Shown piece by piece: positions 1 to 31,446 of a DNA stretch of 31,446 nucleotides. The stretch is from the IMG/VR virus record IMGVR_UViG_2872698443_000005; one strand, 5' to 3'. Numbering within the stretch: position 1 is the first letter of the stretch; the number at the start of each line of letters is the position of its first letter. The notes under the pieces were generated by a model, which did no database searches, was not told the DNA's origin, and was given only the letters and a program-made list of their open reading frames with translations. Source of the stretch: a virus (lineage: Duplodnaviria; Heunggongvirae; Uroviricota; Caudoviricetes). A program made the position numbers and the translations under genes.

Positions 1-890
1 ATGAAAAGCATATTAATTGAAAAACCGAATCAACTGGCGATTGTCGAACGTGAAATACCCACCCCGTCAGCGGGTGAAGTACGAGTAAAAGTGAAACTTG
101 CCGGAATTTGTGGTTCAGATAGCCATATTTATCGTGGGCATAATCCTTTTGCGAAATATCCGCGCGTCATTGGTCATGAATTCTTTGGCGTCATTGATGC
201 AGTGGGTGAAGGCGTGGAAAGCGCCAGAGTCGGTGAACGTGTTGCTGTCGATCCGGTGGTCAGCTGTGGGCATTGCTATCCGTGCTCTATAGGTAAACCG
301 AACGTTTGTACGACACTGGCTGTATTAGGTGTGCACGCTGACGGTGGTTTCAGTGAATATGCCGTGGTTCCGGCAAAAAATGCGTGGAAAATTCCTGAAG
401 CAGTGGCCGATCAATATGCGGTAATGATCGAACCTTTTACCATTGCGGCTAACGTAACCGGACATGGTCAACCGACTGAAAATGATACCGTTCTGGTTTA
501 TGGTGCCGGTCCAATCGGCCTGACGATCGTTCAGGTATTAAAAGGCGTCTATAACGTTAAAAATGTGATTGTTGCCGATCGCATTGATGAACGACTGGAA
601 AAAGCGAAAGAGAGCGGGGCTGACTGGGCGATTAATAACAGCCAGACACCGCTTGGCGAGATTTTCACTGAAAAAGGCATCAAGCCGACATTAATTATCG
701 ATGCGGCTTGTCATCCTTCTATCCTGAAAGAGGCCGTAACGCTGGCTTCTCCAGCGGCACGTATTGTATTGATGGGGTTCTCCAGTGAACCGTCTGAAGT
801 GATTCAGCAAGGAATTACCGGAAAAGAACTCTCTATTTTCTCTTCACGCTTAAATGCAAATAAATTCCCGATCGTTATCGACTGGTTAAG
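1..890 (+). pseudogene. rspB: Zn-dependent alcohol dehydrogenase family gene (RspB-like), 3' end cut off by IS1 after codon ~296
   Basis: ORF from position 1 with the GHE..FGV and CGxC Zn-ADH motifs and a GAGPIG Rossmann motif. The reading frame runs straight into the IS1 terminal repeat at 891, so the last residues of the 303-aa ORF are IS1-encoded. Symbol is from recollection of E. coli RspB (about 339 aa). Confidence 0.7.
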
Positions 891-945
891 GGTAATGCTG
901 CCAACTTACTGATTTAGTGTATGATGGTGATTTTAAGGTGCTTGC

Positions 946-1221
946 GTGGCTTCCATTTCCATCAGATGTCCTTCCTGCTCCGCTACTGAAGGCGTGGTGC
1001 GTAACGGCAAAAGCACTGCCGGACATCAGCGCTATCTCTGCTCTCACTGCCGTAAAACATGGCAACTGCAGTTCACTTACACCGCTTCTCAACCCGGTAC
1101 GCACCAGAAAATCATTGATATGGCCATGAATGGCGTTGGATGCCGGGCAACTGCCCGCATTATGGGCGTTGGCCTCAACACGGTTTTACGTCACTTAAAA
1201 AACTCAGGCCGCAGTCGGTAA
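946..1221 (+). CDS. insA: IS1 InsA (transposition inhibitor / N-terminal part of the InsAB' transposase)
   Basis: 91-aa [26 protein letters not shown]... with a Zn-finger and HTH; the A6C slippery motif ttaaaaaactc sits at about 1194-1204. Confidence 0.92.
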
Positions 1222-1643
1222 CCTCGCGCATACAACCGGGCAGTGATGTGATTGTCTGCGCGGAAATGGACGAACAGTGGGGCTATGTCGGGGCTAAATC
1301 GCGCCAGCGCTGGCTGTTTTACGCGTATGACAGGCTCCGGAAGACGGTTGTTGCGCACGTATTCGGTGAACGCACGATGGCGACGCTGGGGCGTCTTATG
1401 AGCCTGCTGTCACCCTTTGACGTGGTGATATGGATGACGGATGGCTGGCCGCTGTATGAATCCCGCCTGAAGGGAAAGCTGCACGTAATCAGCAAGCGAT
1501 ATACGCAGCGAATTGAGCGGCATAACCTGAATCTGAGGCAGCACCTGGCACGGCTGGGACGGAAGTCGCTGTCGTTCTCAAAATCGGTGGAGCTGCATGA
1601 CAAAGTCATCGGGCATTATCTGAACATAAAACACTATCAATAA
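1140..1643 (+). CDS. insB: IS1 InsB (transposase catalytic part, made as InsAB' by a -1 frameshift)
   Basis: 167-aa ORF in the -1 frame relative to insA, overlapping the insA 3' end. Confidence 0.9.
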
Positions 1644-1770
1644 GTTGGAGTCATTACCATGGCCAGCATATTTGGCAAAATCTTAATCAGGAAAAGTATG
1701 CTAACTGATCTTACCCAGCAATAGTGGACACGCAGCTAAGTGAGTAAACTCTCAGTCAGAGGTGACTCAC

Positions 1771-2070
1771 ATGACAAAAACAGTATCAACCAGTAAAAAA
1801 CCCCGTAAACAGCATTCGCCTGAATTTCGCAGTGAAGCCCTGAAGCTTGCTGAACGCATCGGTGTTACTGCCGCAGCCCGTGAACTCAGCCTGTATGAAT
1901 CACAGCTCTACAACTGGCGCAGTAAACAGCAAAATCAGCAGACGTCTTCTGAACGTGAACTGGAGATGTCTACCGAGATTGCACGTCTCAAACGCCAGCT
2001 GGCAGAACGGGATGAAGAGCTGGCTATCCTCCAAAAGGCCGCGACATACTTCGCGAAGCGCCTGAAATGA
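1771..2070 (+). CDS. insE: IS3 OrfA (InsE), HTH DNA-binding transposase subunit
   Basis: 99-aa [35 protein letters not shown]... with a leucine-zipper-like C-terminus; overlaps orfB in an ATGA arrangement. Confidence 0.9.
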
Positions 2071-2933
2071 AGTATGTCTTTATTGAAAAACATCAGGCTG
2101 AGTTCAGCATCAAAGCAATGTGCCGCGTGCTCCGGGTGGCCCGCAGCGGCTGGTATACGTGGTGTCAGCGGCGGACAAGGATAAGCACGCGTCAGCAGTT
2201 CCGCCAACACTGCGACAGCGTTGTCCTCGCGGCTTTTACCCGGTCAAAACAGCGTTACGGTGCCCCACGCCTGACGGATGAACTGCGTGCTCAGGGTTAC
2301 CCCTTTAACGTAAAAACCGTGGCGGCAAGCCTGCGCCGTCAGGGACTGAGGGCAAAGGCCTCCCGGAAGTTCAGCCCGGTCAGCTACCGCGCACACGGCC
2401 TGCCTGTGTCAGAAAATCTGTTGGAGCAGGATTTTTACGCCAGTGGCCCGAACCAGAAGTGGGCAGGAGACATCACGTACTTACGTACAGATGAAGGCTG
2501 GCTGTATCTGGCAGTGGTCATTGACCTGTGGTCACGTGCCGTTATTGGCTGGTCAATGTCGCCACGCATGACGGCGCAACTGGCCTGCGATGCCCTGCAG
2601 ATGGCGCTGTGGCGGCGTAAGAGGCCCCGGAACGTTATCGTTCACACGGATCGTGGAGGCCAGTACTGTTCAGCAGATTATCAGGCGCAACTGAAGCGGC
2701 ATAATCTGCGTGGAAGTATGAGCGCAAAAGGTTGCTGCTACGATAATGCCTGCGTGGAAAGCTTCTTTCATTCGCTGAAAGTGGAATGTATCCATGGAGA
2801 ACACTTTATCAGCCGGGAAATAATGCGGGCAACGGTGTTTAATTATATCGAATGTGATTACAATCGGTGGCGGCGGCACAGTTGGTGTGGCGGCCTCAGT
2901 CCGGAACAATTTGAAAACCAGAACCTCGCTTAG
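2067..2933 (+). CDS. insF: IS3 OrfB (InsF), DDE transposase catalytic domain
   Basis: 288-aa ORF in the -1 frame relative to orfA; DDE/rve-type integrase core (..HTDRGGQY.., ..[11 protein letters not shown]..). Confidence 0.9.
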
Positions 2934-2966
2934 GCCTGTGTCCATATTACGTGGGTAGGATCAAAC

Positions 2967-3056
2967 CATTGTGGTGAAGTGCAGGTTTGCTGCATGAATA
3001 GTTTTACAGCAGAAGCTAACTGCTGGCATGGCAAAACAAAGTGCGTAAGTGGATGA
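2967..3056 (+). pseudogene. 3' remnant of an unidentified gene, cut at its 5' side by IS1 and split by IS3
   Basis: Removing IS3 and one AAC copy joins 1661-1705 to 2967-3056 into one open frame (...GQHIWQNLNQEKYANHCGEVQVCCMNSFTAEANCWHGKTKCVSG*) with no start codon after the IS1 end; stop at 3054-3056 is followed about 30 bp later by a hairpin terminator. Confidence 0.25.
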
Positions 3057-3082
3057 CTCCCACAAAAAGCACCACAATCTCA

Positions 3083-3105
3083 AACCCGCTCAGGCGGGTT
3101 TTTTA
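3083..3105. terminator. Rho-independent terminator hairpin, possibly bidirectional
   Basis: cccgc-tcag-gcggg stem-loop followed by a T-run on the + strand and preceded by an A-run (T-run on the - strand). Confidence 0.5.
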
Positions 3106-3163
3106 TTATCTGCTTTAAATATATTATTAAAATATAAAAAATACTTGTTACTAATAAAATCAA

Positions 3164-3385
3164 TCAGGCTACAGCTTTAAGATTTGTCTGGAATATTTTG
3201 TTGCAATGAGGGCAGATCAAAAGGGCACCTTTTTGTACTCTTGAAAAACTGTGTTCTGACTCTTGGGTGCAGTTTGGGCAGGAACATTTAACGAGATAAT
3301 TACGGCGTGATTTTGAGTCTTTACGTTCTGACATAGGCTTTTCCTGTATAAATGGCCGTATACAGTACACTAAATATGAAAACAT
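3164..3385 (-). CDS. Hypothetical small Zn-ribbon protein (two CxxC pairs)
   Basis: 73-aa ORF; CPNC...CPHC motifs. Stop is about 60 bp from the 3083-3105 hairpin on the - strand. True start may be the internal Met (MSERK...). Confidence 0.3.
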   Translation of the reverse strand: MFSYLVYCIRPFIQEKPMSERKDSKSRRNYLVKCSCPNCTQESEHSFSRVQKGALLICPHCNKIFQTNLKAVA

Positions 3386-3553
3386 TTCTCGTATTATTAT
3401 TTTATATATGACTTTCTTTCAAAATAATTACTCACATTTTTAATGTGTATGTTTCTTTAGCGCCGTTGAGAACAACGTGTGCTGTCAAAACTACCCCGTA
3501 GACTCCGATCTTTTCAAACATATTGCACCATCCGTGTACATCGGGGTGAGGAT

Positions 3554-3769
3554 ATGAAATCAATGGATAAGTTAACAACAGGTGTTGCCTATGGCACATC
3601 GGCGGGTAATGCTGGTTTCTGGGCATTGCAGTTACTCGATAAAGTAACTCCGTCACAGTGGGCTGCAATCGGTGTGCTGGGTAGCCTGGTTTTTGGCCTG
3701 CTGACGTATCTGACAAATCTTTATTTCAAGATTAAAGAAGACAGGCGTAAGGCTGCGAGAGGAGAGTAA
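3554..3769 (+). CDS. Class II holin / pinholin (phage 21 S-like), dual-start motif MKSMDK
   Basis: [28 protein letters not shown]...[35 protein letters not shown]: two transmembrane segments, charged C-terminus, Met1-Lys-x-Met4 dual start. First gene of the lysis cassette. Confidence 0.85.
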
Positions 3770-3773
3770 TCCA

Positions 3774-4081
3774 ATGACTCAAGACTATGAACTGGTTGTG
3801 AAAGGAGTCCGTAATTTTGAGAATAAAGTTACGGTAACTGTAGCCTTACAGGACAAAGAACGCTTTGACGGTGAAATTTTTGGCCTGGATGTCGCCATGG
3901 ACCGTGTTGAAGGAGCTGCGCTGGAGTTTTATGAGGCAGCAGCCAGAAGGAGCGTCCGGCAAGTCTTCCTGGAAGTAGCAGAAAAATTGTCAGAAAAAGT
4001 TGAGTCTTATCTGCAGCATCAGTACTCCTTTAAGATTGAAAATCCTGCCAATAAGCACGAACGTCCTCATCATAAATATAT

Positions 4082-4085
<4 letters not shown>
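3774..4085 (+). CDS. ydfR: Uncharacterised 103-aa protein between holin and endolysin (YdfR-like)
   Basis: ORF with a good RBS (gagaggagag) 5 nt after the holin stop; its stop overlaps the endolysin start (ATGA). No recognisable catalytic motif. Confidence 0.55.
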
Positions 4086-5109
<1,024 letters not shown>

Positions 5110-5339
5110 GGTAATATTAAATCGGAACATTTACATCGCGGAATGTAAAATTTAAATAAAAAGGACTCTTCCATGAGTCAAAATTCCTGAAATCTTAAGG
5201 GTAAGATAAAAGGTCTTAATCAGAATGACACGTTTTATTAATAAATAAAGCTATTCTTTCATTGCTGTGTTTTTCTTTACAAAAGTAATCCTTGCTATGG
5301 GTGGTTAATCATGCGTTAATGGTGTTCTGGTTTGTTACA

Positions 5340-5370
5340 AATTTATCTGAAGCAGTCATTGTTATAATTT
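5340..5370 (+). promoter_or_regulatory. Candidate sigma70 promoter with extended -10 (TGtTATAAT) upstream of the cold-shock gene
   Basis: tgttataat at 5360-5368 inside an AT-rich region; it would give a 5' UTR of about 100 nt, as is typical for csp genes. The -35 element is weak. Confidence 0.3.
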
Positions 5371-5472
5371 TATTATTTGTACCTCTTGAGATTTCCTTGT
5401 TGGTTTTTCTCTCTGATATTTTTTTTTCGGACCATTCTGCCCAAGGGCTAATTTCTTCAAAAGGTAATAATT

Positions 5473-5685
5473 ATGTCTAACAAAATGACTGGTTTAGTGA
5501 AATGGTTTAACCCTGAAAAAGGTTTTGGTTTCATCACGCCGAAAGATGGCAGCAAAGATGTGTTTGTCCATTTCTCAGCAATTCAGAGCAACGATTTCAA
5601 AACATTAACTGAGAATCAGGAAGTTGAATTTGGTATTGAGAACGGACCTAAAGGCCCTGCCGCTGTTCATGTAGTGGCGCTTTGA
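5473..5685 (+). CDS. cspI: Cold-shock protein, CspA family (CspI-like)
   Basis: 70-aa [26 protein letters not shown]...FVHFSAI with the RNP1/RNP2 motifs of cold-shock domain proteins. Confidence 0.9.
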
Positions 5686-5717
5686 GGTAGACAATATTAC
5701 AAACCATATTCACTTTA

Positions 5718-5884
5718 GATGCCCGTGTTGTCATGGTTCCCAGTATAGAACATCATCTTTTGATGTTTCTGACATGAATCCTTTCGGGGCAAAATGTATC
5801 TTTTGTAAATCAATGATGATTACATTTGATAATATTTCACAATACTTAAATGCCAGCCGTCTGTCGTTGGATTTAAAAAAGTGA
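5718..5884 (+). pseudogene. Small Zn-ribbon ORF (YnfN-like) with a probable frame disruption near its start
   Basis: An open frame encoding ..RCPCCHGSQYRTSSFDVSDMNPFGAKCIFCKSMMITFDNISQYLNASRLSLDLKK* has no canonical start; the nearest upstream ATG (5718) is in another frame and stops after 9 codons. One base more or less in the C-run at 5722-5724 would fuse them. Confidence 0.3.
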
Positions 5885-5891
5885 AAATGAA

Positions 5892-5914
5892 GGCTCCTTC
5901 GGGAGCTTTTTTGC
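5892..5914 (+). terminator. Rho-independent terminator
   Basis: gctcc-ttcg-ggagc hairpin followed by a run of six T. Confidence 0.6.
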
Positions 5915-5956
5915 TTGGTGTCTATTCGATGGATACTCACATACTACGGTAACATC

Positions 5957-6187
5957 ATGAAAAAAATCATAGTTTTTTTTAACTCTGAACCAGCAGTGGT
6001 AGTGCCAGCGATGACTGGAGTTAACACCATCATGCGTGAATATCCAAATGGCGAAAAAACACACCTTACTGTAATGGCCGCAGGGTTTCCATCTCTGACC
6101 GGAGATCATAAAGTCATTTATGTAGCCGCGGATCGACATGTTACTTCAGAAGAAATTCTGGAAGCAGCAATAAGGCTCTTGAGTTGA
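5957..6187 (+). CDS. Hypothetical 76-aa protein
   Basis: ORF MKKIIVFFNSEPAVVVPAMTGVNTIMREYPNGEKTHLTVMAAGF...; ATG start chosen inside the longer tool ORF. Weak RBS and no recognisable motif. Confidence 0.4.
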   Translation: MKKIIVFFNSEPAVVVPAMTGVNTIMREYPNGEKTHLTVMAAGFPSLTGDHKVIYVAADRHVTSEEILEAAIRLLS

Positions 6188-6358
6188 TTTGATGCTATTG
6201 CATTGATAATTCAGGAAAATTCTCTTTGTCTGTTTGTGTAAAATTTAGACTATCGTATGTTGATTATTGCGATGTTTCATCTTATCTTTTACACGTTTGC
6301 ACCATATAATCGACTTACTGTGTAACTGGAAAGTCATAACAGACTAAAAGAGGAAATG

Positions 6359-6532
6359 ATGAATATTGAAGACTTAAAAACAAAAGCAGAAGCAGATATT
6401 TCTGAATATATAACAAAAAAAATTATTGAACTTAAGAAAAAGACCGGGAAAGAAGTTACCAGTATTCAGTTTACCGCACGGGAAAAAATGACGGGTCTTG
6501 AAAGCTATGATGTCAAGATTAATTTAATCTGA
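6359..6532 (+). CDS. gnsB: Gns-family small protein (GnsB-like), 57 aa
   Basis: MNIEDLKTKAEADISEYITKKIIELKKKTGKEVTSIQFTAREKMTGLESYDVKINLI, preceded by the RBS aagagga. Absent from the ORF track because it is under 60 aa. Confidence 0.75.
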   Translation: MNIEDLKTKAEADISEYITKKIIELKKKTGKEVTSIQFTAREKMTGLESYDVKINLI

Positions 6533-6561
6533 TGTATTCAATAATAAAATTTATCCATAAA

Positions 6562-6582
6562 CCTCGTTTTTACGGGGTTTTG
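6562..6582 (+). terminator. Possible weak rho-independent terminator after the Gns-like gene
   Basis: cctcg/cgggg stem (one G-U pair) followed by tttt. Confidence 0.3.
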
Positions 6583-6683
6583 TTATATTTGAATGGTTCC
6601 GAATATCTAAATCACAATTGTTGATGGTTTTTATTAAATCAATGCAGTCCGGCTCAGGAGTGAGAGAAGCCGGACGTTATGGT

Positions 6684-7094
6684 TTAGCGTGGTAAGATCT
6701 GTGTAGTTTTCTGGATGCTTTCAGTAAATAGTAATGAGTTATCAAAGGCATAGTAATATCTTGGGTGTTCCTGGATATTTGTAACCCATCGGAAAACTCC
6801 TGCTTTAGCAAGATTTTCCCTGTATTGTTGAAATGTGATTTCTTTTGATTTCAACTTATTATAGGAGGTCTCTATAAGATGTTTGTTTCTGGAGAATTTA
6901 ACATTTACAACCTTTTTGAGTCCTTTTACTAACACTATGTTGTCGTTTTCTAACACAATGTGAATATTATCTGTGGCTAAATAGTAAATATAAAGTGAGA
7001 CATTGTGACGTTTTAGCTCAGAATAAAATAATTCACAGTTTAAATCTTTACGCACTTGATCGAATATTTCTTTAAAAATGGCAGCCTGAGCCAT
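6684..7094 (-). CDS. ydfO: YdfO-like protein (DUF1398 family), 136 aa
   Basis: Minus-strand ORF; start taken at the second ATG ([11 protein letters not shown]...), which has a GGAAGG RBS 6-7 nt upstream. Confidence 0.65.
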
Positions 7095-7394
7095 TGGTAA
7101 ACCTTCCATGTGATACGATGGCGCGTAGTTTGCATTATCGTGTTTATTGTTTCAATCTGGTCTGACCTCTTTGTGTTTTGTTGATGATTTATGTCAAATA
7201 TTAAGCCTGTTTTTAATGAATAGTGTTGATTGCGTAACAAAGTTGAGCCTTGCTGGCATCCAGGAGGGATATGCAACCGACAGATGTATGTAAGGTCGAT
7301 GTACTCAAACTTTCATACTTTTCCTCTTTTATGCAGAAAGATTTGAAGTAATATTTTAACCGCTAGATGACGAGCAAACGCATGGAGCGACAAA

Positions 7395-7601
7395 ATGAAT
7401 AAAGAACAATCTGCTGATGAACTCTCGTTGGATCTGATTCGTGTAAAAAATATGCTTAATAGCACCATTTCTATGAGTTACCCGGATGTTGTAATTGCAT
7501 GTATAGAACATCAGGTGTCTCTGGAAGCATTCAGGGCAATTGAGGCAGCGTTGGTGAAGCACGATAAGAATTCGAAGGATTATTCCCTGGTGGTTGACTG
7601 A
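7395..7601 (+). CDS. Hypothetical 68-aa protein
   Basis: [71 protein letters not shown], predicted mostly helical; a ggag RBS lies upstream. Confidence 0.45.
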
Positions 7602-7949
7602 GCACCATAACTGCTAATCATTCAAACTATTTCACCTGTGACAGAGTCAATGTCGCATTCTGTCACTGTCAGGCTAATACAAAGCTGCAATTCAACTACT
7701 GCAATGCCCTCGTAATTAGGTGAATTTACAATATCGTCCTGTTCGGATGCCGGCTGCATTGCTGAAGATGAGGCATTTATGGTTCGCATATTTTCCCCTC
7801 ATGCTCGTCAGTCCTGTGCGTAGGAAGAAACAGGACACTCACACTAATTTGTGTGGGCATGCTGTGATGTCCTTCTGAATTATTCCTATGCCATTATGTA
7901 AGCGCTGTATCAGATGCTCGTCACGGCTGTCAGGCTGTCGGGTCCTCCC

Positions 7950-8000
7950 GGTGGGGGCCCCTGCCACGGGGCGGGAGCGTCGCGGAAAAAGGCTAGTTTT
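7950..8000. other. cos site candidate (cosN-like nicking region) upstream of the small terminase gene
   Basis: cgggtcctcccggtggg...cacggggcgggagcgtcgcgg resembles, from memory, the lambda cohesive-end region (..cgggtcctttccggtg..acg GGGCGGCGACCT cgcggg) and sits about 180 bp upstream of the Nu1-like gene. Confidence 0.45.
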
Positions 8001-8154
8001 TGAAATTTTATTCGTCATCATCGCTACTGTAATTGATTGATATTACAGTTGTTTTATTTTTATGGTGTCGATTCTGATTGTTTTTTGTTCATCACTAACA
8101 CCGTTTGCCTAAAGTTGTTCGCAAGATGCATGTTTAAAACATTCTGGAGCGGGT

Positions 8155-8649
8155 ATGGATCGAGAGTTAAAAAATCTGACGCTGAATATCAGTCAACTGG
8201 CGGCATTGTCAGGTGTACATCGCCAGACTGCTGCGGCAAGGCTGCAAAATCTACCCGTTGCAGGGGGGCATGAAAGCAACCTCAAGCTTTATCGGGTGGT
8301 TGATATTGTGTCGGCATTTCTGGCATTACCACCGCCGGTTGCAGAAGGCGAAATGGACGCGCATGAGCGCAAAGCCTGGTATCAGTCTGAACGTGAGCGT
8401 CTTAAGTTCGAACAGGAAACGGCACAACTCATTCCGGCCAGTGATGTCAGACGGGAGTTTGCCATCTGGGCAAAAGCGGTCGTGCAGGTGCTGGAGACAT
8501 TACCGGATATTCTTGAACGTGACTGCGGTCTGCAGCCTGCCGCTGTGAGCCGTGTTCAGTCCATTATTGATGATCTGCGCGATCAGATAGCCCTGCGGGT
8601 GACTGAAGCAGGTGCGGATGATGAGGAGGAATTACAGCAGGAGGAGTAA
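8155..8649 (+). CDS. Terminase small subunit (Nu1-like)
   Basis: 164-aa ORF with an N-terminal helix-turn-helix (LTLNISQLAALSGVHRQTAAARL) and an acidic C-terminus; stop overlaps the large-subunit start (TAATG); downstream of cos. Confidence 0.8.
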   Translation: MDRELKNLTLNISQLAALSGVHRQTAAARLQNLPVAGGHESNLKLYRVVDIVSAFLALPPPVAEGEMDAHERKAWYQSERERLKFEQETAQLIPASDVRREFAIWAKAVVQVLETLPDILERDCGLQPAAVSRVQSIIDDLRDQIALRVTEAGADDEEELQQEE

Positions 8650-10712
8650 TGCTGAATCAGGAAACCGCAAAGGCAGCACGAACCGATTCAGGTTATATCC
8701 TTCGCGCACCGAGACGAATGCGGGTTGCTGATGCCGTTGCTCAGTATATGCGGGTGCCCATGGGGGCAGGGAACTCAGTCCCGTGGGATCCGCTGGTGGC
8801 ACCGTATGTTATTGAGCCTATGAACTGCCTGGCCTCGCGTGAATACGACGCAGTGATATTTGTTGGCCCGGCACGAACCGGCAAGACTATCGGCCTGATT
8901 GACGGCTGGGTGATTTACAACGTGATTTGCGATCCTGCTGATATGCTGATCATTCAGATGACGGAGGAAAAAGCCCGCGAACACTCCAAAAAACGACTCG
9001 CCAGAACGTTTCGCGTCAGCCCGGAAGTGGTCAGTCGCCTGAGTCCGAACAAAAATGACAACAACGTTTATGACAGAACATTCCTTGCTGGCAACTACCT
9101 GAAAATCGGCTGGCCGTCAGTCAATATCATGTCTTCATCAGATTATAAATGCGTGGCGCTGACGGATTATGACCGTTTTCCGGAAGATATTGATGGTGAG
9201 GGGGATGCCTTCTCTCTTGCCTCAAAACGTACCACCACATTTATGTCCAGTGGTATGACGCTGGTGGAGAGTTCCCCCGGCAGGGATGTGAAGGATGTGA
9301 AATGGCGACGGACTTCACCGCATGAGGCTCCACCAACCACGGGGATCCTGTCGCTCTATAACCGTGGCGATCGCCGTCGCTGGTACTGGCCCTGTCCACA
9401 CTGTGGTGAGTATTTTCAGCCCTGCGGCGATGTGGTTGCTGGTTTCCGTGATATTGCCGATCCTGTGCTGGCAAGTGAGGCGGCTTATATTCAGTGTCCT
9501 TCCTGTTCAGGACGGATTTTGCCTGAACAAAAACGCGAGCTGAACGGACGTGGGGTCTGGTTACGGGATGGTGAATCCATCAATGCAGATGGCAGTCGTT
9601 ATGGTGATCCCCGGCGTTCACGTATTGCGTCATTCTGGATGGAGGGGCCGGCAGCTGCTTATCAGACACTCTCGCAACTCGTTTACAAACTGCTTACTGC
9701 AGAACAGGAATACGAGACAACCGGAAGTGAAGAGACACTCAAGACGGTTATCAATACCGACTGGGGATTACCTTATCTTCCCCGCGCCAGCATGGAGCAA
9801 CGAAAAAGTGAATTGCTTGAGCAGCGGGCAGAGCCAGTTCCTTCCCGCAGTGTGCCGGATGGCGTTAATTTCCTTGTGGCGATAGTGGATGTGCAGGCGG
9901 GACGTCATCGCCGTTTTGTGGTTCAGGTAACGGGCTATGGCAGCCGTGGCGAACGCTGGATTATTGATCGTTACAACATCACGCAGTCATTGCGCGGTGA
10001 CAGCGACGGGGAGAGCCAGCGAATTGATCCGGCCAGCTATCCGGAAGACTGGGATGTCCTGCTGACGGATGTTTTTCATAAAAGCTGGCCGCTGGCCTCC
10101 GATCCTTCTCAACAAATGCGACTGATGGCAATGGCGGTGGACTCCGGCGGTGAAGACGGGGTCACTGATAATGCCTATAAATTCTGGCGTCGTTGCCGTC
10201 GTGATGGCCTTGGTAAACGTATTTACCTGTTTAAGGGCGACAGCATCCGGCGCGCAAAACTGATCACCCGTACATTCCCTGATAACACCGGACGAACGGG
10301 CCGACGGGCGCAGGCCGCAGGTGATGTACCGCTCTGGCTTCTTCAGACGGATGCCCTGAAAGACCGGGTGAATAACGCGTTATGGCGTGACTCGCCAGGT
10401 CCCGGCTATGTGCATTTCCCTGACTGGCTGGGGAGCTGGTTTTACGACGAACTGACGTATGAAGAGCGGAGCAGTGACGGGAAATGGAGTAAGCCGGGTC
10501 GCGGTGCCAACGAAGCTTTTGACCTGATGGTGTATGCCGAGGCTCTGGTCATTCTGCATGGATACGAAAAGATCCGCTGGCCGGATGCACCGGAGTGGGC
10601 GAGTCGGGAAACCTGGCTGGAGTGTGTCCCGGACAGTACCGAACCGTCACCCACACCGGAACCGGTATCCACGCCTGTTAAAAAAACAAAAACGGAAGAA
10701 AACAGTAACTGA
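8649..10712 (+). CDS. Terminase large subunit (lambda gpA family)
   Basis: 687-aa ORF with a Walker A motif (GPARTGKT) and a CPHCGE Zn-ribbon-like motif recalled from lambda gpA. Confidence 0.9.
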   Translation: MLNQETAKAARTDSGYILRAPRRMRVADAVAQYMRVPMGAGNSVPWDPLVAPYVIEPMNCLASREYDAVIFVGPARTGKTIGLIDGWVIYNVICDPADMLIIQMTEEKAREHSKKRLARTFRVSPEVVSRLSPNKNDNNVYDRTFLAGNYLKIGWPSVNIMSSSDYKCVALTDYDRFPEDIDGEGDAFSLASKRTTTFMSSGMTLVESSPGRDVKDVKWRRTSPHEAPPTTGILSLYNRGDRRRWYWPCPHCGEYFQPCGDVVAGFRDIADPVLASEAAYIQCPSCSGRILPEQKRELNGRGVWLRDGESINADGSRYGDPRRSRIASFWMEGPAAAYQTLSQLVYKLLTAEQEYETTGSEETLKTVINTDWGLPYLPRASMEQRKSELLEQRAEPVPSRSVPDGVNFLVAIVDVQAGRHRRFVVQVTGYGSRGERWIIDRYNITQSLRGDSDGESQRIDPASYPEDWDVLLTDVFHKSWPLASDPSQQMRLMAMAVDSGGEDGVTDNAYKFWRRCRRDGLGKRIYLFKGDSIRRAKLITRTFPDNTGRTGRRAQAAGDVPLWLLQTDALKDRVNNALWRDSPGPGYVHFPDWLGSWFYDELTYEERSSDGKWSKPGRGANEAFDLMVYAEALVILHGYEKIRWPDAPEWASRETWLECVPDSTEPSPTPEPVSTPVKKTKTEENSN

Positions 10713-10748
10713 CGATGTTAACCCCTGGCTGACTTCCGGAGGATGGTT

Positions 10749-10961
10749 ATGAATCAGAATGATATTGAAGCCATGATTCAGCGTTATACGGAAGCTGAAA
10801 TGGCGGTGCTGGACGGAAAATCCGTCACTTTTAATGGTCAGCAGATGACCATGGAAAACTTATCTGAGATCCGGCAGGGGCGGCAGGAGTGGGAGCGCCG
10901 CCTTGCGGCTCTGATTACACGACGACGGGGGCATCCCGGGTACCGGCTGGCGAGGTTCTGA
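10749..10961 (+). CDS. Head-tail joining protein (gpW-like)
   Basis: 70-aa ORF located between terminase and portal as in lambda; RBS ggagga 5 nt upstream; stop overlaps the portal ATG (ATGA). Confidence 0.65.
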   Translation: MNQNDIEAMIQRYTEAEMAVLDGKSVTFNGQQMTMENLSEIRQGRQEWERRLAALITRRRGHPGYRLARF

Positions 10962-12469
10962 TGGCAATTCTTGATGATGTGATTGGCGTTTTTTCACCAG
11001 GATGGAAAGCGGCAAGGCTGCGTTCCCGAGCGGTGATCCAAGCTTATGAGGCCGTAAAAACGACGCGGACACACAAAGCCCGACGGGAGAACCGAACTGC
11101 CGACCAGTTAAGCCAGTACGGGGCCGTGTCGTTACGTGAGCAGGCCCGTTACCTTGATAACAACCACGATCTGGTCATTGGTGTATTTGACAAGCTGGAA
11201 GAACGGGTGGTGGGGAAAAACGGGATTATTGTCGAGCCACATCCGGTATTACGCAATGGTGCCATTGCCCGTGACCTGGCAGCGGAGATACGTACCCGAT
11301 GGAGTGAATGGTCTGTCAGTCCGGAAGTCACCGGGCAGTTTACCCGTCCGATGCTGGAACGTCTGATGCTGCGTACCTGGCTGCGCGATGGTGAGGTGTT
11401 TGCCCAGATGGTTTCCGGGCGCATAAACAGCCTGACGCCTTCTGCCGGTGTTCATTTCTGGCTGGAGGCGCTCGAGCCGGACTTTATTCCCATGACCAGT
11501 GATGAGAGCAACAGGCTGAATCAGGGCGTGTTTGTTGATGACTGGGGGCGTCCCGAAAAATATCTGGTGTATAAAAGTCGTCCTGTATCCGGACGGCAGA
11601 TGGAAACCAAAGAAGTGGATGCAGAGCGAATGCTGCATCTTAAATTTGTTCGCCGTCTGCACCAGATGCGCGGGACGTCTTTATTGTCCGGTGTGCTGAT
11701 CCGCCTCAGCGCCCTGAAAGAGTATGAAGATTCTGAGCTGACTGCAGCAAGGATCGCCGCTGCTCTGGGGATGTACATCCGGAAAGGCGACGGACAGAGC
11801 TATGAAACGGATGGTAATGACAGCAAGGAGAATGAACGCGAGCTTACCATTCAGCCAGGCATTATTTACGACGATCTGAAACCCGGCGAAGAAATCGGAA
11901 TGGTGAAGTCGGATCGTCCCAATCCTAACCTTGAAACTTTTCGTAATGGTCAGTTGCGTGCCGTGGCGGCGGGCAGTCGTCTGAGTTTTTCCAGTACGGC
12001 ACGCAACTATAACGGTACTTACAGCGCCCAGCGTCAGGAACTGGTTGAGTCTACTGATGGCTACCTGATCCTGCAGGACTGGTTTATTGGTGCCGTCACC
12101 CGCCCGATGTATCGTGCCTGGCTGAAACAGGCTGTGGCATCCGGTGTTATCAGGCTACCCCGCGATCTTGACCGTTCTTCACTGTATACCGCGGTGTATT
12201 CCGGACCAGTGATGCCGTGGATTGACCCTGTTAAGGAGGCTGAGGCCTGGAAAATCCAGATTCGTGGTGGAGCGGCGACAGAATCAGACTGGGTACGTGC
12301 TGGTGGTCGTAATCCGGATGATGTCAAACGTCGGCGCAAGGCCGAAATTGATGAAAACCGCAAGCTGGATCTGGTATTTGATACCGATCCGGCCAGTGAT
12401 AAAGGAGGCAGCAGTGCCGCAACGAAACGACAGGAGCCGCAGCACACCGACGACCAGTCCGAAGAATAA
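10961..12469 (+). CDS. Portal protein (assigned by position and size; not lambda gpB-like in sequence)
   Basis: 502-aa ORF directly after the gpW-like gene and before the protease-capsid gene. Confidence 0.7.
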   Translation: MAILDDVIGVFSPGWKAARLRSRAVIQAYEAVKTTRTHKARRENRTADQLSQYGAVSLREQARYLDNNHDLVIGVFDKLEERVVGKNGIIVEPHPVLRNGAIARDLAAEIRTRWSEWSVSPEVTGQFTRPMLERLMLRTWLRDGEVFAQMVSGRINSLTPSAGVHFWLEALEPDFIPMTSDESNRLNQGVFVDDWGRPEKYLVYKSRPVSGRQMETKEVDAERMLHLKFVRRLHQMRGTSLLSGVLIRLSALKEYEDSELTAARIAAALGMYIRKGDGQSYETDGNDSKENERELTIQPGIIYDDLKPGEEIGMVKSDRPNPNLETFRNGQLRAVAAGSRLSFSSTARNYNGTYSAQRQELVESTDGYLILQDWFIGAVTRPMYRAWLKQAVASGVIRLPRDLDRSSLYTAVYSGPVMPWIDPVKEAEAWKIQIRGGAATESDWVRAGGRNPDDVKRRRKAEIDENRKLDLVFDTDPASDKGGSSAATKRQEPQHTDDQSEE

Positions 12470-12482
12470 TTCCTGGTTCAGG

Positions 12483-14441
12483 ATGCAGGCTGGTCACCAG
12501 AGTGACGCGGATATTTATATTTATGACGAGATTGGTTTCTGGGGTGTTACAGCGAAGCAGTTTATCAGTGATCTGAATGCACTGGGCGATATCACCCACA
12601 TTAATCTCCATATTAATTCACCGGGTGGCGATGTCTTTGAAGGCATCGCCATTTTTAATGCGCTGAAAACACATGGTGCGTCCATTACGGTTTATGTCGA
12701 CGGTGTGGCGGCGTCAATGGCGTCGGTCATTGCGATGGTGGGAAACCCGGTCATTATGCCGGAAAACACTTTCATGATGATTCATAAACCATTTGGCTTT
12801 ACGGGCGGTGATGCGGAGGACATGCGCACCTATGCCGACCTGCTCGATAAAGTTGAGGCGGTTCTGTTACCCGCTTATGCACAGAAAACCGGGAAAACCA
12901 CCGATGAAATTGCTGCCATGCTGGCGGATGAGACCTGGATGTCCGGTGCCGAATGTCTGGCACATGGATTTGCTGATCAGGTAACGCCAGCCGTTAAGGC
13001 AATGGCATGTATTCAGTCAAAACGTACAGAGGAATTTAAAAAGATGCCGGAATCCATTCGAAACATGATTACTCCGCCACGCAACAGTGCTCCACGCGTA
13101 CAGGATGATGAACCTGCAGCCTCCCGGACGCCAGTGCAGGCAGCAGCACCCGTGGTGGATGAAAACAGTATCCGTGCGCAGGTACTGGCAGAGCAAAAAG
13201 CGCGTGTAAACGGTATTAATGATCTGTTTGCCATGTTTGGCGGGCGTTATCAGACTCTGCAGGCTCAGTGTCTTGCCGATCCTGAATGTTCGCTGGAGCA
13301 GGCCCGCGAAAAGCTGTTGAACGAGATGGGGCGCGAGTCCACGCCATCCAATAAAAATACCCCGGCTCATATTTATGCCGGTAACGGTAATTTTGTGGGG
13401 GACGGGATCCGCCAGGCGCTGATGGCGCGTGCCGGATTTGAAAAAACCGAACGTGATAATGTCTACAACGGGATGACCCTGCGTGAATATGCCCGTATGT
13501 CACTGACTGAACGGGGTATTGGGGTTTCCAGTTATAACCCGATGCAGATGGTCGGTGCGGCGTTCACACACAGTACGTCTGACTTCGGTAATATTCTGCT
13601 GGATGTTGCGAACAAAGCCATTCTGCAGGGCTGGGAAGATGCTCCTGAAACCTATGAACAGTGGACGCGGAAAGGTCAGTTGTCTGATTTTAAAATTGCC
13701 CATCGTGTGGGTATGGGGGGCTTCAGTGCTCTGCGTCAGGTGCGTGAAGGGGCGGAATATAAATACGTCACCACCGGAGATAAACAGGCCACTATTGCAC
13801 TGGCGACCTATGGCGAGCTGTTCAGTATCACCCGTCAGGCCATTATCAATGATGATCTGAATATGCTGACCGATGTCCCGATGAAGCTGGGCCGTGCGGC
13901 GAAATCCACCATTGCCGATCTGGTTTATGCCATTCTGACGTCTAACCCGAAAATCTCCACAGATAATGTAAGTCTGTTCGATAAAGCGAAACATGCAAAC
14001 GTACTGGAGAGCGCTGCAATGGACGTGGCATCGCTGGATAAAGCCCGCCAGTTGATGCGCGTTCAGAAAGAGGGGGAGCGTCATCTGAATATTCGTCCTG
14101 CGTTCGTACTGGTACCGACGGCGATGGAGTCTGTTGCTAACCAGGTCATTCGCTCCTCAAGTGTCAAGGGGGCTGACATTAACGCCGGTATTATTAACCC
14201 GGTGAAAGATTTTGCGACCGTTATTGCAGAGCCTCGTCTTGATGATAACAGCCAGACCACCTTCTACCTGGCTGCGTCCAAAGGCTCCGATACGATTGAA
14301 GTGGCTTATCTCAACGGTGTGGATACGCCATATATTGATCAGATGGAGGGCTTCAGTGTGGATGGCGTGACAACGAAAGTGCGTATTGACGCCGGTGTCG
14401 CGCCAGTTGATCACCGCGGTCTGGTGAAATGTACGGCGTAA
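12483..14441 (+). CDS. Single ORF with ClpP-like prohead protease N-terminus, scaffold-like middle region and HK97-fold major capsid C-terminus
   Basis: 652 aa from the first ATG after the portal stop. N-terminus has ClpP/S14-like motifs (GGDVFEGIAIFNALK, GVAASMASVI, MMIHKP); the middle is Ala/Gln-rich and helical; the C-terminal ~300 aa look like a capsid domain. No stop or frame change between the parts. Confidence 0.75.
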   Translation: MQAGHQSDADIYIYDEIGFWGVTAKQFISDLNALGDITHINLHINSPGGDVFEGIAIFNALKTHGASITVYVDGVAASMASVIAMVGNPVIMPENTFMMIHKPFGFTGGDAEDMRTYADLLDKVEAVLLPAYAQKTGKTTDEIAAMLADETWMSGAECLAHGFADQVTPAVKAMACIQSKRTEEFKKMPESIRNMITPPRNSAPRVQDDEPAASRTPVQAAAPVVDENSIRAQVLAEQKARVNGINDLFAMFGGRYQTLQAQCLADPECSLEQAREKLLNEMGRESTPSNKNTPAHIYAGNGNFVGDGIRQALMARAGFEKTERDNVYNGMTLREYARMSLTERGIGVSSYNPMQMVGAAFTHSTSDFGNILLDVANKAILQGWEDAPETYEQWTRKGQLSDFKIAHRVGMGGFSALRQVREGAEYKYVTTGDKQATIALATYGELFSITRQAIINDDLNMLTDVPMKLGRAAKSTIADLVYAILTSNPKISTDNVSLFDKAKHANVLESAAMDVASLDKARQLMRVQKEGERHLNIRPAFVLVPTAMESVANQVIRSSSVKGADINAGIINPVKDFATVIAEPRLDDNSQTTFYLAASKGSDTIEVAYLNGVDTPYIDQMEGFSVDGVTTKVRIDAGVAPVDHRGLVKCTA

Positions 14442-14464
14442 ACGTCGCAGACAACAACTCTGAT

Positions 14465-14484
14465 GGCCCGTAAGGGCTTTTTTT
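14465..14484 (+). terminator. Possible rho-independent terminator after the capsid gene
   Basis: gccc-gtaa-gggc stem-loop followed by a run of seven T. Confidence 0.4.
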
Positions 14485-14527
14485 GTACCTGAAATCAGCC
14501 TCTGAACGGGGCTGTGCGGAGACAGTT

Positions 14528-14851
14528 ATGGCAAAGAATTTTGTAGAAGAAGGAAAAACGGTGGCGATTGTTGCCAGTGCAGCCATCAGCAGCGGAGATC
14601 TGGTGCAGGTGGGTGATGTTTTTGCGGTGGCGCTGACCGATATTCCACAGGGTGAAACAGGCGACGGCATGACCGAAGGTGTGTTTATCCTGCCTAAACT
14701 GAAAACGGATGACATGAAAACGGGTAAGAAGGTTTATCTGAAGTCCGGAAAAGTTCAGCTGACTAACAGCGGCTCTGATCCGCTGGTCGGGGTTGTCTGG
14801 GCAGATGCCGGAACCAGTGCAGAAGAAGTGCCGGTAAAACTCAATGTCTGA
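14528..14851 (+). CDS. Small head-associated protein (hypothetical), 107 aa
   Basis: ORF with a good RBS (ggaga); located between the capsid gene and the head-completion/tail genes. Confidence 0.5.
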   Translation: MAKNFVEEGKTVAIVASAAISSGDLVQVGDVFAVALTDIPQGETGDGMTEGVFILPKLKTDDMKTGKKVYLKSGKVQLTNSGSDPLVGVVWADAGTSAEEVPVKLNV

Positions 14852-15119
14852 TCCTTTTTCCCGGCTGGCAGCGCGTATGGATGCGATCACGGTCAGAAAG
14901 ATGGGAAAGACAGCCTCGATTAATGATGTCGATATGGCTGTGATCCCGGGCGAAACACTGGCAGAGCTGAATGCTCTGTCCGGACCTGCGGTCTCTCTGG
15001 TGGTGTTTTCTTCGGGATACCGCCCACGGCGCGGGGATCGCGTTGTTTATGACGGACAACAATGGACGGTCACACGGCATGAACGTTTTAACGGTAAGCC
15101 AATGATCTTTATTGAGTAA
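14844..15119 (+). CDS. Head-tail adaptor / head completion protein (hypothetical), 91 aa
   Basis: ORF overlapping the preceding gene by 8 nt; occupies the position of lambda FII. Confidence 0.45.
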   Translation: MSDPFSRLAARMDAITVRKMGKTASINDVDMAVIPGETLAELNALSGPAVSLVVFSSGYRPRRGDRVVYDGQQWTVTRHERFNGKPMIFIE

Positions 15120-15130
15120 AGAGGTGTGGG

Positions 15131-15709
15131 ATGAAGGGGCTTGAGAATGCCATCCGCAATCTGAACAGCCTTGATACCCGTATGGTGCCACAGGCCAGCG
15201 CATGGGCGATAAACCGTGTGGCACAGAAAGCGGTCTCGGTTGCCACCCGGCAGGTTGCCGGGAATACCGTTGCGGGAGATAACCAGGTGAAAGGGATCCC
15301 CCTGAAACTGGTACGTCAGCGTGTCCGGGTGTTTAAAGCCAGTCCGTCAGGAAAAATGACGGCCAGGATCCGCGTTAACCGGGGCAATCTGCCCGCCATT
15401 AAGCTGGGGACAGCCCGGGTCAGACTGGCCCGGCGTGGTGGAAAACTGCAGTACCGTGGCAGTGTGCTGAAGGTGGGTAAATATCTTTTCCGGGATGCGT
15501 TTATTCAGCAACTGGCGAATGGTCGCTGGCATGTGATGCGGCGTATTGATGGCAAAAATCGTTACCCCATTGATGTGGTGAAAATCCCGCTGTCCGGACC
15601 GCTGACACAGGCATTTGAAGATGCCCGCGACCACATCATTGCTGCGGAAATGCCGAAACAGCTGGGGTATGCACTGAAACAACAACTGAGGTTATGGCTG
15701 ACCCGATGA
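15131..15709 (+). CDS. Z: Tail completion protein Z (lambda gpZ homologue)
   Basis: 192 aa; motifs shared with recalled lambda Z (KGLE..A..NL, QQL.NGRWHVM.R..GKNRYPIDVVKIP, KELGYAL.HQLR). Confidence 0.85.
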   Translation: MKGLENAIRNLNSLDTRMVPQASAWAINRVAQKAVSVATRQVAGNTVAGDNQVKGIPLKLVRQRVRVFKASPSGKMTARIRVNRGNLPAIKLGTARVRLARRGGKLQYRGSVLKVGKYLFRDAFIQQLANGRWHVMRRIDGKNRYPIDVVKIPLSGPLTQAFEDARDHIIAAEMPKQLGYALKQQLRLWLTR

Positions 15710-16107
15710 ACCGGCATACACAAATCCGCCAGGCCGTACTGGCACGCCTTCGGGAACAGTGTGGAGACAGCGCCACGTTTTTTGACGGGCTTCCGGCATT
15801 TATTGATGCGCAGGAACTGCCTGCCGTGGCGGTGTGGCTGAGTGATGCTCAGTACACCGGAAAAATGACGGATGAAGATGACTGGCAGGCTGTTCTGCAT
15901 ATTGCCGTCTTCATCCGGGCACAGGCACCGGATTCAGAGCTGGATATGTGGATGGAGAGCACCATTTTCCCTGCCCTGAATGATATACCGGCACTTTCCG
16001 GACTCATCGACACCCTGATCCCACTCGGTTTTAACTATCAACGTGATAATGAGATGGCCACCTGGACGATGGCGGAAATCACGTACCAGATCACGTACAC
16101 GAATTAA
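15706..16107 (+). CDS. U: Tail terminator protein U (lambda gpU homologue)
   Basis: 133 aa; ATG overlaps the Z stop (ATGA); shares GATFFDG.PA..D....PAVAV.L......TG and PDSELD.WMES with recalled lambda U. Confidence 0.85.
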   Translation: MNRHTQIRQAVLARLREQCGDSATFFDGLPAFIDAQELPAVAVWLSDAQYTGKMTDEDDWQAVLHIAVFIRAQAPDSELDMWMESTIFPALNDIPALSGLIDTLIPLGFNYQRDNEMATWTMAEITYQITYTN

Positions 16108-16117
16108 GGAGGTGGTA

Positions 16118-16861
16118 ATGACCACACCAAATCCACTGGCAAAGACGAAAGGTGCGGGGACGACGTTCTGGATGTATACCGGCAACGGCGATGCGTTTGC
16201 GAACCCTTTGTCGGACACTGACTGGCTGCGTCTTGCGATGGTGAAGGATCTGCAACCTGGCGAAATGACCGCTGATGCAGAAGATGACACTTATCTCGAT
16301 GATGAAGATGCAGACTGGAAAACGACAACCCAGGGGCAGAAATCCGTTGGTGATACTTCGGCGACGCTGGCCTGGCGTCCGGGTGACAGCGGGCAGAAAA
16401 AACTGGTTCAGTTGTTCGACTCCGGTGAAGTCTGCGCGTTTCGTATCAAATATCCCAACGGCACTGTTGATGTTTTCCGTGGCTGGCTGAGCTCACTGGG
16501 TAAAACCATTGCCTCAAAAGACGTGATGACCCGCACTGTGAAAATCAGCGGTGTGGGGCGTCCGTATCTGGCAGAGGAAGGCACTGAAACCGTGAGCGTT
16601 ACCGGGCTGACAGTATCACCGGCGTCTGCCAGTGTAAAAGTGGGAGCAACCACCACGCTGACCTTTACAGTAAAACCTGACGGAGCCAGTGACAAAGCGA
16701 TCAGTGTGCATTCGTCAGATCCACAGACTGCCACGGTTACCCTGAACGGACTTGTGGCCACGGTAAAAGGCGTGAAGCAGGGCAGTGTCAGCATTGTGGG
16801 CATGACCGCTGACGGGAATTTTGTGGCTGTGACTGCGGTGACTGTCAGCGCAGCAGGTTAA
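16118..16861 (+). CDS. V: Major tail tube protein V (lambda gpV homologue) with C-terminal Ig-like domain
   Basis: 247 aa; strong RBS aaggaggtgg; N-terminal ..KGAGTT.W.Y.G.GD..ANPLSD.DW.RLA.VKDL.PGE.TA.. matches recalled lambda V. Confidence 0.9.
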   Translation: MTTPNPLAKTKGAGTTFWMYTGNGDAFANPLSDTDWLRLAMVKDLQPGEMTADAEDDTYLDDEDADWKTTTQGQKSVGDTSATLAWRPGDSGQKKLVQLFDSGEVCAFRIKYPNGTVDVFRGWLSSLGKTIASKDVMTRTVKISGVGRPYLAEEGTETVSVTGLTVSPASASVKVGATTTLTFTVKPDGASDKAISVHSSDPQTATVTLNGLVATVKGVKQGSVSIVGMTADGNFVAVTAVTVSAAG

Positions 16862-16882
16862 CAGGACGATACTCATCATTTG

Positions 16883-16905
16883 CCCCGGTTATGCGGGGCT
16901 TTTTT
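16883..16905 (+). terminator. Hairpin plus T-run after the major tail gene (possible partial terminator)
   Basis: ccccg-gttatg-cgggg stem followed by cttttttg, between V and G. Confidence 0.4.
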
Positions 16906-16921
16906 GCAGGTGGAGAACATG

Positions 16922-17308
16922 ATGTTTCTGAAACAGGACACGTTTAATTATGAAAAACAGTCCGTGGTGCTCAGTGAGCTGTCCGGGCTGCAGAGAATTG
17001 AATATCTGACGTTTGTTCAGCAGCGAACGGCAAAGTTTGATGCCGGGGAGGGAGAACTGCCGGAGGCTGAACGACAGATTGCTTTTCTGCGGATGGGGAT
17101 GGATATCAATGCCTGGCTGGTTTCCCGCTCACTGTGGAATGCGGATCAGTCTAAGGATGTAGAGACGCTTTGCGCATCCGTTATTACAACATGGTCGTAT
17201 GATGCCCTGGGTGCGGGGGCGGAGATGGTTCTGTCGCTGAGCGGTATGGGGGCCATTGATAATGCCGTGGATGATGAGCATGAGGCGCTGACGCCGGAAA
17301 AGTCCTGA
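16922..17308 (+). CDS. G: Tail assembly chaperone G (lambda gpG homologue)
   Basis: MFLKQDTFNYEKQSVVLSELSGLQRIEYL...AEMVLSLSGMGAIDNA... resembles recalled lambda G; RBS ggtggaga. Confidence 0.85.
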   Translation: MFLKQDTFNYEKQSVVLSELSGLQRIEYLTFVQQRTAKFDAGEGELPEAERQIAFLRMGMDINAWLVSRSLWNADQSKDVETLCASVITTWSYDALGAGAEMVLSLSGMGAIDNAVDDEHEALTPEKS

Positions 17309-17646
17309 CGCGGGAAATGCAGTTTGTCATGCGGCTTGCCCGGGAGTTCCGGCGGGCAGACTGGCGGCGGATGCTGTCGGAAATGTCGGCCACTGAGCTT
17401 GGTGAGTGGGGCGATTATTTCCGGATGCAGAGCTTCAGTGATGTGTGGATGGATGCGCAGTTTGCCTCGCTGAAGGCATTGATCGTGAGAATGGTGTCCG
17501 GCAGCAGTGATGCTGCGGTGGCTGATTTCAGCCTTTTACCGGAAGAGAACGGGATACCGGAGCGAACGGACGAAGAACTGATGCATCTTGGGGAAGGTAT
17601 TTCCGGAGGTGTGCGTTATGGACCAGATAGCCAACCTGGTCATTGA
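17284..17646 (+). CDS. T: T reading frame, predicted to be expressed only as a G-T fusion by a -1 ribosomal frameshift near the 3' end of G
   Basis: The -1 frame opens at 17284 and the G stop is at 17306-17308, so the slip must occur within about 22 nt. That window contains GGAAAAG (17296-17302), at the position of lambda's GGGAAAG slip site. Confidence 0.7.
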   Translation, partial: GADAGKVLTREMQFVMRLAREFRRADWRRMLSEMSATELGEWGDYFRMQSFSDVWMDAQFASLKALIVRMVSGSSDAAVADFSLLPEENGIPERTDEELMHLGEGISGGVRYGPDSQPGH

Positions 17647-20600
17647 TTTGGGGATTGATGCGGCAGAGTTTAAAAATGAAATTCCCCGTATCAAAAACCT
17701 TCTGAATGGTGCAGCCAGCGATGCAGAACGGTCTTCTGCCCGTATGCAGCGTTTTATGGAGCGTCAGACTCAGGCCGCCCGGCAGACAACGCAGGCAGCT
17801 TCTTCGGCTGCAACAGCCGCATCCGTCCATGCGCAGACGGTGGAGAAGAACGCACAGGCTCATGAACGCATGGCCCGCGAGGTGGAGAAAACCCGCCAGC
17901 GCATGGAGGCACTGAGCCAGAAAATGCGCGAGGAACAGGCGCAGGCCATGGCTCTGGCGGAGGCTCAGGATAAAGCGGCTGCTGCGTTTTATCGTCAGAT
18001 TGACAGTGTGAAACAGGCCAGTGCGGGGCTGCAGGAATTACAGCGTATTCAGCAGCAGATCCGACAGGCCAGAAACAGTGGCGGGATTGGTCAGCAGGAT
18101 TATCTGGCGCTGATTTCTGAGGTTACGGCGAAAACCCGTGTTCTTACGCAGGCTGAGGAAGAGGCTACCCGACAGAAAGTGGCGTTTATCCGTCAGCTTA
18201 AAGAGCAGGCAACCCGCCAGAATCTTTCTTCTTCTGAGTTGCTTCGTGCTAAGGCTGCCCAGCTGGGGGTAAGCAGTGCTGCAGAAGTGTATATCCGCAA
18301 AATGGAGCAGGCAGGAAAAGCCACGCATTCGCTGGGTCTGAAAAGTGCAGCGGCCCGCCAGGAGATAGGCGTTCTGATAGGTGAACTGGCCCGCGGCAAT
18401 TTAGGGGCGCTGAGGGGATCCGGGATAACGCTGGCTAACCGTGCCGGATGGATAGACACTCTGATGTCACCGAAAGGCATGATGCTTGGCGGGGTTATTG
18501 GCGGTATTGCCGCGTCCGTCTATGGTCTGGGTAAAGCCTGGTATGACGGTCAGAAGGAGGGGGAAGAATTTAACCGCCAGTTGTCGCTGACGGGGCATTA
18601 TGCCGGAGTCACTGCCGGGCAGCTGTGGACGCTCAGTCGTGCTATTTCCGGGAATGGTATCACGCAACATGCTGCAGCCGGTGTGCTGGCTCAGGTGGTG
18701 GGGAGTGGTGCATTTCGTGGAAACGATATCGGTATGGTGGCGAGAGCTGCCGCACAGATGGAGCGATCGGTTGGCCAGTCGGTCAGCGATACCATAAATC
18801 AGTTTAAGCGGCTGAAGGATGATCCTGTAAATGCCGCGAAGGCTCTGGACAATGAGCTGCATTTTCTTACTGCCACTCAGCTTGAGCAGATACGTGTCCT
18901 TGGGGATCAGGGACGGTCCAGTGATGCTGCACGGATAGCCATGTCTGCACTGGCAGAGGAAACCGATCGGCGTACTGCGGATATTGATAATAACCTCAAT
19001 GCGCTTGGCAGTACGCTGAAGTATCTGTCTGATTTGTGGAGTCGTTTCTGGGATGCGGCCATGAATATTGGTCGTGAAGACTCGCTGGATGAACAGATTG
19101 CCGCTTTACAGGAGAAAGTGTCGCGGGCGAAAAGACTCCCCTGGACGGCATCATCTTCTCAGGTTGAATACGATCAGCAGCGTCTTAACGATCTTCAGGA
19201 GAAAAAACGCCAGAAGGATTTGCAGGATGCAAAAGAGCAGGCAGAGCGGAATTATCAGGAGCAACAGAAACGACGTAATGCTGAAAATGCTGCACTGAAC
19301 CGGATGAATGAAACGGAAGCAGCACGACATCAGCGTGAAATTGCGCGTATTAATTCCATGCAGTACGCCGATCAGGCTGTCAGGGATGCAGCGATACAAC
19401 GTGAAAATGAACGTTACGAGAAAGCCCTGGCATCCGGTAAGAAAAAAACACGCGAAACCCGTAATGATGAGGCCACCCGGTTATTGCTGCAGTACAGTCA
19501 GCAACAGGCACAGGTGGAAGGACAGATTGCTGTTGCAAGACAGTCAGCAGGCATTGCCACTGAAAAGATGACAGAAGCGCATAAACAGCTTCTGGCTCTG
19601 CAGCAGCGCATCAGCGATCTGGACGGGAAAAAACTGACGGCAGATGAAAAGAGTGTGCTGGCCCGTAAAGATGAACTGATTCAGGCACTGACGCTGCTGG
19701 ATGTAAAACAGCAGGAGCTTCAGAAACAGACGGCACTCAACGATCTGAAGAAAAAAACAATTCAGCTGACCAGTCAACTGGCTGAAGAAGAGCTCGCTCA
19801 GCGTCAGCAACATGACCTGGATATCGCCACGGTGGGTATGGGTGATCAGCAGCGGCAGCGATATCAGGTACAACTGAGTCTTCGCCAGAAATACCAGCAA
19901 CAGCTGGAGCAGTTGAGGCGGGATAGTGAGCAGAAAGGGACATATAACACGGATGACTACAGAAAGGCCGAGCAGGCGCTGACGGAGAGCCTGAACCGAC
20001 AACTGAATGAGAATCGCCGTTACTGGCAACAGCTTGAAGTTGTGCAGGGTAACTGGAAAAACGGAGTCCTGCGTGCATTTCAGGATTTTACCGTGGATGC
20101 AGACAATACGGCAGGAACAGCAGAACAGGTGTTCTCGTCAGCCTTCAGCAACATGGGAAATGGCCTGGCAACTTTTGTCACTACCGGCAAACTCAACTTC
20201 AAATCCTTCACCTCTTCGGTGCTGTCAGATATGGCGAAAATCCTGGCGCAGGCAACCATGATGAAATCGATAAAAGGGATTGGCAGTGTACTGGGATTTG
20301 ATCTCAGCAGCCTTTCCCTGAATGCCAATGGGGGGATTTATCAGTCTGCTGATTTGAGTCGTTACAGTGGCACGGTGGTTAACCGTCCGACGTTTTTTGC
20401 TTTTGCAAAAGGCGCGGGTGTGATGGGGGAAGCGGGACCTGAAGCCATTCTGCCATTGCGTCGTGGTGCTGACGGTAAGCTGGGGGTTGTGGCGGATATT
20501 GGGGGTTCAGGTATGGCGATGTTTTCCCCGCAGTACAACATCGAGATCAATAACGATGGCACGAACGGGCAGATAGGTCCGGCTGCCCTGAAGGCGGTTT

Positions 20601-20683
20601 ATGACCTCGGGAAAAAAGCGGCAGCGGACTTTATGCAACAGCAGGCCCGTGATGGTGGTCGGTTAAGTGGAGCATATCGGTAA
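17618..20683 (+). CDS. H: Tail tape measure protein H (lambda gpH homologue), 1021 aa
   Basis: Long coiled-coil-rich ORF; C-terminal ..INNDGTNGQIGPAALKAVYD..RDGG matches the recalled lambda H C-terminus; RBS ggagg. Confidence 0.9.
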   Translation: MDQIANLVIDLGIDAAEFKNEIPRIKNLLNGAASDAERSSARMQRFMERQTQAARQTTQAASSAATAASVHAQTVEKNAQAHERMAREVEKTRQRMEALSQKMREEQAQAMALAEAQDKAAAAFYRQIDSVKQASAGLQELQRIQQQIRQARNSGGIGQQDYLALISEVTAKTRVLTQAEEEATRQKVAFIRQLKEQATRQNLSSSELLRAKAAQLGVSSAAEVYIRKMEQAGKATHSLGLKSAAARQEIGVLIGELARGNLGALRGSGITLANRAGWIDTLMSPKGMMLGGVIGGIAASVYGLGKAWYDGQKEGEEFNRQLSLTGHYAGVTAGQLWTLSRAISGNGITQHAAAGVLAQVVGSGAFRGNDIGMVARAAAQMERSVGQSVSDTINQFKRLKDDPVNAAKALDNELHFLTATQLEQIRVLGDQGRSSDAARIAMSALAEETDRRTADIDNNLNALGSTLKYLSDLWSRFWDAAMNIGREDSLDEQIAALQEKVSRAKRLPWTASSSQVEYDQQRLNDLQEKKRQKDLQDAKEQAERNYQEQQKRRNAENAALNRMNETEAARHQREIARINSMQYADQAVRDAAIQRENERYEKALASGKKKTRETRNDEATRLLLQYSQQQAQVEGQIAVARQSAGIATEKMTEAHKQLLALQQRISDLDGKKLTADEKSVLARKDELIQALTLLDVKQQELQKQTALNDLKKKTIQLTSQLAEEELAQRQQHDLDIATVGMGDQQRQRYQVQLSLRQKYQQQLEQLRRDSEQKGTYNTDDYRKAEQALTESLNRQLNENRRYWQQLEVVQGNWKNGVLRAFQDFTVDADNTAGTAEQVFSSAFSNMGNGLATFVTTGKLNFKSFTSSVLSDMAKILAQATMMKSIKGIGSVLGFDLSSLSLNANGGIYQSADLSRYSGTVVNRPTFFAFAKGAGVMGEAGPEAILPLRRGADGKLGVVADIGGSGMAMFSPQYNIEINNDGTNGQIGPAALKAVYDLGKKAAADFMQQQARDGGRLSGAYR

Positions 20684-21012
20684 TGGAGACGTTTCACTGG
20701 AAAGTGCGCCCGGATATGAATGTGGTATCAGAGCCGAAAGTGGTGACAGTGAAGCTGGGCGATGGTTATGAACAGCGTCGTGCGGCGGGACTGAATAACC
20801 AGTTGTCGACTTACAGCGTGACGATACGTGTTCGTAAATGTGAACACCCATCTTTAAAAGCCTTTCTGGAACGGCACGGTGGCGTCCGTGCATTTCAGTG
20901 GACGCCACCTTATGACTGGAAACCGATCAGGGTGGTTTGTCGTAAATGGTCGGCAAGCGTGGGGGCGCTGTGGGTAACCATAACGGCAGATTTTGAACAG
21001 GTCGTGGCATAG
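20683..21012 (+). CDS. M: Minor tail protein M (lambda gpM homologue)
   Basis: 109 aa; start overlaps the H stop (TAATG). Confidence 0.9.
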   Translation: METFHWKVRPDMNVVSEPKVVTVKLGDGYEQRRAAGLNNQLSTYSVTIRVRKCEHPSLKAFLERHGGVRAFQWTPPYDWKPIRVVCRKWSASVGALWVTITADFEQVVA

Positions 21013-21021
21013 GAGGCTCTG

Positions 21022-21720
21022 ATGCAGGATATTCCACAGGAAACACATCATGAGACGACACGCCTCACTCAGTCAGCCCAGGTGGTGCTATGGGAAATCG
21101 ATCTGACAGAGGTCGGTGGTGAACGTTATTTTTTCTGTAATGAGCAGAACGAAAAAGGTGAGCCGGTTATCTGGCAGGGGCGGCAGTATCAGGTATACCC
21201 CATTCAGGGGACGGGATTTGAACTGAACGGCAAGGGCAGTGCTGCCCGTCCGACACTGACGGTTTCTAACCTGCACGGCATGGTCACCGGGATGGCGGAA
21301 GACCTGCAGAGTCTGGTCGGAGGAACGGTGGTCCGGCGTAAGGTTTACGCCCGTTTTCTGGATGCGGTGAACTTCGTCAACGGAAACAGTGACGCCGATC
21401 CGGAGCAGGAGGTGATCAGCCGCTGGCGCATCGAGCAGTGCAGCGAACTGAGCGCGGTGAGTGCCTCTTTTGTACTGTCCACGCCGACGGAAACGGACGG
21501 TGCTGTTTTTCCGGGACGTATCATGCTGGCCAACACCTGCACCTGGACCTATCGCGGTGATGAGTGCGGTTATCACGGTCCGGCAGTCGCGGATGAATAT
21601 GACCAGCCAACGTCCGATATCACGAAGGATAAATGCAGCAAATGCCTGAGCGGTTGTAAGTTCCGCAATAACGTCGGCAACTTTGGCGGCTTCCTTTCCA
21701 TTAACAAACTTTCGCAGTAA
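21022..21720 (+). CDS. L: Minor tail protein L (lambda gpL homologue)
   Basis: 232 aa; RBS aggagg; conserved C-terminal Cys cluster (..CSKCLSGCKF..). Confidence 0.9.
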   Translation: MQDIPQETHHETTRLTQSAQVVLWEIDLTEVGGERYFFCNEQNEKGEPVIWQGRQYQVYPIQGTGFELNGKGSAARPTLTVSNLHGMVTGMAEDLQSLVGGTVVRRKVYARFLDAVNFVNGNSDADPEQEVISRWRIEQCSELSAVSASFVLSTPTETDGAVFPGRIMLANTCTWTYRGDECGYHGPAVADEYDQPTSDITKDKCSKCLSGCKFRNNVGNFGGFLSINKLSQ

Positions 21721-21725
21721 ATCCC

Positions 21726-22468
21726 ATGACACAGACAGAATCAGCGATTCTGGCGCACGCCCGGCGATGTGCGCCAGCGGAGTCGTGCGGCTTCGTGGTG
21801 AGAGCGCCGGAGGGGAAAGATATTTTCCCGGCGTGAATATTTCCGGTGAGCCGGAGGATTATTTCCGGATGGCTCCGGAGGACTGGCTGCAGGCAGAAAT
21901 GCAGGGTGAGATTGTGGCGCTGGTCCACAGCCACCCCGGTGGTCTGCCCTGGCTGAGTGAGGCTGACCGGCGGCTGCAGGTGCAGAGTGATTTGCCGTGG
22001 TGGCTGGTCTGCCGGGGGGCGATTCATAAGTTCCGCTGTGTGCCGCATCTCACCGGGCGGCGCTTTGAGCACGGGGTGACGGACTGTTACACGCTGTTCC
22101 GGGATGCTTATCATCTGGCGGGGATTGAGATGCCGGATTTTCATCGCGAGGATGACTGGTGGCGTCACGGTCAGAATCTCTATCTGGATAATCTGGAGGC
22201 CACAGGGCTGTATCAGGTGCCGTTGTCAGCGGCGCAGCCGGGCGATGTGCTGCTGTGCTGTTTTGGTTCATCGGTGCCGAATCATGCCGCCATTTACTGT
22301 GGTGACGGTGAGCTGCTGCACCATATTCCTGAACAACTGAGTAAACGAGAGAGGTACACCGACAAATGGCAGCGACGCACACACTCCCTCTGGCGTCACC
22401 GGGAATGGCACGCATCTGCCTTTACGGGGATTTACAACGATTTGGCCGCCGCATCGACCTTCGTGTGA
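21726..22468 (+). pseudogene. K: Tail protein K (lambda gpK homologue; JAB/MPN and NlpC/P60-like motifs), reading frame broken near 21812-21815
   Basis: The ATG at 21726 encodes MTQTESAILAHARRCAPAESCGFVV... and stops at 21834-21836 after 36 codons. The rest (..GERYFPGVNISGEPE...HSHPGG...DCYTLF...) continues in the -1 frame to 22468. The switch lies at a GGGG run (21812-21815) and is consistent with one missing G. Confidence 0.85.
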
Positions 22469-23013
22469 AAACGGGGGCTGAAGCCATCCGCGCACTGGCC
22501 ACACAGCTCCCGGCGTTTCGTCAGAAACTGAGCGACGGCTGGTATCAGGTACGGATTGCCGGGCGTGATGCAGGTGAAACCGAATTGTCTGCCCGTCTTA
22601 ATGAGCCGCTGGCAAATGGTGCCGTGATCCACATCGTGCCGCGTCTGGCGGGAGCTAAAAGTGGCGGTGTGTTTCAGGTGGTGCTGGGGGCGGCGCTGAT
22701 TGCGGTGGCATGGTGGAACCCTGTGGGCTGGCTGGGTGCCGCGGCTGTATCGGGCATGTATGCGGCAGGGGCCAGTATGATCCTAGGCGGAGTGGCGCAG
22801 ATGCTGGCACCGAAAGCCAGGACGCCCACGGCAGCAAGTACAGATAACGGCAAACAGAACACCTATTTCTCCTCACTGGATAACATGGTTGCCCAGGGCA
22901 ATGTTCTGCCTGTTCTGTACGGGGAAATGCGCGTGGGGTCACGCGTGGTTTCTCAGGAGATCAGCACGGCAGACGAAGGGGACGGTGGTCAGGTTGTGGT
23001 GATTGGTCGCTGA
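22366..23013 (+). CDS. I: Tail assembly protein I (lambda gpI homologue)
   Basis: 215 aa; N-terminus MAATHTLPLASPGMARICLYGDLQRFGRRIDLRVKTGAEAIRALATQLPAF as recalled for lambda I; overlaps the K 3' end. Confidence 0.9.
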   Translation: MAATHTLPLASPGMARICLYGDLQRFGRRIDLRVKTGAEAIRALATQLPAFRQKLSDGWYQVRIAGRDAGETELSARLNEPLANGAVIHIVPRLAGAKSGGVFQVVLGAALIAVAWWNPVGWLGAAAVSGMYAAGASMILGGVAQMLAPKARTPTAASTDNGKQNTYFSSLDNMVAQGNVLPVLYGEMRVGSRVVSQEISTADEGDGGQVVVIGR

Positions 23014-23073
23014 TGCAAAATGTTTTATGTGAAACCGCCTGCGGGCGGTTTTGTCATTTATGGAGCGTGAGGA

Positions 23074-26000
23074 ATGGGTAAAGGAAGCAGTAAGGGGCAT
23101 ACCCCGCGCGAAGCGAAGGACAACCTGAAGTCCACGCAGTTGCTGAGTGTGATCGATGCCATCAGCGAAGGGCCGGTTGAAGGTCCGGTGGATGGATTAA
23201 AAAGCGTGCTGCTGAACAGTACGCCGGTGCTGGACAGTGAGGGGAATACCAACATCTCCGGCGTCACGGTGGTGTTCCGGGCAGGTGAGCAGGAGCAGAC
23301 ACCGCCGGAAGGTTTTGAATCCTCCGGCTCCGAGACTGTGCTGGGTACGGAAGTGAAATATGACACGCCGATCACCCGCACCATCACGTCGGCAAACATC
23401 GACCGTCTGCGCTTTACCTTCGGTGTGCAGGCACTGGTGGAAACCACCTCAAAGGGTGACCGGAATCCGTCGGAAGTCCGCCTGCTGGTTCAGATACAAC
23501 GTAACGGTGGCTGGGTGACGGAAAAAGATATCACCATTAAGGGCAAAACCACCTCGCAGTATCTGGCCTCGGTGGTGGTGGATAACCTGCCGCCGCGCCC
23601 GTTTAATATCCGGATGCGCAGAATGACGCCGGACAGCACCACAGACCAGCTGCAGAACAAAACGCTCTGGTCGTCATACACCGAAATCATCGATGTGAAA
23701 CAGTGCTACCCGAACACGGCACTGGTCGGCGTGCAGGTGGATTCGGAGCAGTTCGGCAGCCAGCAGGTGAGCCGTAATTATCATCTTCGCGGGCGCATTC
23801 TGCAGGTGCCGTCGAATTATAACCCGCAGACGCGGCAATACAGCGGTATCTGGGACGGAACGTTAAAACCGGCATACAGCAACAACATGGCCTGGTGTCT
23901 GTGGGATATGCTGACCCACCCGCGCTACGGCATGGGGAAACGTCTTGGTGCGGCAGATGTGGATAAATGGGCGCTGTATGTCATCGGCCAGAATTGCGAC
24001 CAGTCGGTGCCGGACGGCTTTGGCGGTACGGAGCCGCGCATCACCTGTAACGCTTACCTGACCACACAACGTAAGGCGTGGGATGTGCTCAGTGATTTCT
24101 GCTCGGCGATGCGCTGTATGCCGGTATGGAACGGGCAGACGCTGACGTTCGTGCAGGACCGACCGTCGGATAAGGTGTGGACCTATAACCGCAGTAATGT
24201 GGTGATGCCGGATGATGGCGCGCCGTTCCGCTACAGCTTCAGCGCCCTGAAAGACCGCCATAATGCCGTTGAGGTGAACTGGATTGACCCGGATAACGGC
24301 TGGGAGACGGCAACAGAGCTTGTGGAGGACTCGCAGGCCATTGCCCGTTACGGTCGTAATGTCACGAAGATGGATGCCTTTGGCTGTACCAGCCGGGGCA
24401 GGCACACCGCGCCGGGCTGTGGCTGATTAAAACGGAGCTGCTGGAAACGCAGACGGTGGACTTCAGCGTGGGTGCCGAAGGGCTTCGCCATGTGCCGGGC
24501 GATGTCATTGAAATCTGTGATGATGACTATGCCGGTATCAGCACCGGCGGGCGCGTGCTGGCGGTAAACAGCCAGACCCGGACGCTGACGCTCGACCGTG
24601 AAATCACGCTGCCATCCTCCGGTACCACGCTGATAAGCCTGGTTGACGGAAGTGGCAATCCGGTCAGCGTGGAGGTTCAGTCCGTCACCGACGGCGTGAA
24701 GGTAAAAGTGAGCCGTGTTCCTGACGGCGTTGCCGGATACAGCGTGTGGGGGCTGAAGTTGCCGACGTTGCGCCAGCGCCTGTTCCGCTGTGTGAGTATC
24801 CGTGAGAACAATGACGGCACGTATGCCATCACCGCCGTGCAGCATGTACCGGAAAAAGAAGCCATCGTGGATAACGGGGCGCACTTTGACGGCGACCAGA
24901 GCGGCACGGTGAATGGTGTCACGCCGCCAGCGGTGCAGCACCTGACCGCCGAAGTCACCGCAGACAGTGGGGAGTATCAGGTACTGGCCCGCTGGGACAC
25001 GCCGAAGGTGGTGAAGGGCGTGAGCTTCCTGCTCCGTCTGACCGTAACAGCGGATGACGGCAGTGAGCGGCTGGTCAGCACGGCCCGGACGACGGAAACC
25101 ACATACCGCTTCAGGCAGCTGGCGCTGGGGCGTTACATGCTGACGGTCCGGGCGGTAAATGCGTGGGGACAGCAGGGCGATCCGGCGTCGGTATCGTTCC
25201 GGATTGCCGCACCGGAAGCACCGTCGAGGATTGAGCTGACGCCGGGCTATTTTCAGATAACCGCCACGCCGCATCTTGCCGTTTATGACCCGACGGTACA
25301 GTTTGAGTTCTGGTTCTCGGAAAAGCGGATTACCGATATCAGGCAGGTTGAAACCACAGCCCGCTATCTTGGTACGGCGCTGTACTGGATAGCCGCCAGT
25401 ATCAATATCAAACCGGGCCATGATTATTACTTTTATATCCGCAGTGTGAACACCGTTGGCAAATCGGCATTCGTGGAGACCGTCGGTCGGGCGAGCGATA
25501 ATGCGGAAGGTTACCTGGATTTTTTCAAAGGCAAGATAACCGAATCCCATCTCGGCAAGGAGCTGCTGGAAAAAGTCGAGCTGACGGAGGATAACGCCAG
25601 CAAACTGGAGGAGTTTTCGAAAGAGTGGCAGGACGCTAACGATAAGTGGAATGCCATGTGGGGCGTCAAAATTGAGCAGACCAAAGACGGCAAACATTAT
25701 GTCGCGGGTATTGGCCTCAGCATGGAGGACACGGAGGAAGGCAAACTGAGTCAGTTTCTGGTTGCCGCTAACCGTATCGCATTTATTGACCCGGCAAACG
25801 GGAATGAAACGCCGATGTTTGTGGCGCAGGGCAATCAGATATTCATGAACGACGTGTTCCTGAAGCGCCTGACGGCCCCCACCATTACCAGCGGTGGCAG
25901 TCCTCCGGTATTTTCCCTGACATCAGACGGAAAGCTGACCGCTAAAAATGCGGATATCAGTGGCAGTGTGAATGCGAACGCCGGGACGCTCAACAATGTC

Positions 26001-26486
26001 ACGGTAAATGAAAACTGTACGATTAAGGGCATGCTGGAGGCGACTCAGGTCAGAGGTGACTTCGTTAAAGCTGTATCCAAATCATTTCCGAAACAGGCTG
26101 GTACGTGGGGTAACACGGAAACACCAAACGGGACGGTTACAGTCACCATCAGCGATGATCATAACTTTGACCGTCAAATCATTATTCCGCCCATTATCTT
26201 TAACGGAATAGCGTATAGCGATCCGGGAAGTGGTAATAACCCGGGAGGTACAAGATACACGGGTTATGGTTTTGAAGTTCGCAAAAACGGTGTATTAATC
26301 GCATCCAGAGAAACTAAAGGGGCCATTCCCGGTAGCTACAGTGCGGTTATTGATATGCCGAGTGGCAGGGGAAGCGTCACTCTGGAGTTTAAGGTTTTCC
26401 ATAAAGGCAATCAGTGGGCAGGTAATATCACCGACTGTACGGTGATTGTGACCAAAAAAGCCGCTTCCGGCATCAGTATTCGTTGA
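23074..26486 (+). pseudogene. J: Central tail fibre / host-specificity protein J (lambda gpJ homologue), reading frame broken near 24395-24398
   Basis: Two consecutive ORFs (23074-24426 and 24456-26486) together cover a J-like protein of about 1130 aa. The first stops at 24424-24426; the -1 frame carries on with ..[25 protein letters not shown]... The switch is at a GGGG run (24395-24398), consistent with one missing G. Confidence 0.9.
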
Positions 26487-26506
26487 AATTGTTATAACCC
26501 ATATAA

Positions 26507-26532
26507 GGGCACCAGAAATGGTGCCTTTTTTA
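26507..26532 (+). terminator. Rho-independent terminator after J
   Basis: ggcacc-agaaat-ggtgcc hairpin followed by ttttttat. Confidence 0.6.
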
Positions 26533-26555
26533 TTGCAGAAAAGCGAGAGGTAATT

Positions 26556-27155
26556 ATGCGTAAACTTTATGCCGCCATTTTGTCCGCAGCCATTTGTCTG
26601 GCCGTATCCGGTGCGCCTGCATGGGCGTCTGAACATCAGTCCACGCTGAGCGCGGGGTATCTTCATGCCCGGACGAACGTTCCCGGCAGTGATGATCTGA
26701 ACGGGATTAACGTGAAATACCGTTATGAGTTTACGGACACACTGGGGCTGGTGACGTCATTCAGCTATGCAGGAGACAAGAATCGCCAGCTTACCCGTTA
26801 CAGCGATACCCGCTGGCATGAAGATTCCGTGCGTAACCGCTGGTTCAGCGTGATGGTGGGGCCGTCTGTGCGCGTGAATGAATGGTTCAGCGCGTATGCG
26901 ATGGCGGGTATGGCTTACAGCCGTGTGTCGACTTTCTCCGGGGATTATCTCCGCGTAACTGACAACAAGGGGAAAACGCACGACGTGCTGACCGGAAGTG
27001 ATGACGGTCGCCACAGCAACACGTCTCTGGCGTGGGGAGCTGGCGTGCAGTTTAACCCGACCGAATCCGTGGTCATTGATATTGCTTATGAAGGCTCCGG
27101 CAGTGGCGACTGGCGCACTGACGGTTTCATCGTGGGTGTCGGTTATAAGTTCTGA
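26556..27155 (+). CDS. lom: Lom, outer-membrane beta-barrel protein (Ail/Lom family)
   Basis: 199 aa; signal peptide [24 protein letters not shown]; ..[12 protein letters not shown]... and the C-terminal ..[25 protein letters not shown] match recalled lambda Lom. Confidence 0.9.
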
Positions 27156-27182
27156 TTAGCCAGGTAACACAGTGTTATGACA

Positions 27183-27208
27183 GCCCGCCGGTTCAGGCGG
27201 GCTTTTTT
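27183..27208 (+). terminator. Rho-independent terminator after lom
   Basis: gcccgcc-ggttca-ggcgggc hairpin followed by a run of six T. Confidence 0.65.
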
Positions 27209-27219
27209 GTGGGGTGAAT

Positions 27220-30183
27220 ATGGCAGTAAAGATTTCAGGTGTACTGAAAGACGGCACAGGAAAACCGGTACAGAACTGCACAATCCAGCTGAAAGCAAAA
27301 CGTAACAGCACCAGGGTGGTGGTGAACACGCTGGCCTCAGAAAATCCGGATGAAGCCGGGCGTTACAGCATGGACGTTGAGTACGGGCAGTACAGCGTTA
27401 TTCTGTTGGTGGAGGGATTCCCGCCGTCACATGCCGGGACCATCACCGTGTATGAAGATTCTCAACCCGGTACGCTGAATGATTTTCTCGGTGCCATGAC
27501 GGAGGATGATGCCCGTCCGGAGGCATTGCGACGTTTTGAACTGATGGTGGAAGAGGTGGCGCGTAACGCGTCCGCAGTGGCACAGAACACGGCAGCCGCG
27601 AAGAAGTCAGCCAGTGATGCCAGCACATCTGCCAGTGAGGCGGCAACCCATGCGACTGATGCTGCAGATTCAGCACGTGCAGCCAGCACGTCAGCCGGAC
27701 AGGCCGCGACGTCGGCTCAGGAGGCTTTTTCCAGCGCAGGAACGGCATCAGCAAAAGCCTCTGAGGCATCAAAAAGTGCTGCCGCTGCAGAGTCCTCAAA
27801 AAGCGCGGCGGCCACCAATGCCGGTGCGGCGAAAACGTCAGAAACGAATGCGGCAGCGTCACAACAATCAGCAGCCACTTCTGCATCCACCGCGACCACG
27901 AAAGCGTCAGAAGCAGCCACTTCAGCACGGGATGCGTCGGCTTCAAAAGAGGCGGCAAAATCATCAGAAACGAACGCAGCCTCGAGCGCCAGCAGCGCAG
28001 CTTCCTCGGCAACGGCGGCAGGAAATTCCGCGAAGGCGGCAAAAACGTCCGAGACGAACGCTAAGTCTTCTGAAACGGCAGCGGAACAGAGTGCCTCCGC
28101 AGCAGCAGACTCAAAAACAGCGGCTGCGTCGTCTGCCAGTGCAGCGTCAACAAGTGCGGGGCAGGCCTCAGCCAGTGCTAGCGCCGCCGGAAAATCGGCA
28201 GAAAGCGCTGCATCGTCCGCTTCAATAGCCACAACGAAGGCTGGCGAAGCCGCGGAACAGGCCAGCGCAGCAGCGAGGTCTGCATCCGCAGCGAAGACAT
28301 CCGAAACGAACGCGAAAGCGTCGGAAACCAGCGCAGAATCCTCAAAAACGGCTGCCGCATCGTCAGCCAGTTCGGCGGCGTCATCGGCATCATCGGCGTC
28401 TGCTTCAAAAGATGAGGCGACCAGACAGGCGTCAGCAGCGAAGGGCAGCGCCACGACGGCATCCACGAAGGCGACAGAGGCAGCTGGCAGTGCGACGGCG
28501 GCAGCTCAGAGCAAAAGTACGGCGGAGTCCGCGGCAACGCGCGCCGAGACAGCAGCAAAACGGGCAGAGGATATTGCATCCGCCGTGGCGCTTGAGGATG
28601 CGAGCACGACGAAAAAGGGGATAGTACAGCTCAGCAGTGCGACTAACAGCACTTCCGAGTCACTGGCGGCAACGCCAAAAGCCGTTAAGGCCGCGTATGA
28701 GCTGGCTAACGGGAAATACACCGCACAGGATGCAACGACAGCACAGAAAGGGATAGTTCAGCTCAGCAGCGCGACCAACAGCACATCTGAAATGCTGGCG
28801 GCAACGCCAAAGTCGGTAAAGGCAGCCTATGACCTTGCTAACGGGAAATATACTGCTCAGGACGCTACGACAGCACAAAAAGGAATTGTCCAGCTCAGTA
28901 GTGCAACCAACAGCGCATCTGAAACGCTTGCCGCGACACCGAAAGCAGTGAAAGCAGCTAATGATAATGCGAATGGTCGGGTACCTTCTGCCCGTAAGGT
29001 GAATGGTAAGGCGCTTTCAGCGGATATAACACTGACGCCGAAAGATATTGGTACGCTTAACTCAACAACAATGTCATTCAGCGGTGGTGCTGGTTGGTTC
29101 AAATTAGCAACGGTAACCATGCCACAGGCGAGTTCTGTTGTTTCAATTACGTTGATTGGTGGCGCGGGATTTAACGTGGGGTCACCTCAACAGGCAGGTA
29201 TATCTGAACTTGTTTTGCGTGCAGGTAATGGTAATCCGAAGGGGATTACTGGTGCTTTATGGCAGCGCACATCGACAGGGTTTACAAATTTTGCCTGGGT
29301 CAATACATCTGGTGATACTTACGATATTTACGTTGCAATCGGAAATTATGCGACTGGTGTAAATATTCAATGGGATTATACCAGTAATGCCAGCGTGACG
29401 ATTCATACGTCACCAGCATATTCTGCTAATAAGCCGGAAGGGTTAACGGACGGTACAGTTTATTCACTCTATACGCCATCAGAGCAGTTTTATCCGCCTG
29501 GCGCACCAATCCCGTGGCCATCAGATACCGTTCCGTCTGGCTATGCCCTGATGCAGGGGCAGACTTTTGACAAATCTGCATACCCGAAACTTGCAGCCGC
29601 TTATCCGTCAGGCGTGATCCCTGATATGCGTGGCTGGACGATTAAGGGCAAACCCGCCAGTGGTCGTGCCGTATTGTCTCAGGAACAGGACGGCATTAAA
29701 TCGCACACCCACAGCGCCAGCGCATCCAGTACGGATTTGGGGACGAAAAACACATCGTCGTTTGATTACGGAACCAAATCCACGAATAACACCGGGGCGC
29801 ATACCCATAGTATTAGCGGGACTGCAAATAGTGCCGGTGCGCACCAACACAAGAGTTCCGGTGCATTTGGTGGCACGAACACGAGCATTTTCCCTAATGG
29901 TTATACCGCGATTTCAAATCTAAGCGCGGGGATTATGAGCACAACAAGCGGTAGTGGCCAGACTCGTAATGCAGGGAAGACATCATCAGATGGTGCTCAT
30001 ACCCACTCGCTGTCCGGCACTGCTGCAAGCGCAGGCGCACATGCACATACTGTCGGTATTGGTGCTCATACGCACTCCGTTGCGATTGGTTCACATGGAC
30101 ACACCATCACCGTTAACGCTGCTGGTAACGCGGAAAACACCGTCAAAAACATCGCATTTAACTATATTGTGAGGCTTGCATAA
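27220..30183 (+). CDS. stf: Side tail fibre protein Stf
   Basis: 988 aa from ATG 27220 (track ORF starts 6 nt earlier at GTG). N-terminus [26 protein letters not shown]... and C-terminus ...[35 protein letters not shown] match recalled lambda Stf. Long Ala/Ser/Thr-rich low-complexity segment (about 27590-28570) and tandem repeats in the middle. Confidence 0.9.
28615..28965 (+). repeat. About 2.7 tandem copies of a 132-bp (44-codon) coding repeat inside stf
   Basis: Repeats encode [15 protein letters not shown](S/M)LAATPK(A/S)VKAAY(E/D)[15 protein letters not shown], starting at 28615, 28747 and 28879 (third copy diverges). Confidence 0.75.
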
Positions 30184-30758
30184 TGGCATTCAGAATGAGT
30201 GAACAACCACAGACCATAAAAATTTATAATCTGCTGGCCGGAACTAATGAATTTATTGGTGAAGGTGACGCATATATTCCGCCTCATACAGGTCTGCCAG
30301 CAAACAGTACCGATATTGCACCGCCAGATATTCCGGCAGGCTTCGTGGCTGTTTTCAACAGTGATGAGGCATCGTGGCATCTCGTTGAAGATCATCGGGG
30401 AAAAACCGTCTATGACGTGGCTTCCGGCGACGCGTTATTTATTTCTGAACTCGGTCCGTTACCGGAAAATGTTACCTGGTTATCGCCGGAAGGGGAGTTT
30501 CAGAAGTGGAACGGCACAGCCTGGGTGAAGGATACGGAAGCAGAAAAACTGTTCCGGATCCGGGAGGCGGAAGAAACAAAAAACAACCTGATGCAGGTAG
30601 CCAGTGAGCATATTGCGCCGTTTCAGGATGCTGCAGATCTGGAAATTGCAACGGAGGAAGAAATCTCGTTGCTGGAAGCATGGAAAAAGTATCGGGTATT
30701 GCTGAACCGTGTTGATACGTCAACTGCACAGGATATTGAATGGCCAGCACTGCCGTAG
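30183..30758 (+). CDS. tfa: Tail fibre assembly protein Tfa
   Basis: 191 aa; start overlaps the stf stop (TAATG); lies immediately downstream of stf as in lambda. Confidence 0.85.
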
Positions 30759-30855
30759 GGTAAAACATATAAATTCTATAATTAGATGTATCTTTCCATT
30801 TACGGCAAGGAAGGGGGCTTGGAACACGTAAAGCATCTCACACCGAGATTATTTT

Positions 30856-31446
30856 TTATATGTCAGGTGTCTGAAGTTTTGCTTTGGCTCTTAAAATGGT
30901 TTGCCGCGAGGTTTTGAATTCCCGGGCAATGGCACTTATACTTACACCTGACTTAATTCGTTCGAATACCACCTGTTTCTGTTCTTCATTTAACACAGGT
31001 GGTCGACCAAAACGTTTCCCTGCGCCGCGGGCTCTTACTATCCCGGAATGAGTGCGTTCAAGTAAAAGGTCTCGTTCAAATTCAGCGACTGCTGAAATTA
31101 CTTGCATCATCATTTTTCCTGTTGGACTGGTCAGGTCAATGCCACCCAATGCTAAGCAATGCACTCTGATACCTGTTTCTGTCAGTTGTTCCACTGTTTT
31201 CCTGATATCCATTGCATTACAACCAAGGCGATCCAGTTTTGTCACAATCAATTGATCACCACATTTCAGGCGAGCAAGCAACCGGTTAAAACCAGGACGC
31301 TCACTGGTTGCTGCTGAGCCGCTAATGTGTTCTTCGATTATTTGCTGAGGTTTGATTTTAAAACCTGCACTTTCGATTTCCCGGCGTTGATTTTCGGTGG
31401 TCTGATCCAGCGTTGATATCCGACAGTAAGCAAAAATTCGAGACAT
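30856..31446 (-). CDS. Serine recombinase (resolvase/invertase family); start codon coincides with the window end
   Basis: Minus-strand 196-aa [18 protein letters not shown]... with the catalytic-serine motif (YxRxS near the N-terminus), a KLDRLGC motif and a C-terminal helix-turn-helix ([19 protein letters not shown]). Convergent with tfa. The N-terminus is not the MLIGYVRVST type recalled for Pin/Gin/Hin invertases. Confidence 0.8.

Follow-up and report, generated by a model that had tools for sequence, protein, structure and literature searches.

Loss of the early region of a Qin-type lambdoid prophage at an IS1-associated deletion joint in Escherichia coli

A complete IS1 joins a truncated rspB gene to the late region of a Qin-type lambdoid prophage in the window, i.e., the whole 31,446-nucleotide stretch of viral DNA analyzed here, and the prophage early region found between these two sequences in relatives is gone (Table 1). 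We put the probability that this deletion is associated with IS1, by one route or another, at about 0.95. An earlier note made from the letters alone had suggested that the early region was lost through IS1-mediated deletion or recombination between IS1 copies and that IS1 had not simply inserted; this proposal is supported by flank mapping and probe searches. The assignment to a Qin-type lambdoid prophage follows from the genes on its two sides in strain S163-2 (rspA-rspB' and pinQ-ydfK-ydfJ') and from the 97.6–98.6% identity of window segments to K-12 Qin.

Table 1. Coordinates of the features recognized in the window and the basis of each assignment.
Feature	Position	Strand	Basis or remark
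Truncated rspB, 5' part	1..890	+	296 codons + 2 nt of 339
Complete IS1, 768 bp, at the deletion joint, no target-site duplication	891..1658	+	Terminal inverted repeats, Pfam, RefSeq
insA	946-1221	+	Pfam; RefSeq IS1 family transposase with programmed frameshift
insB'	to 1643	+	Pfam; RefSeq IS1 family transposase with programmed frameshift
47-bp cspB-ynfU intergenic spacer remnant, prophage-side deletion edge	1659..1705	+	Contiguity in relatives
Complete IS3, 1258 bp	1706..2963	+	Ends, flanks, Pfam, RefSeq
IS3 orfA	1762-2070	+	RefSeq
IS3 orfB	2067-2933	+	RefSeq
Terminator-like hairpin and T run, interval from IS3 to the lysis genes	3082..3111	+	Consensus scan, pattern match only
ynfU, intact small zinc-binding protein gene	3164..3334	-	Pfam YnfU, E = 3e-31; RefSeq
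essD/essQ holin, first retained late gene	3554..3769	+	Pfam Phage_holin_2_1; RefSeq
ydfR, rrrQ (lysozyme), rzpQ, remainder of the lysis cassette	3774..5109	+	RefSeq, Pfam, C5 comparison
Qin-type late region: cspI-gnsB morons, terminase, portal, head, tail, gpJ, lom, tail fibre, tfaQ	5110..31446	+	S163-2 annotation; C5 identity
pinQ, serine invertase	30856-31446	-	S163-2 annotation

At the left edge of the deletion, the open reading frame at 1–912 is rspB itself: nucleotides 1–890 are 100% identical to K-12 b1580, the truncated product retains the Pfam domains ADH_N and ADH_zinc_N, and the frame continues for seven codons inside IS1 to a stop at 910–912. The dehydrogenase frame had been described as entering IS1 at 891 with a loss of about 40 C-terminal codons; the measured loss is 43 codons, and RefSeq labels the S163-2 copy a pseudogene “missing C-terminus”.

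The element at this edge was identified as IS1 by length and ends, i.e., ~768 bp with ~23-bp imperfect terminal inverted repeats starting GGTAATG or GGTGATG. It has the expected length and imperfect terminal repeats, its ends reading GGTAATGCTGCCAACTTACTGAT and, reverse-complemented, GGTAATGACTCCAACTTATTGAT, and it encodes InsA and InsB' (Pfam Zn_ribbon_InsA, HTH_Tnp_IS1, and DDE_Tnp_IS1, E = 2e-78) in the frame arrangement of IS1, with the A6C motif of the insA/insB' -1 frameshift (TTAAAAAAC) at ~1194–1202. A 9-bp direct repeat was looked for at these verified ends and none was found: the flanking sequences CTGGTTAAG (rspB side) and ATGGCCAGC (spacer side) agree at only 4 of 9 positions. By comparison, two control IS1 copies are perfectly duplicated, one ~40 bp past the right window end in S163-2 (flanked by CATATCATA) and one in ynfC of 2018-18.25PC (with AACCACGAA on both sides). 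The lack of a matching target duplication, first remarked on in the earlier note, stands. A simple insertion of IS1 fails on the same flanks, which are unmatched and lie 11.8 kb (K-12) or 16.1 kb (C5) apart in other genomes.

To the right of IS1, the 47-bp spacer remnant is continuous with window position 2964 onwards in K-12, 2018-18.25PC, C5, and PSS-08-2, with a shared 3-bp AAC overlap. What separates the two parts in the window is an IS3 element, recognized by a length of ~1258 bp, inverted repeats from TGATC, overlapping orfA and orfB, an rve DDE domain, and a 3-bp duplication. The element is 1258 bp long, carries HTH_Tnp_1, rve, and rve_2, and is bounded on both sides by AAC (1703–1705 and 2964–2966), an intact target duplication; it is a simple insertion. 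IS3 is present at this site only in the four genomes that carry the IS1 junctions described below, and a query combining it with an intact upstream spacer matched no genome. Overall, 1,895 bp, 1,258 bp of them IS3, separate the end of IS1 (1658) from the start of essD (3554), in agreement with the ~1.9 kb, mostly IS3, given previously for the distance to the holin. The interval also holds three features absent from that first description, namely ynfU, the spacer remnant, and the IS3 duplication.

The missing interval was mapped by aligning the IS1 flanks to intact genomes, as the earlier note had recommended. The distance between the flanks is 11,806 bp in K-12 Qin and 16,075 bp in E. coli C5, which carries a complete Qin-type prophage, and the intervening DNA comprises the 3' end of rspB together with int, xis, exo, dicB, cI/cro-like regulators, and replication genes, along with a SMODS/SLATT pair, hokD, ydfU, Q, cspF, and cspB. 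The K-12 MG1655 prophage (NC_000913.3 1632277–1652745) occupies the same locus as the window, the rspB-ydfJ interval, and matches it at both ends of the retained region, with 97.6% identity to window 2964–7172 (ynfU, essQ/D, ydfR, rrrQ, rzpQ, cspI, ynfN, gnsB, and ydfO) and 98.6% identity to window 29486–31446 (stfQ 3' end, tfaQ, and pinQ). The losses in the two are complementary: K-12 Qin retains an early region (intQ', dicA/C/B/F, relBE, hokD, ydfU, Q, cspF, and cspB) that the window lacks together with the rspB 3' end, whereas in the window head and tail genes that K-12 lacks take up 22.3 kb (7173–29485). The C5 prophage (NZ_CP010122.1, ~2855.6–2898 kb), whose attachment site lies beside rspB as for the window, keeps the 16,075 bp, has intact rspB, rrrQ, and terminase genes, and is free of both insertion sequences, IS1 and IS3, at these sites. 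Its identity to window 2964–27885 is 99.84% across 24.9 kb.

Next, both junctions were searched for in 5,426 complete E. coli genomes, using queries in which 60 nt of flanking sequence was joined to 25 nt of the IS terminus, to keep IS copies elsewhere from seeding matches. The rspB/IS1 and IS1/spacer junctions co-occurred in the same four genomes, and neither was found alone in any of the 5,426, i.e., no precursor with IS1 at one site was present. The four carriers, S163-2, DETEC-P61, TUM9754, and 19SZHZ886Rt, were isolated independently from different sources and differ in chromosome size, and their complete assemblies, themselves independent, share both junctions to the base. Probes for the missing DNA gave a similar picture: those from K-12 (rspB 3', intQ, dicA, and ydfT) were absent from three of the four carrier chromosomes, with one extra match, expected to be a Q-like gene of another prophage, to one probe in TUM9754, while those from C5 (int, exo, a cI-like gene, the replisome organizer, SMODS, and ydfU) were absent from all four. 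Hence a search elsewhere in the genome for the early genes, suggested along with the original proposal, did not find them with these ten probes, the one TUM9754 match excepted, and no rspB 3' end and early genes were found contiguous with the locus. These comparisons establish the structure of the locus, the extent of the deletion, a true loss of DNA, and its inheritance within one lineage.

The locus has the makeup of an IS-mediated deletion joint: a complete IS between ancestrally non-adjacent sequences, no duplication, and intervening DNA that is absent by probe search apart from the extra match in TUM9754. It is a real deletion rather than an inversion or an assembly error. Readings without any deletion, i.e., a simple insertion whose duplication has decayed, an assembly mis-join across IS1, or an IS1-mediated inversion, can draw on their prior possibility and on the single additional K-12 probe match in TUM9754, yet the flanks lie 12–16 kb apart in reference genomes, four independent complete assemblies agree on both junctions, and the probes for the rspB 3' end and early region are missing from the carrier chromosomes (that one match aside). 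We consider these readings barely credible; simple insertion, assembly artefact, and inversion or translocation are effectively refuted by flank distance, shared junctions, and absent probes.

Given a genuine deletion at IS1, two routes lead to an identical end product: adjacent deletion by a single element and recombination between direct IS1 copies. Because no genome has IS1 at a single site with a target duplication, the route is unreadable from relatives. We slightly favor adjacent deletion, a single IS1-driven event to which we give roughly an even chance, and in which the IS1 transposase, not host recombination between IS1 copies, would have made the deletion. Specifically, the ancestor would have been a complete, C5-like lambdoid prophage of the Qin type just downstream of rspB. 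IS1 would first have entered either the cspB-ynfU spacer or rspB and then transposed intramolecularly into the other site, in the replicative, one-ended mode known as “adjacent deletion”, with the ~16 kb between both sites, attL among the sequences lost, leaving as a circle. The element would then retain one old and one new flank and therefore show no matching 9-bp duplication. IS3, separated from the right end of IS1 by 47 bp, arrived independently by an ordinary insertion, perhaps before and perhaps after the IS1 event.

IS1 adjacent deletions are a classical phenomenon. Reif and Saedler reportedly described IS1-promoted adjacent deletions in the gal region in 1975, and replicative intramolecular transposition of IS1 is said to have been reported by Turlan and Chandler in 1995. 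More recently, IS copies without target duplications have been ascribed either to adjacent deletion or to IS–IS recombination (PMC11708052).

RecA-dependent homologous recombination between direct IS1 copies, one in rspB (with CTGGTTAAG duplicated) and one in the spacer (with ATGGCCAGC duplicated), would likewise delete 16 kb, and we rate it at somewhat less than even odds. It predicts exactly the flanks seen, one from each parent, and such recombination is a documented source of missing target duplications (PMC11708052). The Qin early region also gathers IS1 copies repeatedly in other strains, with three within 7 kb at this locus in 2018-18.25PC, and with such dense insertion two nearby IS1 copies are not far-fetched. 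However, this route requires three events, compared with two for adjacent deletion (insertion and intramolecular transposition), and either parental insertion is carried by 0 of 5,426 genomes.

The sequence of the element itself bears on both routes without separating them. In a test for a hybrid IS1, in which the window copy was compared with eight other copies, it differed from the neighboring IS1 only at positions 293, 345, 357, 360, 363, and 486, and the first five of these differences (293–363) agree with an IS1X2 copy. This short, conversion-like patch shows sequence exchange between IS1 copies in the carrier lineage, which speaks for recombination. Conversely, against the neighboring copy the patch is internal and the left/right two-block pattern of a hybrid was not seen, a weak point against recombination because the parental copies could have been identical.

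Very unlikely, in our estimate, is a deletion that arose through break repair or illegitimate recombination and took up IS1 at the break in the same event. An IS in the middle of a deletion without a duplication belongs to a class treated in PMC11708052, but the capture mechanism is hypothetical and was put forward for IS5 and IS481, nothing here demands it, and the IS1 is intact at both ends down to its terminal base, as expected of joints that a transposase has made. The literature on IS1 deletion in the Qin prophage yielded nothing specific to the present allele.

For the retained region, annotation was taken from the S163-2 record, which is 99.98% identical to the window. No integrase, repressor, replication, or Q gene is annotated across the whole window, as the earlier note had read it, and the only annotated recombinase is pinQ. 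The locus therefore does not qualify as an inducible, complete lambdoid prophage: int/xis, cI/cro, replication genes, and Q are unannotated in the window, and the probes are absent from carrier chromosomes except for the extra TUM9754 match. With the integrase, repressor, and Q gene gone, what remains can be neither excised nor induced. The retained late region is also decaying, with a nonsense codon in rrrQ (W141* at 4502–4504, G>A at 4504 relative to C5) and a frameshift in the terminase large subunit gene at 10680.

Taken together, we regard the event as ordinary prophage erosion by insertion sequences. It accounts for the rspB pseudogene of the carrier lineage, for its missing cspB, cspF, dicB, hokD, and Qin Q gene, and for the failure of the Qin remnant to induce or excise. 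It offers a clean natural case of a prophage grounded by an insertion sequence and is otherwise of slight importance, although the window, the complementary K-12 Qin, and the complete C5 prophage together allow reconstruction of the ancestral Qin phage. That the deletion was selected instead of arising by neutral decay seems highly improbable. If it was, the removal of int, xis, the repressor, the replication genes, and Q in one step would have permanently fixed nearly all of the head, tail, and lysis genes (at 99.8% identity to those of a complete prophage), cspB/cspF, hokD, dicB, and the SMODS/SLATT defence pair would have been shed simultaneously, and the gene set could be kept as a resource, e.g., by recombining with or complementing superinfecting lambdoid phages.

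Other strains have lost or broken the early region at an IS independently of the window, namely 873.10, 2018-18.25PC, PD7, and PSS-08-2. Their breakpoints differ from those in the window, as do the IS1 variants (93–96.5% identical) or the type of IS (IS3 in PD7 and PSS-08-2); rspB is intact in 873.10, PD7, and PSS-08-2 and truncated by IS1 at nucleotide 666 in 2018-18.25PC. PSS-08-2 is among the relatives with a 100% identical rspB. An IS1B lacking a target duplication links a truncated integrase gene in 873.10 to the cspB-ynfU spacer at a point 31 bp from the window IS3 site. We considered 873.10 as a sister allele that would share the right junction and differ at the left one, the mark of nested adjacent deletions, and rejected it: the right junction lies 31 bp further right and the IS1 variant is 96.5% identical, which indicates an independent event. 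Strain cS76a was also rejected as a partial relative, its IS1A and IS3 insertions being unrelated. Several IS joints that arose independently at one locus show the Qin early region to be repeatedly eroded by insertion sequences and, were selection involved, could mean selection against Qin early genes and not an IS hotspot alone.

Among known systems, the IS1 gal-region and intramolecular cases and those from E. coli B (PMC11708052) were caught arising with the parent genome known, whereas the window holds the end product only. In structure these cases, among them the IS-associated deletions lacking target duplications from the long-term evolution experiment with E. coli B (PMC11708052), match the window: one complete IS lies at the joint, the deletion begins exactly at the IS end, and no matching target duplication is present.

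A complete IS1 copy joins a truncated rspB to the late region of a Qin-type prophage remnant, and we consider it about 95% probable that this joint reflects an IS1-associated deletion, whichever route produced it. The window matched Escherichia coli S163-2 (NZ_CP058709.1, 506505–537953) at 99.98% identity (2 mismatches, 3 single-base indels), while DETEC-P61 exactly matched one 5.2-kb stretch. The NCBI annotation of the S163-2 record names the same features and marks rspB as a pseudogene that lacks the C-terminal part. On the lysis side, Pfam also matched DUF1327 and Phage_lysozyme. The earlier note had placed IS1 about 1.9 kb from the holin gene, with mostly IS3 between; we measured 1895 bp, of which 1258 bp are IS3. 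It had also reported integrase, repressor, replication, and Q genes as missing, and indeed none is annotated anywhere in the window, the sole recombinase there being pinQ, a serine invertase encoded at the right end.

Features of the first 3.6 kb of the window, and IS1/IS3 joints and insertions in the Qin early/lysis region at loci of other E. coli genomes (L002–L009)
Feature	Sequence	Coordinates	Remarks
rspB nt 1–890	window	1–890	Pfam ADH_N + ADH_zinc_N
IS1, complete, 768 bp	window	891–1658	Pfam Zn_ribbon_InsA, HTH_Tnp_IS1, DDE_Tnp_IS1
insA	window	946–1221	inside IS1
insB'	window	ends at 1643	inside IS1
47 bp non-IS DNA	window	1659–1705	between IS1 and IS3
IS3, complete, 1258 bp	window	1706–2963	Pfam HTH_Tnp_1 + rve
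IS3 orfA	window	1762–2070	
IS3 orfB	window	2067–2933	
ynfU	window	3164–3334	minus strand; Pfam YnfU
holin essD	window	3554–3769	Pfam Phage_holin_2_1
ydfR, rrrQ, rzpQ	window		in that order after essD
IS1/IS3 joint or insertion	L002	6177–6944	
IS1/IS3 joints or insertions	L003	4667–5434, 6306–7073	
IS1/IS3 joint or insertion	L005	about 4700–5930	
IS1/IS3 joints or insertions	L007	about 8440–9207, about 10000–11200	
IS1/IS3 joint or insertion	L009	14071–15328	

Aligning the IS1 flanks to reference genomes, as had been proposed, placed them far apart. In K-12 MG1655, the left flank stops at rspB nt 890 and the right flank starts ~120 bp downstream of cspB, within the cspB–ynfU spacer, a distance of 11,806 bp (NC_000913.3 1641220–1653025). 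Since the K-12 Qin is itself defective, a better reference was sought: in strain C5 (NZ_CP010122.1), what appears to be a complete prophage occupies this site, with a late region 99.84% identical to window 2964–27885. C5 has 16,075 bp with no counterpart in the window: the 3' 130 nt of rspB, an intact integrase, excisionase, exonuclease, ydfD, dicB, and ydfC/B/A; a divergent HTH regulator pair (cI/cro-like switch), ydaT, a replisome organizer, DUF977, a SMODS nucleotidyltransferase + SLATT pair, and a recombinase fragment; and hokD, ydfU, ydfT (the Q antiterminator), cspF', and cspB. The SMODS + SLATT pair, in the early region of the C5 prophage (13527–14967 of its locus, L008), is a candidate anti-phage defence cassette. 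Window 1659–1705 joins the post-IS3 DNA in every IS-free genome compared, with an overlap of AAC, the triplet duplicated by IS3, and this contiguity identifies IS3 as a simple insertion with no role in the deletion. The cspB–ynfU spacer of IS-free genomes also contains a small ORF of 11 codons (taaggaggtccaatacATGaaacaATGGCCAGCatatttggcaaaatctTAA, MKQWPAYLAKS) after a strong Shine-Dalgarno, unannotated in K-12; IS1 severs it past codon 3, leaving window 1659–1690, and the upstream part is found in L003 (7918–7932) and K-12.

We searched complete E. coli genomes with junction queries that combined 60 nt of flanking sequence with just 25 nt from the IS end, which keeps other IS copies from seeding matches. 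The rspB/IS1 junction was found in 4 of 5426 genomes and the IS1/spacer junction in the identical 4, and no genome among the 5426 had just one of the two. These carriers, S163-2 (pangolin), DETEC-P61 (ICU patient), 19SZHZ886Rt (human), and TUM9754, are separate isolates with chromosomes of 4.58–4.78 Mb, so that the joint must be inherited within a lineage, and an assembly error can be rejected. The missing early genes, which the earlier note suggested looking for elsewhere, were tracked using 80-nt probes fused to a 97-nt anchor unique to carriers, counting matched places per record. K-12 probes (rspB 3' end, intQ, dicA, and ydfT) revealed no extra place in three of the four carriers and one extra place, for one of the four probes, in TUM9754 (NZ_CP128939.1), while C5 probes (int, exo, cI-like gene, replisome organizer, SMODS, and ydfU) revealed none in any carrier. 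The missing DNA is gone from the carriers, which excludes inversion and translocation.

The window IS1 is complete with exact ends, and its flanks were 16 kb apart in the ancestor. As first noticed from the sequence, it lacks a matching 9-bp duplication, its flanks CTGGTTAAG and ATGGCCAGC agreeing at 4 of 9 positions. Duplications were recovered at three control elements, i.e., a second IS1 of S163-2 in the pinQ–ydfK spacer, ~40 bp past the right end of the window (NZ_CP058709.1 537990–538757; 23991–24758 of locus L004), with CATATCATA on both sides, the IS1 in ynfC of strain 2018-18.25PC, with AACCACGAA on each side, and the window IS3, bordered by AAC left and right, hence the method detects them where present. 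Exact ends, distant flanks, and the missing duplication together support the initial proposal of an IS1-mediated deletion or inter-IS1 recombination rather than a simple insertion. For such a structure, adjacent deletion and inter-IS recombination are the classical explanations in the older IS1 literature. Both are recognised causes of absent target duplications (PMC11708052). An adjacent deletion would proceed by intramolecular replicative transposition of a single IS1, to which we give roughly even odds, while homologous recombination between two direct IS1 copies is a serious if somewhat less probable alternative. The two yield an identical product, and we slightly favour adjacent deletion solely because it requires one event fewer. 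Neither junction query found a precursor genome among the 5426, and only these four carriers have IS3 in this position, which thus provides no ordering of events. Comparison with the neighbouring S163-2 IS1 showed no left/right hybrid pattern in the window IS1; there were six internal differences (positions 293–486), and at five of these the window copy equals the IS1X2 copy of PSS-08-2, which suggests a small conversion patch.

Window rspB nt 1–890 is 100% identical to K-12 b1580 (339 codons), and the anticipated C-terminal loss of about 40 codons amounts to 43, the cut-off frame gaining 7 codons out of IS1. The ADH_zinc_N match in RspB reaches residue 296, and the 43 missing residues form the part beyond the Rossmann domain; truncated RspB is probably inactive, while rspA is intact. 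We infer that the remnant can neither excise nor replicate and cannot switch on its late genes. A terminator-like hairpin between IS3 and the holin (window 3082–3101) makes it unlikely that transcription from the IS elements continues into the lysis genes. The remnant also appears to be decaying: compared to C5, rrrQ carries W141* (G>A at window 4504, codon 4502–4504) and the large terminase a +1 frameshift (extra A at 10680), both annotated as defects in S163-2 too. Three further differences from C5, namely −1 deletions at 21811 (C40 peptidase gene) and 24394 (splitting gpJ into ORFs 23074–24426 and 24456–26486) and an extra T at 5419, are not present in S163-2 and may be sequencing errors. 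Within gpJ, window 23176–23622 has 24 substitutions in ~450 bp relative to C5 amid 99.9% identical surroundings, which looks like a recombination patch.

Overall, the earlier note proved accurate in what it observed, and the locus is a textbook case of deletion by an IS, in a cryptic prophage that is well known; standard annotation already recognises all its parts. The K-12 Qin and the window are complementary remnants: the former retains its early region and has nothing equivalent to window 7173–29485, where 22.3 kb of head and tail genes lie, whereas the latter lacks the K-12 early region. Combined with C5, they allow a complete Qin-type phage of about 45 kb to be reconstructed. Independent IS joints occur in other strains, and those formed by IS1 at L002 and L003 show no target duplications. 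In strain 873.10, an IS1B that lacks a target duplication links a truncated integrase to the cspB–ynfU spacer, 31 bp from the window's IS3 site; in 2018-18.25PC, IS1 copies with no target duplication lie at rspB nt 666 and within cspF; in PD7 and PSS-08-2, IS3 adjoins a truncated integrase; and in cS76a, IS1A lies between ynfU and essD, and IS3 within rrrQ. Taken together, these joints point to recurrent IS-mediated erosion at the Qin locus.

Follow-up and report, generated by a model that had tools for sequence, protein, structure and literature searches.

In the 31,446-nucleotide stretch of viral DNA analyzed here (hereafter the window), the segment that follows rzpQ (4612-5109) and precedes the terminase genes (from 8155) very probably belongs to a lambdoid prophage of the Qin type and forms the accessory part of its right end, composed of two independent and previously described modules: a cold-shock cassette (5326-6590) and a divergent gene pair (6684-7601) formed by a DUF1398 gene and an orthologue of lambda lambdap79. 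Each ORF of the cluster can be assigned to a gene or family that already has a name in K-12 Qin, DLP12 or lambda. The content is therefore already known, and this is an ordinary accessory region rather than a new system. The segment was found at 100% DNA identity in E. coli chromosomes, and the PGAP annotation of an identical chromosome yielded the same gene calls. All ORFs of the original prediction were recovered at their positions, but that list had missed ynfR (5887-5952, 21 aa). The prediction had also treated the segment as a single moron cluster. Its accessory nature was borne out by the contrast in GC content between the cluster (30-43%) and the terminase genes (50-56%), and by patchy presence between similar phages, since lambda and DLP12 carry bor instead of the csp cassette and phage PHB10 carries the cassette at another site. 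However, the cluster is not one insertion, as the DUF1398 gene and the 68-aa ORF form a conserved module of the lambda right end. On its right side the accessory region is bounded by a cosN-like cohesive-end sequence, GGGCGGGAGCGT (7969-7980, plus strand), which can be aligned to the left end of lambda (GGGCGGCGACCT). The other small ORFs at 7040-8040 and 5292-5480 matched no Pfam family and were taken as chance ORFs. The prophage itself is defective: IS1 and IS3 stand in place of the early region, the lysozyme gene is interrupted by a stop codon, and the large terminase gene (terL) is frameshifted.

Comparison with known prophages placed each module in its context. K-12 Qin (rzpQ-cspI-ynfQ-ynfR-ynfN-gnsB-ydfO) shares the same genes, order and PGAP names, with 95.9% DNA identity over 5100-7172, but past 7172 it continues with ynfO (DUF3950) and a truncated nohA, in place of which the window carries the lambdap79 homologue, the cos site, and seemingly intact genes for packaging, head and tail. 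Escherichia phage Tritos (a prophage of AIEC LF82, OV696610) shares all seven genes at 99.1% DNA identity over 5100-7968, and its linear record stops at window position 7968, exactly at the cos-like site. Tritos differs in being deposited as a complete 46.4-kb genome with cspB retained upstream of the lysis genes; in the window, the early region has given way to IS1/IS3. On the lambda side, the right end (Rz, bor, lambdap78, lambdap79, cos) has the same divergent pair just upstream of cos, and positions 47023-48090 of lambda are 89.8% identical to the window at the DNA level. The same pair and gene order are found in DLP12 (rzpD, borD, ybcV, ybcW, ylcI, nohD), although no ylcI-like DUF3950 ORF was detected in the window. 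The space that separates Rz from the pair is taken up by bor in both lambda and DLP12, but by the cold-shock cassette and gnsB in the prophage described here.

The first gene of the divergent pair lies on the minus strand (6684-7094, or to 7109 if an upstream ATG is used) and encodes a member of the YdfO/YbcV/lambdap78 family, matching Pfam PF07166 over its full profile (147.9 bits, 1-119 of 119) and the YdfO structure PDB 2HH8 (E=1.2e-69). This DUF1398 protein is nearer to lambda p78 (124/138 identical residues, 90%) than to K-12 YdfO (106/136, 78%). In the literature, ydfO is described as stress-inducible and lambdap78 scores as non-essential. The second gene, ORF68 (7395-7601, plus strand, 68 aa), shares 62 of its 68 residues (91%) with lambdap79, a protein whose amino-acid sequence is also that of DLP12 YbcW. 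ORF68 shows full-length similarity to this lambdap79/YbcW family, and its gene is divergent from the DUF1398 gene and lies upstream of cos. A PdhR-box-like sequence, ATCTGGTCTGACCTCTT (7155-7171, plus strand), occurs in the divergent intergenic region as the single exact match in the window. The same sequence has been described as a PdhR box between ybcV and ybcW of DLP12, where mRNA of both genes was about 10-fold lower in a pdhR mutant (PMC7660256). The two genes thus lie divergently on either side of a host PdhR site, and neither protein is needed for plaque formation. Indeed, lambda-vir mutants deleted for lambdap79 are viable and still form plaques (bioRxiv 10.64898/2026.09.04.749371) which, together with the result for lambdap78, agrees with the earlier view that these genes are not needed for phage growth.

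Remote-homology searches matched ORF68 to phrog_657 over its full length (E=5e-47, 1-68 of 68) but to no Pfam or NCBIfam family, and its predicted structure is a generic three-helix bundle (pLDDT 80). A dN/dS of about 0.09 points to purifying selection, and the protein is conserved over its full length, free of indels, down to 39-54% identity. An exhaustive HMMER search indicated that the family ends at roughly 40-50% identity. Most of the seemingly divergent matches were frameshifted, error-ridden copies of lambdap79, and no larger protein convincingly carried ORF68 as a domain. One homologue with 54% identity (locus L016) resides in an element with AlpA and a replication protein, without DUF1398 or cos. 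The original prediction had seen no assignable function in either the 76-aa or the 68-aa ORF. This still stands biochemically, but the lambda orthologue of ORF68 has been reported to activate a defence system, i.e., the Vulcan NIR-NADase system, upon co-expression (bioRxiv 10.64898/2026.09.04.749371). The activation concerns lambda's own lambdap79, from which the allele described here differs at 6 of 68 residues. The lambdap79 protein is thus recognized by the Vulcan NADase system. Since the homologue is kept here and absent from K-12 Qin, it could matter for the compatibility between prophage and host defence.

These observations bear on whether ORF68 is conversion cargo at all. It may instead be a late lytic gene, e.g., one for host takeover or counter-defence expressed on the late transcript before cos, whose activity Vulcan-like systems have evolved to detect, a reading that we take seriously but lean against. 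On the one hand, ORF68 is encoded on the strand of the late transcript, and for this reason may be a late phage gene as opposed to a moron expressed by the lysogen. The distance from ORF68 to the downstream cosN is 367 bp, and lambda, DLP12 and the present prophage have all retained the gene. The lambda protein activates Vulcan, and many triggers of abortive infection are phage anti-defence or takeover proteins. Moreover, CRISPRi directed at lambdap79 lowers lambda plating in published work, and in the Tritos lysogen ORF68 did not figure in the set of genes expressed 5-fold or more above background (PMC9928086). On the other hand, the viability of the lambdap79 deletion mutants argues against a lytic requirement, and the CRISPRi effect is most simply explained as polar on the downstream head and tail genes. 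In addition, uninfected K-12 transcribes ybcW, with an influence of PdhR, the three-helix-bundle model offers no functional clue, and no more than 40 of 50,697 phage records contain a member of the family. In the present prophage, late-operon expression of ORF68 is gone because Q and the late promoter have been lost. If the lambdap79 homologue were truly a counter-defence or takeover factor, its host would be incompatible with Vulcan-type NADase immunity.

The cold-shock cassette opens with a 5' untranslated leader of cspI (5326-5472, plus strand) that is predicted to be a cspA-type RNA thermosensor. The Rfam cspA thermoregulator model (RF01766) spans 5326-5712 in full (model positions 1-428) with 112.9 bits against a gathering threshold of 78 (E=2e-29), and it also precedes the csp gene in both loci tested (L008 and L013). 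At a permissive threshold, Rfam detected no RNA besides this leader between 4900 and 8300. Upstream of the leader, a weak pair of -35 and -10 hexamers (TTGCTA at 5292-5297 and GTTAAT at 5315-5320) may mark the promoter. The original prediction had credited several of these genes with their own promoter and terminator signals. Generic scans gave about chance numbers (eight promoter sites versus 11.3 expected and three terminators versus 2.2 expected) and detected a consensus promoter for none of cspI, gnsB and ORF68; the claim therefore rests on specific supported elements: the thermoregulator, a hairpin at 5891-5912, and a terminator after gnsB (6559-6590, plus strand, a 9-bp stem with a T-rich tail). 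The hairpin, AAGGCUCC-UUCG-GGAGCUUUUUU followed by a U-tract, resembles an intrinsic terminator on the plus strand between ynfQ and ynfN, within ynfR (fold z=-2.8), a reading of the sequence, as the terminator scan lists its stem (5893-5906) on the minus strand only.

The leader is followed by cspI (5473-5685, plus strand), named so by PGAP on the identical chromosome, which encodes a 70-aa CspA-family cold-shock RNA/ssDNA chaperone. Its single cold-shock domain matches Pfam CSD over residues 5-69 (108.4 bits), and its translation carries both RNP1 (KGFGFI) and RNP2 (VFVHF). Directly 3' of it lies ynfQ (5696-5884, plus strand, 62 aa), a YmcF-like putative zinc ribbon (CxCC...CxxC) that matches Pfam PF23641 over the whole profile (109.9 bits, 1-62 of 62). 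Its ATT start lies 8 nt past a Shine-Dalgarno sequence (GAGGT) that overlaps the cspI stop codon, and because of this start a mechanical ORF list gives only the last 36 codons of the gene. The Shine-Dalgarno sequence, the ATT start, and the cysteines are conserved at four loci, including L008, L013 and K-12 ymcF. The "cold shock" label of YmcF/YnfQ derives from product names given by PGAP and from an entry in a table of PMC11228462. The overlooked ynfR (plus strand, annotated by PGAP) ends 4 nt before the start codon of ynfN, and its sequence is identical to that of K-12 YnfR, whose tagged protein was strongly induced after cold shock (PMC6001520). In L008 the hairpin is kept but the overlapping YnfR peptide is not, so that the peptide may be a by-product of the hairpin region. 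Next comes ynfN, the 76-aa ORF of the original prediction (5957-6187, plus strand), followed by gnsB (6359-6532, plus strand), which encodes a 57-aa protein of the GnsA/GnsB family recognized by Pfam PF08178 (119.6 bits) and by the GnsA structures PDB 4XO1/4XO2 (E=1e-20; 4XO2 E=2.7e-20).

Within this mobile cassette for cold adaptation, the leader would act as a thermosensor at the head of the mRNA, with the message being stabilized and translated at low temperature. The message encodes the RNA chaperone CspI and also YnfQ, whose translation would begin at the AUU codon right after the cspI stop codon. Beyond the terminator-like hairpin, ynfR and ynfN would be reached by read-through, and translation of ynfN would be coupled to the upstream small ORF. 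Next comes gnsB, whose overexpression makes the membrane lipids richer in unsaturated fatty acids, and the strong terminator ends the module. Expression of such a cassette from the prophage would not depend on the lytic programme of the phage. Published expression data are consistent with this proposal. In the lysogen of the 99%-identical Tritos, cspI and ynfN were expressed 93-fold and 27-fold above the prophage background, and the authors list both as morons (PMC9928086). Azidothymidine (AZT) co-induces cspI, ynfQ and ynfN 5.8- to 6.5-fold, and in long-term stationary phase cspI and ynfN rise together, while a cspI mutant loses in competition. The evidence for co-regulation from cspI to ynfN is correlative. 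Together with the cold induction of YnfR and the link of GnsB to membrane lipids, the expression of cspI and ynfN in the lysogen upholds the earlier reading of these genes as morons and stress-related cargo.

Linkage and selection extend beyond this prophage. The order csp, YmcF-like, YnfN, GnsB recurs in Enterobacteriaceae loci with 76%-identical YnfN, behind two terminase types, and csp followed by YnfN is also found in a locus with 60% identity beside icd and in phage PHB10, where it adjoins the integrase. In most cases gnsB comes after the csp, ymcF-like and ynfN genes. That csp, the YmcF-like gene with its AUU start, and YnfN are kept together across phage backgrounds speaks for a common function in adaptation to cold or stress. 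Values of dN/dS range from 0.04 to 0.20 across the four genes (cspI 0.04-0.08, ynfQ 0.12, ynfN 0.10-0.20, and gnsB 0.06-0.13).

The position of YnfN next to GnsB also invites a different interpretation, in which the cluster is a toxin-antitoxin or abortive-infection module with GnsB as toxin and YnfN as antitoxin, by analogy with GnsA-YmcE. We consider this very unlikely. The analogy draws on the family label given by Pfam and PGAP ("GnsA/GnsB toxin / addiction module toxin"), on the listing of ymcE-gnsA as a type II toxin-antitoxin pair of E. coli (PMC8484670), and on the K-12 chromosomal locus cspG-ymcF-ymcE-gnsA, a paralogous arrangement of csp, YmcF-like (ATT start), 76-aa ORF and Gns genes with about 74% DNA identity across the csp/ymcF and gns segments, in which YmcE (76 aa) occupies the position of YnfN (76 aa). 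However, that locus has no phage context, and its middle gene encodes a hydrophobic protein, the reported antitoxin YmcE, to which YnfN shows no similarity; YnfN was thereby ruled out as a YmcE analogue or antitoxin. No homologue of YmcE, the cognate antitoxin of GnsA, was detected in the window either (tblastn, no significant match). Furthermore, ynfN and gnsB are separated by a gap of 171 bp instead of overlapping, and L013 and PHB10 carry YnfN with a csp gene but without a called GnsB. Plasmids bearing gnsB do not kill but rescue growth: in the literature they restore growth to fadR relA strains, cold-sensitive mutants low in unsaturated fatty acids are rescued by plasmids with gnsA or gnsB, and overexpressed GnsB raises unsaturated fatty acids. 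These published effects are overexpression phenotypes. PADLOC returned nothing for GnsB, YnfN, YnfQ or ORF68, and no defence system among the cluster proteins, with CspI matching only a generic CSD_V model (E=3e-15) and the DUF1398 protein giving a weak match (E=2e-4), while an NCBIfam match to a retron Se72 effector (50 bits) fell below the cut-off of 82. The earlier remark that the region bears no recognizable defence signature is thus confirmed, and the outcome is a clean negative, i.e., the region hides no new defence or conversion system.

That the 76-aa ORF and the 68-aa ORF represent non-functional remnants, or arose by chance in an AT-rich spacer, is scarcely credible: although neither has a Pfam or NCBIfam family, K-12 tolerates a frameshifted ynfN without obvious harm, and both families are narrow (60 YnfN clusters; 165 ORF68 representatives, mostly error-ridden lambda copies), the two proteins combine indel-free, full-length conservation with low dN/dS and confident AlphaFold models, ynfN is transcribed in lysogens, ybcW mRNA is regulated, and lambdap79 is biologically active as a defence trigger. 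For YnfN in particular, the match to phrog_3425 covers the full length (E=7e-54, 1-76 of 76), all 76 residues are kept without indels in homologues down to 52% identity, and its dN/dS indicates purifying selection. The AlphaFold model (pLDDT 88) is a small five-strand sheet with a helix, for which no structural relative was detected. In a self-contained mobile csp/ymcF-like/ynfN cassette, YnfN might serve the Csp protein of the phage as a dedicated partner or as a modulator; this idea, like that of a counter-defence or takeover role of the lambdap79 homologue, seems to us possible but doubtful.

A newly noted detail concerns the reference allele of this gene. Where the window has eight T residues at 5973-5980, K-12 ynfN has seven, and the resulting frameshift indicates that the annotated 51-aa K-12 protein is a truncated allele of the 76-aa gene. 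YnfN may have escaped study owing to this K-12 reference allele, and the intact 76-aa form, which is common in other strains and phages, is preferable for functional work.

Several complete E. coli chromosomes were 100% identical to window 5100-8200 in the DNA comparison, and about 3,400 of 5,426 complete genomes matched at least part of it; Tritos, a prophage of LF82 (OV696610), shared 99.1% DNA identity with this stretch. Gene order was taken from the PGAP annotation of a chromosome identical to it. The left part carries a truncated rspB followed by IS1, IS3 and ynfU, and the lysis segment essD, ydfR, rrrQ (a pseudogene) and rzpQ. The accessory segment consists of cspI, ynfQ, ynfR, ynfN, gnsB, a minus-strand DUF1398 gene and a hypothetical gene of 68 codons (hereafter ORF68), and the right part of a DUF1441 small terminase gene, terL, portal, and head and tail genes up to pinQ. 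This order identifies the element as a Qin-type lambdoid prophage. It is defective, since rrrQ (4082-4615), a lysozyme gene, has an internal in-frame stop at 4502-4504, terL (8649-10752) is broken near its 3' end (the ORF stops at 10712 with the rest in another frame, and PGAP marks it as frameshifted), and the early region was removed by IS elements, with IS1 (946-1643) and IS3 (1771-2933) in its place. The best-matching chromosome (NZ_CP080080.1) is not identical to the window over its full length: four isolated differences lie before 21816 (at 3196, 3442, 15566, and 17101), and from about 21816 the two sequences lose register in the tail-gene region, pointing to an indel or to mosaicism of the tail segment.

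All of the accessory ORFs named in the original prediction were found where it placed them, although it overlooked the annotated 21-aa ynfR (5887-5952). Its small Zn-ribbon ORF is ynfQ (5696-5884), of which a mechanical ORF list gives just the last 36 codons because the start is ATT. The encoded proteins were assigned to known families, namely CspI (Pfam CSD, 108 bits), YnfQ (YmcF-like PF23641, 110 bits), GnsB (PF08178, 120 bits; PDB 4XO1/4XO2), and the minus-strand product (DUF1398, 148 bits; PDB 2HH8, YdfO, E=1e-69). Two ORFs had been described as having no assignable function, but both fall in named families. Homology searches and structure prediction, proposed at that time as checks, placed the 76-aa YnfN (5957-6187, plus strand), which has no family in Pfam or NCBIfam, in phrog_3425 over its full length, and ORF68 (7395-7601, plus strand) in phrog_657, with AlphaFold models at pLDDT 88 and 80, respectively. 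Both are real genes under purifying selection. ORF68 is identical to lambda lambdap79 at 62 of 68 residues, and lambdap79 and DLP12 YbcW have the same amino-acid sequence.

The GC content is 30-43% in the cluster versus 50-56% in the terminase genes. A lambda-like cosN (GGGCGGGAGCGT, 7969-7980), which aligns with the lambda left end, forms the right boundary of the accessory region, and the Tritos record stops exactly at this site. DNA comparison shows two modules rather than a single insertion: window 5100-7172 resembles Qin (95.9% to K-12), and 6665-7747 resembles lambda (89.8% to 47023-48090 of that phage). The order in lambda and DLP12 is Rz, bor (minus), DUF1398 (minus), p79/YbcW (plus), cos, and Nu1; here, the position of bor is taken by the cspI-to-gnsB block (5326-6590). 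K-12 Qin has no p79 homologue, and ynfO and a truncated nohA occupy that place. What the cluster contains has been annotated before, and most of it has been described, in K-12 Qin, DLP12, lambda, and Tritos. Modest additions are the K-12 ynfN frameshift, the structural models, the conserved cassette of csp, YmcF-like (AUU start) and YnfN genes together with the leader and hairpin that belong to it, and a close lambdap79 homologue kept here, unlike in K-12 Qin.

Several of the cluster genes had also been credited with their own promoter-like and terminator signals. Generic scans for either gave no excess over chance, but three specific elements are well supported: an Rfam cspA thermoregulator at 5326-5712 (112.9 bits, threshold 78), a UUCG hairpin followed by U6 at 5891-5912 (z=-2.8), and a terminator after gnsB at 6559-6580 from the terminator scan. 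The order csp, YmcF-like, YnfN, and GnsB was seen again in Enterobacteriaceae prophages with a 76% identical YnfN and two terminase types. The csp gene also precedes YnfN at a 60%-identical locus adjoining icd (L013), where the gene caller overlooked a YmcF-like frame between the two. Phage PHB10 (MK524177, 43.5-45.0 kb) carries a 59%-identical YnfN downstream of a divergent csp gene pair, next to an integrase gene and umuDC and not between lysis genes and cos, a placement which shows that csp and ynfN move together as a cassette. The cspA thermoregulator was present upstream of csp in both loci tested, L013 and L008 (an Enterobacteriaceae locus with the cassette). The YmcF-like gene starts at an ATT about 8 nt downstream of an SD overlapping the csp stop codon, an arrangement kept at four independent loci (window 5684-5698; L008 ~3728-3741; L013 ~3744-3758; and 1674-1687 of the K-12 cspG-ymcF-ymcE-gnsA locus). 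The hairpin after this gene is kept in L008 and the YnfR peptide is not; an unrelated 20-codon sORF is found there, with its stop overlapping the ynfN start codon. We do not think that the YnfR sequence itself is the conserved feature, which would rather be a terminator/attenuator together with an upstream sORF to which ynfN translation is coupled. Values of dN/dS were 0.04-0.08 for csp, 0.12 for ymcF-like, 0.10-0.20 for ynfN, and 0.06-0.13 for gns. A further small Zn-ribbon gene, ynfU (PF23499, a small Zn-binding protein; 3164-3334, minus strand), accompanies the region as well: it lies upstream of the lysis genes, and in related prophages it recurs, sometimes in two copies, in the surroundings of the csp cassette (L008 2431-2604 and 5051-5215).

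YnfN homologues down to 52% identity retain the entire 76-residue frame in the alignment, including the N-terminal MKKVIVFFNSEPA. At ynfN 5973-5980 the window, Tritos, and other phages have T8 versus T7 in K-12 MG1655 (Qin region, 1638109-1638184). The annotated 51-aa K-12 YnfN is a frameshift-truncated allele of the conserved 76-aa protein, since T7 in place of T8 breaks the frame; the record of Tritos has taken over the annotation of 51 aa even though its frame is intact. The YnfN model, built with the homologue alignment (pTM 0.75), has five strands and then a C-terminal helix. YnfN holds the same position as YmcE in the cspG locus, but the proteins are unrelated, and the window has no YmcE homologue, so the "addiction module toxin" label of GnsB has no partner to back it at this locus.

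Published data describe strong cold induction of YnfR-SPA (PMC6001520), co-induction of cspI, ynfQ, and ynfN by AZT (5.8- to 6.5-fold) with a common strong SspA dependence (PMC11228462), and a joint rise of cspI and ynfN in long-term stationary phase, where a cspI mutant loses in competition (PMC7406224). In the Tritos lysogen, cspI and ynfN, both listed as morons, were expressed 93-fold and 27-fold over the prophage background (PMC9928086). Plasmids with gnsA and gnsB rescued cold-sensitive mutants low in unsaturated fatty acids, and gnsA expression restored 16:1 and 18:1 fatty acids (bioRxiv 10.1101/2024.03.27.586906). Together, the expression and gns rescue data make the cspI-to-gnsB block a coherent cold and membrane-fluidity cargo, and the earlier reading of the cluster as morons or stress cargo is supported. 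PADLOC on the cluster proteins gave only a generic CSD match (CspI) and a weak DUF1398 match; we found no defence system in the accessory region, where the original prediction had seen no defence signature.

In the lambda-like module (6684-7601), the DUF1398 protein shares 90% identity with lambda p78 and 78% with K-12 YdfO. The divergent intergenic region between its gene and ORF68 (300 bp) holds a PdhR-box-like ATCTGGTCTGACCTCTT at 7155-7171 that matches exactly the PdhR box published for the ybcV-ybcW spacer of DLP12; in a pdhR mutant, the mRNAs of these two genes are about 10-fold lower (PMC7660256). Both genes are strongly up upon overexpression of T4 MotB, which alters H-NS-dependent repression (PMC7827196). 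The ydfO gene is stress-inducible, and its overexpression is reported to increase oxidative-stress resistance (PMC4077768).

The ORF68 model is a three-helix bundle with a core pLDDT of about 90, and its structural matches were generic bundles only. The family is narrow: of 50,697 phage records, 40 contain it, in essence those of lambda and its near relatives, and an exhaustive search gave true homologues only to about 40-50% identity. They share a conserved core (YPDVV-ACI...VS-E-F-AIEA-L), and dN/dS was about 0.09 against a 54%-identical homologue. The latter (L016 273-464) sits on the margin of an element that also encodes AlpA, a Rep-like protein, and two DUF7828/Zn-ribbon genes; neither a DUF1398 gene nor a terminase is found close to it. 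According to a 2026 preprint, lambda-vir escapers of the Vulcan NIR-NADase all delete lambdap79, probably via recombination with K-12 Qin, and co-expression of Vulcan and lambdap79 is toxic (bioRxiv 10.64898/2026.09.04.749371). Since escapers without it are viable, lambdap79 is dispensable. CRISPRi on lambdap79 reduced plating, which would most simply reflect polarity on the late transcript, a reading that follows established lambda biology. The prophage described here keeps a close homologue of this known defence trigger, whereas K-12 Qin does not. Variants of lambdap79 with many substitutions and frameshifts were also present on thousands of ENA contigs of ~3.5 kb (hits P0088-P0180 and P0181-P0325). 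Lambda control DNA, as reads or assemblies, is the probable source of these error-ridden contigs, which make the family look larger and more diverse in metagenome protein sets than it is.

Follow-up and report, generated by a model that had tools for sequence, protein, structure and literature searches.

A Gifsy-2-type protease-scaffold-capsid fusion gene in a Qin-like Escherichia coli prophage and its candidate internal translation start

Described head-gene arrangements and the family of the fusion gene

In phage HK97 the protease and the capsid protein are encoded by separate genes, and in the gp4/gp5 system of this phage the capsid protein, of the HK97 fold, carries a scaffold-like delta domain at its N-terminus, which the phage protease cuts off once assembly has taken place. 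The C protease of lambda has a ClpP fold too (clan SK). A third arrangement, a 'tripartite capsid gene', was reportedly the subject of a cryo-EM study on Gifsy-2 by Effantin et al. in 2010 (Virology 402:355), and the Gifsy-2 product is a 70%-identical homologue of the protein analyzed here. Published accounts describe the prohead protease and coat genes of Gifsy-2 as fused and the head proteins of mEp213 as similar (PMC12315714), and mention that the Gifsy-2 capsid bears a lambda-like trimeric decoration protein (PMC8538268) and has T=7 geometry (PMC8814770). Other literature searches, on fused protease/capsid genes, on Nu3 together with Gifsy, and on virion mass spectrometry, returned nothing useful. 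The original prediction for the present locus, that protease, scaffold, and major capsid are encoded as one ORF, had set it apart from lambda, and this contrast is correct, as C/nu3, D, and E are separate genes in lambda.

The element that carries the fusion gene is a Qin-like E. coli prophage. It was analyzed as a 31,446-nt window (the whole stretch of DNA under study), and all features given below lie on its plus strand. Judged by its sequence, the gene is an ordinary member of the already described Gifsy-2-type protease-scaffold-capsid fusion family. The protein scored 985.2 bits against NCBIfam NF045540 (scaf_prot_MCP1; ClpP-like prohead protease/major capsid protein fusion protein; cut-off 475), with coverage from end to end (residues 9-651 on profile positions 2-651 of 652), and matched PHROG 133 over its full length. 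By tblastn, identity was 69.8% at 100% coverage to the Gifsy-2 gene in NC_010393; the Fels-1 protein was 72% identical and the proteins of phages Tritos, mEp460, cdtI, and Ayreon were 99-100% identical, with an identical protein encoded by phages Tritos and PhiR55_1. Similar DNA was found in 2,125 of 5,426 complete E. coli genomes (~39%), and RefSeq names the product of identical DNA 'ClpP-like prohead protease/major capsid protein fusion protein'. A second prohead protease/MCP fusion family, NF045541 (scaf_prot_MCP2), matched residues 197-649 at 400 bits, below its cut-off of 525, and PHROG 4523 ('major head and protease protein') matched residues 186-651, the related scaffold and capsid part. 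Both of these matches leave the protease part uncovered, and this comparison of profiles places the protein encoded in the window in MCP1 rather than MCP2. The fusion itself, coming from a curated and widespread family, is not new. Many phage records, however, name the fusion gene merely 'head maturation protease', 'Nu3', or 'terminase protein', and those phages therefore seem to be without a capsid gene. Capsid proteins or prohead proteases are sensed by several bacterial defence systems.

The gene order derived from Pfam and RefSeq was terminase gpA, a W-like gene, a lambda-family portal, the fusion gene, cement, a Gifsy-2-family protein, Z, U, and tube. Neither the Pfam scan of the neighbors nor the RefSeq annotation revealed a further gene for a protease, a scaffold, or a capsid protein in the head module, and the fusion gene therefore appears to supply all three functions. 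Directly 3′ of the fusion gene is a terminator-like hairpin (GGCCC-GTAA-GGGCT followed by T7; 14465..14485), and the mEp213 record has a rho-independent terminator annotated at the equivalent place. The gene for a head decoration (cement) protein follows at 14528..14851 (Pfam PF09956 Phage_cement_2, E-value 1e-20) and comes next after the fusion gene in every related locus inspected. A search for an internal promoter detected no sigma-70-like site between 12300 and 14900. Overall, the locus is very probably best explained as a typical Gifsy-2-type tripartite head gene of lambdoid prophages, with a polyprotein that supplies three functions.

Reading frame, start codon, and domains

A single open frame without internal stop extends from ATG 12483 to the stop codon at 14439-14441, as had been claimed for the 652-aa ORF originally drawn at 12483..14441. 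Its start point fared less well. The frame is open further upstream, and GTG 12414, located 69 nt 5′ of the ATG and equipped with a strong Shine-Dalgarno (SD) sequence (AAGGAGG, 12402..12408; duplex with the 16S 3′ end of -11.6 kcal/mol), is preferred. From this codon, the full-length gene (12414..14441) would encode a fusion of 675 aa and 73.5 kDa that joins a ClpP-like prohead protease to a scaffold and the major capsid protein, and it overlaps the 3′ end of the portal gene by 56 nt. For ATG 12483, no SD of -4 kcal/mol or stronger was predicted, methionine occupies its column in just 39 of the 73 orthologues, and the SW[F/Y] residues upstream of it are conserved across orthologues. In addition, the 675-aa form is the RefSeq annotation of identical DNA, and the AAGGAGG motif of the GTG is also found in mEp213. 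These features indicate that translation probably starts at GTG 12414 (675 aa) rather than at ATG 12483; the ATG, picked by many phage records as well as by the original prediction, is an improbable start.

Pfam, NCBIfam, PHROG, and PDB-profile searches backed the proposed three-module reading of an N-terminal ClpP-like protease, a scaffold-like center, and a C-terminal capsid, with Pfam domains matched at both the protease N-terminus and the capsid C-terminus. The protease (peptidase S14 fold; 12549..12986) matched PF00574 CLP_protease over residues 23-168 (E-value 4e-36), and this part scored 216 bits against NF045542 ('head maturation protease, ClpP-related'). Its predicted catalytic residues in the 652-aa numbering are Ser78 (12714-12716, AASMAS motif), His101 (12783-12785, MIHKP motif), and Asp165 (12975-12977, GFADQ motif), which correspond to S101, H124, and D188 of the 675-aa form. 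The triad, located in the ClpP motifs GxAASM, IHxP, and GxxD, aligned with ClpP chains 1y7o and 6hwm (AASMAS/AASMG, MIHKP/MIHQP, and GFADQ/GFIDE) and was invariant in 21 relatives; in the Providencia PSTCR8lys orthologue, Asn replaces the catalytic Asp. AF2 modeling gave pLDDT values of 74-88 in most 10-residue blocks of the protease, with values below 50 around residues 126-143 (675-aa numbering).

The center of the protein, a region of ~107 aa that had no Pfam match, had been described as a helical Ala/Gln-rich linker. This was roughly right: the region is rich in Ala, Pro, Glu, and Gln, and consists of a variable linker plus a helical segment. The hypervariable Pro/Ala/Gln-rich linker (13068..13157) differs in length among orthologues and was modeled at pLDDT below 50. 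Based on alignments and AF2, it is followed by a helical scaffold-like (Nu3-like) domain of ~65 aa with a short variable linker (13158..13364), in which a conserved block, DExxIRAQVxAEQxxRxxGIxDLF...AKDKLL, and three predicted helices (pLDDT 62-79) were recognized. The major capsid domain (13365..14438), of the HK97-fold family by sequence, matched PF25209 Phage_capsid_4 over residues 352-649 (E-value 7e-55) and also Mu-like_gpT PF10124 (E-value 4e-8), and matches were obtained in 10,634 cluster representatives. When the PDB was searched with the whole protein sequence only cellular ClpP was retrieved; capsid structures were reached only by the family profile, which matched the Mu GpT-domain capsid proteins 8rkc and 8rkx (E-value 2e-13) and 9jod (E-value 1e-11). 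The AF2 model of the 675-aa protein, built on a shallow alignment of 21 relatives (71-96% identity), had a mean pLDDT of 44.7 and was below 50 over residues 353-675. Because the capsid part of the model is thus unreliable, the capsid fold assignment rests on sequence profiles.

A conserved candidate start within the fusion gene

A fused precursor had been thought to imply self-cleavage on assembly, or internal initiation or frameshifting of a kind that the sequence does not reveal. Comparison of orthologues did expose a conserved SD and ATG, at 13029-13046, just 3′ of the protease domain. An SD-like GAGGA (13029..13033) lies 10 nt upstream of an in-frame ATG at 13044, and the predicted nested gene (13044..14441), which shares the stop codon of the fusion, would encode a scaffold and major capsid protein of 465 aa and 50.7 kDa without the protease. 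The comparison included 73 genome/phage orthologues and 66 IMG/VR orthologues, about 140 relatives. ATG 13044 was kept in all of the first set (73/73), in each case preceded by an SD whose duplex reaches -5 kcal/mol or better, and NAGGA-N10-ATG was kept in the second (66/66), such that an ATG was present at the fixed distance in 139/139 sequences in total. Within the codon alignment, an SD core with a frequency of 90% or more among the 73 orthologues was detected only at 13029-13033 (where it reached 100%).

The conservation extended to bases that the encoded peptide leaves free. At the -5 codon, Glu was encoded by GAG in 63/63 cases, Lys by AAG in 7/7, and Gln by CAG in 2/2, with G as the third base in 72 of 73 sequences; the sole exception, a Gly codon, still yields GGAG. 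The 63/63 use of GAG at this position compares with a share of Glu codons of 37% gene-wide and of 21-51% at nine control Glu columns. The -5 codon was the most synonymously constrained of 245 columns, and AAA at -8 was the second. The 50 nt around ATG 13044 were among the least-structured 3.4% of windows, with a GC content of 36% versus 51% for the gene, and this region was weakly structured in 100% of the orthologues (z >1 in 93%). Taken together, these comparative data suggest, with a fair degree of probability, that ATG 13044 is a real second start giving a 50.7-kDa protease-free scaffold-capsid protein. That the internal start is both real and previously unreported, making the tripartite gene a pair of nested genes, is put forward more tentatively.

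Several other sites and relatives were inspected. In four 5′-truncated distant relatives an SD-like motif precedes the called start, e.g., AAGGAGAGG in locus L090; these called starts are upstream of the scaffold-like domain. No naturally split variant, with a separate protease and a scaffold-capsid gene beginning at the internal Met, was found among the short homologues checked, all of which were either contig-end fragments, six of them with the frame open upstream, or sequences of low quality. Internal starts at residues 114 and 153, which have an SD-like motif in many orthologues, were rejected as they are inside the protease fold and not universal; there, the motif arises from Gly-Gly-Asp or Glu codons. 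The distance between the SD and ATG 13044 measures 10 nt from AGGA, or 8 nt by full AGGAGG alignment, which is close to the upper limit of efficient spacing. The peptide encoded at the site, Glu-Glu/Asp-Phe...Met-Pro, is itself conserved and could be functional, e.g., as a cleavage or docking site. Such a function would account for some of the conservation, but not for that of synonymous positions or of the G across different amino acids.

In the strongest alternative, only the 73.5-kDa protein is made and each subunit brings protease and scaffold, at ~415 copies per T=7 procapsid. GAGGA-N10-ATG would then represent (i) a peptide constraint; (ii) an mRNA element; or (iii) a ribosome-pausing signal between domains. 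The frame is indeed continuous, the upstream SD is far stronger than the internal one (-11.6 versus -6.0 kcal/mol), the EEF..MP peptide is conserved at the protein level, and a nested gene was annotated in none of the records inspected. By our estimate, a cargo of 415 x ~35 kDa would occupy ~40% of the T=7 procapsid interior, which is dense but not impossible. However, a constraint on the peptide leaves unexplained why the minor codon GAG was used in 63/63 sequences and why the G was kept under Lys (AAG), Gln (CAG), and Gly (GGAG). Nor does it explain why the site ranks first in synonymous constraint or why mRNA structure has a conserved minimum there, and a pausing signal would need no ATG at a fixed distance. 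We consider this alternative rather unlikely, though still a serious competitor to a second start at ATG 13044.

Programmed frameshifting or termination in the linker, which would release free protease, or protease plus scaffold, beside the full-length protein, is highly improbable. The dnaX slippery motif, A-AAA-AAG, is also stimulated by an upstream SD, and the spacer between the internal SD and ATG in the window, TTT AAA AAG, resembles it. The window heptamer, however, is without the first A, and the spacer varies (GAA AAA, GAC GCT, ACT AAT, and GCC CAC) while the SD and ATG stay. No conserved frameshift site was found when the SD-ATG spacer was compared among orthologues, and the idea was rejected because the slippery-looking spacer is not conserved.

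The frame was also examined for its integrity. The DNA was 100% identical in six other complete E. coli genomes, and 12414-14441 was identical to a prophage of strain C5, with zero indels inside the ORF. Full-length matches among GTDB species-representative genomes (Enterobacterales, Pasteurellales, and Alteromonadales) had an unbroken frame in 66/66 cases, and the same continuous frame was present in 74 phage records, isolated plaque-forming phages among them, and in the majority of the 150 top-ranked cluster representatives. Among the IMG/VR loci, 69 of 80 had an unbroken frame; of the other 11, four were checked (three cut at contig ends and one, L161, in which the frame break stems from N-containing sequence) and seven have shorter stop-to-stop ORFs. 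The suspicion that separate protease/scaffold and capsid genes were joined by a recent frameshift, or by an error of sequencing or assembly such as a missing base, can draw on four single-base homopolymer indels in the window relative to a near-identical prophage, which show that such errors or mutations occur here, but with none of them within 12414-14441, the frame conserved across relatives, and a curated NCBIfam model for the fusion, it is refuted by the comparative data and has a negligible probability.

Proposed head assembly and comparison with lambda, HK97, and Gifsy-2

We propose a pathway in which initiation at GTG 12414 would give the 73.5-kDa polyprotein, composed of a ClpP-fold serine protease, a flexible Pro/Ala-rich linker, a Nu3-like scaffold, and an HK97-fold capsid domain. 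The capsid domains would assemble into the T=7 shell of the procapsid, inside which the scaffold and the protease would lie, the scaffold acting like the HK97 delta domain and the protease being delivered through its covalent attachment. The protease would then remove everything N-terminal of the capsid domain, with the presumed cut in the short variable linker before HIYAGNGN. This would leave a mature shell protein of ~39 kDa (if cut near Ala295), which would expand and be stabilized by trimers of the cement protein. A second initiation at ATG 13044 would produce the 50.7-kDa scaffold-capsid protein without protease; if this internal start is used, only a fraction of the subunits would therefore carry the protease. 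The nesting principle of lambda C/Nu3 would, in this manner, be applied to an HK97-like scaffold-capsid fusion. If true, the number of proteases packed per procapsid would be set by how strong the two starts are relative to each other, and if also undescribed, the second start would explain how ~415 proteases per head are avoided. With its comparative signal, the internal start offers a specific way to test what determines the protease stoichiometry of this family of heads.

The Gifsy-2 tripartite capsid gene (STM1033 region) has the same three modules in the same order and was colinear in a seven-way alignment. Its neighbors are also the same, with a lambda-family portal upstream and Phage_cement_2 and PF13856 'Gifsy-2' genes downstream. 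The architecture is unchanged relative to Gifsy-2; differences are found in the length and sequence of the variable linker and in the N-terminal extension before SW[F/Y].

With lambda, the locus shares the flanking module of gpA terminase, W, and a lambda-family portal, and both have a separate decoration protein, although lambda gpD and the cement protein found here are of different Pfam families. In lambda C/nu3 the protease has a C-terminal scaffold, and a second in-frame start gives the scaffold without the protease, as is proposed here. At the sequence level, the present locus has the elements of lambda-type nesting, i.e., an in-frame internal start with a ribosome-binding site 3′ of the protease and a shared stop. 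The two systems differ in that (i) lambda gpC is a member of family S49 rather than S14/ClpP; (ii) the lambda capsid protein E is encoded by a separate gene, with D located between nu3 and E; and (iii) the Nu3 start of lambda is inside the protease-aligned region, whereas the candidate start described here comes after the protease domain. Lambda gpC/Nu3 and the fusion had weak colinear similarity over 240 residues, including the C-terminal half of the protease and Nu3 (BLASTP E-value 0.007), and hhalign of the central domain with lambda gpC/Nu3 gave an E-value of 0.042 at a probability of 1%; at the sequence level, support for a common origin of the central domain and Nu3 is thus weak.

With respect to HK97, the predicted 465-aa internal product would be a direct analogue of gp5. 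The HK97 protease differs in being encoded by a separate gene and in belonging to another family (S78, herpesvirus-assemblin-like), the HK97 capsid is cross-linked and without decoration protein, and the capsid domain of the fusion is closer to the Mu gpT and Phage_capsid_4 families than to HK97. If the internal start is real, the solutions of lambda (C/Nu3 nesting) and HK97 (delta-domain fusion) would be united in one gene.

Domain architecture and start codon of the head gene

The + strand frame predicted for the fused head gene was found to be open, with no internal stop, from ATG 12483 to the stop codon at 14439-14441, coding for 652 aa. A Pfam search of this ORF identified the anticipated ClpP-like N-terminus as a Clp protease domain (residues 23-168, E 4e-36) and the C-terminal capsid domain as Phage_capsid_4 (residues 352-649, E 7e-55), within which a weaker match to Mu-like gpT was detected. 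When aligned to solved ClpP structures, Ser78, His101, and Asp165 fell in ClpP motifs, and all three were invariant among close relatives. The Providencia phage PSTCR8lys (L006) retains the triad Ser and His and carries GFAN for GFAD at the Asp165 column, with Asn replacing the third residue. The ~107-aa region separating the protease and capsid domains had no Pfam match and was partitioned by alignment of 46 diverse orthologues into: (i) a conserved MPxxxKNM motif; (ii) a hypervariable Pro/Ala/Gln-rich linker that differs in length; (iii) a conserved ~65-aa segment with three predicted helices (AF2 pLDDT 62-79); and (iv) a short variable linker followed by the conserved HIYAGNGN sequence. Based on this alignment and the three-helix prediction, the architecture first proposed is right in substance, with its helical linker corresponding to the ~65-aa segment plus the Pro/Ala/Gln-rich linker.

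The open frame of the original prediction held; its start codon probably did not. The frame continues open 5′ of 12483, no Shine-Dalgarno (SD) sequence of -4 kcal/mol or stronger was found for ATG 12483, and Met occupies this column in only 39 of 73 genome and phage orthologues. By comparison, an AAGGAGG at 12402-12408 (predicted duplex -11.6 kcal/mol) lies ahead of GTG 12414, and this GTG is 35-40 codons before the YDEIG motif, as is the best-SD start of most orthologues. A SW[F/Y] sequence 5′ of the Met at 12483 is conserved across Escherichia, Pasteurella, Shewanella, and Pseudomonas phages, and on identical DNA it is the 675-aa form that RefSeq gives. Judged from these sequence features, the gene most likely spans 12414-14441 (675 aa, 73.5 kDa), a frame whose beginning overlaps the 3′ end of the portal gene. 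Existing annotations differ, with RefSeq genomes using the upstream GTG with its strong SD, and many phage records, among them mEp460, cdtI, Tritos, and Ayreon, the ATG equivalent to 12483; the product is variously named 'Major head protein', 'head-tail preconnector protein Nu3', 'putative protease', and even 'terminase protein'.

Integrity and neighborhood of the fused gene

An assembly artifact, in which a missing base had fused two genes, was ruled out by identical E. coli DNA, by the absence of indels in the gene, and by unbroken orthologue frames. Six other complete E. coli chromosomes carry this DNA at 100% identity, and 2,125 of 5,426 complete E. coli genomes contain a match. Four single-base indels, each in a homopolymer (T-run, A7, G4/5, and G4/5), distinguish the window from the 99.8% identical prophage (L001) of E. 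coli strain C5; they lie at 5419, 10680, 21811, and 24394, outside the fusion gene. The frame was unbroken in 66/66 full-length matches (50-99% identity) from GTDB species-representative genomes of Enterobacterales, Pasteurellales, and Shewanella/Ferrimonas, in 74 phage records, and in 69 of 80 IMG/VR loci; of the other 11, four were checked (three contig-end cuts and one N-containing sequence) and seven were shorter stop-to-stop ORFs. With the capsid domain alone as query, 10,634 relatives were recovered from 1.84 billion cluster representatives, the best 150 of which were mostly 620-790 aa with the capsid domain C-terminal. Occasional disruption was observed: a Kluyvera contig (NZ_LGHZ01000021.1; L041 and L077) carries residues 1-135 and 121-674 about 8 kb apart, and phage VT1-Sakai (H117) has IS629 within the fusion gene. 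Three GTDB MAGs assigned to Bacillota (L009), Proteobacteria (L011), and Geobacteraceae (L014) carry an Escherichia/Enterobacteriaceae-type gene (99%, 99%, and 73% identity, respectively), which looks likely to reflect contamination or mis-binning.

Ahead of the fusion lie genes for a gpA-type terminase, a W-like small protein, and a lambda-family portal; after it come a Phage_cement_2 decoration gene, a PF13856 'Gifsy-2 family' gene, Z, U, and the tail tube gene, an order that fits a Gifsy-2-type identity. No further protease, scaffold, or capsid gene was found in the head module, and the flanks hold hokD, ydfU, cspB, essQ, and rrrQ, as is characteristic of the Qin prophage region. Between the capsid and decoration genes, a short GC hairpin followed by a T7 run (14465-14485) might raise capsid mRNA relative to the downstream genes; a rho-independent terminator is annotated at the equivalent place in the mEp213 record. 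Elsewhere in the window, the indels relative to C5 reflect either sequencing error or a decaying prophage: one alters the large terminase C-terminus (ORF end 10712, not 10752), one moves the gpK-like C40 peptidase start, and one splits the gpJ tail-tip gene (23074-24426 and 24456-26486). The frames of the two tail chaperone ORFs (gpG-like and gpT-like, 16922-17646) are compatible with a -1 G-T frameshift of the lambda type, but the lambda slippery heptamer GGGAAAG is absent from their junction.

A candidate internal start at 13044

Internal initiation had been regarded as something that the sequence does not reveal; comparison of orthologues, however, does reveal a conserved SD-like motif and ATG, a candidate start for a separate scaffold-capsid protein. 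The internal ATG at 13044 (residue 188 in the 652-aa numbering, context EEFKK-M-PES) is ATG in 73/73 non-identical genome and phage orthologues, and in every one an SD-like duplex at or below -5 kcal/mol lies ahead of it. NAGGA-N10-ATG-CCN was likewise kept in 66/66 further unique IMG/VR orthologues. In four more distant, 5′-truncated relatives the called start is also preceded by an SD-like motif (e.g., AAGGAGAGG-N6-ATG in L090); these starts lie 5′ of the scaffold-like domain. Counter to an internal start, the SD spacing is among the longest that are still efficient, and the peptide encoded here is conserved and may have a function of its own. At the codon level, the (N)AGGA motif is made by codons -5 and -4, with the -5 codon being GAG in 63/63 Glu, AAG in 7/7 Lys, and CAG in 2/2 Gln cases, and GGAG still present in the single Gly exception. 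Though GAG is the minor codon, encoding 37% of Glu residues in these genes and 21-51% of those at nine further conserved Glu columns, the -5 codon was the most constrained of 245 conserved degenerate codons, followed by AAA at -8. Synonymous sites are well diverged (median third-position identity at identical residues only 0.45), and across the 2-kb codon alignment an SD core was present in at least 90% of sequences only at the internal site. By the median, the 50 nt around the ATG ranked among the 3.4% of windows with the least structure, with mRNA structure z-scores above 0 in 100% and above 1 in 93% of orthologues and a GC content of 36% versus 51% gene-wide. Given this conservation and the nesting of lambda C and nu3 in exactly such a manner, we consider it reasonably probable that a 465-aa, 50.7-kDa scaffold-capsid protein is made from 13044 alongside the full-length protein.

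Natural split-gene variants were sought among short homologues and none were found, those checked being contig-end fragments or low-quality sequence. SD-like sequences also precede in-frame ATGs within the protease domain at 12822 (residue 114) and 12939 (residue 153) in many orthologues; stemming from Gly-Gly-Asp and Glu codons and less conserved than the 13044 site, these starts were judged incidental. Frameshifting was rejected because the slippery-looking spacer TTT AAA AAG of the window is not conserved.

Relationship to Gifsy-2, HK97, and lambda

The fused gene has been described before, belongs to a curated family, is very common, and would be no surprise to a specialist; the signal for internal initiation adds modestly to this and may or may not have been published already. 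The protein scored 985 bits (cut-off 475) against NCBIfam NF045540 ('ClpP-like prohead protease/major capsid protein fusion protein'), matched PHROG 133 end to end, and was 99-100% identical to proteins of the isolated phages Tritos, PhiR55_1, mEp460, cdtI, and Ayreon. Its capsid-domain profile matched solved Mu-GpT-type capsid proteins (8rkc and 8rkx, E 2e-13; 9jod, E 1e-11). Alignment to related prophage head genes gave 72% identity to Fels-1 and 69.8%, over the full length, to Gifsy-2, whose capsid gene is reportedly the subject of a study by Effantin et al. Three papers citing that study describe fused prohead protease and coat genes in Gifsy-2, with mEp213 heads of the same kind (PMC12315714), and, for the Gifsy-2 capsid, trimeric lambda-like decoration proteins (PMC8538268) and T=7 geometry (PMC8814770).

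Directly observed in the present locus are one ORF in which the ClpP-type triad is intact, a central helical domain that is conserved, and an HK97-fold-family capsid domain, with a cement gene downstream. By the precedents of Gifsy-2, HK97, and lambda, the capsid domains would build a procapsid that encloses the N-terminal parts, the protease would cut off all that is N-terminal of the capsid domain (leaving ~39 kDa if the cut falls in the variable linker before Ala295), and the shell would then expand and take on the cement protein. The central domain only weakly resembles lambda Nu3 (BLASTP E 0.007 over colinear 240 residues; hhalign E 0.042), and therefore we use 'scaffold' as a functional inference; the proposed 465-aa product would be the analogue of HK97 gp5.

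Follow-up and report, generated by a model that had tools for sequence, protein, structure and literature searches.

In the 31,446-nt stretch of DNA analysed here (the window), tail gene K is divided between two reading frames by the absence of one G from a run that has five in its near-identical relatives, and a gap of this kind also occurs further downstream, in the tail-fibre gene J. We consider, with a probability of roughly two in three, that both gaps are homopolymer undercalls in the assembly deposited as CP029687.1. The deposited sequence would then undercount the K homopolymer and the J homopolymer, recording G5 as G4 at each, and the organism itself would have K and J genes of intact length; the gaps would have been introduced during sequencing or consensus calling and would not exist in the cell. 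The weights that we attach to this and to three other readings are our own judgement, and none of them was computed.

The two parts of K and the genes on either side of it are arranged in the window as follows.

21022 to 21720, + strand: gene L, intact and directly upstream of K, in the synteny M-L-K-I-J
21726 to 21836, + strand: ORF of the K N-terminal fragment, with 30 native codons (21726-21815), six out-of-frame codons (KDIFPA) and TGA
21812 to 21815, + strand: G4 run (gaGGGGaaag), the site of the one-base contraction, placed by alignment A1 and by base-by-base differences against five near-identical prophages
21815 to 22468, + strand: remainder of K, codons 31-247 plus stop (217 codons), in the -1 frame, holding HSHP, SEAD and the NlpC/P60 Cys and His
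22465 to 23013, + strand: gene I, with a GTG start codon that overlaps the stop codon of K (GTGTGA)

The upstream ORF starts with the ATG at 21726, and its product is MTQTESAILAHARRCAPAESCGFVVRAPEG followed by KDIFPA and the stop. In the -1 frame the K part reads ERYFPGVNISGEPE...HSHPGG...DCYT...STFV and then a stop, across 21815-22468. When the K DNA of the window is aligned with that of lambda, phage 21, PhiR63_2 and ev207 (alignment A1, 98% mean column identity), the window has GAGGGGAAAG where the four phages have GAGGGGGAAAG, and this G run is the sole length difference within the gene. Five G's are also found at the site in five near-identical E. coli prophages. Adding one G to the run yields a 744-nt ORF of 247 aa that is 100% identical to the K protein of strain DETEC-P61 and shares 237 of its 247 residues with lambda K (96%), and likewise 237 of 247 with phage 21 K. 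Judged from these alignments, the K split is a homology-anchored one-base deletion and not a chance pattern of ORFs.

The repaired protein matches two Pfam domains, Prok-JAB (PF14464) at residues 3-98 (E = 2e-13) and NLPC_P60 (PF00877) at residues 111-224 (E = 5.7e-13). The JAB domain is cut at profile position 31, and the 36-aa piece retains profile positions 3-31 only. As a consequence of the frame switch, the JAMM Glu (AESCG, nt 21777), which lies on the N-terminal piece, is parted from HSHP (nt 21926), SEAD (nt 21956) and the NlpC/P60 Cys of DCYT (nt 22082), which lie on the other. The sequence-only reading had proposed that K is frameshifted at the G4 run 21812-21815, with a 36-codon N terminus and the rest of the gene in different frames, and that adding a G would bring back a single K-like ORF of about 247 aa. 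The alignment with lambda, phage 21, PhiR63_2 and ev207 DNA bears out the frameshift, the 36-codon ORF is as described, and the expected length is exactly right; the HSHP of JAB/MPN and the NlpC/P60 Cys that it had recognised agree with Pfam and with the motif positions.

Lambda gpK offers a direct comparison, since it resembles the repaired protein in its length of 247 aa, in combining Prok-JAB/MPN with NlpC/P60, and in the gene order M-L-K-I-J. It differs in that the ORF in the window is interrupted after codon 30 and lies in a non-inducible remnant rather than in a viable phage. As recorded, K has no single uninterrupted ORF of ~247 codons and is in that respect a pseudogene copy; in the other features of the gpK family, namely similarity, a JAB domain followed by NlpC/P60, and a position between L and I, it agrees with its relatives. 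The overlap of start and stop codons suggests that translation of gene I is probably coupled to that of K.

The gap in J has the same form as the gap in K, and its parts are listed below.

23074 to 24426, + strand: J N-terminal fragment, with 442 native residues, eight out-of-frame residues and a stop (450 codons)
24395 to 24398, + strand: second G4 run, a G5-to-G4 contraction inside J, identified by comparison with five relatives
24399 to 26486, + strand: remainder of J, residues 443-1137 (695 codons), in the -1 frame

Here too, one added G restores an intact protein, of 1137 aa and identical to the J of DETEC-P61. The J contraction is private to the CP029687.1 record: it is reproduced in none of the compared assemblies or products, and an exact-product look-up across ~15 billion proteins placed the 450-aa fragment on no other record. 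The break in J, and the prior defects of the prophage described below, were missed in the sequence-only reading, and they alter how the break in K is to be read.

Comparison with near-identical genomes carries most of the argument about origin. Against DETEC-P61 (CP116152.1), the window shows no substitutions and exactly two one-base gaps over 30,847 nt; both are G5-to-G4 contractions, one in K and one in J, 2.6 kb apart, and both are absent from all five relatives. The four further relatives differ from the window by 2 to ~40 substitutions, with every variant belonging to the relative, and in this set of five the window has no private change other than the K and J gaps. The other 28 G/C runs of at least five bases have the same length in DETEC-P61, as do the ~120 A/T runs, and the matching longer runs include two A8, one T9 and four G6. 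Genomes L146 and L150 match the window at every position (100%) of their overlaps. Seven assemblies were compared with the source over the 10 kb of chromosome that precede the window. Six of them show no indel relative to it; the lone gap, against L153, we attribute to L153 because it is absent from the other assemblies that cover the position. The intact K product is encoded exactly by 62 contigs, none of which has G4 in K, and the intact J product exactly by 71. Only about 65 assemblies have the sequence background of the window; this number, the very short branch to DETEC-P61 and the raised contraction frequency of the K run, described below, are the basis of our weights.

Two private indels beside zero private substitutions are the reverse of what a mutational spectrum would lead one to expect, and this favours an error in the assembly. 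Even in mismatch-repair-deficient E. coli, a CDS gathers ~0.85 indels for 6.02 base substitutions, and the rate of indels climbs exponentially with run length (PMC8510543). On that spectrum, real mutation should have left mostly substitutions, and the A8 and T9 runs would have been due to change before any G5 run. With indels making up ~12% of mutations even in repair-deficient cells, the probability that two changes out of two would both be indels is ~0.015, and it is lower still that both should fall in G5 runs while A8 and T9 are unchanged. Errors in long-read assemblies, by contrast, are chiefly false deletions in homopolymers, are commonest after runs of 4-5 bases, and pseudogenise genes (PMC12007338). 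The window resembles such cases in that a single-base deletion in a five-base run splits a conserved gene, with a second event nearby. It departs from the typical case in that only two sites are affected in ~41 kb of otherwise clean source sequence, with A8 and T9 runs correctly recorded, a pattern unlike that of typical nanopore error.

The RefSeq complete-genome collection does not contain the source record, and this absence is consistent with exclusion on grounds of quality. We found no mention of CP029687, GCA_003443795 or SRR23044203 in the literature. A particular form of assembly error, in repeats beyond the reach of short-read polishing, was considered and is unsupported, as close relatives have one copy of the 4-kb region.

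The principal competing account is that the gap in K is a real mutation, a recent replication slippage from G5 to G4 that would have made the gene a true pseudogene by neutral decay, with the gap in J either a second event or an assembly error. We think this possible but unlikely. The clean ~41 kb, with no other homopolymer discrepancy in the source, speaks for it, and so does the condition of the prophage in which K lies. The window corresponds to CP029687.1:2290747-2322192 of an E. coli chromosome and contains the remnant of a Qin-type lambdoid prophage, flanked by rspB' and pinQ/ydfK. The gene order begins with rspB' (truncated), IS1, IS3, ynfU, essD, ydfR, rrrQ, rzpQ, cspI, ynfN and gnsB; it continues with terminase, portal and a ClpP/capsid fusion, then the tail genes Z-U-V-G-T-H-M-L-K-I-J, and closes with lom, stf, tfaQ and pinQ. 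Three of its lesions precede the one in K.

946 to 2933, + strand: copies of IS1 and IS3, which take the place of the prophage early region
4502 to 4504, + strand: premature TGA in the lysozyme gene rrrQ (4082-4504), where PSS-08-2 has TGG
10680 to 10686, + strand: A7 run in the terminase large-subunit gene (8649-10752), which frameshifts the last part of the gene; PSS-08-2 has A6, in frame

The terminase A7 and the rrrQ TGA are both present in four independently assembled relatives, and because they are common to four independent assemblies we take them to be inherited and real; the lack of an early region is shared by four assemblies as well. With its early region gone, its terminase frameshifted and rrrQ stopped, the prophage was dead before the K lesion. 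Its tail genes are therefore free of selection, and a real frameshift in K would meet none, a point that counts against the preferred reading of an undercall and for slippage.

Several observations bear on the history of this element. Over window positions 1-2933, a Zn-dependent oxidoreductase gene (rspB-like) is truncated by IS1, which is followed by IS3, and the whole early and regulatory half has been replaced; a 303-aa product of the rspB-like/IS junction appears in 45 blocks of the protein collection, which indicates that the junction is common to a clone. The genome of PSS-08-2 (L012, AP027679.1) holds a fuller version of the prophage, in which the ydfT antiterminator and cspB/cspF are present and both terminase and lysozyme are intact; in this copy an IS1 has inserted within the group of head-tail joining genes, and part of J has diverged (window 25220-25439). 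An intergenic T9 run (window 5419-5427) is T10 in S163-2 and T8 in PSS-08-2, and is T9 in the window and three others. The window shares the neighbourhood of the Qin (Kim) cryptic prophage at the ydfJ locus, next to ydfJ', and it shares with Qin the markers essD, ydfR, rrrQ, rzpQ, cspI, ynfN, gnsB, tfaQ, pinQ, ydfK and ynfT. It differs in retaining the full head and tail gene set, from terminase through stf/tfa, and in having lost its early and regulatory half to IS1/IS3; the K-12 Qin is not known to carry those head and tail genes.

A real single-base frameshift in a phage tail gene would have a precedent in the stf gene of laboratory lambda, where such a lesion has persisted in a propagated lineage (PMC10721106). 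The parallel is incomplete: the stf frameshift is carried by a viable phage and shared by all its descendants, whereas the break in K is a near-singleton.

A further point in favour of slippage comes from a different read set. The Logan contig SRR23044203_643 has G4 in K and G5 in J, and apart from the J run it is identical to window positions 20527-27729 (7,204 nt). The K site thus recurs in an independent assembly with an identical 7.2-kb background, unlike the typical long-read error, which is private to one assembly. If SRR23044203 were an Illumina run of the same clone, G4 in K would be real and J alone would be the error. The same contig also counts on the other side, because the J contraction is reproduced nowhere and even this assembly, with its G4 in K, has G5 in J, which speaks for the undercall.

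One other complete genome, ET201 (L007, CP100994.1; K at 3933-4674), has G4 in K on the H-M-L-K background of the window, from which it differs by 1 SNP across 17794-22464. Its K gene has two G-run contractions, G5 to G4 and G6 to G5, together with one substitution, and the G6-to-G5 contraction is private and falls inside the same 744-nt gene. This double contraction bears the same signature as the window and looks like a base-calling error, which counts against slippage. The I and J genes of ET201 are mosaic, with ~109 mismatches from the window, alongside the nearly identical H-M-L-K segment.

The wider frequency of the contracted allele was assessed in 5426 complete E. coli genomes with 40-mers chosen so that each 28-base seed had to span the run. 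G5 runs in J, I and M were counted beside that in K.

K G5 run: 6 G4 and 850 G5 copies, G4 fraction 0.70%
J G5 run: 6 G4 and 6941 G5 copies, G4 fraction 0.09%
I G5 run (control, 22686): 1 G4 and 1071 G5 copies, G4 fraction 0.09%
M G5 run (control, 20961): 2 G4 and 1287 G5 copies, G4 fraction 0.16%

These counts indicate that all four runs have sporadic G5-to-G4 singletons. Contraction is 7.3 times as frequent in the K run as in the J, I and M runs pooled (Fisher p = 0.0009), as at a slippage hotspot; the excess could also mark a hotspot of base calling, and so it sits with either explanation even where it is turned against the undercall. The six K copies with G4 are scattered singletons on differing sequence backgrounds and form no clonal lineages, which argues against slippage. 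On the other side, all three of the G4 copies that we inspected in other genomes are annotated by the NCBI pipeline as 'frameshifted' pseudogenes. With a 21-base core pattern, IMG/VR yields G4 in 3 contigs and G5 in at least 120. The exact 40-mer of the K G4 allele has no match in IMG/VR, in GTDB representative genomes or in JGI metagenomes, and exact-product look-ups with the 36-aa K N-terminal fragment, a 233-aa K fragment (ATG at 21767) and a 676-aa J fragment returned no matches. Among the fragments looked up, the 199-aa K product that starts at Met49 alone gave hits, which led to the source record and to the Logan contig.

A more far-reaching idea would make the GAGGGGGAAAG run in early K a true slippage hotspot that acts as a contingency-like on/off site, to which we give little credence. 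A corollary that we hold equally improbable is that tail-tip assembly would be recurrently and reversibly switched off in lambdoid prophages, possibly with leaky K made by low-level -1 P-site slippage on G GGG.

The sequence-only reading had left the cause of the split open between an assembly error and programmed frameshifting. The first of these is now favoured, with real slippage decay as its rival, and the second is rejected. Programmed recoding would produce K from the two ORFs by -1 ribosomal frameshifting or by transcriptional slippage at the G run, in the manner of the lambda G-T tail chaperone, which is made by a -1 ribosomal frameshift. As in lambda G-T, the two tail ORFs lie in frames 0 and -1, and positions 21813-21819 spell GGGAAAG, the slippery sequence of lambda G-T; a P-site tRNA-Gly could also re-pair perfectly from GGG at 21813-15 to GGG at 21812-14. 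The K site is nevertheless without an in-phase slippery heptamer, a stimulatory structure or a conserved split. Its zero frame reads GAG GGG AAA GAT and holds no X XXY YYZ heptamer, the GGGAAAG string being in the wrong phase (frame +1). The fold of the 82 nt downstream (21819-21900), with an MFE of -25.4 kcal/mol, is no more stable than those of shuffled versions, whose mean is -23.9 (z = -0.52), and efficient transcriptional slippage needs a run much longer than four G's.

K is a single ORF with G5 in lambda, phage 21, PhiR63_2 and ev207, the split is absent from more than 99% of prophage copies, and the G5 copies outnumber those with G4 both in complete E. coli genomes and in IMG/VR, as given above. 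Because the arrangement is unconserved, we regard programmed frameshifting as effectively refuted; it is ruled out at K on phase, RNA structure and conservation together, and we give it next to no weight. The real candidate for recoding in the window is its own pair of G and T ORFs, at 16922-17308 and 17317-17646, which are intact and in the expected -1 relation, as in lambda. The G ORF ends in ACG CCG GAA AAG TCC TGA, without the lambda GGGAAAG heptamer.

No more credible is the proposal of a real allele whose truncated product still functions, by a restart at Met49 (21869) that would give a putative 199-aa peptidase with NlpC/P60 only. GenBank does record such a product as an 'endopeptidase' (AXT76399.1, 199 aa, 21869-22468), and it contains a complete NLPC_P60 domain by Pfam. 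It would lack the first 48 residues, however, including the JAMM Glu of the JAB domain, and the same call is made on G5-intact K genes in TUM9754 (BDO84822.1), L142 and L148. Since the call is also made on intact G5 K, it reflects the choice of start site by gene callers. The 199-aa call was accordingly rejected as a marker of broken K, L142, L148 and TUM9754 having G5 and yet the same annotation.

We return to the undercall, the reading that we prefer, and to what it and the slippage account would each imply. If the gaps are artefacts, K and J of the CP029687.1 record should not count as pseudogenes; two homopolymer undercalls make the tail module look over-decayed, and a spurious 199-aa 'endopeptidase' is called as a result. 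In lambda, gpK is required for tail assembly and is undetected in virions (PMC12617516, PMC10721106). Should the base really be absent, K would be a null allele, with translation stopping after 36 codons and the JAB domain broken, and gene I would lose its translational coupling to K. Even so, no phenotype would be expected, because the element cannot be induced, package DNA or lyse the cell, and the lesion would be one more neutral change in a prophage already without an early region, a working terminase or a lysozyme. No open question in phage biology is touched under either reading. The break in K is an ordinary one: most likely it is not biological, and if it is, it would represent the routine decay of a cryptic prophage.

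Follow-up and report, generated by a model that had tools for sequence, protein, structure and literature searches.

The host-specificity gene J in the stretch of DNA analysed here (31,446 nt, hereafter the window) is a plain loss-of-function frameshift pseudogene and not a case of recoding. Its frame is broken at a run of G that has four letters instead of five, and sequence comparison identifies the shortened run as a derived lesion, not as an alternative common allele. Whether it arose by very recent mutational decay or as an error of the consensus sequence, the lesion is ordinary; it brings no mechanistic novelty, frameshifted J pseudogenes being already routinely annotated. Its biological weight is small, since the prophage carrying it was unable to produce particles before J was broken. 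The value of the analysis lies rather in curation: the J break of GenBank record CP029687.1 should not yet be taken for a naturally occurring variant of J, nor for a host-range gene in two parts, and the break of the same kind in the neighbouring gene K seems to mark a real lineage of this Qin-type prophage. To the first-pass annotation of the window, the present work adds the source record, the derived status of the J lesion relative to thousands of homologues, and the distinction between a K lesion that is corroborated and a J lesion that is private.

The interrupted J gene

J occupies two consecutive open reading frames (ORFs) on the plus strand, with the lengths of 450 and 676 amino acids given by the first-pass annotation. 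The first (ORF1, 23074..24426) starts with ATG and comprises 450 codons, of which 442 encode native J residues and the last eight are frameshifted; the second (ORF2, 24456..26486) starts from a GTG corresponding to V462 of the intact protein. The frame changes at a run of four G (24395..24398, plus strand, equivalent to positions 2315141-2315144 of CP029687.1), lying exactly where it had been reported, in ccGGGGcagg, and all close relatives have five G at this place. The missing G falls in the codons of R441-G442 (CGG GGG). Across the break the window reads ACC AGC CGG GGC AGG, then CAC ACC GCG CCG GGC and finally TGT GGC TGA, and ORF1 thus ends with the out-of-frame tail RHTAPGCG, eight residues before the premature TGA of the shifted frame (24424..24426, plus strand), also recognised previously as the end of this ORF. 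The 442 native residues of ORF1 are identical to WP_097479626.1, the J protein of E. coli DETEC-P61, and once a G is added after 24398 the gene encodes a protein of 1137 aa that matches the same reference exactly, in agreement with the continuous J of about 1130 residues that had been anticipated. With its reading frame interrupted beyond residue 442, J is a pseudogene in CP029687.1.

The identity of the gene is supported by both its domains and its neighbours. Six Pfam families are found in the restored protein (FNIII-A_GpJ, Phage-tail_3, Ig_J, Ig_J_second, Phage_Tail_Tip and Ig_GpJ_C), all scoring far above their cut-offs. The comparison with lambda J, which had been proposed as a check, gives an end-to-end alignment, residues 1-1136 of the restored protein aligning with residues 1-1131 of lambda J (8iyk_J) at 2280 bits. 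Lambda gpJ (1132 aa; PDB 8IYK/8K35/8XCG) shares the same Pfam series and has an identical sequence around the position of the break (16 residues); it differs from the J of the window by its uninterrupted frame, broken here after residue 442, and by the extreme C-terminal receptor-binding part, which has diverged in the window. The gene order L-K-I-J-lom-stf of lambda is also kept. The synteny context is given by three intact genes of the plus strand: L (minor tail protein, 21022..21720), I (tail assembly protein, 22465..23013) and lom (Ail/Lom outer membrane protein, 26556..27155).

Read from the J start, this sequence leaves its frame, acquires eight wrong residues and terminates, and the product is a 450-aa fragment that ends partway through Phage-tail_3, the domain of residues 330-498 within which the break at R441/G442 is located. 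The receptor-binding C-terminal two thirds of J are left devoid of a start signal of their own, and no Shine-Dalgarno sequence was found in the 20 nt upstream of the GTG at 24456.

A 449-aa ORF was also observed on the minus strand (24348-25697), wholly inside J; no relative annotates a feature there and it is probably a by-product of the codon composition of J.

Rarity of the four-G run and the hypotheses of a functional J

The window corresponds to positions 2290747-2322192 of CP029687.1 (assembly GCA_003443795.1, 4,696,142 bp). Window positions 11869-31446 and the corresponding locus of the record are 100% identical across 19,578 nt, both four-G runs (in K and in J) included, and the left flank of the window likewise belongs to CP029687.1, window position 1 being position 2290747 of the record. 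Zero proteins are annotated between I and lom in this record, so J was treated there as a pseudogene. The collection of RefSeq complete genomes does not include it (NZ_CP029687.1 is absent).

In the RefSeq complete genomes of E. coli, the 43-mer containing five G was found at 6,953 places in 3,989 genomes. The 42-mer containing four G was found at six places in RefSeq complete genomes (approximately 0.09%), all of them in other J backgrounds. Fourteen further loci of the prophage family also have five G in J. The four-G 42-mer had no match in INPHARED phages, IMG/VR, GTDB representative genomes or JGI metagenomes, and neither the 450-aa product nor the plausible products of ORF2 were found among 15 billion proteins or 153 billion gene positions.

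J is annotated as “frameshifted” in the three RefSeq four-G records inspected among the six. These J pseudogenes (RM14723, RM8082 and p13TMH22-2) resemble that of the window by the same-site change from five to four G and by their PGAP annotation, and differ from it by their J backgrounds and by the prophages that carry them; each of the RefSeq cases is therefore an event, or an error, of its own. Frameshifts in adjacent tail genes also occur in at least two of the six records, p13TMH22-2 (L, K, I and J) and RM8082 (I and J). As a control, another run of five G in J (24748-24752) was considered, for which an artificial four-G 42-mer was found in one genome (only the four-G form was counted), indicating that sporadic loss of a G at such runs occurs elsewhere too.

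This distribution bears on the possibility that the two ORFs are jointly functional through programmed recoding, a -1 ribosomal frameshift or a transcriptional slippage at the G run rebuilding the full-length protein. The geometry of the locus would be suitable: ORF2 is in the -1 frame, which is open from 24360, native coding restarts directly after the G run, and the stretch 24360-24423 is free of stops in both frames, so that a shift anywhere in this interval would yield a near-native protein. Against it, the overlap (24360-24426) contains no X XXY YYZ slippery heptamer, the predicted downstream fold is unremarkable (MFE of -31 kcal/mol, z = -1.31, with 19 of 200 shuffled sequences as stable), and the two-ORF state is not conserved, as shown by the six copies against 6,953, by the single ORF of all close relatives and by the pseudogene annotation of the three inspected RefSeq copies. 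A run of four G is also much shorter than known transcriptional slippage tracts. A programmed frameshift at J is thus effectively refuted, and we give recoding in any form practically no chance of being correct.

A second hypothesis would make J either a functional split gene, with two polypeptides that assemble, or a phase-variable gene switched ON and OFF by the length of its G run. Both forms could draw on the independent loss of a G at the same site in six other genomes and on the lesion of the same type in K, and both are contradicted by the position of the break inside the Phage-tail_3 domain and by a prophage deprived of everything needed to use a tail. For the split gene, ORF2 would start at V462 without Shine-Dalgarno sequence and residues 443-461 would be missing; independent translation from the GTG at 24456 as part of a functional split was rejected on this ground and on the mid-domain location of the break. 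For phase variation, the frequency of the four-G form is about one copy in a thousand, and the tract has 5 nt in the relatives and 4 nt in the window. Contingency loci have long tracts, usually at least 7 nt, with both lengths common in populations, and classical phase variation needs more than a tract of 4-5 nt. We consider this second hypothesis exceedingly improbable.

Two other interrupted or shortened J regions were encountered during the comparisons. In phage PhiR63_1 (PV340573.1, 501-3912), J is annotated as two overlapping CDS, but the split is at about residue 660, an unrelated site, and this candidate was discarded; its J has 3412 nt instead of 3414. In GCA_026135715.1, which belongs to the same prophage family, no J protein is called and the J region is 17 nt shorter, its first 2956 nt alone aligning, with 95.9% identity.

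The defective Qin-type prophage

The window represents a cryptic E. coli prophage of the Qin type, the early region of which was replaced by IS1 and IS3. It lies between rspB and ydfK/pinQ, carries the Qin cargo, and its integrase and immunity region are absent. The layout was taken from the RefSeq annotation of loci that match the window everywhere except at the two deleted G. It starts with a truncated rspB, IS1 and IS3, followed by ynfU, essD, ydfR, rrrQ, rzpQ, cspI, ynfN and gnsB, then by a head module resembling that of mEp460, a tail module resembling that of lambda, and finally tfaQ and pinQ. According to the same annotation, no integrase, immunity or replication gene is left in the prophage. 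Compared with Qin (Kim) of E. coli K-12, it occupies the same chromosomal site, from rspB to ydfK/pinQ, and in its near-identical RefSeq relatives bears the same gene names (essD, ydfR, rrrQ, rzpQ, cspI, ynfN, gnsB, tfaQ and pinQ); it differs by retaining a complete head and tail module, mEp460-like and lambda-like respectively. In the Qin of K-12 the head and tail module has been lost.

Several of the degradations are common to the relatives. The lysozyme gene rrrQ (4082-4615) has an internal stop, leaving a 140-aa ORF that ends at 4504. In the large terminase gene, a run of seven A at 10674-10680, near the 3' end, corresponds to a run of six in phage mEp460_ev081; the frame shifts about 24 codons before the end, giving a 687-aa ORF instead of 700 aa. 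The seven-A run is present in the four near-identical relatives and the gene is annotated as “frameshifted” in RefSeq. The missing integrase, immunity and replication genes and this shared terminase frameshift indicate that the prophage was defective before the lesions of K and J. With its early region replaced, the lysozyme and terminase genes damaged and K frameshifted, it could already not make phage, and the break in J is without further consequence.

At the left end of the window (1-2933), the truncated rspB, a Zn-dependent oxidoreductase gene, adjoins IS1 and IS3 at the place where the integrase and early region of a lambdoid prophage are expected, and the replacement by these elements looks like the step at which the prophage became grounded.

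Contrasted status of the K and J lesions

The closest relative of the window is the prophage of E. coli DETEC-P61 (NZ_CP116152.1), which over all 31,446 nt shows no substitution and exactly two 1-nt gaps, corresponding to the change from five to four G in K (21812-21815) and in J (24395-24398). The first-pass annotation was therefore right to describe the lesions of K and J as alike. TUM9754, S163-2 and 19SZHZ886Rt differ from the window at 3, 2 and 6 mismatched positions, respectively. Both G deletions are derived, because these four near-identical prophages all have five G at both sites.

Other relatives separate the two lesions. K, a C40 peptidase tail-tip assembly gene (21726..22468, plus strand), is frameshifted after about codon 29 and its 5' ORF stops after 36 codons. 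Its run of four G (21812..21815, plus strand) has five G in most relatives, and is found with four G also in the Logan contig SRR23044203_643 and in RefSeq strain ET201. The former, of 7,204 nt, matches window positions 20527-27729 at every base, K deletion included, except that it has five G in J. In ET201, K is annotated as “frameshifted” and the J gene is unbroken but of divergent sequence. The K deletion was thus seen in three independent assemblies (CP029687.1, SRR23044203 and ET201). Its independent presence in the last two makes it probably real, and it probably represents an inherited polymorphism of a sub-lineage of the Qin-type prophage. The J deletion, in this prophage, was found in CP029687.1 only, both companions of the K lesion having an intact J. 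With K seen in three assemblies and J in one record, the two lesions are unequal in evidential status.

ET201 presents two further particularities: a second G-run deletion in K, from six to five G, at the equivalent of window position 22014, and a mosaic, divergent sequence from window position 22464 onward (98.4% identity over the entire 12-kb alignment), which suggests, from the alignment, recombination within I and J.

The private character of the J lesion raises the question of whether it exists in the DNA of the strain. We lean, by a small measure, towards a consensus undercall in assembly GCA_003443795.1, because the lesion is private, the closest relative sharing the K lesion has five G, the change is a deletion in a 5-nt G run, and the record is absent from the RefSeq complete set. 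In long-read assemblies, homopolymers of 4-5 nt are where deletion errors are most frequent (PMC12007338). The frameshifts in adjacent tail genes of p13TMH22-2 and RM8082, two of the RefSeq records with four G in J, also point towards an artefact. The J lesion resembles such errors in removing a single base from a 5-nt run, in breaking a gene and in being confined to one assembly; it departs from them in that no other was seen in 42.5 kb and that other assemblies support the sister lesion of K.

The alternative, a genuine and very recent slipped-strand deletion in the strain, J having drifted neutrally after the K frameshift, is a serious contender to which we give somewhat less than an even chance. 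Real decay is to be expected in a dead prophage, which puts J under no purifying selection, and this prophage was already defective, with IS1 and IS3 at its left end, the internal stop of rrrQ and the shared terminase frameshift. The three independent assemblies with four G in K further indicate that real G-run deletions occur in this lineage, and K being the other lesion of this type in CP029687.1, its corroboration also speaks against an undercall. Indel rates moreover climb exponentially with the length of homopolymer runs (PMC8510543). On the other hand, most point mutations are not indels, which even in mismatch-repair-defective E. coli represent 5,324 of 35,385, against 30,061 substitutions (PMC8510543).

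The surroundings of J argue in both directions. They were compared over 42.5 kb, comprising the window, 10 kb upstream and 1.1 kb downstream in CP029687.1, and apart from the two G deletions the record departs from the relatives at a single SNP. Two real indels for one SNP in such a length would be unusual: if the J mutation were genuine, another rare indel would have arisen 2.6 kb away from that of K, on a branch with one SNP in 42.5 kb. The J deletion is in addition private to CP029687.1, with five G in the nearest relative having the K lesion, and the record is missing from the RefSeq complete set. Conversely, the assembly is locally clean and not visibly error-prone. No further indel was found in the core genes of the 10 kb upstream, in the 1.1 kb downstream or in the rest of the window, these flanks being too short to fix the error rate of the assembly. 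The homopolymers remaining in the window include 21 runs of five G, four of six G, three of five C, 63 of five A and 17 of six A, plus runs of seven and eight A and of nine T; the window equals DETEC-P61 at all 153 remaining runs of at least 5 nt, the eight A and nine T included, and the long A and T runs match the relatives, the nine T agreeing with three of the four.

The repeated loss of G in the two genes could also be read as the product of selection, or of a mutation process specific to G runs, silencing the tail-tip genes of cryptic lambdoid prophages, in place of neutral decay or sequencing error. Such a reading would build on the four-G run of K in three assemblies, the additional deletion from six to five G in the K of ET201, and the four-G run of J in the window and in six other genomes; we regard it as very unlikely.

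Three minor differences complete the comparison of the near-identical prophages. TUM9754 has an extra 1-nt gap within a small complex change at window positions 4339-4341, in rrrQ. At 5410-5418, the run of nine T of the window and three relatives has ten T in S163-2, which is the sole other difference in homopolymer length among the five near-identical prophages. The private SNP of CP029687.1, the only substitution within the 42.5 kb, is located at position 2289468, upstream of the window between ynfA and rspA, where the record has a G and five relatives have an A.
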